A DNA stretch of 64,000 nucleotides. Source: Marsupella aquatica (lineage: Eukaryota > Plantae > Marchantiophyta). The notes under the pieces were generated by a model that saw only the letters and a program-made list of their open reading frames with translations, made no database searches and was not told the DNA's origin. Positions 1 through 64,000 of the stretch are shown one piece after another. Each line of letters opens with the position of its first letter. Positions within the stretch are counted from its first letter, which is position 1. Position numbers and translations under genes: made by a program. Where the stretch lies: NCBI GenBank assembly GCA_973895155.1, contig OZ316899.1, positions 581,573 to 645,572 of the forward strand, given 5' to 3'.

Positions 1-760
1 TTCATCGTTGACGGCTCCCTTCCTCTTCATCTCTGCTGCTGTGGAGGTTTCTCCTAGCACTGTTGCCTGGGTCCACCTTTCCATGCTACCCTTCAATTCC
101 CAGTGTATGTCGTTGCAGTTCTTGATGGCCTCTCGGATGCCGACGACGCTGTCTTTGCAAAACAGAAGATCGTCGAGCTGATTGGAAGTAGGAGTCCACA
201 AGAACTCATCTTTGATGAGTTCGCCTCCTAAGAAAGCCGTCTTCTGCAGCTCCCACAATCGAGCGAGCTCCTGCCATTCTCGAGCTGCCCTTTCTGATTC
301 CTCGTCCTCGTAAGTCTTGATGTACTCAGTTGCCCGTTCGAACAGGCATCCCCAAAAATGTGCCGCTTGATTGACGTTGCTCATACCCTCCTTAGGTCGA
401 TCGTCGGTATCTACTCTCTCCCCGAGTGCTTGCCTAAGCAGCTGACAGTAGTTGGCCTCCCGTAGTCGTCTGCCTAGTTCGTGCTCGCAAATGAGCCACC
501 ATCTCCTGCAAGCGCTCCTTACCCCTCTCCTCTTCAGGTCCTTCCTCCCGTTGATCCTTCCTAGCCGCCGACGCTTAACGTGCCCTAACCCTAATCGAGT
601 TTTCACCCCCAGCGTCCTTACCTCCGGCCTCGGCCCGGGTTCCATGGTTGCCCCTAATTGTTTATATTTTCCTTGTTTTGTCCCTATACTAAGGTGTTTC
701 TAGGGTGCCTTCCTGCTTTACCCACTTAACTGGTCGAGTGATTCCTGTCTAGGCATCACA
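1..760 (-). repeat. 3' LTR of element A (partial)
   Basis: Direct repeat of 24603..25362; the TG terminus at 760 abuts the PPT. Confidence 0.95.
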
Positions 761-775
761 TAGCTCCCCACTTAA
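761..775 (-). promoter_or_regulatory. Polypurine tract (PPT) of element A, TTAAGTGGGGAGCTA
   Basis: Purine-rich tract directly upstream of the LTR TG; identical 15-mer at 11169..11183 in element B. Confidence 0.9.
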
Positions 776-800
776 TTGTGAAGCGTCCTCGCGAACAACT

Positions 801-1784
801 TCATCTTCGTCCATATAGTATTTCTTTGAGGCGGTCATAATGGATGTGAACTGGATACACCTCTCCCGTAATGTTGGCCAATTGTACGGATCCATTGGAG
901 AACTTCATGGTTACTCTAAAGGGTCCTAACCAGTGAGTGTAAAGCTTTCCTGGAAACCTACTATACCTACTGTCATAAAGTAGCACAAGATCACCGGTGT
1001 GAATACTAACTACTTTCAACTTTTTATCATACTGCTGCTTCATGATATTCTGTCTATATTCTACTCTCTCGGCTGAAATCATTCTCGCCTCCTCTAAAGC
1101 TTCTAACCTATATTCTCGCTCCTTTAGGCTCTCCTCCGCTGAGGCTCTTTCCTCAATTGTAACTTGAAATGTCGGTATCTCAAGTTGCATGGGTACCAGG
1201 GCTTCTTGTCCAAAGGTTAAGAAGAAGGGTGTATGACCGGTAGTGGATTTATAGGCTAGATTGTAAGCAAAAATAGCAGCAAACAATTTATCATCCCAAT
1301 CGAGTTTGTTCTGAGCTACTGTCTTGTTCAATATCTTTCCTATAATTCCGTTTGCTCGTTCTGTCAACCCATTTGCCTTTGGGTGGTAGGGAGTAGTAGG
1401 CCTATGCCTAACTAAATACTGCTCATTTAAACGACTAATTATATCATTCAGAAAATGGGTTCCTCTATCACTAACTAATTCTAGGGGTGCTCCATACCTG
1501 GTGAAGATCTGCTCATACATGAATCTAGCCGTAGTAATTGCATCATCCTTCGTTGTCGGTCTGGCCTCTACCCATTTAGTTGCATAATCCGTAGCCAGGA
1601 TTATGTACTTGTTCCGTCGAGGGTGGGTCAGTGGTTTCAGAGGTCCGATGTAATCAATACCCCACTTCTCGAATGGTGCCAGAGGTAGAATAGGGTGTAG
1701 TGGATGTCTGGTGGACGCCCTTGGTCCTCCCGCTCGTTGACAAGGATCGCATTGTTTGATAAATTGATAGACATCCTTGTGCAA
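801..1784 (-). pseudogene. Element A integrase (frameshifted from RT-RH ORF)
   Basis: CDPCQR zinc-finger half, WGIDYIGP (D), SDRGTHF (D), NGLTERANG (E), C-terminal WLGPF; frameshift near 1800 breaks the expected KIL-AGYWWPTL motif. Confidence 0.92.
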
Positions 1785-4017
1785 GGTGGGCCACCAATAA
1801 CCGGCATTTTAATATCTTCTTAGACATGGTTACTGGGGCAAAATGTCCTCCGGCCTCTTCTCCATGCATGGCCCGTAGGACTCGTTTTACCTCTCCCTTT
1901 TCCAAACACCTTTGAATCATGCCGTTGATTCCATGCTTGTGCAGTATGCCTTTAATGCACTGATACTGTCCGACCTTCCGCACAAAGACTGCGGCTTGCT
2001 CTCGGCTTAATCCTGGCTGTAATCTGGAAGTGCTGAGAAAATGTAAAATCTCAGGGTACCATGTATCAGCTATTTCCACAACGAATAGCTCCTCGTTGGG
2101 GAATCGATCATCGATGCAATCCGTGGCAGGTTCACCTATGATCCTTGAAAAGAAGTCGGCATTGGCGTGTAACTTTCCCGGCTTGATCCTCAGCTCATAG
2201 TCAAACTCCTGTAATAGCAAAATCCATCTTGCTACTCTGCCTGTAAGGTCCGGCTTATTGACTAGGTACTTCAAACTTTCATGATCGGTATGAAAGATTA
2301 CCTTGTACCCTAGTAAATAATGCCTAAACTTTTTACAAGAATAAATGACTCCTAATGCTTCTCTCTCTGTGGTGGAGTAGTTCCGTTCGGCATCGGCAAG
2401 CTGACGGCTTGCGAAGTATATGGGATGGTCCCTTCCTTTCTCATCCAACTGACTTAGTACTGAGCCAATACAGAAGCCCGAGACATCTACAAAAACATGA
2501 AAATCTTTGTTCCAGTCCGGTGCTATCATGACTGGGGCCTCTACTAACATCTGTTTCAGTTCTACCACCGTTGTGACTCGTTCGGGTGTGGGTTCGAAGT
2601 CTGCTCCTGTCTTGAGCATGTTGGTTAATGGTAAAGCTAGCTTGGCAAAATCCTTGATGAACCGGCGATAGTAACCAATGCATCCCAAGAAGGATCTTAC
2701 ATCCTTTATGTTCTTAGGTTGCATGATATCTAGCCATACTGCTAGCTTACCTTTGTCAATCTCAATGCCCTTCCTTGATACCTTGTGACCTAGTAGCACC
2801 CCCTCGGTTACTACAAAGAAACATTTATGTGGGTGTAACTTGAGACCCACCTCTCTACATCTCATGAAGGTTTTCCTGAGGTATTTAGCATGTTTCGATG
2901 CCTTCCCGAATACTGCAAAGTCATCAATGAAGATTTCCATGAACTTTCTCAAGTAATCATGAAAAATGTTCACCATTAATCGTTGAAACATAGCTAGTGC
3001 GTTGCAGAGTCCAAACGGCATACGATTGAAGACATAGATCCCCCATTCCGTGATGAAGGCCGTCTTGATTTGGTCTTCCTGCCGAATCCTGATTTGGTTA
3101 TAACCAGAGTACCCATCCATGAATGAATATAGTTCATGACTGGCTACCATGTCTAGTACCATATCAGTAAACGGTAAAGGAAAATGGTCTTTTAATGTTG
3201 CTTCATTCAGCTTCCTGTAATCCTGACAAACCCGGATCTTGGGTTTACCATCGGGTCCAGCTTTCTTGGGAACTATCACAATTGGAGACACCCAGTCTGA
3301 ATGTAGGATTGGAGTGATGAATCCAGCTTCCACTAGTTTGTCGATTTCCGTTTTGACCAGCAGGGAATACTTCGGGTTCATCCTTCGAATTGGTTGTCGA
3401 AATGATTTGGCTCCTAACATGAGATCAATTCGATGTTCCCCTAGTGTTGGATCTACTCCCTTTAGATCTTGGTGACTCCATGCAAACACATCCTGAAATT
3501 CAATCAATAAGTCACTGATCTCTTTCTCGAGCTCAGGTGCTAGGTTTCTCCCTAAGTTCAGTTCTCTTCCCTCTCCTAAGTCGAGCTTCCGATATTGCCG
3601 TGCTTGGATCATATTAATCTGCTTCTTCAAATTCGGGTCCAGTTCGGCTTCCAGTCTCTCCAATCTCATACCTCCATAAACTGGAATCTCGGCTGGACTA
3701 GCCGAGTCGGTCCCTTCCTTGGTGTCCATAGATTGTCCCCTTGCCGGTCTATCCGGTTTTGAATTGGTGGTCGGCTCCCCTTCCTGCCTTGGCTCTGGAT
3801 TGTGTCTGAGCATCTCATCCACCTCTTGCTCCTGAGGGTCAGGCCGCTGTGCTCTCCCGGCTTCTAATAGGGCCTCAATTTGTTCTGCCCTCGTAATCGG
3901 CTTGTATGCCGATCCCTTGGTATTTAATTCCTTGCCGATGATCGATGGCGTTGTGAACCCTGCCGGCTCTGCCACAACGCCTGCAGAAAATCCACTGTCC
4001 CTGCTACTGCTCCCCAC
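1654..4017 (-). pseudogene. Element A reverse transcriptase, RNase H and integrase N-terminus
   Basis: WVSPIVIVPKK, DYRKLN, DGYSGYNQI, MPFGLCNA, FIDDFAV; RNase H VDVS...NYSTTEREAL...HTDHESL; GGHF. Confidence 0.95.
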
Positions 4018-6917
4018 TTAGCCGTTTCATCCAATTGGTCTACATCCTTTACTTCCTCCGGAATTGCAGCTAAAAAGGTGGATTCTATTGTAAAGCAGTC
4101 CTCGACCTCTTCGTCTTCTTCTTCTAAGTCACCTTCCATTGGTTCTTGCCATAATCCGCTGGGGGGTACCTCCGGTCCAAAGACACTTTCTTCGGTTAGG
4201 TCAGTGAGGCATTCTAACCAACGTACTTCATCGGCTGACTCCAATCCACTATCGTACCCATCTACTTCCCTTATGCTTTTCCTACGGTCATCCTTAGTGT
4301 CCCAGGATACCGTGATAGAGGGGGTCCCAAAAGTGAACTGCTTTTTACCCCAATCTTCTATTACCTCGGCTAGGTACAGCCATGGCCTACCAATCAATAG
4401 CCGGAATGACGTAGGATTTACCGGCTTCATTACCACATAGTTAATGCTAAAAAAGATACCTCCTATCTCTGTCTTGATGCCGGTTAACACTCCCGTGGGA
4501 ATGACCTGATATCCATTGGCCATGTTCAACACTCTTCCAGTCATCTCCGGTGTTAGACCCCATCCTTTTGCTGTTGAATCAATCATAATACATACCCCTG
4601 ATCCTCCATCGATGGGTACCCGTAGTAATAATTCTCCTTGAATCATTAATGGTAATGCTGGGGCTCCTTGATCTTCTTCTATCATTAGTACGTCGGATCT
4701 GGTTGCTACCTTGGGTAATCTCGGCTTGCCGAGAATAGCCTTCCTTAATTGCTTCCGGAAGTACGGGCTATTTTTCAATAGTTGACCTACTGTTGCCGAG
4801 ACTCTAGATTCTAGTACATCTTTAGCCAGGTCATAGGGAACAATCGGCTTCTCCTCTGGTGGTGTCTCCGTCTTGGATTCGGCCAGTTTTGCCACGCTAG
4901 TCTCCACAGCTGTTGGGTCCTCCGAAGCAAACAATGCTTTTGCTCGTTTCACATCCTTGGCAATGGCTTCGGTATTCTCCAGGGTTTCTAATTCTCTCAG
5001 TTGTTCCTTAACACTAGCCGTAACAGAGGGGTAGAACAACTTAGGATGATCTCGATTGAAGTCGCTATCTTGTGAAGGATTGGGTTCACTGGTGGGCTCA
5101 TGGCTTACCTGTATTGCCGGAGCCCTCCCTTCTCCTTCCGTTGATGTTGACGAAGAGTCGATCTTTTCCTCCGTAACCTTCCCTTTATTTTTGGCCAGCC
5201 CATCCCACCTTTCCTTCCTTCTTGTAGATCGAGTAGAGACCCGGTAGCAATCATGATCTAAATCCTCTTCTGAGAAGGTTGATAGGGCTTCGGCCTCATC
5301 ATCAGATGGTACGAACTCTGCCTCGACATCCTCTTGCCATCCTAGTTCGATGTGGTTGATTTGAACTCCTCCGGGGGTAGTACCTGGCGGTAAGACCTTG
5401 ACCGGCAAAAGTTTATGATTTGCGGCCAGGCCTGCCAACCAAGTAGGACATTGCCCTAGCATATGACCTTCCTGTCGGCATCCCATACATAGCTGAGCTG
5501 GTTGTCCATCACCCTGTTTGCGTGCATTCGGGCATTCTCTAGCAAAATGGCCAGGTTGACCACAATTATAGCATGCCGCAAATCTTTGCACATTCGGCCT
5601 AGGAGGTACAGACGGGTTCTGAATAATCCGAGGATACATCTCTCCTGGATTGTTCCTTAACCCTGACCACAGGGATGCAGGTCTGTTGGATAGGTCTCGT
5701 GCTCCAGTCTCACTGATGCCGAAAACACTATCAGCGGCATCTCCTAAAAAGTACTCTACTTCTCCCTGACTTGGTCTGATCTCGGCCACATGCCGAACAT
5801 GATTAGTATTAAGCTTAGGACACGCATCTTTATGGTGTCCGGTTTTATAACATAAGGCACACCATACAGAGCTATCCTCCTGTACTACCTTCTTCTTTGG
5901 TTTTACCTCTGCAATTATAGCCTTAAGTTGCTCTGTAAGGGCTACGATGTTATCTGGTGGCTTAGCCTCCAGCTTGACTTTCGTCTTCCCTCTCCTTCTG
6001 CCCTTCCTTTTCCTAGTTTTTTCTTCTTCAGAACTAGAAGATGACTCACTCTTGCTACTTCCACTATCCGAGCTTGAGTTATCACTTCTTGACTTCTTAG
6101 AATGTTTCTTCTTCTTATCTTTTTTCTTATGGGGTGATCCCTCCTCTGATGAGGAACTCTCAGACTTAAGCTGTTTCTTCCGGCTTGTGATATCTACATT
6201 AATGTATAATTGAATATCCTTAATTGCTTCGGCTAAAGTCTACGGGTTCTCCTTCCTAATTGCAAAACTCATCTTCTGTGGCAAAGCATTCACCAACCAT
6301 TGAAGTTGCATACCTTCAGATGCATTGGTCTTTGTACGTCTTACCAGTTTCTGAAAGCGTTGCAAGAACTTCCTGAAGGATTTGTTCTCCTTGAACCAAA
6401 GTCGTCCCAACTTCAGCACTGCTAGTTCTGAAGTTCCAATAGGTCGAAACTCCTTAACAAAGAGTGTTTTGAAGATATCCCAGATGGCTTGATCTTCCAC
6501 ATCTAATGCTCTGTACCAAGGCCTAGCCTCACCCTTGAATAGGCCGGGAAGAATCTGCATCTTGATGGCCGATTCTCCATTTGCTGCAGCGGTTCCCTCG
6601 AAATCATCCAACCATTCGTCCGGATCCTCATCTCCTCTCCCATGAAATGCCTTGTAATGTATGCGCGACCGTTGGCTCAGTCTGGTCCCTGGCCTCTCGT
6701 CTGGTCGTGCCTCTGGTTCCCCCATGTCGGTTGGAGACTCACTTCTCCTTACCGACTCTTCTTCTGGTATGTCTTCTTCGACGCCACTTCCAGTTTCGGA
6801 GCTACTAGCTCTTTCTGCCCCTCTCAGTCGCTGTGTATCATGCCACACTGCGAGCTGCTACAGTCGAGCTCTCTCCCGTTGAATCACTCTTTCTTCCCTC
6901 GGCGTAAGATCAGTCAT
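3924..6917 (-). pseudogene. Element A gag and aspartic protease with premature stops
   Basis: ATG at 6917 (MTDLTPREER, TAG stop soon after); gag FHGRGDEDPDEWL...QWLVNALP; CCHC knuckles CYNCGQPGHFAREC and CMGCRQEGHMLGQC; protease PIDGGSG...LLIGRPWL; in-frame stop at 6240. Confidence 0.9.
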
Positions 6918-6964
6918 TACCTACGCTTCCTTTCTAACTTCATATCTCACGGCTTAAGAAATGC

Positions 6965-6982
6965 CCCCTCCATCTAGCGCCA
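6965..6982 (-). promoter_or_regulatory. Primer-binding site of element A, TGGCGCTAGATGGAGGGG (tRNA-Asn-like)
   Basis: 4 nt from the LTR end. The complement CCCCTCCATCTAGCGCCA differs by one base from the plant tRNA-Asn 3' end as I recall it (CCCCTCCTTCTAGCG-CCA). Confidence 0.8.
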
Positions 6983-6986
6983 AAAA

Positions 6987-7330
6987 TGTGGTGCGTCCCA
7001 TGGCTCCCTAAACCCAAGAAACCCCCCAGCTCAAGCCGATTCCCGCAGGTTTCGCGCTTGGCGAGGCCATTTCCGCGGCTTAGCGGCATGAGACGCTACT
7101 AACCTTCTACTATTACTATTAACATTTTACACACATATACTGGACAGATCCTTCATCGGGTCATGAGATACGTAGCCGGCCTAATCTAGGCCTTCCCTCG
7201 TCTTCCCCTCCGTCTTGTTAGGTATGTTTGGATTCCGCCGCCGGAATGATCCCCAATAGGTTTGGTTAAGCCGCTAAGACCTCTCTCAGCTCGACACATC
7301 CAACTCTCACTCCCCTGCTTACTTTCCTTC
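6987..7330 (-). repeat. 5' LTR of element A, distal 344-bp piece (split by element B)
   Basis: Begins TGTGGTGC, the inverted match to TGTGATGC; ends in the TSD CCTTC (7326..7330). Confidence 0.9.
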
Positions 7331-10300
7331 TGTCGCACCCCTACCCTGGGCCTTAAATCCGGGTTAGTGTCGTGGTGCGACCTCGACCACCAGTAGGGGA
7401 GAGGGTTCGGGCAAGGAGGTGTGTAGTGACCTTCAATAGCCCTAAGTCGGGCTAAGCCGCTATACTTACTGGTATAACACTCGCATAATTCGTACTTGTC
7501 ATAGGTATATTTATTTTCCACCGCTGGAATTTTCCCTCAGTTAGTGACGCGGACTAACTCCCGACTTGGGGCTTTTCAAGCCATCGACGTGACAGGACCT
7601 TGTGACATGCAATGAGTGGCAATCCCTACCATTAGTCCGCACCCGGTACGTCCCTTAAAATGGCGCCTTTGCCCGGACAAAGCATACACACAACACCAGT
7701 TACTCTCAGAAACATTAAGGGGAAAAGACTACATTTACTCAGCGAAGCATCAGTTTACATGGTTGACTCGACTTCAAAGGGGGTCAGCAGGCCCAACGGT
7801 AGTCGATGCCCAGTCTCTACGAGGCCCTGCCTCGCACTTGTCCAGCAAGCTCGACTCTGGCTCTCACTCCTTGGTACGCTCTGACCCTACTCAGGCCGGG
7901 ACTCCCCGTGCCTCGCCTTTCTTCTGCTGAGATAACTAAGCCTTCTCCCCCTTCCCATTGCGGAAGGGGAAGCCTAAATACTACCATAGCGGAAGAGAAC
8001 CGGAGGATACTACCTTCCGGGGTACTACCTACTGACTAACTAACTGCTGACTACCGGTCGCGCTGCACTGACCGGTTGACCGTCGACTACGAGTGTGCCA
8101 ACCGGAATGGCAGCGGCCAAGCCTACTGACAAACTCTAGTCCGTTGATGGACTCAATCCTACGTTGGCTGATCCTAACTGACCGGCCCTAATTCTTCCTA
8201 CTGCCGCTAATCGGCGCCTAATGACAGTCATTCTGTCGTTACGCCTAACTAAAAGATGCCGCTGACTTAACCGCCTCGCGCGGCGCCTGCTTCTACCCTT
8301 CGCTAACTACCCCTTACGTGTGTGCAGTGGTTGGACCAGGGCTGGTCCCCTTGTCGGGGCGAGACCTCGAGCCGCCTTGATCAGAGGTGGGCCCAGGTTT
8401 TCCCCGCTGGAGGACGAGCAGGGTGACGCGGTCCTGCAAAGCCTTGTTGTCCCGTAATGCTTCCTCCGCCTCGTTTGCAGCTTCGTCGGCTTCAGTCTGG
8501 AGCCGCGCCACCTCCAAGTTGAGCTGGTCGATGGCGTCGCGATGGACCTGGTCCTGCGCTAGCAATTTATCTTGTTCGGCAGAGAGACTAGCCACCTGCT
8601 GTGCTGCCTGCAGGAATTGTTTGTTGAGGTCGGTCAGGCTGGTAACCCGAGCCGAAGATTCTGAGCGTAATTGAAGCACGGTGTCGTCCAGCTTCTTGAG
8701 TTCGGCCTGCGCTCCGCTTAACTCCTGGGTTAGTCCGTCCCTCTGTTCGACAGTGTGGACTAAATCCTCGCGGCGGGTCGTTGCCTCCTCCTCGAGGTGC
8801 TCTACCAGCATCTGGAGACGCCCGATCTCATTCCCCTTCGCCATGAGTTCTTCTTCCAAGCGGCTGACGATCCGTGGTTGGTGCTCTAACATGAAGAAGG
8901 CTGGCTGAAAGTACGCCGAGACTTGTTGTCCGATGTATGTCGCCAACTCCCCAGACATAGTCTGGCTAAACTTCTGGACCAGGTCGTAGGCCATGGTCCC
9001 CGAGGCTACTTGGTAGTCCTCCATCCTCTCGGGTACCGGTGGTTCCTCGGCAGGGGCAATGAGCTCCTCCGTAGTCAGCGCTGGGGAGGGGAAGGTTTCT
9101 TCAGGTGGTGGAGGGATTGGGGGTGGTTGTACTGCAGGTAGCGGAGGCTCAACGGAAGGAGGCGGTGGAATTTCCACAGGGGGCGGTTGCGGAGTATTAG
9201 TCGGGGCTTCCGGCTCGGGGTTTGTCCGAGGGACAGTAGTCCGCGTAGTCGGGGTTGCCTCCTCTGGGGCGGGGGTGACATTACCCGGGGCTGAGGTGGC
9301 CGTATTCTTTCCTCTGGCCTCCCGCCGTGCCTTGTACCAGGCGAGGATAATGGCGATATGACTCCCCAAGTAAGTCTTCCCTCCAATAGCCATACCACCC
9401 TGAGCCCGCTTCAGCTCCCCCGAGAATCTTCGGTAGAAGAATTGGGCCCAGTTTCGTCGTTTGTACTGTTCCACCTGCACTATCGTGCAGAGGGAAATCT
9501 CGGATCGTGGCTCAATCATGTGTAGGGTAGTCCGTATGAAGTTAAGCCGCTCCATACAGGTTAAGTTGGTGCACGCCCCCTGCTTGTATCCGTTGTCCGT
9601 CTTACCCTCGGGTTTGAAGTGCCGCGGCGTATACTCCTTATCCCGAATTCAGATTTCCACCGGCACCGGCCCGATTGGTAGGCCAAAAATTTGCGTTAAC
9701 CGATGCTCCGTGAGTGATAAGGTCTGCCCCGAAACCTTGGTGGTTGACGCATCAGTGTCGAAATTGGAGATGAACTCACAAATCTCCTTCGGCCCGGCGG
9801 CGCACGGCCTCCATAGTAAGTGGGCGAACCGCTCCAACTGATGCTCCTTGAGATAGTCCGCATGTTCGAGTTTCTTGATCGCGATCCAGACTACCTCGGG
9901 GACGCGGATTACCTGTAATAAGTTGGACTTTGGGTTATCTGGGGGCCGTCGGGTCTGGTTGGTCGGGGGGTTTGCCGGGGCAGGTGCAGGCGTGGCGTCG
10001 GTCCGTGTTGATTCGGGGGCCGTCGTAGTCCTTGACCGCTTACGAGGACGCTGTTCGAGTTGCGGACTAGCTCGCTCGGAACCCAAAGAACACTCCGCGT
10101 TGATTACTGGACGGACTTGGGACTGGTTCGGCGGTACTCCGGTGGTCATCGGTTGAGGCGCTGGGGTAGCCATATCCCAGTTGAAGGCGTTGGAGCTTTC
10201 CCCGAGGAACGTGAGATTACGCGCCGCTTCCCGTTGTCTGCTGATGTCTTCTTGGCGCTTTTCGGCTGCGATCTGCTGGTCTAGGTACCCCGGAATCTTG

Positions 10301-11168
10301 TCGAACTCCGCTTGAGTAAGCCGCTGGTTGCCCTTCAGCTTAAAGAACTTAGCTGGAACCTCAAGAATCGCCTCTGCTACCGATCTAAGCCCTTCCTCGC
10401 TGAGATATAGTTCGGTGATGTAGTCTCGCAGCTCGTTATAGCTAGAATCCCTGGTGATGGCTGTCCTTTCGCAATTAACCAGTGCTACCTTAGTTACCAG
10501 CTTTGCGTACCTTTGTTCGTAAGCGGCTTTCTCGGGGCAAGAGTACCAGTAAGTCTCGGAGAACTTAGCACCTACCTCGCCAAACAAGGTCCAAAATCCC
10601 AAGGCTGTGAGGGTCATACTAACCTCGTAGTCCGGTTTGTTGCGTCCACGTTCCCACCTGGCTGGTCCTTTTTTGCGGAGGCCTCGCTCGTCCTGACTAA
10701 ATCTCGCCACATTCCGCTCTTCTCCCTCGATAATTTCCTCGTAAAGGTCGACTGGATTCAATCAAAAAGGCGAGCGGATGGCAGCGTCCGTGAATTCCAA
10801 AAAGGTAAACGTGAGCGAATGGCCCGCAGTGCCATCGGCTCCTCTCTTATGGGGGTGCCCGGACGAGCCCGAGCGTGAGAAGGTCAGGCCGTTTGGTCAT
10901 TGATAACGAGCTGAAGTCGGCGTCTCGGTCCAAGCGTGATTCTTCTAACTGATTTTTACTCCGCTGCCGCCACCGTACCTCGGTCGTGCGTAATAATCCC
11001 TTTCCTGAACTCGTAATTATTTGGTTATCTTAACCTACTCCTAATCTAATCATAATGGCAACTTGACGGCTATACGTGCTATTCTACGCTATGGCTACGG
11101 TCCTAATGACCGTATAAGTCCTAATCTACGACCTGGGTTCGGTCAAGTGACACGTTACCCGTGTCACA
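7331..11168 (-). repeat. 3' LTR of element B (3838 bp)
   Basis: Near-identical to 17193..21030 (about 17 substitutions by manual count); AATAAA on the minus strand near 7510. Confidence 0.97.
8314..10761 (-). CDS. LTR-encoded protein of element B (one frame, single TGA at 9649..9651): conserved FGLP/NG-C/NWA domain, Pro-rich linker, coiled coil
   Basis: ORFs 9649..10761 and 8314..9555 are in the same frame; the codons between them are open apart from that TGA (VEI*IRDKEYTPRHFKPEGKTDNGYKQGACTNLTCMERL). Confidence 0.8.
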
Positions 11169-14100
11169 TAGCTCCCCACTTAAGTGTGAAGCGTCCTCGC
11201 GAACATCATTACGCTCGTTGTCCTGATGAAAGTACCTCTTCACACGATCGTAACTAACTCGATTGGGAAAGAGGTCGCCAGCGTACGTTGATAGTTGTAG
11301 GGATCCGTTCAGGTACATCTGCTGGACAACGAAAGGTCCTAGCCAGCGTGTGTGTAACTTTCCTGGAAAGTACATGTACCTACTGTCGTACAGAAGGACA
11401 AGATCTCCCGCAGTGATGTCCACCTGGCGCAGTCCCTTGTCGTGCTGTTTCTTCGTTGCTTCTTGCTTAGCTGCCACGCGTTGCGATGCCCACAATCTGT
11501 GTTCTTCTAGACTGTCGATCTTATATGCTCGATCGGACAAACTAGCGGCCTCCGATAGTCTGTGGCGGATGCGCACCCGGGGGGTCTCGACCTCGAACTC
11601 GACGGGTACTAGCGCATGTTGTCCGAATACCAAGAAATACGGACTATGGTTTGTAGTGGTCTTGAACGCCAAGTTGTACGAATAGACCGCCGCGAAAAGC
11701 TTGTCGTCCCAGTCTGTTTTGTGGGCTGCCACGGTTTTGTTGAGGATTTTCCCTACAATGCCATTAGCCCGCTCTGCTAGTCCGTTACATTTGGGATGAT
11801 AAGGAGTAGTCTTCCTGTGCTTGACGAGGTAACGGTCAGTCAGTTTTTCCACCGTTTCGTTCAAAAAATGAGTCCCGCAGTCGTTGACTAATTCCAAGGG
11901 AGGTCCGAAGCGGGTGAAGATCTGTTCGTACAGGAACCTGGCAGTGGTGGCCGCGTCATCCTTAACCGTTGCCCGGGCCTCGACCCATTGAGTCGAGTAG
12001 TCGATAGCCAGAAGGATGTACCGGCAACGCCGACCTCGGGTTACCGGAGTGAATGGTCCGATATAATCGATGCCCCATTTCTCAAACGGGGCAAGGGGAA
12101 AGATTGGAGTTAGAGGATGATTACCCGATCTGTGAGGTTTGCCTGCGCGCTGACATAAGTCACACCCTCGGATAAAATGGGCTACGTCGTGATGAAGCGT
12201 GGGCCACCAATAACCTGCGTCCAAGATTTTGTGAGCCATGGTGAAGTGTCCTCCTGCCTCTTCCTCGTGCATAGCTCGCATGACAATGATCGTCTCGTTA
12301 TAGTCTAGGCATCTGCGGATTTTCCCATCGACGCCTTCCTTATGCAGATGTCCGCGGATCATCATGTATGGTGCGGCCTTGCGGAGAAAGACCGACGCGG
12401 CCTCTTGGTTTATGTTACTTGGAATGCGGGCCATTAAGAGGAAGGTGATTAGGTCCCCATACCATGTTGGTTGGTCCGTTTCTACGCGGAATAATTCCTC
12501 ATCCGGGAATGCATCATCGACAGGTGCGTCGTCCGACTCCCCTTCGATCCTTGAGAAGAAGTCCGCATTTACGTGAGCTTTCCCTGGTCGCACCCTGACT
12601 TCGTAGTTAAATTCTTGGAGCAGCAGGACCCAACGGGCTATTCTCCCTGTTAAGTCTGCTTTGTTTACCATGTACTTCAGGCTGTCATGGTCAGTATGGA
12701 ATACTACCTTATACCCCAATAGATAATGGCGAAACTTTTTACACGAGTAGATGATTCCCAAGGCCTCCCGATCGGTGGGCGAATAGTTTTTCTCTGCGGC
12801 AAACAGTTGTCGACTCGCGAAGTAAATGGGGTGGTCACGTTTTTCGTCGTCCAATTGGCTTAGGACTGAGCCGATGCAGAACCCAGACACGTCGAGATAC
12901 ACTTGGAACTCCTTGTTCCAATCGGGGGTAGTCAGAATTGGAGCCATCGTGAGCTGGTTTTTTAGTTCGTCAAAGGCTGATTTTCGACGGGGAGTCATTT
13001 CTATGACCGCGTCTTGCTTCATCATTTCCGTAAGGGGTAGGGCTATCTTAGCAAAATCCTGAATGAATCATCGGTAGTATCCTACGCAACCTAAGAAGGA
13101 TCGCACCGCCTTCTGGTCTGCTGGGTAAGGGACGTTCATCCATGCGGCCACCTTCTCCTGGTCCACCTCGATCCCCCGTTTGGACACTCGGTGTCCAAGT
13201 AGCACTCCTTCCGTTACCCCGAAGAAGCATTTGCTCGGGTGTAATTTCAACCCTACTTCCCGGCACCGCTCCAAAGTCCGCCTCAGATGTTCTGGGTGCT
13301 GGGCGATTGTTCCGAAGATGGCAAAATCGTCTATGAACACCTCCAAAAATTCTCGTAAGAAGTCATGAAAAATATTCATAATGATTCGCTGGAACATAGC
13401 CGGGGCATTGCATAAGCCAAAGGGCATCCGCCTGAACGCGTAGGTTCCCCACTCGGTTATGAACGTGGTTTTGAGCTGGTCCGATAGTCTGATCCAAATC
13501 TGGTTATAACCTGAATATCCATCTAGGAACGTGTACACCTCATTTCGGGCTACCATGTCAAGGACCATATCCGTGTAAGGTAGCGGGTAATGGTCTTTCC
13601 GAGTAGCGTCGTTGAGCTTCCGATAGTCTTGGCATATTCGAATTTTAGGTTTTCCATCAGGCCCTACCTTCTTAGGAACCACCACAATGGGGGACACCCA
13701 TTCGCTAGATAAGACGGGGTAGATGATGTCCGCCACGATCAGTTGATCCAACTCCTCCTTTACCAAGACGGAATGTCTTGGGTTTAGTCTTCGTTGCCTT
13801 TCTCGGACGGCATGAGCACCCAAGTTTAGATCGATGACGTGTTCGCCATAGGCCGGTGAAATCCCGGTTAAGTCTCGGTGACTCCATGCGAAGACGTCCT
13901 CATATTCCGATAGGAGTTCTTGGATGGCCTTTTCCTCTGGCGCTCGTAGGCCATAACCGACGTTGAATGTTCTCTCCCTCTTGGTGGTGTACCTGCCATA
14001 GGATTCCTTGCGGATTACCTCCACATGGTCTCTGGTGGCCCGGTCAAGGTGAGCTTCCAATTCCTCTAGTCTGGTGCCATCGTAGGCCACAGGTTCCCAA

Positions 14101-17078
14101 ACTGTCGGCTGGTCCTTTGGGAGTTCCTTGGGTTCCTTTATTACGGACGGAATCTCGGGGCTCCAGGTAACCTTTTTCTTTGCGGGAGGAGTGACGCTCT
14201 GAGTAGCGTTTTCCTCGGGTATACCGGGTAAGGCCAGCCGGCCAACTGCCTTCGTAGGACTCACCCTGTCGGGGAATGCTCCGCCCGTTGCCGCATCATC
14301 TCCTTCTGGTTTCCTGGGTGCTTCGATTTGGGCCGCTGGTCTCGGCTGGTTCAGAATATGGGCTTCTCGGACGGCATTTACCCCGAAGACTTCTTCTTCT
14401 GAGATGTCCTCCTCCGAGTCATATTCTTCGGGTCCCTGGGGCGTCTCGCCCTGGTAGTCTTCTTCCTTCCAGGACACCGTCGTAGTCGGGTTACCGAATC
14501 GTAATTCCTTCCTTCCCCAGTCGGTAACGACTCGGGCACCGTATAACCAGGGTCTACCCAGCAGTACTGGATAAGAAGAGGGTCAGACGGGTCGCATCAC
14601 CAGGTAATTTAGAAAGAACTCGAGGCCTCCAATCCACGTGGATATCTTGGTTAACGTCCCCAGTGGCATGATCCTGGCGCCGTTTGCTAACCGAATGGCG
14701 CGCGCCGTGGGTTGATAAGATGTATATCCCAACCTTACGGAAGTGTCCTCTATCATGATGTTTACACCGGACCCGCCGTCTATCGGTACAAACCGAACAG
14801 TACAGCCCGCTATCTCGATAGAGACTTCCGGCGCTCCTAAGTCCTGGTAAATCATCATACAGTCGGCTAAGGTGCTTACCCGAGGTAGCCGTCGCCTCCT
14901 CTTTCCTATCAGCATCTCCTTGAGTTGTTGCCTATACTTCGGGTTATCTTGCAATAGTTGTCCGACAGTGGCTGTGGCTGCACAGTTCTGAACATCCTTT
15001 TTGATGTCGTATTGGTTAGACGGTGGGGTCGCAGATTTTACTGCTTCTGCTCCCTTGACTTCAGTTTGCAAGGCAATCTCAGCTTCCTCGGCTTCTTCGG
15101 CCGCCTTAGCATTGGCAATATCCTTCTTAATGGCTTTCTCGTGCTCTTGGGCTTCGTAGGCTTCCAATTGCTTTTTGACCAGTTCCTCTACTCGTGGGTA
15201 GAATAACTTCGGGTTATCCCGCTGGTAGTCTTCCAGCTCGTCTGGTTCCATTGGACTATTCTTATCTGCGACCGCCTCTTTCTGCTGGGCATCCTTCCGA
15301 TCTCGTTCTTTGTACTTATCCTTCTTGCGGGATGATCGGGTAGAAACGCGATAGCACTCGTCGTCCGCGTGCGTTCCCATTTGCTCGACTGCCTCTATGA
15401 GATCGATCCATTCGGTGGAGTCGTCCTGCCATTCCATTGTTACCATTTGTACTACTGCATCCGTAATTGGTGGGGCCGCAGGTTGAGCAGCTCTGACGGC
15501 GCCGGCCTTCGCGGCTAGCACCAAGGGGCAGTTTAACGTGGAATGTGCTTCGGTTCGACAGACCTGGCACAATGGAAGCGCTCTCCCATCCCCTTGCTTC
15601 CTTTGCTCCGTGCACTCTCGGGCAAAGTGACCAGGTTTCTCGCAATTATAGCAAACCGGGGTCCGCCAAACTCCGGGTTTAGGTGGGATACTTGGATTGC
15701 TGACCATCTGGGGGCCACGCCCATTTACCGGATACGGATAAGGGGTATGGAACCCTGGATTGTGGCCGCTTAGGGTGCGAGGTCCCGTCATACTCATCTG
15801 GAACACCGCCTCACCTGGATCCTCGAAGAAGTACTCCATCGTGCATCCCTCTGGCTCGGACTGTCCGGGCTCCAACTCCATCTGGTGCACGCGAGTGTTC
15901 CATCTTGGACATTCTTGCACCACATGTCCCGACTGATAACACTTGGAGCACCAAGCATGCGCTCGGATTTCCGGTGGTTTCTTCTTGTCCGGAGGTTTTT
16001 CCGCCAAGTGCACCGATAGTGCCTTCAGCCGGTCTATGATTTCGTTCAGCTTTTCTACCTCCGCAGCCTTTGGGTCCGTGGTGACGACTTTGGCTCGCGG
16101 TTTATGTTTACCCGTATCTGACCGTGATCCCTTCTTTCTTCTGTGGTCTCGAGACTCTGACTCGGTCTCGCTGGAGGATGAGCCAGTTGACGTCGGGCTA
16201 TTGGACAGGGAATCACTAGACTCTGAATCAGAGTCTGACGAAGAGCTGGTCCGGCCCTTCTTCTTATGTCTTCGTTTCTTCTTCCTCTTCTTCTCGTCGT
16301 ACTCAGAGTCGGAGTCGCTGAAGGTATGATACCTCCTGCTCTTCTTATGTTTGGTCCTCCTATTAAGCTGAGAGGCGTAGTGCGATTCCCTGAAGGATTC
16401 GGCACTATCAATTGCTTGTTGTAGAGTGGTGGTCTTCTTTTCTAGCACCGAGAACGCCATCCTCTGGGGTAGCGCGTTGACGAACCATTTCCTCAGCAGA
16501 GAGTCATCTGGCTTAGGCCGAATCTTGGCGGCAACCTTCTGGAACCGCTGCAGAAATTTGCGAAGTGAGTCATGCTTACCCATTTGCATTCGCCCGATTT
16601 TTTACAGGGCCCGAGATTCGATCCCGACGGGCCGAAATTCTTGCAAGAACGCCGTTTGGAATTGGCCCCATGTACAACCCGGGGGTTGTAAGTTATACCA
16701 CGGGCGCGCTTCTCCTCATAGTACGCCTGGAAGAATGGTTAGCTTAATGGCTTCCTCACCATTCGCCTTGGCCGTGGCCTTGAACTCAGCTATCCATTCA
16801 TCAGGGTCGTCTGTGGGTCGTCCCTTAAAGGGTCGATAGTGAAACCGGGATCGCTGCGACACGTTCTGAGCCACAGGGGGCCGCAACGCACCTGGTACCT
16901 GCGGGGCTGGTGGAACCGGTGGAGTTCCTCCCGCGATCGGTGCTTGGGTACCCATCACAACACGCGATCCTGCTTGGGAAGCCGAGCTCCCCGCTTCGCC
17001 GGTCGCGGTATTCTCTTCCAACCTTGATGCTCCGTCCGGTTGTTGTAAATACGCAGAACGTGACCGGGTAAGGGGCAT
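11121..17078 (-). pseudogene. Element B gag-PR-RT-RH-INT polyprotein with premature stops and a frameshift
   Basis: ORFs 14583..16589, 13068..14477 and 11121..13025 are co-frame. Three CCHC knuckles, PIDGGSG protease, FIDDFA RT, WGIDYIGP/WLGPF integrase. Frameshift near 16720; stops near 16600, at 14583 and at 13068. Confidence 0.95.
11169..11183 (-). promoter_or_regulatory. PPT of element B
   Basis: TTAAGTGGGGAGCTA directly before LTR start TGTGACAC. Confidence 0.9.
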
Positions 17079-17157
17079 GCCCCTTCCTTCACGTTGAGTA
17101 CAAAATCAAAAGTTACTAGCTCACTACACGGCTCCACTCGTAAGGCAAAATGAGTGC

Positions 17158-17175
17158 CCCCTCCATCTAGCGCCA
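17158..17175 (-). promoter_or_regulatory. Primer-binding site of element B (same tRNA-Asn-like 18-mer as A)
   Basis: CCCCTCCATCTAGCGCCA on the plus strand; 17 nt from the LTR end at 17193. Confidence 0.8.
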
Positions 17176-17192
17176 AAAAACCGGTCGCCGTA

Positions 17193-20100
17193 TGTCGCAC
17201 CCCTACCCTGGGCCTTAAATCCGGGTTAGTGTCGTGGTGCGACCTCGACCACCAGTAGGGGTGAGGGTTTGGGCAAGGAGGTGTGTAGTGACCTTCAATA
17301 GCCCTAAGTCGGGCTAAGCCGCTATACTTACTGGTATAACACTCGCATAATTCGTACTTGTCATAGGTATATTTATTTTCCACCGCTGGAATTTTCCCTC
17401 AGTTAGTGACGCGGACTAACTCCCGACTTGGGGCTTTTCAAGCCATCGACGTGACAGGACCTTGTGACATGCAATGAGTGGCAATCCCTACCATTAGTCC
17501 GCACCCGGTACGTCCCTTAAAATGGCGCCTTTGCCCGGACAAAGCATACACACAACACCAGTTACTCTCAGAAACATTAAGGGGAAAAGACTACATTTAC
17601 TCAGCGAAGCATCAGTTTACATGGTTGACTCGACTTCAAAGGGGGTCAGCAGGCCCAACGGCAGTCGATGCCCAGTCTCTACGAGGCCCTGCCTCGCACT
17701 TGCCCAGCAAGCTCGACTCTGGCTCTCACTCCTTGGTATGCTCTGACCCTACTCAGGCCAGGACTCCCCGTGCCTCGCCTTTCTTCTGCTGAGATAACTA
17801 AGCCTTCTCCCCCTTCCCATTGCGGAAGGGGAAGCCTAAATACTACCATAGCGGAAGAGAACCGGAGGATACTACCTTCCGGGGTACTACCTACTGACTA
17901 ACTAACTGCTGACTACCGGTCGCGCTGCACTGACCGGTTGACCGTCGACTACGAGTGTGCCAACCGGAATGGCAGCGGCCAAGCCTACTGACAAACTCTA
18001 GTCCGTTGATGGACTCAATCCTACGTTGGCTGATCCTAACTGACCGGCCCTAATTCTTCCTACTGCCGCTAATCGGCGCCTAATGACAGTCATTCTGTCG
18101 TTACGCCTAACTAAAAGATGCCGCTGACTTAACCGCCTCGCGCGGCGCCTGCTTCTACCCTTCGCTAACTACCCCTTACGTGTGTGCAGTGGTTGGACCA
18201 GGGCTGGTCCCCTTGTCGGGGCGAGACCTCGAGCCGCCTTGATCAGAGGTGGGCCCAGGTTTTCCCCGCTGGAGGACGAGCAGGGTGACGCGGTCCTGCA
18301 AAGCCTTGTTATCCCGTAATGCTTCCTCCGCCTCGTTTGCAGCTTCATCGGCTTCAGTCTGGAGCCGCGCCACCTCCAAGTTGAGCTGGTCGATGGCGTC
18401 GCGGTGGACCTGGTCCTGCGCTAGCAATTTATCTTGTTCGGCAGAGAGACTAGCCACCTGCTGTGCTGCCTGCAGGAATTGTTTGTTGAGGTCGGTCAGG
18501 CTGGTAACCCGAGCCGAAGATTCTGAGCGTAATTGAAGCACGGTGTCGTCCAGCTTCTTGAGTTCGGCCTGCGCTCCGCTTAACTCCTGGGTTAGTCCGT
18601 CCCTCTGTTCGACAGTGTGGACTAAATCCTCGCGGCGGGTCGTTGCCTCCTCCTCGAGGTGCTCTACCAGCATCTGGAGACGCCCGATCTCATTCCCCTT
18701 CGCCATGAGTTCTTCTTCCAAGCGGCTGACGATCCGTGGTTGGTGCTCTAACATGAAGAAGGCTGGCTGAAAGTACGCCGAGACTTGTTGTCCGATGTAT
18801 GTCGCCAACTCCCCAGACATAGTCTGGCTAAACTTCTGGACCAGGTCGTAGGCCATGGTCCCCGAGGCTACTTGGTAGTCCTCCATCCTCTCGGGTACCG
18901 GTGGTTCCTCGGCAGGGGCAATGAGCTCCTCCGTAGTCAGCGCTCGGGAGGGGAAGGTTTCTTCAGGTGGTGGAGGGATTGGGGGTGGTTGTACTGCAGG
19001 TAGCGGAGGCTCAACGGAAGGAGGCGGTGGAATTTCCACAGGGGGCGGTTGCGGAGTATTAGTCGGGGCTTCCAGCTCGGGGTTTGTCCGAGGGACAGTA
19101 GTCCGCGTAGTCGGGGTTGCCTCCTCTGGGGCGGGGGTGACATTACCCGGGGCTGAGGTGGCCGTATTCTTTCCTCTGGCCTCCCGCCGTGCCTTGTACC
19201 AGGCGAGGATAATGGCGATATGACTCCCCAAGTAAGTCTTCCCTCCAATAGCCATACCACCCTGAGCCCGCTTCAGCTCCCCCGAGAATCTTCGGTAGAA
19301 GAATTGGGCCCAGTTTCGTCGTTTGTACTGTTCCACCTGCACTATCGTGCAGAGGGAAATCTCGGATCGTGGCTCAATCATGTGTAGGGTAGTCCGTATG
19401 AAGTTAAGCCGCTCCATACAGGTTAAGTTGGTGCACGCCCCCTGCTTGTATCCGTTGTCCGTCTTACCCTCGGGTTTGAAGTGCCGCGGCGTATACTCCT
19501 TATCCCAAATTCAGATTTCCACCGGCACCGGCCCGGTTGGTAGGCCAAAAATTTGCGTTAACCGATGCTCCGTGAGTGATAAGGTCTGCCCCGAAACCTT
19601 GGTGGTTGACGCATCAGTGTTGAAATTGGAGATGAACTCACAAATCTCCTTCGGCCCGGCGGCGCACGGCCTCCATAGTAAGTGGGCGAACCGCTCCAAC
19701 TGATGCTCCTTGAGATAGTCCGCATGTTCGAGTTTCTTGATCGCGATCCAGACTACCTCGGGGACGCGGATTACCTGTAATAAGTTGGACTTTGGGTTAT
19801 CCGGGGGCCGTCGGGTCTGGTTGGTCGGGGGGTTTGCCGGGGCAGGTGCAGGCGCGGCGTCAGTCCGTGTTGATTCGGGGGCCGTCGTAGTCCTTGACCG
19901 CTTACGAGGACGCTGTTCGAGTTGCGGACTAGCTCGCTCGGAACCCAAAGAACACTCCGCGTTGATTACTGGACGGACTTGGGACTGGTTCGGCGGTACT
20001 CCGGTGGTCATCGGTTGAGGCGCTGGGGTAGCCATATCCCAGTTGAAGGCGTTGGAGCTTTCCCCGAGGAACGTGAGATTACGCGCCGCTTCCCGTTGTC

Positions 20101-21030
20101 TGCTGATGTCTTCTTGGCGCTTTTCGGCTGCGATCTGCTGGTCTAGGTACCCCGGAATCTTGTCGAACTCCGCTTGAGTAAGCCGCTGGTTGCCCTTCAG
20201 CTTAAAGAACTTAGCTGGAACCTCAAGAATCGCCTCTGCTACCGATCTAAGCCCTTCCTCGCTGAGATATAGTTCGGTGATGTAGTCTCGCAGCTCGTTA
20301 TAGCTAGAATCCCTGGTGATGGCTGTCCTTTCGCAATTAACCAGTGCTACCTTAGTTACCAGCTTTGCGTACCTTTGTTCGTAAGCGGCTTTCTCGGGGC
20401 AAGAGTACCAGTAAGTCTCGGAGAACTTAGCACCTACCTCGCCAAACAAGGTCCAAAATCCCAAGGCTGTGAGGGTCATACTAACCTCGTAGTCCGGTTT
20501 GTTGCGTCCACGTTCCCACCTGGCTGGTCCTTTTTTGCGGAGGCCTCGCTCGTCCTGACTAAATCTCGCCACATTCCGCTCTTCTCCCTCGATAATTTCC
20601 TCGTAAAGGTCGACTGGATTCAATCAAAAAGGCGAGCGGATGGCAGCGTCCGTGAATTCCAAAAAGGTAAACGTGAGCGAATGGCCCGCAGTGCCATCGG
20701 CTCCTCTCTTATGGGGGTGCCCGGACGAGCCCGAGCGTGAGAAGGTCAGGCCGTTTGGTCATTGATAACGAGCTGAAGTCGGCGTCTCGGTCCAAGCGTG
20801 ATTCTTCTAACTGATTTTTACTCCGCTGCCGCCACCGTACCTCGGTCGTGCGTAATAATCCCTTTCCTGAACTCGTAATTATTTGGTTATCTTAACCTAC
20901 TCCTAATCTAATCATAATGGCAACTTGACGGCTATACGTGCTATTCTACGCTATGGCTACGGTCCTAATGACCGTATAAGTCCTAATCTACGACCTGGGT
21001 TCGGTCAAGTGACACGTTACCCGTGTCACA
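17193..21030 (-). repeat. 5' LTR of element B (3838 bp)
   Basis: Direct repeat of 7331..11168, followed by TSD CCTTC. Confidence 0.97.
18176..20623 (-). CDS. Second copy of the LTR-encoded protein of element B (same internal TGA at 19511..19513)
   Basis: Differs from 8314..10761 by five amino acids across the two ORF-track translations. Confidence 0.8.
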
Positions 21031-21035
21031 CCTTC

Positions 21036-24000
21036 CTTCTGGTTGATGTGGGCACTCTTCACACAAGTTAATGCGACACACAAATAGCAAAATGACTCAT
21101 TCTGACTGAGTCATACCATGCACTTGCCATACAAACAGTACATCTCATACACAAGCTCTGCGAACTAAGCCGTGAGGCCAACTCTATTCAGCTCTTAGGC
21201 ATGAGGAAACATGAATATACACAAGGGTCACTGTATGACTAACCGAGAGCTTCTCGTACTACTTGATCCCAGCCCGGCTGGTGCAAACTAAAAACTTGCT
21301 AAAGAAGAGGCCCTGAGCTCCCCGCTGCCCAGGTACTTATCCTGGTAGTGGATCTGCCTAATTCTTTGCAGCGTAAGCCTAATCTACCTAACAGTAATCT
21401 ACTTGCCCGGATCTACCTATGTACAGCAAGGCAGGAGCACAAGTGTTGCTCCTACCAGTGGAACCGCAATCCCACTAAGCTAAGTGTCAGGGCCGCTCCT
21501 GGTCCTGATCCTAATCCTAAACTTGGAGATCAGCGCCCGCCCTGCCCACTCACGCCTCCTCCCTCCACGTCCGCCCTTCCTAAAAGGAACGGCGCCCTTG
21601 CACCGTCACGACACCGGTGGTGGATCCTCAATGGACGCCCCCAACGCTTCCTCCTCAACCACTATCGTAGGTTCGTTTTCTGACAGATTACCTGCCCTTG
21701 ACTGAGTCAACTCTCCATCGGCCTGACTGGGTCCACCATCGGCGTCGGCATTGGCTCGGGAATCATTCTCGGCTACGGCCTCAGCCTCGGCTATGGTCTC
21801 CCCAGCCTGCTCAAGAGGCGGATCTGGGATACTGGCCTCATTACTGAGTAGTTCGGCTTGGGCCGCACCACCCCCACCTGTGATGATAGCGAGATCTATT
21901 GTCGTATTCATGCCGGAGGATGGTGCTGGGTCTACCTCCTTGGTCACCACGGCTTGTGGAGTCGGATTACTCCTTGACCCTGAAGGTTTCCGCTTCTTCT
22001 TCTTTTCTGGTTCGGCAACTGGTCCCTTCCCCTTCCCACTTACTTCCGGCACTGGTGCAGGTGGCGCGGCTTTTTCTTCGGCCAGTACCACTCCTGGTAA
22101 CTTGGTTGCCCCAATTGGAGTTGGGCCTGATGAAGACAAGCACTTAAATACTGCGGCTTGTTTCTTCAGCCGCTCCGTTTGGTTGTCGGCCCGCCGCTGG
22201 AGGTTCTCCATCTTCCTCATGATTTCCTCCAACTCCTCCTGGGTCTCATCCAGGTCCTTGCGCGCCTCCTCTAGTTCCTTCTGGGCTTCCTCCCGTTCTT
22301 TTTTCAAGGTAGTCCTCTCCTCCCGGGTTGCTCTTAGCTCCTTGTCGAGCTCTGCAATGATGACAGACTCCATCTGGTTCATCTTGGCGTAAGTCTGATC
22401 GAGCATCTCGTCCTTCTCCCTTAGGTCGGCCTTGAAGCTGGCCGTCAGGGACGCAAGCTCCTGCTGCAGCGCCATAATCCCTTGATAGGATTTTCCTAAC
22501 TCGGCCTCCTTCTGCTCAAGGGCTCCGCGGATTTTCTTGAGCTCCCCCTTCAACGCCCATTTCTTTCTTTGGGTCTCCGCCATGGCCCGGCTGTTGGCTG
22601 TTATGTGGGCCTCCTCTGTATTCCTCAGCTCTCGCTTCCACTTCTCCCTCTCTTTGATCGTATCGGCCAACTCTCCCTGTGTCTGAGTCAGTTTATCCTT
22701 GATATTCTGATTATCAGCCTGCGCGGTGTCCAACTGCCCCTGCATGATGTTCAGCTCATGCCGTTTAATCCGCAGTTCATCTTGGGCTTTCTTGGCCGCC
22801 CTTAGATCTTCAATCTCGGCTTCCATCCTCCTAAGCCGCCGAATGACCTCGTCCTTCTTGCTTCTCTCTAAAGCCACCGCTTCTTCTAATTGGTGCTTCT
22901 CCAACTGCTCCCTATGGAAAAAGGGTCCTACCTCCAACTCCTCTCCAAAGATGCCGAGCGCAAGTTCTCCACACATCTCACCATACTCCATGGCTCTATT
23001 CTTAGCGTAGGTGGAGTAAGTAGAAGTGATCGGCATCGCCCATCGCGGCCTCTGCTCCCAAGCCGTCTTGCGGATCTCTTCAATCATGGCTAGAGGTTTG
23101 CTTCCTTTTTTGGCTAGCCGCCTGATGTCCTCCGGCCAATCTCCTCCTGGTAAATCCTTTTCCCTAGCCAGGGCTGCCTCCTCTTCCTGCCTGATTCGCT
23201 CCTGAAATTCCTGCGCCGTCTGTTTTATGCCGTCAAAGCTCGGGGGAGCAACATCTGGTGGGGGAGACTCAGGGCTACTCTGCTGGTTGGGGTCCCCTCG
23301 TACTACCCTTGGAAGTGTGGGGACAAACCGGCCACAGGTCCTTACTCCTGGAACGTGATGGTCCGACCCATAGCCGGAGTTATCATGGCTGCAGTCCTCC
23401 ACTGCCTCCTCTATTTCTTGGACGTCCGGCTTCTCCCTCTCCTCTTCGTCGGTAGGAGCTTCAGGCAATTCTGCCTCAGATTCAGAGCTTGAGACTCCCA
23501 CATACATTCAAACACCTGGCTTGGATTCCATCCTGATTCTCTCCTCGTCTCCAACAAAGGGGTTTTCTCTTGTGAGCCGGTGTAGGCCTACCTCTGGAGT
23601 GGTGTTCTGCATTGTTGCCGTTGCCGTTGTCGTTGCCGATGCCGATCTCTTTTCTTTCTCCAGTAGTTTCAGCAGACTCTGCATGCCTGGTTGCTGCATC
23701 GGCAAGTCCTCCTTCCTGGGCCTAAACACCTGCTTGGTCGTAGGGCTAACAGGTGGTTGAGGCTTCTCTGCTACCGGCCTTGGTTCTGGAGCTTCCTCGG
23801 GTGCCCTTACCTGCAGGGGAAGTACTGGGGCAAAAGTCTGACCTCTGGCATACCGGCACAACAGCGGCATGTGATAGCCACGCCGCGACACGTTCCCCAT
23901 GCCGATTACCTGCTACTCCTCCTTTAAGATCTTCTTCAATTGGTTGAGGAGGTACCCGTTGTAGTCCCGGCTTGGGTGTGGCCTCTCTGCCAGATAGACC

Positions 24001-25362
24001 TGTGCCTTGCCGATCTCCGCCCTCGGCAAGTTACAATGCATGGTCACCCGCAAGAAGTCGATCATCTCTCCTATGTGCGGGTTGGTGCAGGTGTTCCGGA
24101 AGAAGCCATTCTTCGTTGATGGCCCGGGGAACGACCGGAACTCCCTGTCAGGCAAGGTCTTCCTGGTATCAACTTTGGTCTTATTGCCTATCGGCAAGCC
24201 AAACACTTCGGCAATCACTTTGGGGGTAAGATAGAAATCCTTCCCATATATCCTCGTGCAATTGGTCTCGGGTTCCCATGACCCCACGAATTCTAATAGG
24301 TCTGACTCCGGTACCTCCGGCTTCAGCCATGGTAATCTTACAAAGGCCTCTAAGCCGGATCCGGCCATGAAGCCTTGGTACTTCTTGGTCTGCATGGCCG
24401 TAAAGCATGCATCCTCCTCCCGTGCAAAATGTAGTTGCACCTCTACCGGTAGGGTTGCCGCCCAGCCCTTCCAGGTGTCATCCCTGGTTGGAATGGCCTT
24501 GATGGGATCGACCTCCTCCTCTTCGGCTTCTCCCTGCCTCCTGCTCTGCTGCTCGGCTGGCTTCTTTGGTGCCGCCGACCTCGTTCTTTTTGCCGGGGTG
24601 GCTTCATCATTGACGGCTCCCTTCCTCTTCATCTCTGCTGCCGTGGAGGTTTCTCCTAGCACTATTGCCTGGGTCCACCTTTCCGTGCTACCCTTCAATT
24701 CCCAGTGTATGTCGTTGCAGTTCTTGATGGCCTCTCGGATGCCGACGACGCTGTCTTTGCAAAACAGAAGATCGTCGAGCTGATTGGAAGTAGGAGTCCA
24801 CAAGAACTCGTCTTTGATGAGTTCGCCTCCTAAGAAAGCCGTCTTCTGCAGCTCCCACAATCGAGCGAGCTCCTGCCGTTCTCGAGCTGCCCTTTCTGAT
24901 TCCTCGTCCTCGTAAGTCTTGATGTACTCAGTTGCCCGTTCGAACAGGCATCCCCAGAAATGTGCCGCTTGATTGACGTTGCTCATACCCTCCTTAGGTC
25001 GATCGTCGGTATCTACTCTCTCCCCGAGTGCTTGCCTAAGCAGCTGACAGTAGTTGGCCTCCCGTAGTCGTCTACCTAGTTCGTGCTCGCAAATGAGCCA
25101 CCATCTCCTGCAAGCGCTCCTTACCCCTCTCCTCTTCAGGTCCTTCCTCCCGTTGATCCTTCCTAGCCGCCGATGCTTAACGCGCCCTAACCCTAATCGA
25201 GTTTTCACCCCCAGCGTCCTTACCTCCGGCCTCGGCCCGGGTTCCATGGTTGCCCCTAATTGTTTATATTTTCCTTGTTTTGTCCCTATACTAAGGTGTT
25301 TCTAGGGTGCCTTCCTGCTTTACCCACTTAACTGGCCGAGTGATTCCTGTCTAGGCATCACA
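21036..25362 (-). repeat. 5' LTR of element A, main piece (total LTR about 4671 bp)
   Basis: The right 760 bp match 1..760; joins 6987..7330 across the TSD. Confidence 0.92.
21606..25247 (-). CDS. LTR-encoded protein(s) of element A (one 1214-codon frame with stops at 23913 and 23508): conserved domain plus long coiled coil
   Basis: ORFs 23913..25247, 23508..23900 and 21606..23507 are co-frame. FVRLPW...LLEFV...IAEVFGLPIG...KNGFFRNTCTN aligns to element B FAHLLW...ICEFI...LTQIFGLPIG...DNGYKQGACTN. Confidence 0.8.
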
Positions 25363-27732
25363 GGGTTGGCGTCAGATGGGGTCAGCCCCCATTCCCTTGG
25401 TGGGAAAGGATGCCCTACATCAGTTTGGCTGGTGGTTGTTATGAATTACAACCTTCCACCATGGTTGTCCATGAAAAAAGGCTTCTTATTGTTGTCATTG
25501 ATTATCCCAGGTCCATCTAAGGTAAAAAACATGGACACCTACTTGGCACTATTGGTTGGGGAACTTCAAAAATTATGGGACGGTGTGTGGGTCTATGATG
25601 GTCGGAAAACTACAGGGGGATTACCGCGTGTCTTCAAATTAAAGGGAATCAATATGTGGACCATGCATGACTATCCTGGTAAGGTTTTCATGTATTAAAG
25701 AGTTTCTTTTAGAGGAAGTCCCTCATATTTATGTATGTACATGAACTTTTTAAATTCTTTGACTCTAATTGAGAAAGTTGTTTGGGTTTGGGTTTGTTTC
25801 AGGGTTACAAACTCAAGGGTATAAGGCATGCTCCACTTGTGGTCCAAGCCTTGAAGATATGGCCAAGTACTCAAGATGGCTTTGCAAGATAATCTACCTT
25901 GGGCATACAAAGTTTCTTCCACTTGGACATGAGATGAGGTCTGACCCCCTTCTATTTTCAGACTTTGACATGGTCAATGGTGATGAGCGTGACATACCTG
26001 AGCGTACATCCTTTGCACATTGGAAATCCATAGCTGATAGGGTGGCAGACCCTGACGACCCCATGACATTTGATGGAAGTGGGTTGACACGGTGGACTAT
26101 ACTAGCCACTTTATTGTATTGGCCGAGTTGAAGATTCATCACTTGTTAGACCCCATGCATATAGAGGGAAATGTTGGGAAGGCTTTGATCAAGCATTTTT
26201 ATGGAGAAAATGACCATAATTTTAGGGAGGCATGCCAAGATCTAGAACGACATCCAGATGTATGGATAACAGTTGATGAATCAACAAGGATGGAACACCG
26301 TCCTTCAGCTCCTTGGGTTTTGAGTGTTGGTGAAAGAAGAGAGTTTCGACAACGTATAGGTCAGATGCGGTTTCCTACAGGCTATGGTGCCAATCTCCGA
26401 AAAGCTTTTGGGATGGAGGACAGTCATAAGTCGCCAATGTATCTGAAGACACATGACTATCACCGTTTACTAAAATATATACTTCCTATGGCAATCATAG
26501 GCTTGGGCAGTGAAGAAGTGCAAGATGCCCTCTGGTCATTGGGCACTTTGTTGAGATGGATATGCTCAAAGGAAACATATGAAGAAGAGATCCCACGTAT
26601 GGAGGTATTGGCAGCTGAGGTAGTTTGCAAGTTAGAGAAGACCCTCCCTCCGTCCTTCTTTGATTGTCAAGTGCATTTACTTGTTCATCTTGTGAGGGAG
26701 GTTGCCATTGCTGGTCCAGTGCATTGTTGTTTGATGTATTGGTTGGAAAGGTACATGGCTGTGTTAAAGGCTTATGTACGGAATCGTGCATGAGTGGAGG
26801 GGAGCATGGCAACAGGATACTTGGCAGCTGAGAGTATATTCTATTGTAGCAACATCTTAGCTACCATTGATCCTAGTTGTCCACGCAATTGGATGGAAGA
26901 GAGAGAAATGGAAGAGGATTGTTTAACAGGAGCCAAAAAAACACGCTTACTGACCGGAGTTGAGTTGACACAGATGACTACTTTCATGTTGAGTAATAGC
27001 ACTGTCATGGAAGAATGGAGAGAGTTTTATGAGGATGCAAAGAGGGAGAGTCGTCGCCCAAGGATTTTTCCAAAGTTCCTTGAGTATATGAGGGAGAAAG
27101 TACTTCAGTTGGATGCTATGGTGGCCCAAGGTGAGAGTGTATCACATTTTCCAGATATGACTCATGACGTTCGAACAATTGTTCATGGCCCTTTGAGACT
27201 TGTTCAGACCAAAACAACAATGTGGACATAAGGGAGACATTTCAGGATTTCTGACCTTGATGAGAAGAGGGGTAGAACTTTTGATTGTGGAGTTCAAGGG
27301 CAGTTCATGCAGGATTCACAAAGTAGCCGCCATGACACCAATGTCATCGGAGATGTGGTGCCTCACTATGGGAAGATAGAGGAGATCTTGATTGTATCCT
27401 ATGATGCAGATACAAAATTTGAAGAGTATGTCTTCAAATGTAAGTGGTTCAAAATTCACTTGGTTGGTGAGAATCGCACGGTACTTCTTGATGATTGTGG
27501 GTTTACTCGACTGAAGACATCAGCAACTAGCTTTCAACCATCTCATTGGCAAACATCTGAACCGTTTACATTCCCAAGTCACCTTGAGTAGTGTTTCTAT
27601 ATTCCGTACCCACCAGACCCAGAGGAGTGGTCAGTTGTTATACCGTATGTGCCACGGTCTCGTTCCATTATCTCAGAAAAACCTGAAGTTATTATTGTGT
27701 CAAACAAAGGAGAGGATGAGGACCAAGTTTGA
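25363..27732 (+). pseudogene. CACTA Tnp2/TnpD transposase (Transposase_21 C-part, DUF4218-, DUF4216-like), interrupted 5' by element A
   Basis: SDGVSP...YNLPPWL...IIPGP; WTMHDYPG then intron; LDPMHIEGNV; LKTHDYH; PPSFFDCQVHLLVHL; FKCKWF; several stops and frameshifts. Confidence 0.92.
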
Positions 27733-28489
27733 TGCATCACTAGTAGTAAAACTTGTTGTGGGGCGTATAATTGTGATTATATTAACTATCATGGTTTAAT
27801 TTATATTTACCTATTTATTTTCTTCTTTTGTCTTACAAACACTTGGACTTTGAAATTTACCGCTATATATATATGCAACCCTAGCCACTAGAAAAGTTAT
27901 CCTCATATATGCATGCCACTTTTTTGAAATCCCTAGCTTATAACCTAAACACATGCATTCTCCATCTTCTAAAGTATTCTCTCAAACATTTCTATTCTGA
28001 AAACTTTGCAAACAACTCTCTTTGCAAAACATTTTTTGAAGTAGTCGGGAAGGAATTTGTGGACCTCTTGTGAATAAAATTCCATCGGTCCTTCTGATAC
28101 AAATTGGTTCTCAAATTTGTGACCAAACTGGATTCAGTACTTTGCGACTCAACGTTCTTCACAATACTTTCCGAAGATAATAGGTTCACAAAACACTTGT
28201 GATCATATTAGAATCGCTAAATTATGAACCAAAATGTATCCGAATACGGTCGTGATGGTCGCGGACTCACAAAGTCGTTGCGATACAACTAGTATCTCAA
28301 GTTGTTGCAAAGCCAATAACATCCAAAATGAAGTGCGATGTATTTAGCTTCGCAACATGATTTTGCGACATTGAGAGCATGGGATATTGTGATGCGTGTT
28401 TCATCACAAAATATCTGAAGGCGCTAACATTGCAAGGCCTTCCCGACGTCGAAAAACACCTTCGCAAAAGGGGCCAATATGTAGTAGTG
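25363..28489 (+). mobile_element. CACTA (En/Spm) transposon 1, right part
   Basis: Right TIR GTAGTAGTG at 28481..28489 (reverse complement CACTACTAC); TTGCGA/TCGCAA subterminal repeats at about 28140..28470; transposase remnants upstream. Confidence 0.85.
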
Positions 28490-30019
28490 TAATCATTTCT
28501 GTAATTTTTAGCTTTGGTGACTTGCGATTGGAACTCCTAACTCCATTTTGACATTTCCTTCTAACCTACTACCTTCTATCTCATGTGCTTCACAATCACA
28601 ACTAATCATCATCACCATCTTCCCACCAATCAATTGATTACAATAGCATTTGTTTGCTTGAATGTGTGAAATTAGATTTGCAATAAAAGCTAGAAAGTTG
28701 TAGACCTCCCTCTGGCATCTGATTTTTCTCTCACCAACCAGACCTTGGTTGGTGCTCATATTTTTCCAGAATGTGTGTCTACTACCCTTCTACCTTCACA
28801 CCAAATTTCAGTCAATTTGGTCAAGCAAATGTGGATCCAAAAAATATTTGGTGTCCCTAAGTTTTCCTACCATTCATTTTCTGCAAATTTCAACTTTGAT
28901 GACTTGTGATTTGACATTATTTCTCCAATTTGACTTGTCTTTCCAGACCATGACTGCTTCACTTTGTTGCCTACAACTGATGACCACCTAATCCACCATA
29001 TCTCATCAATCAATTATTGATGGAGTCTTCACTCCTACCTAATCTCATGCCTCACTGTTAATATGTGAAACAAAAATGACCCCAACTTCCTAACGACATG
29101 TCCGTTTTGCCTGAATTGTTTTTGTGTATATTTCTCTATCTAAAATCTATTTACTCATAAAAAATTCAGAGTTTTTAATGACCTACAAAGATTTGATTAA
29201 AATATTGCAAAAGGCTACTCTACCTTAAACCTATCACTATTAACTTCTCACTCAATCTTCTAGGTTCAAAGTTGACCAAGGCCTAAATCCTTTCAACTAC
29301 ACTAAAATTACACACAAAGAGGTAATTATAAGTCTTAATAAACTCAAAAATTAACTAATAGTCCTGTGTGACACCTTTAAGGGGGCGCACAGGGAGACTT
29401 GTGAGCACATCGAGAACTATGGTCGCCACGAGGGTGATACACTAGGGTGTTTTCCCCACCATGTATTACCCTCTTCAGTCCATGAGATTCCAAGTAGTCT
29501 ACATTTGCTTAAGTAGGTTGCATGTAAACAACACTATGGAATGTATTGATTAATTTGTGTAAAATAATTGTGTGTTGAAATAGGTGCCTCATAGACCCCC
29601 ACCTCCTCTGGTTGCTGATGCTGTGTGGTTGGAAGGGTTTCTAGCAAGGGCCAGGGACTTGCTTGCATCCACCCCTGCCCATTTACCTCTTAGCCCCCTT
29701 GCCCTATCCCCACACATGAGGAAGAGCCAGTTCCTCGCCCAGAGGTTTTGCCTACTAGGGTCCTACATACACGACCATGGCCTTGCAGACGTAGACAGCA
29801 ATATGAACCAGTGGAGCAGGTAGAGAATCGGGAGGAGGTGTTACGTAGTGATCGACCACCCTAAAACAGAGATTATATTTGTGTTGAGGGCTGGTTTGGA
29901 CTATCTTATCTCACTGGTAGGGCCGCCGATGTTTGGAAGGACTTTTCTCCTAGTCTCTTCAAAATTCATTTCCAGATTTCATTCATATTGATGAACCAGT
30001 TGAGATATGGGGTCGGCCT

Positions 30020-30480
30020 CGGATAGTGAAGGTGTCCTCTATTGGTGTTGATATTGGATATGGTCTATATGCTTTGGAGGACATTGTGGTCCTTCCACAA
30101 CCATTGGGGTTGTCTATAATGCAAAGAGTTGGAACATTTTGTTGTGTCAACACCCAAATTGGGGGGTGTATGCATTGATGATGGACTCTGACCCAGATGA
30201 GGTTTTGACTAGACCGTGGTACTATAGGATGATTGATGGTGACCCTATTTGGAATGGTAATTTAGCAGGGTACATCAATAGTACCACGAGTAGGGGTAGA
30301 GATTTGGAGGCTAATATAGAATGGATCCAAATTTTTGGCCCACCTAGACATCCATATTTTGTTAAACATATGGATCACCATATCATAACAGTAGCCATTA
30401 GGACCATTAGAGCTGGTGAGGAAACCTTGTGTGAGTATGAGTGGGACGCACCAAAATTGTCCCTACGTTGCCATCCATGA
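30020..30480 (+). pseudogene. SET-domain (lysine methyltransferase-like) gene remnant
   Basis: VKVSSIGVDIGYGLYALEDI (frame from 30026), frameshift, then MIDGDP..GNLAGYINS...ANI...IITVAIRTIRAGEETLCEYEW; these match the SET motifs GxGLxA, NxxxxINxS and IxAGEE-Y. Confidence 0.75.
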
Positions 30481-30681
30481 TAGTATGTTGGACTTAAACA
30501 TGTATATATATTGGATTGTCTTCCCTTTTTTACAATATTGGATTAATGGAAGTGATGGTGATTTTCATTCATGCATGCATGTTATGAGATTGTTGCTAGT
30601 GATATTGTTGTGATGTTGTATGTACATGAATGATAGTCTAACCAATATGTGCAACTTGATATTGGGGTCATTTCATGAGCA

Positions 30682-31818
30682 ATGTGGCAGCACCTTCTTG
30701 AGGCCATGGTGGCCAACCGTGGCCATCATAAAGGGATGCAAGAGGATGAGGTACAACATGAGGGTGAAAATCCTACCCAAGTCCATGTTGACGAGGAGAG
30801 GGCCATGGATGAGCTCATGGACCAATTTTATGATGATGGCCTGGGAGACATTGGTATGGAGGACATTGGGGAGGATGATGAGAACACCACTCATCCACAT
30901 CTTTCTAAGGGGGCCCAAAACAAGGATTGGGAGGAGGCTCAACGTCATGCACCTACTTGCATATTTGGAGGGAGCCCCTTATCTTGGCTCTCTGGTATAA
31001 TGTTGTTGCTTAATGTGCAACAAAGACATGGGGCAAGCATCCTACTATTGGATGATGTTTTCTGTACCCTGCATGATTGTATTTTTCCACCAAGCAACAC
31101 CATGCCAAGCTCATGGAAGGAGGCTAAACAAGTGTTGAAGTCCATTGGTTTGAACTATGAAGTGATACATGCATGTGTGAATGATTGCATTCTTTTTAGG
31201 GGCGAGCATGAGAATGCAACTGCATGTCCTAAGTGTGAGAAGCCGCGGTACCGTGATGACATGCTGACTGGGAAGGTGCCTCAAAAGGTTATGCGATACT
31301 TTCCTCTCATCCCTCGATTGCGACATAATTACCGTTGTGCAAAGTTGGCTGAGTACATGGTATGGCACTCAAAGAATCATTCGGATATGGGCATGGACTC
31401 GGGTGCCATGAGGATGATGGTTGATTCTCCTGCCAATCAATTTGTAGAGGGCAGATGGGGCAAGTTTAGAACTGACCCACAACATGTTTGGCTTGGGTTG
31501 GTAGCCGACGGCATCAGCCCTTTTGCATTGGCGGGTAAGGCAAATCCATATTTAGTATGGCCTGTAGTTTTGACAAACTACAATATCCCTCCATGGATGG
31601 CGATGAAGAAAGGTCATTTACTACTCTCCATGATCATCCCTGGTTCTAAGCAAGTAAAAAAGATTGGTACCTACTTGCAACCATTGCTTGATGAGCTTCT
31701 GCAACTTTGGAGAGGAGTGGATTTTTATGACGGACGTTGCAACATAGGAGGTTTATCTCGTGCATTTACTCTGAAGGGCATCCTTATGTGGACATGCATG
31801 ATTTACCAGGTGTGGTAA
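30682..31818 (+). pseudogene. CACTA transposase 2, N-terminal half (Transposase_21-like), ends at an intron donor
   Basis: IHACVNDCILFRG...CPKCEKPRY, YFPLIPRL, ADGISPF, YNIPPW, LLDELLQLW; same subfamily and equivalent intron position as CACTA-1; no TIR found. Confidence 0.9.
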
Positions 31819-31989
31819 ACCCTAGTTTATTTCCTCAACGTACTACCTCACTTTTGCATTCAATGTTTAATTATCCCTTATTTTAGTATGAATTAATTAA
31901 CCTTATATCATTGGTTGGCTTTCTATTGTCAAACAATTGTCAAGGAGCTTAAGTGGCTTTTCTCCCCAAAAACTACCTAACACCTGCTC

Positions 31990-33130
31990 CATATCATACA
32001 AGGGTCATAAAGGATTGACAAAACTTTTGAAATATGCTTGCAATGTCTAATCACTCCATACATAAGTAGTTTCAACTCTCCACTTCTAGAGAGGTAGTCC
32101 CCTTGACTACTTTTGCACTCACACCCTTCCCCTCTCCTCTACTCCAAGGATCAGCAAGGGGGATCTCCGCTCCAAGCTGTCACCTTAGAGTAGATTCTCA
32201 CACAAACATCCAAGAACCCAAAGTACTTTCCCCTTCAAGCTTAAGTCCCCCTTAGACCCTCAAAGTAGTGTTACCCTTTAACCTTGCCCTCTTGGCCTTG
32301 GTTTGGGCCCACACATCCCCTTTGAGCTCTTAGAGACAACTCTTTTCTCTAAGGACTCTTCCGTCTTGTTTTCACTAAAGGCAAGGTACTTTCCATCCTC
32401 AAAATACAATCATCTCTAAGTCCCAAAGTAGTGCTCCACCTTAAACTTGTCTCCCTGGCCTTGGTTGTGTACCAGCACATCCCCTTCAAGCTTAGATCAA
32501 GATTGCACCCAAACATGGACTCTTCTCTTGCCCTCATACACTACAAATTCTCTCACACTTAATGGTCACAATGAAGATTGGGAAGGCTCATTTCATTGCA
32601 TACTCAATCTTTACAACAAAAGTTCACTACACATTCTTCACACTAAGCATGGACCACCTCTCCCTTCTCAAGCTTAGCCCTACCTTGGCAAGGTAGAGAT
32701 TCCACTTAAGAGATGAAACTCCCTGTCCCTAACAAAGGAAAACTTCCTCCTTTTATACTATTCTCCTTCCACACCACACCAATCTCGACCAAGGGTCCAA
32801 CTATACCTTCCCCAAGTCCTCCTAACACACAAAGTCCAACTCTATAGTTCATAGCCCACCCTACTACTTGCTATTTTGCCTCCTTCCAAGCCCTAGAATA
32901 TGCCACACATGAGTTGCATCCTTTGACCTCCAAACCTGCTCCCACTTATGGTCCTCCTCACCAGCTTTCCAACCCACTTGAAATCTCTCAACAAGAGTGA
33001 GTGAGTCTCAAGTTATGCATAGTCAAAGTTTACCTTATTTCACTTGTACCCCTTTTACTACCCTAAGTAAACTACCCCCTATACTTACTTCTCTTAACTT
33101 GATGGCCTTACAACTTTAAACAAAGGTAAG
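31990..33130 (-). repeat. Unassigned LTR-like non-coding fragment
   Basis: Pyrimidine-rich plus strand, recurring CCCTTCAAGCTTA, TATAAAAG on the minus strand near 32750; boundaries not defined. Confidence 0.3.
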
Positions 33131-33779
33131 TACTCTTCCCTAGCGCCTAATTAAAGTGGTCTGGGTGCGAGAAAGGTCATTCCCTAAATCTGGTGTTCAT
33201 TCCCCTATGTCGGCTCCAGTTTGCAAGCTATCGGGACCCCCTCGTGGCCTTGACTAAAAATATATTTGGGTGGTTCTTTTTCTGGGTTTCCAACTTCACC
33301 AAGGGGTGCCTTACCTTCCCCTAACTCAGCACAAAGAAAATTGGGCCCCAATGGATACCCCTCGCCAAAGTTATGCCCATTATCCCAAGGCCTATTTTTG
33401 GTGTAAAGTGGGTGTAAGCGGCGACCCGATTACACTTACTCTTTACACGCCCTTATGGAGATTCCAGGTGTCACCAAGGGAGAGTACTCTCATTATACTC
33501 ACGTTTTTTATGAATAATTTGATAAGGACATCAATTTTTGCAGCTATTTTCCTCTCTCTTGAATTCAATCTGAAACGACAACATTCTCTATTGGATTCGA
33601 ATGGCAACAGGTCAATCGACAGCTCAACCAGGTTTGCAGCATCCTTCTCAGTCCACCTCCATAGCCATCCAGCCTTGCAAGTGATTCAAAATTGCAGCAA
33701 AATTTTGCAGCAGCCATAGCCCCGTACTAGGTGCGGGGTATCGCTAGATCTTCGGGCTTAACTTTGCTGGATGGCCTGA

Positions 33780-34975
33780 ATGGATAGCTCGTGGAAAATA
33801 TCCTCTTAGAATGTGTGCGGGCTGTGTGAGCCCAATAGGAAACATGTGATTAAAAACTGGGCCGTGGCATTAAGGCCCCCTTTGGATATATTTGCATTGC
33901 AAGAAGTGAAGTCATAATAGTTCAGATTAGACATTGCCTTACGTACTATTCTACCACTATATCAACACTTCTCTACGGCCCCGGATGAGGGTCGGGGGGG
34001 TCAGCCCTACTCATACAACCCTTTCTTAAAGTGATTAGATCCGGTACACTTGAGCTTGGGAGAGCGGTATGGGTGATTATTGAGCATTCTAGTGGTCTGA
34101 TTGGAGTGGTCAGTGTGTATGCCCCAATTCTGCAAAGATAACGGGCTTTGTTATGGCATGAACTCAAGGTAGAATTTCCACAAGCAAACTGGATTTTGTG
34201 CGGTGATTTTAACATGACTGAATGTAAGATGGATTCATTGAGCGGATCCTCCTTATTGAAGGGGCGGGAGGCAGAATTTTGGCATTTTTACAAGTGCGAT
34301 TGGATCTTATTGATGTATATAACTTGGGCTGCACATTGATAAGATCAAAATACATGTCTTGCCTGGACGGGTTTTACCTTAGTGGACTAGGAGGTTGGAT
34401 TGCTGGTACTGTGGAGCTGACTCATGATGGGGGCTTGTCATTGTCGGACCATGATCCCATTGTGGTTGTTCTGCGCTTTTAGAATGAGGAGAGGGCATCT
34501 GAAAGAGGTAAGTCCCACTTTTTAAAGCTAACCCATACGTACTCCGGGATCCAAAGAATATTGATCAATTGGAGGCTGCCTGGCGTGCGGGGGTGAGGGC
34601 AAGGTGAACCCTCACTTTCGATTCTCTTGTGCATGTAATATACTGCGGAAAAAATATATGGAGCTGCAATCCTCACCGAGATAGTTTGAGGAGGAGATGA
34701 ACTTTCTGAGAGATAAAGTGAGACTACTTAAGACTACTATTGTAGATGAATACTCACTTGATGAACTGACAGAGTTTCTACACTTGGAGGACATGCTTCT
34801 CGTAGCGGAAGTTGAGACTGCACACCAGGCCAGACGGTTAGCCAGAATTCGGTGGCTGGGAGAAGGGGAGGAATCAATTAAAATTTTATTTTACCACAGT
34901 CAAGGCTAAAAGGGAGAGAGAAGCTATGAGGACGTTGGTAAAGGAGGATGGATTGGTAATTACAGATTTCAAGGA
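33780..34975 (+). pseudogene. LINE (L1-like) ORF2, APE endonuclease part (piece 1 of 3)
   Basis: MDSSWKISS*NVCGL...DIFALQEVK, WILCGDFNM, LSDHDPI, RWLGEG; ends at TSD AAGGA. Confidence 0.85.
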
Positions 34976-35959
34976 TGTAGTTTGCTATGAAGAACCAAAA
35001 ACACACTTAAAGGTCTTCAAACTTGGTATTCGTTCCCGTAAAGAACAAGAGTGGGTTGGTTTGATAGATTTAAACAACAATAATAGACTTAAACTGTTTT
35101 CTAGCACTAGAAGAATCCGAGGTGAACTGAGACCGCAATATATGACTCATTTTGGCTCATGTGACTTCATTGTGACTCAACGTGACTTGACCCACGCTGT
35201 GACCCTTGGAGTTGCAAAAGTTGAGACCAAAAAATGGAAGTCACTATTGATACTGGGCTTTGCAACTTGCCTGATACCCATTTGTGACTGATCTGTGACT
35301 TTATTGTGGAGTCTAGCCTTGTTTCGACGTGACTGCAATATGACTTCAGCGAGTCACATCGTAAGTCACATACATGACTTACCCCCATTCAACAACGACT
35401 AGCGTGTGACTATTTAGTGTCACAGGAGAGACCAATGGAGACCCTGGCCCGCGTCACACAACAGAACCATTTGGGACTCTATATACTCATGTTTATAACT
35501 AATAAGGTTCACATGCAAGTTATAACCATGACTAATGAACACAGAGGGACAGTTCATAAGGAGAGAGAGCACTCGACATTACAATACATAGAAACCTGAT
35601 GTTCTAACTTTAGAAATATAACACATTCAATACAAGAAATGAACATAGCATGAATGACATCCACATGAAACAAAGCATCATATAAGCAGATCCTACATAA
35701 AATATTCATAAGAATTAAACACAATCACAATCTTGCTAAAAAATGAAGATCATTTGAATTCCAATGGAATAGTTTACAATGTGATCAATGTAATTTAGAC
35801 AAAACAGGAACTCATAATTGATGACTGTAGGATGAGATAACTGAAAGCACATGCATGATACTATGAATCTCCAAGAGGACATGATTCTTGTACTGCTTCT
35901 TGACATCTAAAATCTACATAACATGACTCACACTACAAACAAATAATGGCATGACATTG

Positions 35960-38900
35960 TTATGGATCCTCTATGAACTTGCTTGGCCATAATACCAAAG
36001 AACCTGCAGCATCTCCAAGTGTCTTTTGAGGAGGATCATCATTTGTGTTTGGAATGGGAAGGACATCTTTAGGTTTCACTAGTAATGTGACTAACACTAC
36101 TGAATAACCTGGGGGAATCCTCTTGCCATGGAACGTTGTGGAACCAACCTGCACTCTGCCAAATCCTACTCGTGTTCCACTCTCATCAACAGCTAACAAG
36201 CCACTTTGTCCCTCAGCATTAGGTGCTTTCCCCACTTCCACCTTAGATCTTTCTGTCAGCACTGTTCTTGGAGGTTTGTATGAAACCTTTGACGTGGCTC
36301 TGCTCCCACCAGCAGACTTGCTTCGTGTGCGCATGCTTCCTCTCTTCACAGTAGTGAAGCTAGGCTCAGTAGGTTCCTCTGTTAGGACTATCACAGTAGC
36401 AGGTTCATCACCTGGGAGTGTCATACCAACTAACTCTTTGGTTGGATTTATCTCAACAAGAGGCACACCTGTCATTGAGAATGATACATTCTGCAAATCA
36501 TTTATCTCTGCAATGGAGTCAAGATCTACATAGCATGAATCTGGCTCAATGGTATCATTGTCATGCTTGCTGATATCCTCATTTGCCCCAACATTGATAT
36601 CATCCACTCCCTTGCCAATGTCATCCTCATCCAAACATGGTTGACTGCCCTCTGTCAAACAAGTTGCTTGTACAGACTGCAACTTTGTTGCCTCTAAATT
36701 ACAGCGAGTATTTGCCAGGTTCTCGTACTTCTTCTCTGTAGCACCTGTCTTATTCTCTATGGACACAACAACCACAATATATGTTACTGAAAATAACACA
36801 TTCAACAAACAATGTCAATTCAAACTATACATTTAATAATCATATCCCACACAGTTGTAAAGGCCTTACCTTCAAGCCTACATGTCGTTGGCATGCCAGA
36901 AGAGTGCATCGACTTTACCACCTCAAGTGGTGATGGTGGAACTCCTGCAGAATTGGAATCAATTTTATCTCTCACCGACACAACAGCTTCCATTAATGTC
37001 TTGAAGTTCACATGGAACAAGTCAATCAATGAATTCAAACGTTCATTGATCTCTGGAAGACATGTTTTGACAGCCTTCAAACGACCACTTATCTCTGTAA
37101 GTGAAGATCCACCTCCCTACATGACACAGGGGTATAGGTTCAATCACTCCATATGAAATATTGGGCAATATATGCACAATCAATGTTATATACAGTGTAC
37201 ACCTGAAATTCAACGCAGGTCATTCAATTACCAATCAGAACTCATATAACTTACATGCTTGGAGGATTCAGATGCACCCTCTTGAGCCCGGGTGTTCACA
37301 ATTTCAGCCCTCAACTCTTCTTTTGAAGGGCTTTGCCCCAATTGGGCTTTCTGCACATGCATGGCAAACACAAGTTATCGATCAATATTCAGGGAACGTA
37401 CACTAAAAAACAAAGTTTACATGTATGGGTTTACACTAAAAACAGTACATAGTGTAGCATAAATTACATAGCTAGGCCATTCATTCTTACCAAACGTTTA
37501 GCTGTCGGTGCAGTGCCGGTCCTTCCTGTCAGATTAGGGTTCTGAACACTCAACCTGGCCTCGGTCATCTGCGAACTCTTCTTTTTTGAAGCATCTGTTA
37601 CAAAATAAGCTACTAACCTTGCCCACACTTTATCATCACAACTGGCTGGTGGAGGCATATCTGGCTTCTCCCCACCTTCCTTCCAAGCCTTATGCATTCT
37701 CCACCTCTCTTGCTTGATAATTTTACCTGCTGTACTCTCTAGGCAACCTATGTCCATGCCATCATCACTACCCACATAATTCCATTTGGCAGCAACATTT
37801 TCACATACAGTCTTCCAATCTTTTGGATGTTGTTTTTTAAAATTAATAACACTCACATCTAACCAACGCAATACTCCAACTTTCAAATCAGCATGCCATC
37901 GGTTCTTGCGAGGACACTCAGCATCCACCCATTGTCTCTCATTCAACTTTACGTTCCCTTTCTTTGTCACCTCCCCTCGTGCACTGCTCTCGGTAGTACT
38001 GGGCGTTGTATTGGCCACCCCTTCATTCACCCTACCTGGGGTTCTGAAGCCACCTGGGAAAATACAATGCCATTCATGCTTGAGAACTACATATAGCAGA
38101 ATGGATGACGGCAACATTCAATGCTTCACTTCAAGAAAAATTCTTCAAACATACATACCTGTAGCTCTGCCTGTAGATGCCTGTGCAGGGACTGCACTTT
38201 GAAATTGTTGCGACCCTGGACCACCTGTCCAGCCTAGTACAGGGGCCGGATGATGTCACTTTCTAGGTATGTGTGTGCAAACATATGTACTGAAAACTAA
38301 GTACAAACTGTAGGAAAACAACTGAACATTCACCGACATACCTGTCCCCCTTCCGTGCTGCATCTGCATAGGGGCATTAGTGAATACTTGAGTCGATGGT
38401 TCGACTGTCCAACCTGCACACATACATTTTCTATCATTATACATGTGCAGAGTCCCCCCCACGTGAATGGACTCCACATATAATGAGTTCTTCCATTCCT
38501 GACAAGATCAGACATTACCTGCTCCTCTTCTAGCGTTTGTAGGTACTGAATTTTGATATCCCTGCCAATTACCTTCACCACCTTCCCAACCTTGTTCATT
38601 CCACGACCCACCACCATCCTCCCAACCTGGTTCAACCCATGTCTGTCCTTGTGGACATTGGAACTGATCATTACTAGCATTTGCCCAATCAGGTTGGGCA
38701 GAATCTGCATGCAATGGCAGGTGGACAAAATTTCATGTTGTCTGAATCCAATACATCCCAAACAATGTCAAAAATTGATATGCAGTCTGAAATTCAGGAG
38801 TGCCATGCCTTCACAAAGAACTGGCATATAGATATATACTCACATCCCCATGGTTGAGGTGGACGTCCATACCCACGAGATTGTGGGTTTGGACCTGCTC

Positions 38901-39460
38901 TGCCTCTACCATGGGCATAACCTAGAGCTTGCCCCCTGCCATAGTATTGGGCACCAGCCTGGGATCTACCACTACTACCACCTCGCCAACCTTGATCAGA
39001 GGTCAGCCCCCCCTGCTGGTATGGTGCATGCACAGGCTTCGAAGGCAAAACAGAACTGGCAGGACGCTGCATCACATCACCAACTACAATGTCAGGAACT
39101 AAGCAAGGTACATATGTGTAGTACTGAACATATGAAACCTCTAAACAAGAGTTTTTAACTCAAAACCTTGTTGGGAAAACTACTTACATGTTTCTTTTGG
39201 GGCTGCTCTGCAATGTATTCATCTTCATAACCCCCATCCTCATCCATTTCCTCTGGAAAATACTCATCATCTGCATCTTCTTGTCTAGTGTCTGCACCCA
39301 CCTGTGCAGCATCAATGTCATCTCCACATTCTGCCATTGTAGGTACGACCTTCTTGCTCAACCTGTCACTCCGACGCACAGGCCCAGAGATAGTGCTGGT
39401 CACCCTTCTTGCGTACTCCTTTTGTTTCTTTGAAAGTGCTGTGGCTCTGCGACATTCCAA
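35960..39460 (-). CDS. Multi-exon TnpA-like gene of CACTA-3
   Basis: Open exons 35960..36808, 36820..37080, 37464..38117, 38794..39075 and 39155..39460. C-terminal GRVQ...FHGKRIPPGYSVV...LPIP...TLGDAAGSLVLWP resembles the Tnp1/En/Spm (Transposase_23-like) domain. Exact splicing not resolved. Confidence 0.7.
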
Positions 39461-39821
39461 TATGAGAATACAGTCACAATTTCAGTGCCACATTGAACTA
39501 TTCATGTCACACAAACTCAGTGGAGGGGTGTAGTTGAGAATCGTTCCCTTACAATTCAGCCACATCCTTTTCCAGATCTAGTTCTGCGATTTTGGCTTTC
39601 ACGTATGCTCGTTGTTCCATAGCTTTCCTTTCATACTCACACATCTCTGTGTCACTCTGTTCCATCCTACTGGACCACAAAAACATGTCATCTATGGTCA
39701 CCCCGTATAACACAATGCAACCACAATCACCAGGCATCCATCCATACATCTGTGTTGCTTCAGAATTACTTTATTACACATCCTTCCCCTCACTAATGTC
39801 CATGCAAACAATTCACATTAC

Positions 39822-41171
39822 TCATGGCACAGGCACACTGTTGGCATCTGCATCTCTGAATTTGCCTCCTTCAGCAAATGCATCTACCCTTGTCACAGGA
39901 ATGAAGTCCCCGCTATCATGAACTACAGGCACTTGGTCTGAACGCCGACGATCAAAGGCACTATGAGAGTGTAAATGAAACTCAAGGTTTGATCCTTCCA
40001 TCCGACGTTGCCTGGCCTGTTTATGACACACTACACGCCAACCTGGGGAGTCTTCCACATCCAGGAAGAAAGCTTGCTCCACCTGACTAGGAAACACAAA
40101 TGGCTCAGACCATTCGGGCAATTTCCCTCTGAAATTGGCCAGCAAGAAACCGTCGTTGTCTCTCTTCATGGTAGCCCTGTTACCAAGCCAATCCTGCCGC
40201 ACCCATGAACCTTTCATAAGAATCACAGGACTGGACACCGCCCCATAGTCCAGAGCCCATATGTCAACTAATTCTCCCACATATCCCATCTCCATCCAAG
40301 CCCTGTCGTGATTGTGGCTCTGTTGCTCAAATACAGTGATGAGCCCGCAGTCATTCATCACCTTGTAGGCACTGTCACCATCCTTCACTCGGAAGTGATT
40401 CCCATATGCTCTCATCCGTTTGTAAGTCTTCACTTTCAGGCTAGGGACATTAGACAGTAGGTAAACATCTGCATCCATGTCTGGGTGGGTCTCGTGATGC
40501 TCTCTAATTGCCACTCTGATCCACTCCATGAAACCTGGAAAAGTTGTTCCTGCAGTGGGATGGGCCGCCTTCAATGACTCATACTCCCTGAACGAACAAC
40601 CACACAGCATTAGCTTGGGTAAACATGAACAGGCTAAAGGAGAAAACCACACGAACACAACATTTAAGCTCATGAACTGGATTATAGCACATGTATGCAC
40701 TCACTGTATCCAGGGTTCCATCACCACAGTGTTGTGCAATACAAAGTCATGTGCCAAGTCTCTCATAGATATGGTCAGGTTCTTTGTGGTTGCAGCCCCT
40801 TCCAGTACTTCACCTATCACCCCTTCCTCCTCATCAGAATTCCACACCCTGGTCTTCACGTGCTCATATTGTGCTATGTATTCAGTCAGAAATCCCAGAG
40901 TCTCATCCTTGATGTAACCTTTAGCCATGCTTGCTTCAGGTTTGTAATATGTTCTCACGTGACCTTTGAGTAGCTTCATGTACCGTTCCAAAGGGTACAA
41001 CCAACGAGCACTCACAGGCCCAAATTGGTGTAGCTCTTCCACAACATGGACAAGTAGGTGGGTCATGACATCAAAAAATGCGGGAGGAAAATAAATCTCC
41101 AGGTCACACAGCACCTGAGCGACATCTTCTGTCAGTTGTGGGAAGTGTGTTTCATCCTTGGCAGATTGCAC
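39822..41171 (-). pseudogene. CACTA-3 transposase, C-terminal half only (DUF4218- and DUF4216-like), intron 40588..40704
   Basis: LEIYFPPAFFDVMTHLLVH, WLYPLERYM, PEASMAKGY; GT-AG intron keeps the frame (WIQ-EYE); YGNHFRV, EPFVFPSQVEQAF. Transposase_21 domain absent upstream. Confidence 0.88.
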
Positions 41172-41758
41172 AAGGACATCTCATCCTACTGGCTCCTGAA
41201 AGTCTGATTCGTAACCTTTCACGCTGCCAAAGCTTATTATCATGGCGTGATATCCTTGTGGGATGATGCAAAGGCAGTGCCTGTGCCCTGGGCTGGGTCT
41301 GGGGAGGGTGGTGACCAGGGTGCATTGTAACAGGCTGGGAGCTCTGCAGTCATGGACAGCAGTGAACAAGGATGCCTAATGGTGGTATTTGTGTTCCATA
41401 TATCCCTGATTGTATCTGCCAAAAGAGTTAACATAACGTGTACTAAATTCTCACAAACCCTAAACCACCCCAAAAGAAAAAAACAGGTTCGCAAGTAGTG
41501 TACCTATTGTCAAGTGAATGACACAAAATTCCTAAATGTTGGAGGGTGTCACCACCTCCTCCGCTGTCCTCAAATGTACCGCCTCTGCATGTACGTTTAC
41601 AGTGACACCCCCAGGCAGCAGGAAACAACAATCCGCCAACAGTAAAATAAGCCCAACTGCCACCAACCATAACAAGGTACATTAGTTCAAAGATCACATT
41701 TATTTCAATGATCTGATTTATACAAAAAAACTTGTGTCCAAACTGATGCTACTACTCC

Positions 41759-42637
41759 TCACTCTGATTCAGAATCGCTAATGACCCATTCCTCACTTGT
41801 TGTCTCATAGTCCTCTCTGTAAGGATCCTGACCCTTCCGTGGCCAGGCCTCAAAAAGATCATAGTCCATTGGGTTTTGACGCTTCCCAGCTGCTACTGAT
41901 TCCACAAGCCAAGCATATGAAACCACAAACACATTATGGGACATGACATAAAAGCGAATGTCTCCCTTCCCAAACTTGCGGCAGGCTTTGGGATATGACT
42001 TAGTAATGACATGAGTGGTGTCCTCTGTTATATTCTCCTCCACTGTCCCACCTAGGTCAAGCACTGTGGACTTGTACACTTTGCACTTAACCTCTCCAAT
42101 TCCCGCCTCCACAAATACCATGCTCAGCCCTTTCAGAATGGGGGTTGGTTGCTTCGTCTCCTCAGCCAACATACTCTTCAGCCTTGTAGAGCTCTGTCCT
42201 TTGTTGAGTACAGGTCCATATTGGAGATCAGCAAGCCGTGCCTTTGCTTCCCAGACTTCTTGTTCAGCCCAAGCTGATGCAGTAGCTTCTTCATCCTCCC
42301 ACAACTCATATTGCTCAGTATCCTGTACAATCTTATGTGCTATGGAATCTGTGATCCAAGAGGCCTCAACTACTTTTAGGCCTTGCTTAGTAATTGCAAA
42401 ATTCATGTAGGACCATGACCACTTCTTTATCACTGATAGCCATGTCCCTGCAACAACATGTGTAGTCTCTGGAGTGATGTCCTGAACTACAGTGCCATGG
42501 AGCTCAGAGAATCGTTTCTGTACAGTTGGCCAATGCACTTTGGTCAACCCATGCTGGCCATGGACCAAAATCGCTCTGACCCCTGTAAACATTGTTGGGT
42601 GGTCACACTTTCTACGTTTACCAGGCTCCATGTACAC
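41759..42637 (-). CDS. Tandem BRCT-domain protein (DNA polymerase lambda-type BRCT x2), 292 aa, uninterrupted
   Basis: Two internal repeats: MFTGV..ILV...GTVVQDITPETTHVV...SWITDSI...YEL and LKGL..VFVE...GGTVEENITEDTTHVI...KFGK...YAWLVESVAAGKR...YDL. Confidence 0.8.
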   Translation of the reverse strand: MYMEPGKRRKCDHPTMFTGVRAILVHGQHGLTKVHWPTVQKRFSELHGTVVQDITPETTHVVAGTWLSVIKKWSWSYMNFAITKQGLKVVEASWITDSIAHKIVQDTEQYELWEDEEATASAWAEQEVWEAKARLADLQYGPVLNKGQSSTRLKSMLAEETKQPTPILKGLSMVFVEAGIGEVKCKVYKSTVLDLGGTVEENITEDTTHVITKSYPKACRKFGKGDIRFYVMSHNVFVVSYAWLVESVAAGKRQNPMDYDLFEAWPRKGQDPYREDYETTSEEWVISDSESE

Positions 42638-43223
42638 ACACCCTACGTGATGACAGTGAATTTTGGAAGAATGGGTTCACCTGACAATACAAGGACAACA
42701 AAATTCCTGCTTTTTGAGTTGATCTGGCCCACTGGTGCTCAGGTCCGATTTTGATAGGTACAAGGGATATGTGAACAATACATACTAGGCACCTGCACGG
42801 ATGCAGGACATTGTTTGAATATATACTACAAAATCCATATCCGTGGTGAAATGAAGTGCAACCAACTTGTCATGGCACATACATATTTTGTTGTAAAGGA
42901 GGATACATTCAATGACAAACTTATAGGGCAATTTGATTAATTGCATGCCTGATAATTTATACGCTTACAACTTAGAAGTCCTGTTTTAATTTAGCAGTCT
43001 GATGAAAGTGTTTATGAAAATGACCACTCAGCCTAAATACTTCCAAGAAGGCTTGTAAGGATAAGTTTGTATAGGCATGTACCCAGCCACTGACGCCAGA
43101 GCACAAGATAAGTGCTGCCTATATAAACTCGCCTACCCAACTCCTTTTCAAAATTGGAATCTTTGCAATCTCAAAAAATAGTACATCCACATCAGGTGCA
43201 CTGTGCATGTACAATGTTCAGCT

Positions 43224-44160
43224 TCACAGCCAAGATATGTGATCTCTCACAGGAGTGCGCGAGGTAGGATCAATGGCATGGCGATGACAATAAAATATCC
43301 ATCGATCAACACCATGTGCAGAGTGATCATAGATTTCTCTGTCACAAGCATAACCCTCTGCTTGATGATCTTTCAGGCAATGATAGTGCCACATAGTGGG
43401 ACACCTACCACAATGGACTATGTCAGTCCAGTAGTCATCATCATGCTCACCACATGCCTTGCACCTATGAAGTGGGCAAGCTGTGGCATGAGCAGGCAAA
43501 CACTCAAAACAGGGTAAGCCTCTTAAATTAGGATATTTTGCTTAGTGCAGGCATAATAGGATATAAGTTATGTACTGTTGACCCTAAACCCTGGACCCAA
43601 AATTGCTCATACATCAAAATTTTAAGTAAATATCCTCTGTGTTGAAGTCAGAGTGTTAAGCTATAGGTCAATGGTATCTGGTCTGTGCATGCGGTGTGAC
43701 AAGTGGTCCTCTAGAGCATGTGATCCAAACATGTGTAGACACCAAAGTCACCGGTGGTGGGGTCTGGGAGGGCAGGACAAGTGACATCACCAGGCACACT
43801 GCAGGATGGCGAGTGGTTCCAGATGATACATTGTGCTCTGTGCAAAAATCGGCATCCAAGAGAACGGTCATCCAATTCTGGGCCAGAAGCCCTACAGGCA
43901 GGACAGTCATATTGGCAACTGTGTACACACCCTTGGCACCTAATTTGTGGCGGGTCATGTACAAGAGACACAAATACCAAGGATGTCGGGAAGGGTACTG
44001 AAGCAGGTAGAGGCCGACTGTAGTTGTTCCTGGAAACAACAGGGTACTCAAAGTACCATGCAGACTGGGCTGGAAGGATCCCAAGTCTGACATACTCAAG
44101 GCGCAACATCTCTGCCTTGCGTGCAAGTCGCACATGTTCAGCGTTGCGGGTCCTCACCAT
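43224..44160 (-). pseudogene. EDM2/NSD-type PHD-finger gene (at least 2 exons, premature stop at 43711)
   Basis: Last exon CPLHRCKAC...VHCGRCPTMWHYHCL...RWIFYCHRHAIDPTSRTPVRDHISW parallels the EDM2 motif CPLH.C..C...CRRCPKSYH..CL...IYC..HEID...TPVRDH; upstream Cys-rich exon RCQGCVHS...CRFLHRAQCII. Confidence 0.75.
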
Positions 44161-45168
44161 AAGTGTTGCTTTCGTTGTGATGTCCTCTGTTCACGTCCTT
44201 TGATGAGCAAGGTGAGCAGGAGGTCGACTTGCCTCGCCAACAGCAACCACCTAAACTAATCAGTTCCCACTCATTGTCTTGGTTCCAACTACAGGTCATA
44301 GTATACACATAGCATGAAACGTGCATAGTACATATTTGATTCTGAGTTTATGAGTTTCCTAAGACAAAGAGCTTGGTGATAAACCCATATTCTCGACGGA
44401 CATGTATATCAATCATATTAAACTCCTGTTTTTTCATCCAGAAAGACCGAAAGTCTCACCTTGCAGGTTGCAGCAGAGAGAAAATTCACTGGTTGTCGTG
44501 TTGTGCAAGTGAACCTCCACTGATGCCCCGGTGTAGCCCCTCAGATGCAGGTGACACTTACCAACTCCCAAGTTGCCTGGTCTAACAAAAAATGCTTATA
44601 TCTTCAGAACTTTATAGAGCAAGTACATGATCACATACTTCTGGATCTATTCATATTTGGAACTCTTGCCAACTACAACTCCCATTATGCACAAACTCAC
44701 ATCAACAGAGAAAGATACAGAATGCATACTTACTATGGCTCTAAGCACCTTCACTACCTTGTTGAACCCAGTCCTGAAGTCTTTTCAGCGTGTTTGTTGT
44801 GCTGTCTCCTTTGGCACCCAACACCTTAGTCCTTGATGTAACAGAATGCGATTTTACAAGTTAGATGCTTTGGAACCTTCTATGGTCTTAGCTGAATTGA
44901 TGTCATCGTAAGTGGTGAAAGACAAGGAAGACGAAAGTTGGTTGAAGAGCTGTGGACAACACACTAGCATGAAGTGCTTCAACCAATCCACTGCCAAACG
45001 GAACTCTTACACAGTCACATTCTTTCAGTAAACAGAAACTCAGTCAAACTTCATAATCAAAGTACAGACTCTGAAGGACCAAAGGAGGATGTTGTGAGTT
45101 TCTCTGTTGTTTAATGTGTTACCCTTCTAGTTTCAAAGTTAGCAAATGCTGAATAATGTGTCTACCAG

Positions 45169-45508
45169 ATCTTTGAAAAGAAGCCCACCACAATTAAGAA
45201 CTTCGGTATCTGGGTGAGGTATCAGAGTTGTACAGGTTATCCCAACATGTACAAGAAATATCGTGATACCACATTAAACAACCACACAGCAGATGTATGA
45301 TGAGATGGCTTCTTGTCATAGAGTTCGGTTCCCTTGCATCCAGATCATCAAGACTACGACAGTCCCTGTCTCTCTGTGCAAGCGAGAAAGTACCAAGCAG
45401 TTCCATGATTCAAAGATCAAGCTCCCCTTGACGTACCGCAAGATTCAACCTCCATCGCGAAAGCTAAAGACGACTTACAAGGCCACCAAGCCCAACACAT
45501 TTGTTTGA
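45169..45508 (+). pseudogene. RPL18A: Captured last exon of 60S ribosomal protein L18a (eL20), frameshifted
   Basis: After acceptor ctaccAG: [34 protein letters not shown], then [59 protein letters not shown]. Confidence 0.93.
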
Positions 45509-48500
45509 GTAGTGCGGGTGCAGGTTCCCAATTTTGAAACAATTTGGCTCATTTTATGTCCCGAGGGACTCCAGGAGTTTATGTATTGAGTTTCTAGGTC
45601 AAGATGCTTAATATAAGGAAATTCAATTATCACTTCGTTCCCAACTTCTATTAATTGAATATACACAAGCTGGAAGCAAGAAGACAAGCCACAATCTAGC
45701 ATCTTAGCCAAACACAATCGTCCCGACAAAGCAAAACTCAGCTGGACAGAAGTCACTCGGATCCACAAAAAATTGAAGATTCACCTCCAAGCCGGAGGCC
45801 GATCACTTCAGTACAGCAGCTTCTGGACGGAACAAACTCTGCTCAGCCCCACAGAAACACAAATATTAAGGCTCCAAGTCAGAGCTCACAAACAGAAACT
45901 CAGATAAATAACATTCAAAATCTGTCCAGGTTTGTGCAAAGTGTACATATTCATTCTTCTGGAATGAACACACAATGCATACATCGCCTAGACACAGTCA
46001 TTATAAATCATTGGGCAATTGGGGACCACTAAGCAGGTGTGTTCCTATTTCGAGGCTACAGGAAAGGATAGAGTGACACCAAACTGAAGAGTACACCAAA
46101 AGAAAAACAGCAAGAACCAAAGTCAATCATGTGTGGATAAATTGCACATGGGAAGTTCCCCTGAAGAAGCAGCAGTTGCTAACATTGTCACCCGAACCAC
46201 ACCCAGTTTATTACCTCAATGTCTTCAGCCTCAATATCCAATCCTCAGCCCCCTGGTGCTTCCGTGTTTGTTCTGAAAATTTCTGTGATGAAATAATTAT
46301 TCAATACATTCAATAGCAAAGAGAACTCAATCACAAAAGAAAAATAGTTAGTGTGAATGCTAATTTCTCAACACTTAACTAAATTCAAACCACCAATTCA
46401 AGTAGTAAGTTTCAAAAACTTGCCTTTACATGAAGTGAAACCAATTGGCCATGCATGTTACTAAAGCAATAAACAAATAATTAGGCTCAACCCCGGGCTC
46501 AACACACAGGCAAACTACTCGAAACATGCTGCTGAGAAGTAGCATTTTTTGAATGTCAGACTATGTGTAAGTGCCATGATCGTGCTCCTACGTTTCACAA
46601 GGAGGGATGGCCCGAAAGGGAGAAGCAACAATGTGGAGTCTATACACGTAGCACAAATCCCAGTTTAGAAGGGTGGATGAAGTTCAGACAAGAGTTCAGA
46701 ACTTGCCATTTGAGATTGCCAATCTGAACTTCACATTCAGACAGGACTTCATCCAATTCAGGAGTTCAGACAATCTGAAGAGGACTTTGGACTTGAATGA
46801 GGGACAGCGTGGCCATATAGTTATCCTTGTGGCCTTCAGCTGCGTGTCTCAGGCTGAATTTCACTTTCCAGTTTCGAGAGTTCTGAAGGTCTAGTTTTAG
46901 TAACTTCCTCCTGACTCGACTTGGGAGCATTCTCCCTATTTGCTAGCTTGTAGTTAGCTTTGACTCCTGTGAGCTTAGTTGACGACCCTCTTGGGATATT
47001 AATAATTAGAACAAACACAAGTTGTCAAGACAGATTCCACCGGAGCAAAAAGTCCAAAATCAGGTGAAAGAAAACCTAAGGAAAGTCCATAAGAACGAAA
47101 GTAGGAAGGCAGGTGCACGGGCCACCGAGAAAAGTAAAGGATGCATGTGATTAGTGGGGAGGGATCCCAGCAAAAACAGGGGAAAGCAAGGGAACTTGCT
47201 GCTAAAATCAGCTGAACGATTGCACGGTTCCTATAAATTTAGTGGACCTTAAGGCCGTCTGTTCACCCCCCCCACCCCATTGCCAGAGCACGGGGCACAA
47301 GGCATGTTCTGATACAGGGAGGAGCAAAACAGTCATGTCAAGCAAGAAGTGTGGAGAGACCAATCAGTAAGCAAAAATAGGGGAGAACAGACATACATCA
47401 GCAGCAGCAGGAAACAAGAAAGATGATACTCTGTTCCATCTTAGAGTCGGGGACACTACTGCAACACCGGGACTGGAGATAGCATCCAGCAGGCCGGCGA
47501 CCCATGCCAAAAGGGCAGAGCAGCAATCCGCCATGTAGCGATAGGCGAGAGCAGCGATTACGACGATGAAAGATGGTCAAAGCTGAAGCAAAACCCCTAA
47601 AGATGCAGCTTGGCCATACTCTCCTTCCTCACCTCATAGCGCTAGGCATTCAACCTCCCTCTTCAATGAACCTCACAGCAGCTTGAAGGTCGATAGATTT
47701 TACCTCGTCTCCTGAGCAGAAACGTCTGCATTAGCTGAACAGAGCCCGGAACAGAGCTATCGCATTTAGCCTCCCGACTCCAAAATCGAACGCAACACAA
47801 CCTCCAACTCCCAATGGCAGCTCAGTAGGTTGATCAGCTCGGTCAATGCAGGTCAGTCGACCTCAATAGCCACACTAGAAGCTCACCGCAAGTCACTCAA
47901 AGGTCAGACTAGAAGCTCCGCCGCCTTCACACCGTAGCAAAAAACAATGAGACCAATATTGAGCAAGGCGACCCTATTTGAATATTTGGCGACCATCAGG
48001 CTCCACCCCTCCTTTCTCGCTACCGTTCCCCCATGTGATGGTTAAGCTTCTCAGGACACAATCAATCGCACAAATGTAGCTTAAAGCAGGACCTCACTAA
48101 GCAGACTATCGGTTAGGACCTTATAGACATAGAGATAGATAGGTCAATGCAACCTTACTTGGGCCGATGCAGCATGTCTCTTGACAATGTGAAGCAGCGC
48201 AGCATTCCTCCACCTAGCTCGCAGTGATCCTCCGCCTTGCTTGCAGTAACCAGCCTCCGCCTAGCTAGTTTGCACTGTCACGGTTGCAACTTTTTGTGCA
48301 ACGACTTGGCCCTCCTACCAACTACGAGCTCCCAAAAGTATGTCGAGCAGATGTACACTCAGGCACCACCTCGTAGAGCTCAACTCCAAGTCGGCAGCTC
48401 TCACTTGAAACTCAATAGCAGCTTAGCTCACCAGCAGGTTGAAAAGCGACAATGGACTCCCCTCAAAACTGATTGGCAGACCTCCACACTGACGCTCGTA

Positions 48501-50957
48501 GCAGGCCCAATCCTAAACACATTTGCACCCTAAAGTCCAGTCGCGCTCAAACACTTTCAAACAACCCTGCAGGAAGTTCGCGAAGAGTGCAGCTGGAATG
48601 AAGGTCGTCGACTCCCAATTTCCCTCGCAAAACCAACCTCTGCGGCACACTGACCCTGAACACTTAGGGCAAGTAGTACCCCCAAAATCTCTCGCAAAAC
48701 CAACCTCCAAGGTACACTGACCCTGAGGGAAAGTAGTACCCCTCACATGTGGGCAGCCATCGAGTGACTTAGCAAACAGGTTGGTTTGGACATAAAAGAA
48801 CCAATGCAAATGACTTAGCAAAAAGTTCAATGTGGGGAGAGTGCACTTTGGTCAAGAACAAGGCCAAATATAGTCAGGTATGAATCCACATTATAAGTGA
48901 AAGTACCCACCATTCTGATGAAAACCACCATATTTATACCCATTATATTTGGACCTCGCCAACCATGAGTGTGCAATATGTAGTTGCACCGGGAGTTGCA
49001 TATTAGGGATTGGCATCCGAAATTGGCTAATGGGGTATGCATGCTGACGGAATTTTAAAAAATGATGTCCAATTCATATTGCACTATTGTGGAGTAACTA
49101 ACATAACTTACCTATTTCTTACTTACCAGTGTTACAATAGCGACATTGGATAAAGTTGTAAGCATGACTTCCCACAACCTCACCAAAACTTAGTTGGTAT
49201 GATGTAACTAACATGACACCCACAAACTTGGAGTCGCATATTTATGAAGGTCTCGCACAAGTCACATAGGGGAGGGTCTCAGAATGGGTGGTTTTCTTCT
49301 AGTGTAGCTACACATAGTAATCAAATTTGATTACTTTACTAAGGTATTTTGAAGATCGCTCCACAGCGGTGAGAAGTTTTCAATGATATCTCAACATCAT
49401 GTAACCATAAATTAATGAAAAGGGAATGATTAACAAAATACACCAAAAATATCTTAAAGTATGCTAAGGGAGTCTGGAATTGACCAAGGTTGCTCCTTAA
49501 ACATAAGTCAAAATGAAAAGACTTAAGGATTCAAATCCATATTGCTTTTCTGGTCTAAAATGCTTACTAGAGTACTCTTTTAAAGTGCCGTCAACACATC
49601 TTGTCTTTTCTTTCTAAGTGATATTCGGACAAGATCTAAAAGGTAGCTACTTCAACATTTAGATGGTACTAAGTAACATGAAAGAAAATCCATCAATTTC
49701 AATGAGATTTAAACTCAATGAGTTAACTTTAAGAACTCAAGAGATTGCAATGAGTCACCAACAAGGAATCTGTCATTACAACTCAAAAGATTTGCACAAA
49801 AGGAATTTTACTTCTGGTGTTATTAATCAGAGATAGAAACACAAGGAGGCAAGTCTCTCCAAATGTTAAACCTGATCTCGAACTCATAGATTCATGATCA
49901 ACTAGTTTAACACAAAGAAGAGGCAAAAATGCATAACTTTACCATACCTCTACATTAGTGGTAGAGGTGTCTTATAGTGGTGACCTACAGAATGAGAGAT
50001 CACAAGGTCAAAGAGACGTGCCTCTTCATACTCCTCCAAAAGTCAAAACAACAATTCAGTAAGTGAAATTCCAAGAAATGGCTAAGTAAGAACACGTAAA
50101 GCCGTAAAAGCGTAAAGGCGTAAACTCATAAAAGCATAAAAGCATAAGCCATAATCCGTAACTCGTGAACGCGTAATTGCGGTACACTTAAAAACTTAAT
50201 GATTTCAACTATTCCTAACTTTCTACTCCTATCTCGAAAAGTTCTGAAATTTTGCTAGTGAGTTTCCCTATGCACAGAGTATACACTAAATAAGTTTCAT
50301 AGATTTTAAAGCTCTATAACTCATTTTGAAAAATAGGAAAAGATGTACTACTCTTAAAACTAACTAAAAACACTTAGACTACTCCCCAAACTTGCTGTCG
50401 GATGTCTTCTTGTTCGAGTAGCTCCACTGTTGTTACAGCTCAATTTTGTGTAACTTCCATTAGTTTAGCCTGGCGTGGGGATCCTCGAGAGTAGGGTAGG
50501 CATCTCAGTTGCCTTTCAGGATACATTAGGGGTATTCTCTTCCTGAGATAACATATGTCTATTCGAAGAGCTTCTCAATACATCCCAATTACGTCATAAT
50601 TATTGCAAGTAGCAACATATACTTGGGGATAATGGTACATGAACTCATCACTATCCATTTAACATCTCTGAAATACCGGTTGAAGTGGGCCAGGGTTTGA
50701 GTAGTGACATTGTTGCAGATCCTCTGTTTCTCAGCAAATGAGCTGGTTGAAACAAGGGTAACCTTGGGCTCTCAAGGAATGTAATCGTGTTGCAGAGTAG
50801 TAGACTTCTTGCTCTGCATGAGAAAAGAAACCACAAAATCCAGGGCATAGGCTGCAAAATTCCCCAAATATGCCAGAACTAAATCTGGATCCTCTACCTC
50901 TACATCACCTTGGAGTAGCATCACAGCAAGAATAGGCCGGAAGTAGAGAGAGTCAGT

Positions 50958-52728
50958 CTAGAACTCATCAAATTGTGCCATCTCCACTCTGGAAGTTCCA
51001 AAACACTTGAGGTCGAAGATATAACTGGCCTCTATCTTCTTGAGATAGTAGTATCTCCAGAACTCTCCAACCGGTGGTCTGTTGGCTTGCATAATCTTAC
51101 AGGTCTCCACATACCTGTGCACTTGGGACTCTGGATGTCTTGGGTATCTACTCTCGATGGTGGCATTCTGGGGTGTCTGAGTAGATGAGGTGACAACTGC
51201 TACTAAGTTTGGATTGGATCTTAAGGCAGTATCAATATCTTCAAACCCTTGCCTAGGTGACAACTCTAAGGAGTTGTCATAAGATCGGATGGAATCAAAA
51301 TTGGAGGGTGGACCAGAATCTTCAGGCAGATCCTCTCTAGCGTAAGGGTGCTCATATTGTGGCCGATTGTAGGTGGGTCCTTCTGTGGGTTCATAGTTGG
51401 AATTAGGATTGTAAGGTTGTGAACCTGGGCTAGGAGTGGGACTAGCAGTTGGACATTGTTGGATCAAGTTGCTGACCATGGATGCTATCTGTCAAGGTTC
51501 ACACTTAAGCATTTCTAGCAAGTCATCCACAATGGCTACACAGTTGGTACTATCTGCTACTGGAACAGATTCACTTGTTTCTAGGGGAGGGGGCTGTACA
51601 GTGGCAGGAGTACAGATCACAAACTTCATTGGTGTTGGTTCTCTTGGGGGAGAGGTCATTCTGACAGGACTTAGCTGATCATGAAATGGTGATCTCAAAC
51701 TAACAGCCTCCATTCTCAAATTACTAACAGCATCATATAGTCCATCATCACTGCAACTGAGGAGAGATGTCAACTTATCAATAAGCTGTTGATTTGACTC
51801 TGCTTTCAAAGGAGTGGACCTGGTGGTCACATGAGGAGTAGCATCAGTTGGTGCAGCAACATCGTCTTGTTGATGAATGCTCCTTACTCCTTCAACTTCT
51901 AGTGGATCTGCACCTATGGTCCGACTAGGAGAATGCCTATTACTCATTGGATGGTAAACGACTTCCCTGCTATGCACAGGAGAATGTGTAGGAACTTCTA
52001 ATGAAGCATCCTCCATAGGAACATCAACATTCCCCTCAACGTTCTGATCATTTGAATCCAGTGGAGTCTGTGATATGTACAGTGTCTTCCAGGGGAATTT
52101 CTTCTTCGATACCCAGGTCAATCAGGAGTAACCCCCTCTCTGTCCTTTCCTCAAGATGTAAACAATCATGGGCATAATAGAGCTGGGAGAGATAATGTTG
52201 CAAGTAAGTGGTCTTCCCGGCTCTCAAGCTCCCCACTTGTTCCATCATGACATTGTACAGAAGGAGAGCCCAATTTACTTTTATAGCCCCACTGTGAGCA
52301 GCTACAAGAGTGTTTGCTAAAGCCACAGGACAGAGAGTTGGCTTCTTTGGGTGAAGGATGGGTACTAGGAATTCTAGTAGAACCCTTAATTCAGGATAAG
52401 TACACTGTGACAAGTTCCAACCATTCTTGGGATTTTGAGTTCCTGAGAGGTATGGAGTAGATAAGTCCTGCTTCTTGGAATATAACGCCTCTCCTTCTGA
52501 CGGGCATCCAAAGACGTAAGCAATTTGCTCAACAGTCCACAGGCTAGGGCGAGCTCGAATCATTTGCCTGAATTCAATCGGAATGATAGTCCCCTTCACA
52601 AAATCCTGCAAGTATGAGTCAAACTTGACATTCCAGGGAATCTCGAGTAGACGACCCAATCCTAAGTGTTGTAAAGAGTCTTGTAAATTAGAAAGACTAT
52701 CAGGCGCTCGTGGTATATGAGCTGCCAC
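50958..52728 (-). pseudogene. LTR-encoded protein of solo LTR C (one frameshift, one stop)
   Basis: LLEIPW...LQDFV...IAYVFGCP...KNGWNLSQCT...LEFL...VNWALLLY...GKTTYLQHYL matches element B's domain (RNWAQFFY...GGKTYLGSHI); then an S/P-rich tract and a C-terminal block. Confidence 0.78.
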
Positions 52729-53215
52729 TGCTTTTGGGACCGCTAGAGCTTCAATTTGATACTATTCCTCAGCACCCAGGTTTGCCATAGCTGCGACGAT
52801 AATTTGCGTGCTGCGAAGGTTGCTTTCGAAGGGGAAGAGCAAGTGAATAGGGGTGGTGAAAAGACAGAAGTGAGCGCCTGAACTCTGTGCTTGATCCCTA
52901 TCAAGGCATGAAGTCCCCGTTCCGTTGCTAAGTCCCGTTGCGAAGTTAGCCGTAGTGCCGTAACGTGAACTTTCCTTAAACGCGTAAGGCATAAGCCATA
53001 ATCCTGTATTGGCGTAACTTGAATACCCCATAAACCCGTAAACCCGTAACTTGAATACGCGTAAACGCATAAGCCCGTAATAGAGTACTTGTAACTTTAG
53101 TAAGTCGGAATAAGGTTTACACTTGGCACTTTAACAGCAACAGCAAGCTTAAACACAGTAAAAAGTTTTAAAAATTTCAGTAATTTCAGGTTCTCGGTAT
53201 TACCCACCACTTACA

Positions 53216-54495
53216 AAGGACATCATTGGGGAAGTAGAGCAGCAATGTGAGGAGATGTACTCTCCTGGGCAACCATCTGAGGAGGAGCTACTAGAATGCA
53301 AGTGCAATAGGAATAATCTATTGTAGAATACCAAATTGGCATTCACGGCTGCAGAGATACACAGGATGGAGGCATTCCTATGATCTCCGAGGTGAAAGAG
53401 GTGTTGTGGCTTCTCCCAAAGGACAAGGCCCCTGGGACGGATGGGCTCACGGCTGAGGTATACAAGGCCTTTTGGGAGTTCATGAAGGACGGTATGGTGG
53501 CAATGATACAGGATTTCTGGCTAACAGGCGAGCTGGCTGCTGAGATCAAGGAAAGCCTGATAAAGCTGATCCCAAAAAAACCTGATAAAAGATACCTGAA
53601 AGACTAGCGCCCTTTGACGACGCTTAACACCAGCTACAAAATCCTGGCCAAAGTGATTGCTTTACGTATTAAGCACCTGCTATGTAATCTGATTAGCCCT
53701 AAGCAAATCGGGTTTATCCCGGGTAGACATATCTTAGAGAATATTTCTCTTGCTTGGCTTACAAGTGACTGGGTTCATAATTGCAGGAAGGAAGCATATT
53801 CCTAAAACTTGATTTTGAGAAAGCATTTGACAGGGTTAACCACGAGTATCTCTGGGAGTCCATGATGCTGCTTGGGTTTAGCAGCAGGATTGTGAACATA
53901 GTTAAAGCCTTGTTCTCTAATGCTAGCTCTCGAGTATTAGTCAATGGCTTTCGTAGAAAATCACTTTTGATGTGTAGGGGGGTGAGGCAGGGATGTCCTC
54001 TCTCCCCTCTTCTCTTTGTGATTTCTACCCAACCCCTCATGGATTTCTTGGATGCTAAGCTGTTGCTAGTAGACTTGCCAATATCCAAGTTTCAGATGTG
54101 CTTACGATGTGCTACATATTGTTTGCTGATGATGTGGGGATGTTCATCCTTGCAACAGAGGAAGCATTTAGGGATGCTACAACGGCTTTGTCATGTTATG
54201 AAAGTGCATCTGGTGCTCGGTTGAACTTACAAATATCTGTTATTATCCCACTTACTTTGGACCTAATTCCAGACTGGCTCAAGGCTACAGGCTGCAAGAT
54301 TAATGAGCAAGGTGAAGTGCAAAAGTATCTGGGTGCTCCATTTGGTATTGAACTCTCAATGGGCAACTTACATCGCTTCTGCCTGGATAAGGTTGTTGCC
54401 CGCTTGTCCTCTTGGTCAAATAAATTGTTGTTTATCACAAGCTAGACGCTGCTGGTGAAACATGTGCTCATGGCAATACCTATCTATCATGTAAT
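53216..54495 (+). pseudogene. LINE ORF2 reverse transcriptase (piece 2 of 3)
   Basis: KAPGTDG, LNTSYKILAK, KLDFEKAFDRV, GVRQGCPLSP, LFADD, YLGAP; ends at TSD GTAAT. Confidence 0.92.
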
Positions 54496-54677
54496 TGTTA
54501 TAATACATAGGTTAAGTCTAGACTTGGGTTATCTGGACACCTAGGATTAAGTTACCTTAACCTTAGGTAACTGCTGTAACTACCTAGGTAGACTTTGGCT
54601 TGAATCAACCACCATGTATATACTCCATTTGGAACTTGAAGGAAGAACACACTTATCATTGTGTAGTTACTCAAACA
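54496..54677 (+). repeat. Copia 5' LTR (182 bp)
   Basis: Direct repeat of 59967..60144. Confidence 0.95.
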
Positions 54678-54691
54678 CGTTATCAGCACGA
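54678..54691 (+). promoter_or_regulatory. Non-canonical PBS CGTTATCAGCACGA (half-tRNA type)
   Basis: Abuts the LTR and lacks TGG; complementary to an anticodon-arm sequence (TCGTGCT[G/I]ATAACG), consistent with tRNA-Ile. Confidence 0.7.
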
Positions 54692-54986
54692 TACGCTAGA
54701 GGCAATTTTTTTTCCAACATCAGATCTTGTGCAAGACAACGATGAATCAAATGTGGGGCTGTTGAATGATTGAAACGAAGTTTATCCTTCTTAATTTTTT
54801 TTTGAGAAAGGCTCGCTTAAGCAAGTATCATAAGGATATATCCCGAAGAAGAAATTTGAATGAAATCCATTGACTCCATTTACAAATTGGGAGAAATCTA
54901 TAAGCGAATTCAAAATTGAAGCTTCATCAATTATCTAAGGAAGATTACACATAAAGTGATTCGAGGAAATTGCCAACATTGAGAGA

Positions 54987-57900
54987 ATGGCACCTTCGAC
55001 AAGTACAATCGAGAAATTAAACTTTCAAGCACTAGATATAGATGGCTCAAATTACTTGCCGTGGTCACTGGACGTGGAGGCACATTTGGCCTCAAAGGAA
55101 ATTCCCGATACTATTCTTACAGATGCAGGCCACACTTTACAACAAAAGGCCCAAGCATTGATTCTAATAAGACACCATTTAGCGGATTCTCTCAAGCTCC
55201 AATATATGAATGAATACAATCCTCGAATTCTATGGGAGGAACTAAAGAACCGTTTCGATCACACCCGGACTATATTTCTCCCCGTTGCACGCCATGATTG
55301 GATTAATCTGCGCGTACAAGACCACAAGTCAATTGCTGAATATAACAATGAACTTTTTCGCATAGTATCTCAATTGACTATTTGCGGACACCCAGTAGGA
55401 GATGATGAACAGATAGAGAAAACTCTATCTACACTTCACTCCACAAATTTAGTACTATCAATGCAGTACCAAAATATGAGGTTTACAAGATATTCAGAGC
55501 TAATCGCCCATATGCTTTTAGCAGAGAAGCATCAGCTTCTACTGCTACAGAATACAAAAGCTCGACCACCTGGCACCCTTCCTCCCCAAACACAGGCGGA
55601 AACTCATTACAATGCTCCACAAACAACACATTGAAATCAATCACGAGACAGAAGAGACCAAAGAGGATCATATAGAGGCCGAGGCTCCCAGAGGGGCGGC
55701 CATTTTCAATCATTCAGAGGAGGAAGAAATCAACATTACATAGGCAGAGGACGAGATAGGGGCGGATACAACAGCTCCAGAAATTCATGGAAACGGGACA
55801 ATGGGTATAACCCACCGACAAGGAGAGCCGATGACTTTCGAGATAAGTCTGAAAACCCCCCTATCTGCAATAGATGTGGCACAAAAGGACATATTAAACG
55901 CTTCTGTAGAGCACCTACACATCTGGTTGATCTTTATAAGCAAAGCTTAAACAGAGAAACATATGAATCTCATGGAGCATTTTTAGAAGCCCCTACCATC
56001 TTACCAGAAATTCACCTAGTCTCCCAACCAAATGAAAACCTGGATTCACTAAATTGTTGCATAGTCGATAGTGCCACGTCGCACACCATTCTACAAGACC
56101 CAAAATATTTTAAATTCATAACTCCCTCCCACAAAAGATTCACCACAATAATGGGCCAATATCAACTAGAAGAAGGCCACGGCCCAGCTAAACTCATTCT
56201 ACCCAACGGCACATACATACACATAAAATCTGCGATTTATGCTCCTAAAGCCACAAGAAATCTATTGAGCTTCAAAGACATCCGGGATAATAATTTGCAC
56301 ATACTCACCGATATAATTGACTCACGGGAGGTTCTACAAATTGTGGCAAAAAATATAAAGAGCTCAAGAATAGCACAATTACAGAAATATGGCATAACCG
56401 GTTGGGCCACCCTGGCACAACCATGTTTTATAAGATCATAAAAGATTGCCAGGGCATCCCACCTACATTACACCCAAGATCACTCACATCTCCTTGCCTG
56501 GCCTGTTCAACAGGAAAGATGGTCACTAGACCAGCACCCTCAACCACAGACAAAGCCATACCGAGATTCCTTGAGCGACTTCATGCTGATGTCTGTGGCC
56601 CAATAGATCCCCCAAGTGGACCCTTCCGATTTTTCTTAGCTCTTATATGTGCCTCGTCAAAATGGTCACAGATTTCTCTCCTATCTACCCGAAATCTGGT
56701 ATTTCCAAGGATACTTGCCCACATATTAATGTTAAAAGCACAGTTTCCCGACAATCCTATCAGGAAACTTTGAGTGGATAATGTAGGCAAATTTACGTCA
56801 CAAACATTTGATGACTTTTGTGTTTCAACAGGAATTGAAGCTCAATACTCAGTTCCACATGTACATTTCCAAAATGGAATAGCAGAGTCACTCATCAAAA
56901 GATTACAGATGATTGCTCGGCCCCTGCTTATGCAAACAAATCTCCCTGCCTCTGCATGGGGCCATGCAGTTCTCCATGCAGCTACATTACTGAAATACAG
57001 ACCATCGGCTTTTAATTCAAGTACACCATACAATTTAGCTTTTGGTTCTTCCCCGAACATTTCCCATCTCAGAACGTTCGGCTGTCAAGTATTGGTCCCA
57101 ATATTGGGGCCTAAGAGGACAAAAATGGGACCACAGCGCCAACCTGGCATTTATGTGGGTTTTGACTCCACAGCCATTATCCGCTACTTGGAGCCATCAA
57201 CAGCGGATGTATTCAAAGCACGTTTTGCTGATTGCCATTTTTATGAAACTATTTTCCCCAAGTTGGAGGTGACGAAAACCCATGGACACAAATTACCTAA
57301 AGATTTACGATGGCAAATCCAGACTGGATTTTGGAATGACCCTCGCACACAACAAGAAGATTCAGAAATTCAACGCACATTGCACCTTACAAGAATGATG
57401 GATCAACTCCCTGATGCTTTCGCAGACGCTGCTAAAGTGACTAGATCCCACATCCCAGCAGCGAACACTCCGTCCCAAATACAGCACCTGGATCTAACGG
57501 CAAACCAAACAGAACCTCGAGTCAAACGTGGGATACCAACTGGAGCAACAGATAAGTAGCCAAGGCAGAGGCACTCCAAGGAGAACATACAGCCAGCATC
57601 AATCCCACCGACAGCAGAGATACTTTCTGAAACAATGCATCTCGAACATGAAGAAATTGCCATCAATTATCAACATACAGGACAAATTTGGGATCGGCGG
57701 ACCACACCTTTGGATCATACGTTTGTATTCCAAACATCACAAGATATCACTGAAGATTTACCTGATCCCAAAACAATCCTGGAGGCTCAAAAATGACACG
57801 ATTGGACACAATGGGAATCAGCCATAAACTCCAAATTGGATTCACTAATATCACGTAAAGTATTCGGACAGATTTCCCCGGTTTCACATGAAACCCACCT

Positions 57901-59514
57901 GACTGGATACAAATGGATTTTTGTGAAGAAGCAAAATGCAAAAGGTGAAATAGTGAGATACAAAGCACGACTTGTGGCCCGAGGATTTACACAAATCCCA
58001 GGAAGGGATTACGACTTGACTTATTCTCCAGTGATGATATCGATATCATCACCTACAGGTACCTCATAGCATTTGCAATACACTATAAAATTTCCATGCA
58101 TCAATTGGATATAGTGACCGCATACCTGTATGGAAAACTTGACAAGAACATACAAATGGAGGCTCCGCCTGAGCTGATAAACAGGCTTAAATACCATAGT
58201 GAGGGGGAAAACTTACCGAAAAGCCAAGAAGTTGGCCCTTTTGGCCACACAAATCATAATGTGCTACACAACACATCCTAGACATATGCATATAAGGCTT
58301 CTCCAAAGCCAGTGATAAGATCAAAAGCTTGTACAACTCAAATCCGCTTTGCAATTCAAGTACTGCGCTCACTGTATGGGCTGAAACAGAGCGGACGCAC
58401 CTGGTATCAACACTTTCAAGCAGAGATGATAGCCATGGGATTTACAAATGCAGATGTTGCACCATGCATATTCATTAAACGAGAAGGAATAGAACTGATC
58501 ATTATAGCAATATACGTCGATGATCTAAACTTGTTTGGCACTAGCAAGATAATGCTAGAAACAATCAACCTGCTCCAACGTATTTTCGAAATGCAAGATC
58601 TGGGAAAGACAACATTCTGTCTTGGCTTACAGTTCGAGCACTTACCTCAAGGTATCCTTCTCCACCAATCTACATACACTCAAAAAATGCTCACAACATT
58701 CAAAATGATCACAGCAAAGAGTGTAAAATCTCCAATGGACCTGCGTTCACTGGATCGGAACAAAGATATTTTCCAAAAAAGAGAAGAGAACGAACCCCTA
58801 CTGGGCTCTGAGAAGCCCTACCTATCTGCGATAGGCACTCTCATGTTCTTGGCAAGCCAAACACGGCCGAACATCGCATTTGCAATGAACCTGCTAGCAC
58901 GCCATAGCTCATAGCCCACCATACGACATTGGAACGGGCTTAAACGAATCTTCCGCTACTTGAGTGGAACAATTGATCTTGGTTTACTCTACCCATCAGA
59001 CATCGACATTACACTCTATGGATATGCAGACGCAGGATACTTATCCGACCCTGCAGATGCAAAATCCCAGACAGGCTACGTATTTCTTACTGGACCTACA
59101 ACAATTTCTTGGAAGAGCACCAAACAATCTCTCACTACAACATCATCTAATCATTCATAAATAATCGCATTGTATGAAGCTAGCCGCGAATGCCTTTGGC
59201 TACGCACAGTAATAGACTACATTCTAGAAAACACAGGTATGTCGAAACTTACTTCACCCACTGTGATTTACGAAGACAATAGACCATGCGTCGAACAGAT
59301 AGCCGCAGGATACATCAAAGGTGATAAAACAAAACATATTGCTCCAAAATTTTTCTTTACATATGAACAACAGCATAAACAGATCAAAGTACAATGGATC
59401 CCTAGTCAACAAAACTCTGCCGACATATTCACAAAGGCTTTACCTCCTATCACGCACAGTGAACTTACCAAAACTTTAGGGATGCGCAACTTTACTTCAC
59501 TCTTACAGGAATGA
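54987..59514 (+). pseudogene. Copia gag-PR-INT-RT-RH with multiple stops and frameshifts
   Basis: Bianca-like gag KLNFQALDIDGSNYLPW; CNRCGTKGHIKRFC knuckle; CIVDSAT protease; LGHPG; LHADVCGP; YKARLVARGF; SLYGLKQSG; YVDDL; YADAGY. Confidence 0.93.
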
Positions 59515-59966
59515 TGAAGAAACCAGTTCAAGAAATCTTCTAATTCAGGGGGAGCATACACACCAAGCAACGGCCGAGAAAGACGAACAACGCAAAATAC
59601 CGATCACCCCAGCTCTTACGACGAATACATTTCGACGCTGAAGTTGCATACTCCTGAACGCCGACTCTCGACCAAAGAACCCTGGCTACTTTTCTCAAGA
59701 CAAGGAGCGTCAAGCGAACGCGCGACCACATGCGAATGAACAATATTTTACATAACTCTAGTTAACCTAGTAATACCAAAAGTAATCATAAAAGCTCTCA
59801 TTATGTTTACACTACAGTCCTATATTCAAACTTTTTTTTGGTCGGTAACACTCTTTCTCCCAGAAGAAAGCAGGGGAGTTTTAATGAGGTTACACCAATT
59901 ATAGATCACCCAATATAGACTTAAAGTTATTGCAACACTTCTACCCAAAATGTTGCAAAGGGGGAG

Positions 59967-60144
59967 TGTTATAATACATAGGTTAAGTCTAGACTTGGGT
60001 TATCTGGACACCTAGGATTAAGTTACCTTAACCTTAGGTAACTGCTGTAACTACCTAGACTTTGGCTTGAACCAACCACCATGTATATACTCCATTTGGA
60101 ACTTGAAGGAAGAACACACTTATCATTGTGTAGTTACTCAATCA
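59967..60144 (+). repeat. Copia 3' LTR (178 bp)
   Basis: Follows the PPT; followed by TSD GTAAT. Confidence 0.95.
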
Positions 60145-60149
60145 GTAAT

Positions 60150-61562
60150 GTATATGAAGGCCTCAGAGGGGATGGCAAAGAAACTGATTGCGCTATGCAG
60201 GGATTTTCTATGGGGTTATAATCCTGAGGGCGGGAAGAAGATTCCGCTTGTGGCCTGGGACAAGATGGCTTGCCCTAAGGTGGATGGCGGACTGGGGTTT
60301 TGTGACTTTAGAGTCTCTCTGATGCGTTACTGACTCAGTGGTTTATGAAGGCTTTGGACTATCCCAGAACAAAATGAGCTGGCTTGCTTGTTGCTAATCT
60401 GAGTCTTATTGGATGGCTGAATTTCAAGGTGATTTGGCGGAATCACTACACATTTGCAGATAAGTTGCTTCTATGTACTCCAAGATCTTGCTACGGTCTG
60501 ACATACACTTGGGGAATCTGGAAGGCCTGGGAGGCTTTGAGAGTGAATCTCTCCTTTGTCCCGGGGACTGCGGGCTTTCCTGGGAGATGCAGTATACAGG
60601 ACACATTACGTTGCACACAGGGCTTTAACACTTGGCCTTCGGCACACACAAAGTTCACAGTGGAGATTTGTGGGAGACTTGGGGTACGGGTGATAGCTGA
60701 CTGCTGGAATGTTGAGGCGCACCAATGGAAGGACTTTTCTGGCCGCTGGTGTTTGCTTCGAGGGTGGGCGCTGGCTCACAAGGACCGTTGCCATCAGTTT
60801 CTGCTTGTGATTGGCAGGGGGCACTGCTGCAATGGTGGGCTGGTGCTGGGTGCTTGTTGTTGGCGTTGGTTGGAGATGGGGGTTCCACTAAAGAGGTTTA
60901 AAATTCCTAACAAACAAGCGTACCAACTTCTAAGACCTAAGGGCATCGAGACTACCAGAGATGGAACAGAATTTGGCTCACCAACTGGTCGGAGGTGGAA
61001 TGGGGTAAGAGATGGCATGCTCTGTGGGGGTTGGACTTGTCCACTAGAGGAAAAACCTTTCTCTGGCGCATCATTGCTGGTGGCCTATTTACGGGAGCAA
61101 GGGCCCTTACTATTGGTGCTAGTGATGGTATTTGCCGGCTCTACCCTGGGAGGTTAGAAAGCATTCCTCATCTCTTTGTACACTGTGTGCATGCTGCTGA
61201 GTGCTGGCAAATGTGCTGCGACTGCTGCCTGGGAGTTATGTTTGCACCTGGGCATGGTCTTTTGGACAAGGGTGGTGGCCTCATTTGGTCGCAGTCCATT
61301 GAGGGTTGCCCACCTCTTCTTGCTGTTTCAAATTCTGTGGATGATTTGGCTGGGACAAAACACACAGATGTTCAAGGAACTTGGGCGTAGATCCTTTGAC
61401 GTAAGATTTGGTCTATCTGAGATGGTTTTGCACTTGCATGGGGCTTCCCTGCGCTTCCCGTTAGGAAGGAAACACATTTGGCTTCTTAGGGCTGAAGAAT
61501 TAATTGAAACAGAATGGAGGCGTTGGTTGGCGCGTATAGATGGACATGTGATATCAGGCTAA
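60150..61562 (+). pseudogene. LINE ORF2 C-terminal region with zf-RVT (piece 3 of 3)
   Basis: CRDFLWG, VAWDKMACPKVDGGLG, KTFLWRII...CRLY...ESIPHLFVHC. Confidence 0.88.
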
Positions 61563-63156
61563 TGGTGCTTGGGTGTATGATAGGCTCTCTGATTTGGTGA
61601 TGCGGCTCTGGGGGGCTTGGGCTAGGCTAACCCTGGGCTGCTCTGTGTTTTTGCTTTTGGGGCTTGCCCCTGTGTTTTGGTTGTAGGCCTTTAGGTTGCT
61701 CACGGATGTGGCTCTTTGACTTTGACTTGTTGGCTGTGGTGGGTCTCTAGGCCGTGGCCGTATGTGGTGTCTGGGCGTGCCCTGATTTGGGGCTCCAAAA
61801 CCGCGGGTATTGGATAGGGTAAATTAACCTTGATTTGAGTATTGGAAAAGCAACAAAAATGTACTAGTGTGTGCTCCACAGACGCTCCAAGAAAGTCCTG
61901 GCTAGCAGATGATGCTCAGCCAAAACACCTCAAACACCTCAGAGGAAGGTCCTTCACTACTACATATTTGGCCATTTTGCAAAGGCAATTTAGTCACGCC
62001 AAAATGCCCTGCGAGACACTCTCCATCGCTCACTTTGCAATTGATCACTGTCGTGCGCATACACATCGCTACACAACATACATTGCTTGTGTCATGCCGA
62101 GGGATAATGCCTCTTGTGCACATCGGCATGTCCCTCGCATGCCCGCTAGGTATGTAGTTAGGGCTAGTGTACTACTTGAATTAGTGTCATGTTCTTGTAG
62201 CGAGTCTGGGCCGTTCTTGAAGCAAAGGTGTTTGTTAGTGTGATGCCTGGACCCGGTCCTACTTAGGGCATGTTTTTCTTTGCCATTTTTCAGTTCTTCT
62301 TGAATCGCTGTTGATAGAGCTCAGACAGTGCTCGTCGGTTCCGTACACGGGATTCACACAGTGATTCGTTAGATGCTCCCGGCCGATCTTGGCATCCTGC
62401 CGGTTTTCAATTTGATTTCAGTACAATTGTTTCTCTTACGCCTTTTATTCAAGAAGAACTGCCGAGTTGGCGGTGAGGGGAAGAAGATAGAAGACATTCT
62501 CATCTCAGTTGCTTATGTCGGTTCAAACAATTTCCGTCGAAGCTAGTGCAATTTCTTTGAGCAACAATGGAGGGACGAGTTGAAATTATGGGTTCAATAT
62601 GGTGTTAAGTGTATACTTAACATAAATATACACATAACCATCCCGTTGGAGCCAGACTCTTTCTTCTCGGTTGTATCCGGGGACCCTTTGCTGCTTCCGA
62701 CTATGGCTGCTGGCTGCTGACTGCCACAACCTTTTTCGGGCCAATTTTGCGATGTTTTTGCAAGAGGGGCTGTCTGCATAGGGCTGCGCGCCCCTTCTTG
62801 GCTGCGCCTCCCTGCGCCCTGCTACCTTCCGGCCTACTACAAGCCATGGGTTGCAGGTTGATGCCTTTACTCTTGCTCGGAGCCCCGTAAAGGGTCGCAC
62901 GCCAGGTTTATTGCCGCCTCGCGAGTGTGTTTGTATTGCGCCCTTCTCCCTCTGTGTATACACATCGGGGGCGACAACCTTTCCTTACCGTTTTCTTTTC
63001 CTTTTGCTCGCCGGTACGCGCATAGGGCATCGTGCCCTCCACTCAATTAGGACTTGTTTCTTTCTTTCCCCCTCACCGTTTTCTTTCCTTTCCCCCTGTT
63101 GCCAGCACTTAATAGGGGAGAGGGAGCGAGTACAAGCGGGAGCTGAGAGGGAGAGG

Positions 63157-63460
63157 GCACGAGGCCCTATGAAGAACTAAGGAGGAGAGGGAGTTCATGT
63201 CGACTCCCCTCGGGAGCCTTGCAAGCATGAGGCCCAACTTACAAGGCATTAGAGGAGGGGGAAGGGAAGCGAAAGGAGGCACGAGGCCCTAGGCAACTTT
63301 AAAGTAGAGGGGGAGGGGGAGTACATTGACTCCCTTCTTTGAGGAGTACTTTCACCAGGGCACGAGGCCCACAGAAGCATTTAAGGAGGGGATTGAGGGG
63401 GAGTTCGTAGCCTCCCTCTTTGGGAGCTCATAAGGAGAAGGGGGGGGGGCGCGAAGCCCT
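63157..63460 (+). repeat. Degenerate purine-rich tandem repeat (3-4 units) with GGGAG(T)-loop-(A)CTCCC inverted repeats
   Basis: GCACGAGGCCC at about 63157, 63279 and 63360, and a degenerate copy near 63449. Confidence 0.55.
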
Positions 63461-64000
63461 ATGCTGCACAACCCGTGCCATTAAGAGGGCTCGTTTTATT
63501 TTTGCCTTGCCTCCTCTCTTTTTGCCTTGCCTTGGGTCCCGTTCTTGCCTCTTTTGGCCTTTCTTGCTTTTTTGTTGTGTGACGATCGACTTGTTGCAGT
63601 TTCTGGGTCCACAATGGGGCCCAGATGTGTATACACATAAGGGTTGGACCCGGTTCACGTTTTTCAGGGCCCATTCTTACCGGATTCCTTTGCTGCGCCG
63701 ACATCATCTGTATACTGGTGTATACACATCAATTTGGCATATACATAGGCAAACGTGAAGGGGGCTAAATTTGCAATTTTAAGGGTCCTTTTTCTCCGGT
63801 GACGGTTTCTCCATGTTTACACATTCTACATATTTCTGTCTCGCATCGTTTGTTTCCTTTGTGGGTTACACTTCCTAGCCTTGGGGTTGCCACACCTTTT
63901 TCTTCTCAACTTCTTTCCCATTGGCACCCCGGGTGAGCATGCAGCATGTCAGCAGAGGAGCCAAGTCGTAGCAGCACATCGCCACCGACACCCAGGTAAC

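What the first reader, a model, noticed from the sequence alone, without database searches (positions are those of the whole stretch)
7331..11168. Protein-coding giant LTRs: a ~816-codon gene is built into the LTR itself
Seen: element B's LTR is fixed by TG...CA ends, a CCTTC TSD, PPT and PBS, and about 2.45 kb of its 3838 bp is one sense-strand reading frame (10761 to 8314), present in both LTRs. Two other, highly diverged LTR families here (A and solo LTR C) carry a homologous ORF in the same position and orientation, sharing L..LPW/E-F/(I)..FGLP/NG...C-T/L.F(L/I)/NWA motifs. Established: Athila/Tat elements carry extra ORFs between pol and the 3' LTR; U3-encoded genes are known mainly from retroviruses (MMTV sag, HIV nef). 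Inference: a clade of plant Gypsy elements carries an accessory gene in U3, doubling it per insertion and leaving it behind in every solo LTR. I know of no description of this, but could not check the literature.
Basis: partly seen in the sequence, partly recalled or inferred. Interest (0 to 1): 0.9.

Follow-up and report, generated by a model that had tools for sequence, protein, structure and literature searches.

The report
Accessory gene inside retrotransposon LTRs
Two nested liverwort-type Ty3/gypsy retrotransposons carry a real, selected protein-coding gene inside their long terminal repeats, because the repeat starts right at the end of pol; I found no earlier description of this layout for plant elements.

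Summary
Element B is a canonical LTR retrotransposon: two 3838-bp LTRs with 17 mismatches, TG..CA ends, a 5-bp target duplication, PPT and PBS. It sits inside the 5' LTR of an older relative, A, whose LTR is about 4676 bp. Both LTR families hold one long sense frame: 816 codons in B with one premature stop shared by both LTR copies, and 1214 codons in A with two stops. Other frames carry 20-66 stops.

The gene is real. A profile of its roughly 200-aa core domain finds 207 relatives. AlphaFold gives pLDDT 93.8. dN/dS is 0.04-0.41. Intact 518-808-aa copies exist elsewhere.

Three Calypogeia fissa elements show the same layout. A conserved PPT block lies in the last codons of pol, the LTR starts immediately after it, and the gene follows inside the LTR.

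A sister lineage (metagenome contig L003) has the homologous gene upstream of that PPT block, so there it is internal. The window's "solo LTR C" probably follows L003.

The LTR-borne state is best read as a shifted PPT boundary around an Athila/Tat-style 3' extra ORF. No Pfam, PDB or viral-fold match was found, and function is unknown. U3 placement is inferred, not mapped.

The parts
7331..21030 (-). Element B, a complete nested Ty3/gypsy LTR retrotransposon (13.7 kb), inserted in the 5' LTR of element A
   Evidence: Self-BLAST gives an LTR pair at 99.56% identity. TG..CA ends and a 5-bp target duplication are present. gag, RT, RNase H and integrase domains lie between the LTRs.
7326..7330 (.). 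Target-site duplication of B (CCTTC on +). The second copy is at 21031-21035.
   Evidence: Junction sequences.
7331..11168 (-). B 3' LTR, 3838 bp
17193..21030 (-). B 5' LTR, 3838 bp, 17 mismatches to the 3' LTR and no indels
8314..10761 (-). LTR-borne accessory gene of B, 3' LTR copy. It is an 816-codon frame broken by one premature stop. The likely start is the conserved ATG at 10617 (LTR position 552) and the stop is at LTR position 2855. Its parts are an N-terminal helical module, a disordered linker, a conserved core domain of about 200 aa, a Pro-rich linker and a coiled coil.
   Evidence: Stop counts by frame. Homologues. AF2 on the N-terminal piece. Coiled-coil Pfam noise only.
18176..20623 (-). 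The same gene in the B 5' LTR, with the same single premature stop
   Evidence: Of 17 LTR differences, 11 lie in the ORF (5 synonymous, 6 non-synonymous), which looks like neutral drift after insertion.
11169..11208 (-). PPT block of B, lying in the last codons of pol and ending in AAGTGGGGAGCTA just before the LTR start TGTGA
   Evidence: The block is 87-91% identical in A, in C. fissa L002 and L009, and in L003.
17144..17179 (-). PBS-like block of B (core TGGCGCTAGATGGAGGGGG), which starts 18 nt after the LTR end
   Evidence: Conserved in A, L002, L006 and L009. The cognate tRNA was not identified.
11121..16589 (-). B gag-pol, a single frame of 1823 codons broken by two in-frame stops. gag has zf-CCHC. 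pol has RT, RNase H, integrase zinc-binding and core domains. No chromodomain hit.
17364..17392 (-). Conserved palindromic block (ATTCCAG..GGAAT followed by an A/T-rich run) about 200 nt before the LTR end. The 3' LTR copy is at 7502-7530 and A's copy at 7219-7247.
   Evidence: It is the only alignable LTR block shared by A, B, L002, L006 and L009, and it occurs once per LTR. It is a candidate promoter/R landmark (inference).
1..760 (-). Element A 3' LTR, first 760 bp only because it runs off the window. It holds the first 215 codons of A's LTR gene (645->1).
   Evidence: 98.55% identical to 24603-25362. tblastn 97.7%.
761..797 (-). PPT block of A at the end of pol
801..5939 (-). Element A gag-pol. 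It is about 60% aa identical to B in RT and INT and 38% in gag. It is split over overlapping frames: a gag/pol overlap plus at least one further frameshift.
6951..6986 (-). PBS-like block of A
6987..7330 (-). Last 344 bp of A's 5' LTR, separated from the rest by the insertion of B
21031..25362 (-). First 4332 bp of A's 5' LTR. The total LTR is about 4676 bp.
21606..25247 (-). LTR-borne accessory gene of A, a 1214-codon frame broken by two premature stops. The likely start is the conserved ATG at 24986. Its parts are the N-module, the core domain and a long coiled coil.
49599..53065 (-). C: a remnant of a third, diverged relative. It is collinear with Logan contig L004, which holds an intact 808-aa ORF. 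The ORF remnant lies at about 50390-52790 and is broken by at least one frameshift and at least three stops. No pol or gag is adjacent.
49582..49615 (-). Polypurine run (49599-49615) followed by TGTG at 49598. This is a putative PPT/LTR start of C lying downstream of the ORF.
   Evidence: inference; L004 ends at this junction.

Best explanation
A and B belong to a liverwort lineage of non-chromovirus Ty3/gypsy retrotransposons. In this lineage the plus-strand primer site (PPT) is embedded in the last codons of pol.

Why the gene is in the LTR. Everything between the PPT and the end of U5 becomes LTR on reverse transcription. Here that stretch contains a 770-1200-codon gene, so the gene is written into both LTRs of every new copy.

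Where the gene sits in the RNA. In the genomic RNA it still lies 3' of pol, in the same place as the 3' sense extra ORFs of Athila/Tat elements. A sister lineage (L003, and probably the window's C) has the homologous gene upstream of the same PPT block, so there it is internal. The LTR-borne state is therefore a change in the order of PPT and gene, not a new kind of gene.

The protein. It is soluble. It has an N-terminal helical module, a conserved helical core domain of about 200 aa with no known relative, a Pro-rich linker and a long coiled coil.

Shown: the LTR limits, the PPT and PBS blocks, coding status, selection, recurrence in a second species, and the alternative arrangement in L003.

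Inferred:
- The gene lies in U3, with the promoter and R in the last roughly 250-1000 nt of the LTR.
- It is expressed from the full-length or a subgenomic/spliced transcript, as env-like ORFs are.
- The protein acts in trans as an oligomeric adaptor in the element's own cycle (about 35%) or as a counter-silencing factor (about 15%).

Trans action is suggested because B was copied with the premature stop already in its template.
For: LTR limits and hallmarks of B. A's LTR and its ORF in both copies.

Coding status:
- 1-2 stops in 816 and 1214 codons, against 20-66 stops in the other frames.
- 207 profile hits at E<=1e-3, 59 of them at E<=1e-10.
- AF2 pLDDT 93.8 and pTM 0.89 for the core domain, and pLDDT about 90 for the N-module starting at the conserved Met.
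- dN/dS 0.26 between two C. fissa copies (493 codons).
- dN/dS 0.08, 0.41, 0.13 and 0.04 for four separate frame segments of C against the intact L004 ORF.

The same layout elsewhere:
- L002, L006 and L009 of Calypogeia fissa have the PPT block at the end of pol.
- Their LTRs are about 4.9-5.1 kb, bounded by the conserved PBS block.
- Intact 518-, 555- and 630-aa ORFs lie inside those LTRs.
- In L009 the ORF start is seen in both LTRs.

Alternative order in L003: pol, then the ORF (708 aa, intact), then the PPT block and TGTGATG.

All five contexts with enough flank are next to gag-pol. Named pol relatives are all liverworts. A single conserved block lies near the LTR 3' end.
Against: - No transcript data, so the U3/R/U5 limits, the promoter and the mode of expression are inferred.
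- Every copy in the window is broken, and B's gag-pol has two stops as well.
- Function is unknown. There is no Pfam, PDB-sequence, PDB-fold or viral-fold match.
- The direction of the PPT/gene rearrangement rests on one outgroup contig from a metagenome.
- Lineage placement (Tat-Z/Athila-like) was not tested by phylogeny.
- Only one named species besides the window's unknown host shows the layout.
- dS is saturated in the C versus L004 comparison.
Confidence: 0.7

Rival explanations
1. The gene lies in R/U5, not U3. Transcription would start in the first 400-550 nt of the LTR. The ORF would then be the first cistron of a very long 5' leader, like the 5' extra ORFs of Ogre or Tekay.
For: There are 376-551 nt of LTR upstream of the conserved Met that could hold a promoter. 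No TSS data exist. 5' extra ORFs are known in other lineages (PMC7264820, PMC11728184).
Against: L003 has the homologous gene between pol and the PPT, at the 3' end of the RNA. A simple PPT shift keeps that RNA order. The only LTR block conserved across families lies about 200 nt before the LTR end, where promoter/R signals usually sit. Minus-strand strong-stop DNA would have to be 3.3-4.3 kb long.
Confidence: 0.13
2. The ORF is a transduced host gene fragment, or a chance open frame in G+C-rich repeat DNA, with no role for the element.
For: The LTR is G+C rich, 0.58 in the ORF region. Gene capture by plant LTR elements is documented (PMC7264820). All window copies are broken.
Against: - Homologous ORFs occupy the same position in families whose pol is only 54-64% identical, and in a second species.
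- dN/dS is 0.04-0.41.
- The fold is confident.
- Every context seen is next to gag-pol.
- The named members, all Calypogeia fissa gene models, carry only the label 'unnamed protein product'.
Confidence: 0.04
3. The repeat limits are misread. The ORF would really be internal and the apparent LTR a segmental or tandem duplication.
For: L006 shows a tandem or recombinant arrangement sharing one LTR. L003 is a collapsed or circular contig. In C the ORF probably is internal.
Against: - For B the two 3838-bp copies end in TG and CA.
- They are flanked by an identical 5-bp duplication.
- They are bounded by the PPT and PBS blocks.
- The PPT block followed directly by TGTGA is conserved in A, B, L002 and L009.
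Confidence: 0.03

Closest known systems
3' sense extra ORFs (eORF-3'F, 'env-like') of Athila/Tat (OTA) Ty3/gypsy elements
   Same: A sense-strand accessory ORF lies directly downstream of pol in the genomic RNA. It is conserved within the lineage but evolves fast. The elements are non-chromovirus with large LTRs. Three of 98 family members give sub-threshold hits to PF20167 (Transposase_32), the domain reported in an Athila 3' aORF (PMC11728184).
   Different: Here the PPT lies upstream of the ORF, so the ORF is part of the LTR and is present twice per element. There is no transmembrane segment. No Pfam family reaches significance. The hosts are liverworts.
PMD-coiled-coil extra ORFs of Tat/Ogre elements (Ustyantsev et al. 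2015, PMC4408406)
   Same: The architecture is 'globular helical domain + coiled coil' in an extra ORF of a Tat-like lineage.
   Different: No PMD (PF10536) hit in any of 98 members. Those eORFs are internal and are 5' sense or 3' antisense. That paper reported no eORFs in early-branching Tat lineages.
U3-encoded accessory genes of retroviruses (the MMTV superantigen gene; nef and bel genes overlapping U3)
   Same: A protein-coding gene lies between the PPT and R, so it is duplicated in both LTRs of the provirus. It is carried at the 3' end of the genomic RNA.
   Different: No sequence or fold relation was found. The ORF is far larger, at 2.3-3.6 kb. The host is a plant. Its expression route is unknown. 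This is an analogy of layout only.
Giant-LTR plant elements (Ogre and other non-chromoviruses, LTRs up to about 5 kb; PMC6317226)
   Same: LTRs of 3.8-5.1 kb in non-chromovirus Ty3/gypsy elements.
   Different: In the sources I could read, the extra ORFs of those elements are described by their position relative to gag-pol or the polyprotein, and none is reported inside an LTR. Here 60-78% of the LTR is one reading frame.
VANC anti-silencing proteins of VANDAL (Mutator-like) transposons
   Same: A transposon-encoded accessory protein acting in trans. VANC21 bound to DNA (9lnj) was the best partial fold match of any biological interest, at TM 0.37.
   Different: The match is far below significance (E 1.8, probability 0.14), and there is no sequence relation. 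It is a lead, not a relationship.

Membership tests
Ty3/gypsy (Metaviridae) LTR retrotransposon | Two LTRs with TG..CA ends and a 4-6 bp target duplication | tested here: met
   B has 3838-bp LTRs at 99.56% identity, TG..CA ends and a CCTTC duplication.
Ty3/gypsy (Metaviridae) LTR retrotransposon | Domain order gag(CCHC) - RT - RNase H - integrase, with the PBS after the 5' LTR and the PPT before the 3' LTR | tested here: met
   Pfam hits in that order in A and B. PPT and PBS blocks are conserved across families. The cognate tRNA was not identified.
Non-chromovirus OTA (Athila/Tat) superclade | No chromodomain at the integrase C-terminus | tested here: met
   No Chromo hit in the 220-aa integrase tail at E<=0.01.
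Non-chromovirus OTA (Athila/Tat) superclade | Placement by RT/RH/INT phylogeny against a reference set such as REXdb. Liverwort Tat-Z clades lack the additional RNase H (PMC10508981). | not tested
   No reference set is at hand. Named pol relatives are liverwort proteins only. No additional RNase H domain was seen.
Pfam PF20167 Transposase_32 / PF03078 ATHILA ORF-1 | hmmscan score above the gathering threshold | tested here: not met
   No hit for the window's ORFs even at E<=10. Three of 98 relatives hit PF20167 below threshold, best E 0.005. PF03078 was never hit.
Pfam PF10536 PMD and PF04195 Transposase_28 | hmmscan score above the gathering threshold | tested here: not met
   No hit in the window's ORFs or in the top 10 relatives scanned singly. 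Neither family appeared among the 25 listed families in either bulk scan of relatives.
env-like proteins of plant retroelements | At least one transmembrane helix or a signal peptide | tested here: not met
   The maximum 19-residue Kyte-Doolittle mean is 0.63-1.18 in the A and B proteins. It is borderline (1.65-1.73) only in two relatives.
U3-encoded gene (layout class, as in MMTV) | The ORF lies downstream of the PPT, inside the LTR, and is present in both LTR copies | tested here: met
   B: both copies are complete. A: the first 215 codons are seen in the second copy. L009: the N-terminus is seen in the second copy.
U3-encoded gene (layout class, as in MMTV) | The ORF lies upstream of the mapped transcription start (the U3/R boundary) | not testable with these tools
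   No transcript data. The only support is a conserved block about 200 nt before the LTR end and the RNA order seen in L003.
Solo LTR (claimed for C) | TG..CA termini flanked by a target duplication, with no internal sequence | tested here: not met
   No matching termini or duplication were found. A PPT-like run followed by TGTG lies downstream of the ORF. The related L003 has the ORF upstream of the PPT.

The most novel reading that the evidence does not exclude
Each LTR, including every solo LTR left by recombination, is a self-contained gene cassette: an upstream promoter in the first 400-550 nt, the ORF, and the LTR's own poly(A) signal. Solo LTRs would then keep supplying a trans-acting factor that serves the whole family, for example a counter-silencing or RNA/particle-handling factor. 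The LTR would act as a vehicle that multiplies gene dosage independently of gag-pol.
Probability: 0.15. Interest if true: 0.85.

Novelty: new variant of a known kind. Interest (0 to 1): 0.62.

Why it matters
LTRs of plant retrotransposons are treated as non-coding regulatory DNA. Surveys of extra ORFs describe them by their position relative to gag-pol (PMC6317226, PMC7264820), and none I could read reports one inside an LTR. An LTR-borne gene may therefore be missed or counted as a host gene. In the Calypogeia fissa annotation the relatives appear only as 'unnamed protein product'.

Earlier work concluded that early-branching Tat-like lineages lack extra ORFs (PMC4408406). These liverwort elements suggest the ORF may simply sit in the LTR, although their lineage still needs a phylogeny.

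The pair of arrangements, gene before the PPT in L003 and after it in A, B and C. fissa, is a natural comparison. It shows how a small shift of one cis-signal moves kilobases of coding DNA into the LTR, doubles its copy number and ties its fate to solo-LTR formation.

The protein also defines an uncharacterised domain family. It has about 200 representatives, a confident fold, and no Pfam, PDB or viral neighbour.

Tried and rejected
- Pfam on all window ORFs, on the top 10 relatives and on 98 family members found only coiled-coil noise and sub-threshold PF20167.
- Word-indexed protein search with A's 444-aa ORF found nothing. With a family alignment it found only C. fissa entries.
- Exact look-up of ten window ORFs found none in the collection.
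- PDB sequence search with two profiles found only coiled-coil matches.
- Foldseek of the core domain against PDB and BFVD, and of the N-module against PDB, gave nothing at E<=0.001. The VANC21 match at TM 0.37 was rejected as evidence.
- I first guessed that the Logan contigs of 3.5-3.9 kb were B-type LTRs. They are C-type.
- A search for termini and a target duplication around C found none.
- A search for pol or gag next to C found none.
- A tRNA scan to identify the primer found no tRNA genes in the window or loci.
- The Riccia element L008 (pol 46-58% identical) has no homologue of the gene. L007 ends at pol and was uninformative.
- DNA of three Logan contigs could not be fetched.
- Steinbauerova et al. 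2011, the main survey of extra ORFs, is not in the held library.
Full report
**What is at the coordinates**

Self-comparison of the window gives one long repeat pair, 7331-11168 and 17193-21030. Each copy is 3838 bp, with 17 mismatches and no indels. Read on the minus strand, each copy starts with TG and ends with CA. The pair is flanked by the same 5 bases (CCTTC on the plus strand). A purine-rich block abuts the 3' copy and a PBS-like block follows the 5' copy.

Between the repeats lie gag (zinc knuckle), reverse transcriptase, RNase H and integrase, in Ty3/gypsy order and without a chromodomain hit. Element B is therefore a canonical LTR retrotransposon. Its gag-pol is one frame of 1823 codons with two in-frame stops.

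B sits inside the 5' LTR of an older relative, A, also on the minus strand. A's 3' LTR runs off the window start: 1-760 matches 24603-25362 at 98.55%. A's 5' LTR is 25362->21031 plus 7330->6987, about 4676 bp. A and B are about 60% identical in RT and integrase and 38% in gag.

**The reading frame**

In B the frame 10761->8314 (816 codons) has one internal stop, and it is the same stop in both LTR copies. The other five frames of the same stretch have 20-49 stops. In A the frame 25247->21606 (1214 codons) has two internal stops, against 25-66 elsewhere.

Because both LTRs of B carry the stop, it was already in the template RNA, or it was spread later by conversion between the LTRs.

Homologues begin at a Met that corresponds to 10617 in B and 24986 in A. 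A confident fold prediction also begins exactly there. The gene then occupies LTR positions 552-2855 of 3838 in B and 377-3757 of 4676 in A. The 17 differences between B's LTRs include 11 in the ORF, 5 synonymous and 6 not. That is what neutral decay after insertion predicts.

**Is it a gene?**

The pieces of the B frame were searched separately and were never joined.

- Within the window, A's ORF matches B's at E 7e-15, and matches a third locus, C (about 52.7-52.1 kb), at E 0.002.
- A profile of that alignment was searched against 1.84 billion representative proteins. It found 207 relatives at E<=1e-3 and 59 at E<=1e-10. Six positions (W, F, G, C, F, W) are invariant or near-invariant.
- AlphaFold2 on C's 237-aa segment with 98 sequences gives mean pLDDT 93.8 and pTM 0.89, a mostly helical domain.
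- B's N-terminal piece gives a second confident helical module (residues 49-190), a disordered linker and the start of the core domain.
- The C-terminal halves of A and B are Pro-rich and then coiled coil. No transmembrane segment is present.
- Nei-Gojobori dN/dS is 0.26 over 493 codons between two Calypogeia fissa copies (dS 0.24).
- For four frame segments of C, each compared on its own with an intact relative, dN/dS is 0.08, 0.41, 0.13 and 0.04. dS is saturated there, so these values are rough.
- Intact relatives of 518, 555, 623, 630, 708 and 808 aa exist.

The frame is a protein-coding gene under purifying selection. It is not a composition artefact.

**Is it really in the LTR, and is this general?**

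The 40 nt before the LTR start are almost the same in A and B. They end in a purine run followed by TGTGA, and they form the last codons of pol.

The same block, 91% identical, ends pol in Calypogeia fissa elements L002 and L009. It is followed at once by the LTR. A 25-nt PBS block is likewise shared by A, B, L002, L006 and L009. These two landmarks bound LTRs of about 4.9-5.1 kb in C. fissa, and those LTRs contain intact homologous ORFs.

L009 is a complete element with 96.5% identical LTRs. A 630-aa ORF lies in the 5' LTR and its beginning is seen again in the 3' LTR. L002 and L006 agree. The layout is thus shared by at least four families in two hosts.

Named relatives of B's pol are all from liverworts: Calypogeia, Riccia and Marchantia. 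The window's host is therefore probably a liverwort. This is an inference.

**The other arrangement**

L003 is a 10.9-kb metagenome contig whose ends overlap by 123 bp. Its pol is 54% identical to A and B, and it carries an intact 708-aa homologue directly after pol. In L003 the conserved PPT block (87% identical to A and B, followed by TGTGATG) lies after the ORF, not before it. There the gene is an ordinary internal 3' extra ORF.

The window's C belongs to this branch. Its domain is 37% identical to L003's and 74% identical to that of Logan contig L004, which carries an intact 808-aa ORF. C is collinear with L004 over 53065->49599. At the exact point where L004 ends, the window has a polypurine run followed by TGTG. 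No pol or gag flanks C, and no termini or target duplication were found.

C is therefore better read as a truncated piece consisting of ORF, PPT and LTR start than as a solo LTR with the ORF inside. I put this at about 65%.

**How it most likely works**

Reverse transcription turns whatever lies between the PPT and the 3' end of R into U3 of both LTRs. With the PPT inside the end of pol, the downstream gene becomes LTR.

The order in the RNA (pol, gene, promoter region, R) is the same as in L003. The difference exists only at the DNA level: a second copy of the gene upstream of the element's promoter, and retention of the gene in any solo LTR.

The only LTR sequence conserved across A, B, L002, L006 and L009, apart from the ends, is a palindromic block plus an A/T-rich run about 200 nt before the LTR end. 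It occurs once per LTR. This fits transcription signals lying downstream of the gene, which would place the gene in U3.

That placement, the route of expression and the protein's role are inferences. B was copied although its gene already carried a stop, which suggests the product can be supplied in trans or is dispensable in cis.

**Comparison with what is known**

Extra ORFs are common in Athila/Tat-type elements. The reviews and surveys I could read place them relative to gag-pol or the polyprotein, and none reports one inside an LTR (PMC7264820, PMC6317226, PMC11963269, PMC11728184, PMC4408406).

- Tat eORFs often encode 'PMD + coiled coil' (PMC4408406). This protein has a similar build, but no PMD, Transposase_28 or ATHILA ORF-1 match was found.
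- PF20167, reported in an Athila 3' aORF (PMC11728184), is hit below threshold by 3 of 98 members. That leaves a remote link possible but untested.
- The layout resembles U3-encoded retroviral genes by analogy only. No sequence or fold relation was found.
- Phrase searches for LTR-encoded ORFs returned retroviral papers and none on plant LTR retrotransposons among those listed.
- The main survey of extra ORFs (Steinbauerova et al. 2011) could not be read. Prior mention therefore cannot be excluded.

**Verdict**

I rate it a new variant of a known kind, interest 0.62.

- Note 1 records the lengths of the two pieces of B's frame.
- The scripts printed frame-segment bounds of the C remnant. Both disclose roughly where the breaks lie.
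- In my reasoning I once wrote from memory a guess at a tRNA 3' end.
- No repaired, joined, consensus or ancestral sequence was built. The consensus lines printed by the alignment tools were not used.

Noticed in passing
window 54496-60141 (+): A Ty1/copia element with 179-bp LTRs (97% identical) and gag, integrase-SH3 and RVT_2 ORFs. It lies just upstream of the C remnant and may have contributed to C's truncation.
   Followed up: partly
window 26000-44200: CACTA/En-Spm transposase pieces on both strands (Transposase_21, DUF4218, DUF4216, Transposase_24). A 292-aa ORF with BRCT domains lies at 41759-42637.
   Followed up: partly
window 17364-17392, 7502-7530, 7219-7247; L002 13446; L006 2941 and 13747; L009 13936: A palindromic block (ATTCCAG..GGAAT) plus an A/T-rich run, once per LTR and about 200 nt before its end. 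It is conserved across families whose LTRs are otherwise unalignable. Its function is unknown; it may be a promoter/R landmark.
   Followed up: partly
window 17144-17192: In B the conserved PBS block begins 18 nt after the LTR end. In A it follows the apparent end almost directly. The tRNA it would pair with was not identified, and no tRNA gene occurs in the window or loci.
   Followed up: partly
window 7331-11168 and 17193-21030: Both LTR copies of B share the same premature stop in the accessory gene, so the copy was probably made from an already defective template. B's gag-pol frame also has two in-frame stops.
   Followed up: yes
L003 1-123 and 10730-10852: The ends of this metagenome contig are identical over 123 bp. 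The contig is one internal region plus one LTR in circular permutation, which could be collapsed LTRs, a tandem array or a one-LTR circle.
   Followed up: no
L006 2492-4202 vs 13304-15008; gag start again at 14613: The ORF-bearing LTR is both the 3' LTR of one element and the 5' LTR of the next. The two flanking elements are only 79% identical, which points to a tandem or recombinant array.
   Followed up: no
L001 5854-12312 and 14524-19082: In a more distant C. fissa element (pol 35-50% identical to B) the homologous 744-aa ORF lies about 4 kb downstream of pol. It is followed by arrays of tandem repeats. The LTR limits were not found.
   Followed up: no
L004 314-2740; window about 50390-51500: C-type proteins replace the coiled coil of A and B with a different C-terminal region. 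That region is under strong constraint (dN/dS 0.04-0.13) and has a borderline hydrophobic segment. It was not modelled.
   Followed up: no
L008 (Riccia sorocarpa): A related element (pol 46-58% identical to B) with only a 440-bp repeat pair detected (98% identical) and no homologue of the accessory gene. The gene is therefore not universal in liverwort relatives.
   Followed up: partly

Follow-up and report, generated by a model that had tools for sequence, protein, structure and literature searches.

We analysed a stretch of 64,000 nucleotides of Marsupella aquatica DNA (hereafter the window), in which positions 35105-49304 are a real CACTA (En/Spm-type) DNA transposon, a non-autonomous deletion derivative with all of its transposon genes on the minus strand. 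The features of this element, in window coordinates, are as follows:

35102-35104: left copy of the target site duplication (TSD) TAG, identical to 49305-49307
35105-49304: CACTA transposon, 14.2 kb, internal-deletion copy
35105-35115, plus strand: terminal inverted repeat (TIR) CACTAGAAGAA, 3' end relative to the element's genes
35105-35600: subterminal repeat region, [AG]TGACT or its complement, 14 copies in 500 bp
35963-36814, minus strand: final open segment of the TnpA-like gene; C-terminus DUF8039-like
37467-38117, minus strand: TnpA-like open segment, Transposase_24-like region (Pfam PF03004 below threshold)
38511-39481, minus strand: low-complexity open segments separating TnpD from the Transposase_24-like part; first rich in Trp/Gly, next in RG, and lastly acidic
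39825-40700, minus strand: C-terminal part of TnpD, DUF4216 (Pfam E 1.2e-4)
40704-41156 (open piece to 41180), minus strand: DUF4218 part of TnpD (Pfam E 3e-28)
41157/41158, minus strand: internal TnpD deletion junction, with the Transposase_21 DDE core missing (about 2.3 kb on the scale of contig L004)
41161-41349, minus strand: TnpD N-terminal stub with a Transpos_assoc-type CPC..C motif, between BRCT and DUF4218, stop at 41152-41154
41762-42631, minus strand: intact two-BRCT ORF, 290 aa, stop at 41759-41761
43227-43532 (ORF to 43541), minus strand: 3' half of an EDM2/NSD-type PHD gene, comprising the third (variant) PHD finger and the C-terminal tail, stop at 43224-43226
43512-43517: breakpoint upstream of the PHD remnant; DNA homology to L015 stops at 43511
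43714-44160, minus strand: Cys-rich ORF, 149 aa, a fourth conserved accessory gene
44161-49293: 5' non-coding part of the element, containing the RPL18a fragment
45157 to about 45508, plus strand: captured C-terminal fragment of RPL18a, antisense to the element's genes
49294-49304, minus strand: TIR, 5' end relative to the element's genes
49305-49307: right copy of the TSD TAG

The sequence CACTAGAAGAA occurs exactly twice in the window, forming perfect 11-bp TIRs with TAG on each side, as the original prediction had stated. An 11-bp inverted pair is by itself not rare in 64 kb. The [AG]TGACT motif, concentrated in a subterminal region that also holds a 20-bp tandem unit (35143-35188), has a density of 0-2 per 250 bp elsewhere, with few copies at the 49304 end. 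We consider this end pair unlikely to be a chance one, since it opens with CACTA, is flanked by matching copies of a 3-bp TSD, is accompanied by the 14 [AG]TGACT motifs and brackets exactly the CACTA genes. The element thus has the CACTA...TAGTG inverted termini, the 3-bp TSD and the subterminal short repeats of the CACTA/En-Spm class, of which it is a defective member rather than a non-member, since Transposase_21 is absent here while the TnpD flanks are present and the core is found in the related contigs L004 and L005.

A search for Transposase_21 across the whole element found none, and the TnpD remnants on either side of the 41157/41158 junction lie in different frames. Five contigs from run X3 diverge at 41157, where their minus-strand reading continues the TnpD frame as ICVKVW, matching LCTRVW of L004; undeleted forms are visible as loose ends in other runs. 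The predicted arrangement, in which the cassette stood in place of the 5' half of the transposase, does not hold: an N-terminal stub of TnpD remains (47-54% identity to the TnpD N-termini of L004, L005-7, L012/13 and L014), a separate internal deletion removed the DDE core, and relatives carry the cassette upstream of a TnpD that is intact. The DUF4218 part shares 54% identity with residues 186-332 of the L004 ORF 6922-7920, and the DUF4216 part 45-49% with the L004 ORF 8067-8852 (E 1e-66). A Pfam search of the low-complexity segments that follow gave no match; these are probably TnpA exons. The Transposase_24-like segment has a PF03004 match at E 1.5e-4 (22.3 bits vs. the 28.7-bit threshold) and is clearly homologous to L004 10480-10998 (36% identity, E 1e-26). 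In the last segment, a Pfam search of the window sequence itself gave no match, and its C-terminal 77 aa share 49% identity with the L004 ORF 12129-12602, which has a DUF8039 match.

ORF and Pfam analysis recovered the co-oriented minus-strand PHD, BRCT, transposase C-half and TnpA-like features that had been predicted. The single PHD gene proposed for 43224-44160 resolved into two units, namely the PHD 3' half and the separate Cys-rich ORF. The former corresponds to residues 117-226 of the 226-aa protein P0066 (80% identity, with an 8-codon gap), indicating a gene that is 5'-truncated and also without 8 codons of PHD2; its PHDvar_NSD match (22.5 bits) is below the Pfam threshold. Runs X1 and X3 have loose ends at 43502 and 43517. 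P0066, L004 and L008 each have three NSD-type PHD fingers in a row, of which the window keeps the third only. Compared with L015, coding identity is 93% vs. 73% for the adjacent non-coding DNA, with a dN/dS of 0.22 (0.045/0.20). The top Swiss-Prot structural match of full-length P0066 is Arabidopsis EDM2 (residues 192-430, E 9e-13, TM 0.64), and this match supports the assignment of the transposon PHD family as EDM2-like. The expected EDM2-like PHD gene is thus present as a family, but not as an intact gene in this copy. Proteins of this family (187-304 aa) have PHD matches only, with no EDM2 methyltransferase-like domain, and most of its 17 members have a conserved C-terminal end with the stop directly after it.

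The BRCT protein (Pfam BRCT, E 2e-13) aligns end to end with proteins P0001 and P0002. Its dN/dS is ~0.45 (0.35/0.78), with identities of 74/72/56% at the three codon positions, so that the selection check proposed for the cargo returned purifying selection on both BRCT and PHD. The family is narrow: only 12 of 1.84 billion representative proteins fall below E 1e-10, the next matches being generic BRCT proteins, and no close cellular (host) relative was found in this set. Both BRCT folds are confidently modelled by AF2, with 10-residue block-mean pLDDT >88 over most of each, and are joined by a linker of ~55 aa made up of a long helix and a disordered stretch (pTM 0.46). Among the features of BRCA1-type readers, the two BRCT folds are present; tight head-to-tail packing with a short linker and the Ser/Thr-Gly plus Lys pocket are lacking. 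Phosphopeptide binding is doubtful because the Ser/Thr of the BRCA1-type phosphate-binding Ser/Thr-Gly motif is not conserved, being His, Pro, Ser or Asp across the family. No Pol X protein ranks with the best matches in sequence or in fold, and a specific similarity to Pol lambda/Pol X is not supported.

The Cys-rich ORF, over which read depth is 3-6x baseline, matched no known family in Pfam and atlas searches. It is colinear from its start Met with an ORF (743-1177) upstream of the PHD gene of L014 (27% identity, E 1e-11). Further upstream, neither a long minus-strand ORF nor a match to the relatives occurs in 44161-49293. The antisense orientation of RPL18a was borne out by a plus-strand Ribosomal_L18A match of 25.7 bits vs. 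a cutoff of 22.9; this fragment is broken by a 2-nt frameshift near 45280, and indels at 45275-45285 differ among copies. Between 39700 and 45650 word depth is uniformly high, though this depth is not calibrated as copy number, and the contigs that dominate run X1 show 10 differences from the window over 2416 bases. Read depth suggests a recent amplification of the deleted form to many copies. From bin depth we infer that the deletions are shared by the amplified family, with neither junction spanned by any of the listed contigs.

The linkage between these ORFs and the transposase recurs outside the window. PHD and/or BRCT lie just upstream of a CACTA transposase, and on the same strand, in no fewer than four outside sequences that are clearly distinct (L004, L005-7, L012/13 and L014), with 26-57% protein identity to those of the window, as judged from ORF-based gene calls that ignore introns. 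Some of the relatives come from Sphagnum-associated metagenomes. L004, without recognisable TIRs because the contig is incomplete, has the full layout of PHD, BRCT, complete TnpD and TnpA, and shares with the window the order PHD, BRCT, TnpD N-terminus, DUF4218, DUF4216, Transposase_24-like and DUF8039-like. Elsewhere the set varies: BRCT and then TnpD with Transposase_21 in L005-7; PHD, BRCT and an F-box-like ORF in L008; Cys ORF, PHD, BRCT, F-box-like and TnpD in L014; PHD and then TnpD, with no BRCT, in L012/13. The ORFs are all on one strand with spacers of ~0.2-0.7 kb. Judged from sequence, full-length members of the lineage carry a predicted modular set of small, separate ORFs that are co-oriented with TnpD and TnpA and precede both: a Cys-rich protein (~145 aa), an EDM2/NSD-type triple-PHD protein (~225 aa) and a two-BRCT protein (~270-320 aa), with an F-box-like protein as an extra module in some sublineages (absent from the window, L004 and L005). 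These data support the view that PHD, BRCT and the Cys-rich ORF are long-term transposon genes shared across the lineage and not recent captures. The prediction of diverged, long-term accessory genes was upheld by this recurrence of linkage to TnpD at deep divergence, with a cargo that is neither unique to this copy nor host-like in its DNA. A link had also been proposed to a nearby SET-carrying CACTA; co-occurrence of the two stands, but the elements have no DNA similarity, and the SET match in the neighbour is below the Pfam threshold.

What the accessory proteins do is the next issue. One reading, which we consider unlikely, is that they serve repair of the breaks made on excision and integration, with BRCT as an NHEJ adaptor and PHD marking the site. 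Among PDB entries, Foldseek ranks the tandem BRCT of DNA ligase IV, within an NHEJ complex, as the top match of the BRCT model (E 1.5e-11), and the long helix-plus-loop linker recalls Lig4. However, Rad4/TopBP1, BRCA1 and Rtt107 score almost equally, TM is only 0.26-0.30, and the sequence profile gave weak, generic matches to the PDB. The best matches outside the family (Lig4, Rad4/TopBP1, BRCA1, Rtt107 and REV1-like proteins) are generic BRCT proteins, with no specific similarity to Pol lambda, and the specific DNA-repair/Pol-lambda reading of the original prediction is not sustained. In addition, the L012/13 elements do without any BRCT.

In En/Spm, TnpA and TnpD arise from a single promoter through alternative splicing, and the upstream ORFs could by analogy be 5' exons spliced onto TnpD/TnpA, yielding fusion transposases with chromatin-binding N-termini. 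The single strand, the short spacers and the intron-blind gene calls in the outside contigs would all suit such an arrangement, which nevertheless seems improbable to us given that: 1) start Met residues are conserved; 2) the C-terminal end and stop are conserved in most PHD proteins, and the BRCT proteins have a common acidic tail; 3) the modules come and go independently, with L012 lacking BRCT and with the window, L004 and L005 lacking F-box. That PHD and BRCT are recently captured host fragments, functionless for the transposon, as in a Pack-CACTA, is very improbable, for although the element is non-autonomous, carries one true captured fragment in the frameshifted RPL18a and has a truncated PHD gene, the same genes recur in order and orientation beside TnpD in the distinct outside sequences, relatives have complete ORFs with conserved starts and stops, dN/dS is 0.22-0.45, and the BRCT protein has no close host paralogue among the proteins searched.

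We therefore favor, with a probability of about 0.8, the reading that this is a defective CACTA from a lineage with selected accessory ORFs that likely act at the chromatin interface. In this copy, an internal deletion has removed the TnpD DDE core and a second lesion the first half of the PHD gene, leaving the BRCT and Cys-rich ORFs intact, with an RPL18a fragment picked up in the 5' region. Such a copy would be mobile only with transposase from full-length relatives, and the accessory genes would be kept by selection acting on the transposon. PHD fingers generally read the state of the histone H3 tail, and we surmise that the PHD module does likewise, with BRCT and F-box proteins possibly acting as adaptors to host proteins. 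The PHD repeat of EDM2 has been reported, as unpublished data, to read H3 tail state, and a role of EDM2 in transposon silencing states has been described (PMC3632883). The accessory set may counter silencing, or may steer and assist transposition. More tentatively, and with less conviction than for the reading as a whole, it is possible that the set is a modular counter-silencing kit, in which the PHD protein is a histone reader mimicking EDM2, the BRCT protein an adaptor and the F-box protein a substrate receptor, with the Cys-rich protein as a further part; if so, it would manipulate host heterochromatin or protein degradation to keep the transposon active, as an analogue of viral silencing suppressors.

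The element resembles maize En/Spm and dSpm/I in its termini, TSD and subterminal repeats, En/Spm in having TnpD with DUF4218 and DUF4216 and a putative TnpA-like second gene on the same strand, and dSpm/I in being an internal-deletion derivative that needs transposase in trans. Unlike En/Spm, its full-length relatives carry 2-4 extra conserved ORFs upstream of TnpD (Cys-rich, PHD, BRCT, F-box-like); a literature search found no description of such ORFs in En/Spm, and we know of none. As in Pack-type CACTA and Pack-MULE elements, the copy is non-autonomous and holds a decayed antisense host fragment, but only RPL18a is fragmentary, decayed and host-like, whereas none of the PHD, BRCT and Cys-rich ORFs closely resembles host genes, and purifying selection sets them apart from Pack-type cargo. 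The transposon PHD protein matches Arabidopsis EDM2 (F4K3G5) over its whole length, with the same NSD-type series of PHD-1st, PHD and variant PHD; in contrast to EDM2, it consists of the PHD module only and is 25% identical.

Transposon-encoded anti-silencing or targeting factors include VANC of VANDAL21/Hiun, demethylation by Spm TnpA, and the chromodomains of chromoviruses. The cassette shares with these the concept of an element-encoded, here putative, chromatin-interacting protein, but differs in protein folds and in element class. To our knowledge, few DNA transposons encode proteins beyond the needs of transposition, and cases such as VANC have been very informative on the arms race between transposons and host silencing. 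Chromatin-type and adaptor-type ORFs linked to a CACTA transposase are thus candidates for a plant transposon's own means of manipulating or targeting chromatin, and the cassette may also bear on where host EDM2-like PHD modules came from, or the derivation may have run the other way. When such genomes are annotated, PHD and BRCT "genes" like these are to be counted as belonging to the transposon and not to the host.

Comparison with related contigs well supports the view that the CACTA transposon at 35105-49304 (14.2 kb) derives by deletion from a CACTA lineage with a conserved, modular accessory cassette. In agreement with the original prediction, the element is real, with perfect 11-bp terminal inverted repeats and a TAG trinucleotide at both flanks that represents a 3-bp duplication. 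The 11-mer CACTAGAAGAA is found in exactly two copies in the 64-kb window, and [AG]TGACT or its complement occurs 14 times over the outermost 500 bp of the element at the 35105 end vs. 0-2 times per 250 bp elsewhere. An 11-bp inverted pair by itself is not rare in 64 kb; recognizing that these ends combine a CACTA start, the 3-bp duplication, subterminal repeats and exact bracketing of CACTA genes, we consider a chance origin unlikely. Past the perfect 11 bp, CTGAGACC is common to both ends (window 35116-35136 and 49273-49293) at a near-equal offset, judged by eye as about positions 22-31 from each tip, implying that the inverted repeat is longer but imperfect. The transposon genes, including remnants of the transposase gene TnpD and a TnpA-like region, all lie on the minus strand and are listed from the 49304 end toward 35105.

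Features of the element
49294-49304, minus strand: terminal inverted repeat CACTAGAAGAA, exact match
Next to the 49304 end: 5' non-coding part, about 5 kb without long ORFs, holding the RPL18a fragment on the plus strand
45157-45505, plus strand: RPL18a C-terminal fragment (Ribosomal_L18A, 25.7 bits vs. a 22.9-bit cutoff)
43714-44160, minus strand: Cys-rich ORF
43227-43541, minus strand: variant-PHD ORF
41762-42631, minus strand: two-BRCT ORF, intact, 290 aa (BRCT, E 2e-13)
41161-41349, minus strand: short TnpD N-terminal stub
40704-41180, minus strand: DUF4218 of TnpD (E 3e-28)
39825-40700, minus strand: DUF4216 of TnpD
37467-38117, minus strand: TnpA-like region, Transposase_24-like segment
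35963-36814, minus strand: TnpA-like region, C-terminal segment
35105-35115, plus strand: terminal inverted repeat CACTAGAAGAA, exact match

The RPL18a piece is antisense to the element genes, as had been proposed, and a 2-nt frameshift near 45280 disrupts its reading frame. Copies from other runs carry assorted 1-2 nt insertions at this site (45275-45285), indicating that RPL18a is broken differently in different copies. The 5' non-coding part also contains a local direct duplication (48611-48742, ~70 bp, 78% identity). Pfam and atlas searches matched neither the low-complexity TnpA segments nor the Cys ORF to a recognisable family. Between TnpD and the Transposase_24-like part, the minus strand of 38511-39159 displays Trp/Gly-rich and then RG/RGG-rich open segments, with several GW/WG and SW/NW motifs within about 74 aa, a composition resembling Argonaute-hook-type low-complexity regions; the counterpart region of the outside contig L004 has a few GW motifs.

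The window copy is defective at two places, with an internal deletion in TnpD and a truncation of the PHD gene. Residues 67-103 of the L004 TnpD match 41271-41161, and the alignment resumes at 41156 with DUF4218 ORF residue 186; this break indicates that ~2.3 kb, encoding in L004 the DDE core Transposase_21, is missing here. Queries with the transposases of L004 and of the neighbouring element yielded no Transposase_21 anywhere in the element. The two TnpD remnants are in different reading frames, with the N-terminal stub terminated by a stop. Five contigs of sequencing run X3 depart from the window exactly at 41157, and their diverging letters, read on the minus strand, keep the TnpD frame as ICVKVW (L004 counterpart LCTRVWDPADLSCL) followed by DETHFPQL of the window, which implies that undeleted relatives exist.

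As for the PHD gene, the close relative P0066 comprises 226 aa in one ORF with three PHD fingers; the match to the window starts only at residue 117 (80% identity), with an 8-codon gap in the window removing two PHD2 cysteines, and P0066 residues 1-116 have no counterpart anywhere in the window. DNA homology with L015, the contig encoding P0066, ends at 43511; contigs of runs X1 and X3 that break off from the window at 43502 and 43517 point to this breakpoint as well, and one of these loose ends reads RYCVRFFCF, the intact PHD2 end. The idea that the Cys-rich ORF is a degenerate PHD1 was dropped because contig L014 has a distinct ORF colinear with it and because PHD1 and PHD2 of P0066 reside in one ORF, absent from the window.

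Related contigs carry modules of the cassette, in most cases together with TnpD.

Related contigs, each with its genes on one strand
L004 (13.4 kb, ENA metagenome): PHD, BRCT, TnpD (Transpos_assoc, Transposase_21, DUF4218, DUF4216), Transposase_24-like, DUF8039
L005-7 (Logan assemblies): BRCT, TnpD with Transposase_21
L008 (Logan assembly): PHD, BRCT, F-box-like
L012/13 (Logan assemblies): PHD, TnpD, without BRCT
L014 (JGI metagenome): Cys ORF, PHD, BRCT, F-box-like, TnpD N-terminus

This recurrent linkage to TnpD in independent public contigs bears out the proposal that the PHD and BRCT cargo are lineage genes and not captures. Identities of the contig relatives to the window are low (BRCT 26-31%, PHD 37-57%, TnpD ~50%) in consistent contexts, so the cargo-transposase association is old. 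Each accessory module has been gained and lost independently of the others. Conserved F-box-like ORFs with 38-52% mutual identity lie 3' of the BRCT gene in L001 (1722-2246), L008 (2081-2536) and L014 (4140-4712), and do not occur in the window, L004 or L005. An arrangement of BRCT and then DUF4218 on the P0001 contig, which would have meant a shared deletion, was rejected, as L008, L001 and L014 showed the post-BRCT ORF there to be F-box-like. In a variant lineage (L012 3648-5691 and L013), the TnpD N-terminus comes immediately after the PHD gene, and BRCT is missing. No TIRs were found in L004, and that contig probably ends inside the element. The order differs on the P0013 contig (SRR18067241), where a BRCT fragment is followed ~0.85 kb downstream by a 247-aa PHD_NSD protein; this layout may come from two neighbouring elements or from a rearrangement.

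P0001 (60% identity, full-length alignment) and P0002 (54%) are full-length relatives of the BRCT ORF and share its start and end. Among 1.84 billion representative proteins, its profile found only 12 with E < 1e-10, the next matches being generic REV1-, TopBP1- and Rtt107-type BRCT proteins; a PHD profile built from three sequences gave 17 relatives. Run ERR9963768 (L010), bearing P0063, a distant BRCT relative, comes from a metagenome study of the Sphagnum peat-moss microbiome (PMC9584203), and L009 (L003/L009 being ERZ12295330 / ERZ12295550) additionally has a weak chlorophyll a/b-binding ORF; taken together, the two observations suggest that the distant relatives derive from a moss or alga.

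With dS saturated for the window vs. L004 and vs. L008, usable dN/dS came from the two closer pairs only: dN 0.35, dS 0.78 and omega ~0.45 for BRCT vs. L001 (codon-position identity 74/72/56%), and dN 0.045, dS 0.20 and omega ~0.22 for the third PHD finger vs. L015. In the latter pair, coding sequence is 93% identical vs. 73% for 231 aligned non-coding bases just downstream, with 22 gap columns. In contrast, the RPL18a fragment of the same element is frameshifted.

The AF2 model of P0066 (pLDDT 75, pTM 0.72) has as its best Swiss-Prot structural match Arabidopsis EDM2 residues 192-430 (E 9e-13, TM 0.64, 25% identity), spanning the whole query and followed by a Dictyostelium PHD protein and NSD2/NSD3, so the label "EDM2-like" given to the PHD family is justified. 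The PHD sequence profile matches NSD2 residues 655-801 (E 7e-12). The BRCT model (pTM 0.46) comprises two confident BRCT folds, with a long helix (residues 114-138) plus a disordered segment between them; Foldseek placed the Lig4 tandem BRCT first (E 1.5e-11), with Rad4/TopBP1, BRCA1 and Rtt107 close behind, all at TM <= 0.30. The canonical phosphate-pocket Ser/Thr is not conserved in the family, and sequence-profile comparisons revealed no specific Pol-lambda likeness.

Logan contigs from four runs that bear four different organism labels exhibit high word depth over 39700-45650, RPL18a region included; in X1 it is roughly even at ~1600-2500, a word depth uncalibrated as copy number. Depth is 2-6 times higher over the PHD exon and Cys ORF, which would be expected were these coding parts common to more diverged subfamilies too. 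Between the dominant X1 contigs and the window, 10/2416 bases differ, the listed differences being mostly A or T in the window and G or C in the majority. Depth and divergence point to a recently amplified family, with the window copy beginning to decay. Bin depth suggests that both deletions are present in the amplified form; among the contigs listed, none spans either junction.

Self-comparison found no DNA similarity between the element and other parts of the window, the adjacent SET-linked CACTA among them. In that CACTA, a SET-like ORF (30139-30480, plus strand) scores 19.7 bits with Pfam SET, short of the cutoff of 22.4 bits. It precedes, by 200 bp, a co-oriented TnpD N-terminal ORF that contains Transposase_21; the pair spans 30139-31818. 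A second CACTA transposase fragment (25366-27591, plus strand) with Transposase_21, DUF4218 and DUF4216-like parts, without an N-terminus, is likewise unrelated in DNA to the element.

A literature search for CACTA elements with PHD, BRCT, EDM2 or SET cargo found no earlier description. EDM2 influences transposon silencing states, and its PHD repeat has been reported to bind histone (PMC3632883). Rival explanations are that the accessory proteins assist repair or, alternatively, that the accessory ORFs form a fusion protein. We surmise that the cassette most likely acts at the chromatin or silencing interface, where the PHD protein would serve as reader and the BRCT and F-box proteins as adaptors.

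Follow-up and report, generated by a model that had tools for sequence, protein, structure and literature searches.

Gene content of the CACTA element

The window, by which we mean the whole 64,000-nt stretch of Marsupella aquatica DNA that was analysed, contains a CACTA (En/Spm-type) DNA transposon of 14.2 kb on the minus strand (35105..49304). Terminal inverted repeats occupy 35105-35115 and 49294-49304 and match at both termini, with CACTAGAAGAA at 35105 and, inverted, at 49304; at each end this sequence is followed by 11 further bases and then by CTGAGACC, at an identical offset. Outside each end lies a 3-bp target-site duplication, TAG (35102-35104 and 49305-49307). A duplication of this length is expected of CACTA elements, and the terminal inverted repeats beginning CACTA together with the 3-bp duplication established the membership of the window element. 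Because repeats and duplication are both intact, the element did insert at this site, and the claim of the first-pass annotation that the PHD module examined here is carried by a transposon was borne out.

Read along the minus strand, the element encodes a Cys-rich ORF, a PHD remnant, a BRCT ORF, an N-terminal remnant of the transposase, and DUF4218, DUF4216 and Transposase_24 parts. The TnpD/TNP2 transposase N-terminal remnant (41155..41349, minus strand) is Transpos_assoc-like, reads ...RMRCPCAICQG and ends at an internal deletion. It shares 38% identity with the transposase start in contig L002 before meeting a stop, aligns with positions 5108-5218 of L007, a 13-kb metagenome contig, and on its own gave no Pfam match. 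The remaining coding blocks, all on the minus strand, are the DUF4218 part (40701..41171, Pfam DUF4218 E 3e-28), the DUF4216 part (39822..40700, 45% identity to L007 8031-8798) and a TnpA-like ORF with a weak Transposase_24 match (37464..38117, E 1.5e-4, 36% identity to L007 10480-10998).

We searched the whole of 35105-49304 for Transposase_21, the catalytic domain that marks TNP2/TnpD, and found none. Relative to L007, about 2.2 kb coding for this domain (L007 5219-7476) is missing between 41155 and 41180. Across this junction (41143-41180, minus strand) a stop closes the frame after the ...RMRCPCAICQG motif, beyond which DUF4218 is read in a different frame, and contigs of other copies diverge at 41154-41157. 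Because Transposase_21 has been lost, the window element is a non-autonomous deletion derivative. This deletion belongs to the transposase itself and is separate from the one in the PHD gene described below. The idea that PHD cargo had replaced the 5' half of the transposase is not quite accurate, the PHD cargo lying upstream of the transposase as it does in full-length relatives.

Between the 5' terminal inverted repeat and the first gene, about 5.1 kb (44161-49293, minus strand) held no assignable ORF and contained one 67-nt tandem pair at 48611-48726. Such a length exceeds what is usual for the subterminal region of a CACTA element, and nested insertions may hide there. Elsewhere in the window, a second CACTA transposase fragment lies at 30682-31818 on the plus strand (Transposase_21 E 3e-29), preceded at a distance of about 200 bp by a weak SET-domain-like ORF (30139-30480, plus strand; its E of 0.0012 misses the Pfam cut-off), and a third transposase fragment lies at 25363-27729. 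The PHD gene is absent from both of these other CACTA elements (25363-27729 and 30139-31818). On the minus strand, 8314-10761 and 18176-20623 carry an identical series of ORF lengths (413, 126, 370 and 121 aa) about 9.86 kb apart, which suggests long direct repeats, for example the LTRs of a large GC-rich element (52-58% GC) filling 1-25 kb.

An EDM2-type PHD finger at 43224-43511

The remnant of a triple-PHD gene (43224..43511, minus strand) comprises the last C-x2-C of PHD2, a complete third finger of the variant NSD/EDM2 type and a conserved ...TP.RDHISWL tail, with its stop at 43224-43226. The ORF itself spans 43224-43499 (minus strand; stop-to-stop 43227-43541) and reads ...CFECLP...CPLHRCKAC...CGRCP..WHYHC...FYCHRHAIDPTSRTPVRDHISWL before the stop. 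The first-pass annotation had described the finger as ending right after its IFYC..H.ID....TP.RDH signature, and this is so: the C-terminus ...RWIFYCHRHAIDPTSRTPVRDHISWL is followed immediately by the stop, four residues after RDH in the closing ...IFYC..H.ID....TP.RDHISWL.

A phmmer search of the PHD ORF against 1.84 billion representative proteins returned 43 matches, led by P0001 (245 aa, 56% identity, E 1.2e-24) and P0002 (220 aa, 51% identity, E 3.4e-22). The remaining matches were plant proteins of 460-1800 aa at 32-41% identity, among them P0012 (E 2.9e-5, 36% identity), the representative of the cluster that includes A. thaliana EDM2. The best Pfam family was PHDvar_NSD (E 5.2e-5), at 23.6 bits and so under the gathering score of 27 bits. 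Both results agree with the EDM2/NSD similarity proposed earlier. In an alignment of 32 sequences, the window finger keeps all of the invariant columns (C12 H15 C17 C34 R36 C37 C45 H78), and the nearly invariant columns and the ...YC..H.ID....TP.RDH tail are likewise present. These comparisons support an EDM2-type finger rather than a generic PHD, and agreement with the EDM2-type signature to this degree is far beyond chance.

Structural comparison was less specific. An AF2 model of the 95-residue remnant had a mean pLDDT of 83, and its Foldseek matches in the PDB were nearly all PHD or related cross-brace zinc fingers, including the JADE1 PZP domain, MLL1 PHD3, Pygo and the PHD-C5HCH tandems of NSD3 and NSD2 (4gng, 9gbf). 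All of them were weak (E >= 0.05, none reaching E 0.001), and VIA-align Z was at most 3.5. Several of the best structural matches are PHD fingers solved with H3 peptides, again with weak scores, and a PDB sequence search with the ORF gave only marginal matches to MLL PHD3 (E 0.06-0.09). The modelled fold is consistent with a PHD finger, and its matches do not separate the NSD/EDM2 type from other PHDs.

The upstream Cys-rich ORF is a separate gene

An independent Cys-rich ORF of 149 aa (43711..44160, minus strand) lies about 200 nt upstream of the PHD remnant on the same strand, beginning MVRTRNAEHVRLARK from its own ATG and ending at a natural TAG stop (43711-43713). The first-pass annotation had recorded this ORF and its TAG, both of which are there, and had read them as the upstream exon of the PHD gene with one premature stop, a reading that failed on comparison with two homologues from public assemblies. 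Both P0047 (150 aa) and P0048 align with the ORF end to end, from the MVRTR start (Met49 in P0048) to an identical stop position; identity is 59% and 56%, respectively, in the alignment (56% and 55% by BLASTP), and neither has a PHD part. Because both homologues stop at the same place, TAG 43711-43713 is the normal stop of a separate gene. The Cys-rich ORF is evidently a conserved, complete small gene rather than a PHD exon, and in a corrected gene model it and the PHD gene are not to be merged.

Motifs invariant in this ORF are GC.HSCQ.DCP.CR, WNH and TCPA.PDP.TG. Searches placed it in no Pfam family and found no match in the ESM Atlas, and its AF2 model (pLDDT 59) was too poor for a fold search. 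Against a profile of PHD1/PHD2 it scored negatively (E about 2-3 in a three-sequence search), and tblastn found nothing. A faint colinear Cys pattern visible by eye (C-x2-C / C-P-A / P-L-T-Y) was rejected as evidence for PHD1/PHD2. In L001-L005 and L007, the sequence that precedes the PHD gene contained no homologue of the ORF, the adjacency of the two being documented in this genome only.

Thousands of short contigs from four public runs and two organisms cover the stretch at 82-100% identity. Their summed depth is highest over the Cys-rich ORF and also over the PHD remnant; these are Logan contigs, for which the library type is not recorded. Such abundance marks a high-copy family and says nothing about expression or copy number; among the runs listed as containing the stretch, none is recorded as RNA.

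The PHD gene has lost its 5' part

Stop-free copies, for which the first-pass annotation had proposed to look, do exist, and the family is not limited to single decayed copies. With P0001 as query we found P0046 (226 aa) and P0045 (220 aa), which are uninterrupted single ORFs on contigs L004 and L005. The window aligns to P0046 from residue 132 only and to P0045 from residue 126 only, with 89% identity to P0046 over the last 95 residues (132-226). Compared as DNA, L004 and L005 match the window from position 43511 on, past the stop and into the 3' flank, and there was no convincing alignment of the window 5' of 43511 to either contig.

The N-terminal fingers were sought throughout the window. 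Neither tblastn with P0001, P0002 and P0044-P0046 nor an HMM of these fingers run against three-frame window translations gave anything significant for PHD1 or PHD2; the read-through translations, with X at stops, were used solely in this local profile search. No ATG precedes the zinc ligands of the remnant, and an in-frame TAG stands upstream at 43542-43544. The window copy is without the first ~130 codons of the full-length frame, start codon included, and what it keeps of the three-finger EDM2 module is PHD3 plus the final C-x2-C of PHD2. The earlier description of a stand-alone reader does not apply to it, since two of three fingers and the start codon are gone and only the last 95 of ~226 codons are left.

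Between the remnant and the region downstream of the Cys-rich ORF lies a junction or filler segment (43512..43562, minus strand) that includes the in-frame TAG. In contigs of other copies from the four public runs, matches coming from the PHD side end at 43512 and those coming from the side of the Cys-rich ORF end at 43563. These divergence points fit an internal deletion with ~50 nt of junction sequence. From these alignments, the PHD ORF is the 5'-truncated remnant (last 95 codons) of a single-exon gene of ~220-226 codons.

A conserved PHD, BRCT and transposase order in relatives

Full-length relatives show the arrangement from which the window element departs. On L007, the PHD gene P0004 (187 aa), a BRCT gene, Transposase_21, DUF4218, a DUF4216-like part, a Transposase_24-like part and a DUF8039 ORF lie on one strand, and the coding blocks of the window element are colinear with this contig at 27-55% identity, save for the ~2.2 kb Transposase_21 stretch. 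On L002, 420 bp separate the PHD gene P0002 from the start of a TNP2 transposase downstream of it, and on L001 an ORF with weak likeness to BRCT comes after P0001. Intact genes of the PHD family have a single exon and 187-278 codons, and their N-terminus is unlike the Cys-rich ORF.

The window element carries an intact tandem-BRCT ORF of 292 aa (41759..42637, minus strand; Pfam BRCT E 2.3e-13 in two stretches), homologous to the BRCT gene of L007 (L007 3587-4402; 27% identity, E 4e-23) and sharing its position. Because it is also present in this distant relative, the tandem-BRCT gene is, as judged by homology, a second conserved cargo of the CACTA lineage, set between the PHD gene and the transposase. 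In the window, PHD remnant, BRCT ORF and TnpD remnant follow in the order seen on L007, and the PHD ORF shows the marks of the triple-PHD transposon family, namely a short ORF ending ...RDHI.W, upstream of BRCT and TnpD and on one strand with them. The PHD, BRCT and transposase order appears to be old and conserved, L007 providing independent evidence of it.

Selection and phylogeny of the PHD family

Pairwise dN/dS was 0.12-0.32 among the four intact genes for which DNA was available and between each of them and the window remnant, and was alike in the N-terminal and C-terminal halves of the gene. These ratios show purifying selection on the intact family members. The branch leading to the window copy carries 4 synonymous and 5 conservative non-synonymous changes; replacements are fewer than the neutral expectation, a difference that is not significant with 9 changes only, a number too small to separate relaxed from maintained constraint.

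A maximum-likelihood tree of the third-finger region (unrooted, 105 columns) set nine short proteins, the window copy included, apart from the EDM2-like proteins with support of 100/99. Transposon context is documented for four of the nine (window, P0001, P0002 and P0004). For P0003, P0006 and P0044-P0046 the label rests on similarity, their contigs being too short to show a transposase. A further protein, P0005, is a 280-aa stand-alone triple-PHD protein of Marchantia polymorpha (AP019869.1, L006 10001-11744), encoded by a gene with introns and with no transposase called within 10 kb. It groups on the EDM2-like host side of the tree, and therefore short triple-PHD proteins also occur as host genes.

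Interpretation of the locus

We interpret the locus as a dead-end fragment of a transposon accessory gene that was truncated by an internal deletion and is separate from the Cys-rich ORF, and we give this reading a probability of roughly 0.84. The CACTA lineage carries, ahead of TnpD, a small intronless gene (~190-280 codons) that encodes nothing but the three-finger PHD module of plant EDM2, followed by a tandem-BRCT gene. In the window copy an internal deletion took the first ~130 codons of the PHD gene, with PHD1, most of PHD2 and the start codon, leaving ~50 nt of unmatched sequence at the break and a 95-codon open stretch, the third finger, ~200 nt downstream of the intact 149-aa Cys-rich ORF. 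A second deletion took Transposase_21, so that for any movement the element would depend on full-length relatives as its source of transposase.

The PHD remnant is presumably not translated, because no ATG precedes its zinc ligands, and a broken, non-translated relic is the best-supported description of the window copy. Counting against this, the remnant retains a 105-codon open frame and every zinc ligand; the intact frame probably reflects a recent deletion, not function. One deep contig from organism A covers position 43561, and the junction may be common to many copies, which would make it the mark of a propagated subfamily and not of a single accident.

In the alternative that fares best, a quite improbable one, the deletion gave rise to a new chimeric gene. 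Splicing or fusion would join the Cys-rich ORF to the lone third finger, and a non-autonomous subfamily would express and spread the chimera, competition with the full reader being one conceivable role. The frame and ligands of PHD3 are intact, AF2 folds the fragment on its own (pLDDT 83), and a high-depth contig from organism A lies over the junction region. In-frame GT/AG combinations exist, yet the 74 GT/GC-AG pairs that join the two ORFs in frame in silico are too many to inform, and 600 nt would yield many GT/AG pairs by chance alone. The Cys-rich ORF has also kept its natural stop, the in-frame TAG at 43542-43544 within the 50-nt junction restricts the usable acceptors, and we saw no evidence of any contig bridging both sides of the junction.

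Highly improbable is the two-exon gene of the first-pass annotation (44160 to ~43650 joined to ~43541-43224), which would encode a stand-alone EDM2-type reader with a novel N-terminus, damaged of late by one premature TAG and co-opted by the transposon as an anti-silencing reader or a decoy. What speaks for it is that both ORFs share a strand at a distance of ~200 nt and that the upstream ORF is Cys-rich in a loosely colinear pattern, which HMMER places there with negative scores. Set against this, homologues of the Cys-rich ORF end at exactly the same stop without any PHD part, intact PHD genes are single-exon (187-278 codons) with another N-terminus, and neither the profile search (E about 2-3) nor tblastn gave significant similarity of the Cys-rich ORF to PHD1/PHD2.

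Least credible of all is that this one element recently captured the PHD piece from host EDM2 by Pack-CACTA transduplication, so that it would not be a long-standing transposon gene: CACTA elements are known to capture host fragments (PMC13317346) and the piece is partial, as captured pieces usually are, but its identity to a short transposon-type protein is 89%, against ~30% (alignment) to 36% (phmmer) for EDM2 proteins, it falls inside the short-protein clade (support 100/99), at least three members of that clade, at 37-57% identity to the window copy, adjoin a BRCT gene and/or a TNP2 transposase, and it ends at the family's own stop where EDM2 runs ~850 residues further.

Possible role of the intact family

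Because the intact PHD gene is conserved under selection, in a fixed position and across a diverged lineage, the data favour a gene that works for the transposon. Its product would most likely be a transposon-encoded reader of H3 tails. Apart from the PHD module this transposon protein has none of the domains of EDM2, and it could act as a guide for the element, either by itself or jointly with the BRCT protein, or compete with the host factor. In rough terms, we would soonest expect some other role, or none; chromatin-guided targeting or repair, in partnership with the BRCT protein, is a tentative possibility, and counter-silencing or interference with the host EDM2 pathway a doubtful one.

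A more elaborate proposal, which we regard as improbable, is that the CACTA lineage (PHD proteins down to ~37% identity) encodes an EDM2-like reader of heterochromatic H3 marks and a tandem-BRCT protein that would together sustain its long transcript or its transposition in silenced chromatin, and that in non-autonomous derivatives the lone finger, possibly spliced to the Cys-rich ORF, would compete with the full reader or with EDM2.

Transposons with chromatin tools of their own are rare and informative. To our knowledge, the VANC proteins are the sole well-studied plant case. The EDM2-type histone reader is a host factor that lets transcripts pass through heterochromatin, and if a DNA transposon lineage has indeed kept such a reader under selection, this would be a second and mechanistically different case of a transposon handling silencing or choosing its chromatin. 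In the literature searched, we found no description of a CACTA-borne EDM2-type PHD gene. The window locus, as a truncated copy, is itself no such example; what it illustrates is the decay of the cassette in non-autonomous derivatives.

Comparison with known systems

In its overall state the window element resembles dSpm/I-type elements, which have intact termini and internal deletions and need transposase in trans; the window element likewise has intact termini, a 3-bp target-site duplication and an internally deleted coding region.

The NSD1-3 proteins share the type of finger, PHDvar_NSD being the best Pfam model of the window finger and NSD3 and NSD2 being among its Foldseek matches. The likeness to their PHDvC5HCH or PHD5-C5HCH tandem is limited, the structural matches being weak and the Pfam score below gathering, and no SET or PWWP domain was found in the PHD ORF, the element neighbours or the nine long relatives scanned.

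EDM2 and EDM2-like proteins have in common with the transposon proteins the atypical PHD module (Pfam PHD-1st_NSD + PHD_NSD + PHDvar_NSD) as well as the ...YC..H.ID....TP.RDH... tail, and EDM2 reportedly binds H3K9me2 and acts at genes that contain transposons (PMC7529245). The difference lies in what surrounds the module. EDM2, at ~1300 aa, also has an N-terminal domain of RFD-like type and an ELP domain resembling a methyltransferase (PMC7529245), whereas the transposon proteins (187-278 aa) end right after the module and the window copy consists of its last finger only. Neither the RFD-like N-terminal domain nor the C-terminal ELP/methyltransferase-like region of EDM2 is present in the ORF or in the intact transposon-type relatives. 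Among the nine long phmmer matches scanned, all have NSD-type PHD fingers and four have a DNMT1-RFD-like N-terminal domain.

Pack-CACTA elements also carry cargo, acquired by gene capture (PMC13317346). The window cargo differs from theirs in that it is not a random host fragment, but the remnant of a gene that is intact and selected across a diverged CACTA lineage.

Another parallel is offered by the VANC proteins of VANDAL (Mutator-like) transposons, accessory proteins encoded beside the transposase with a proposed epigenetic role (PMC5735166, PMC10398659). Both they and the PHD proteins are transposon-encoded, lie next to the transposase and have been proposed to act epigenetically. VANC proteins, in contrast, bind DNA sequence-specifically and bear no relation to PHD fingers. 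Experiments have demonstrated that they counteract silencing, whereas such an activity of the PHD family would be putative.
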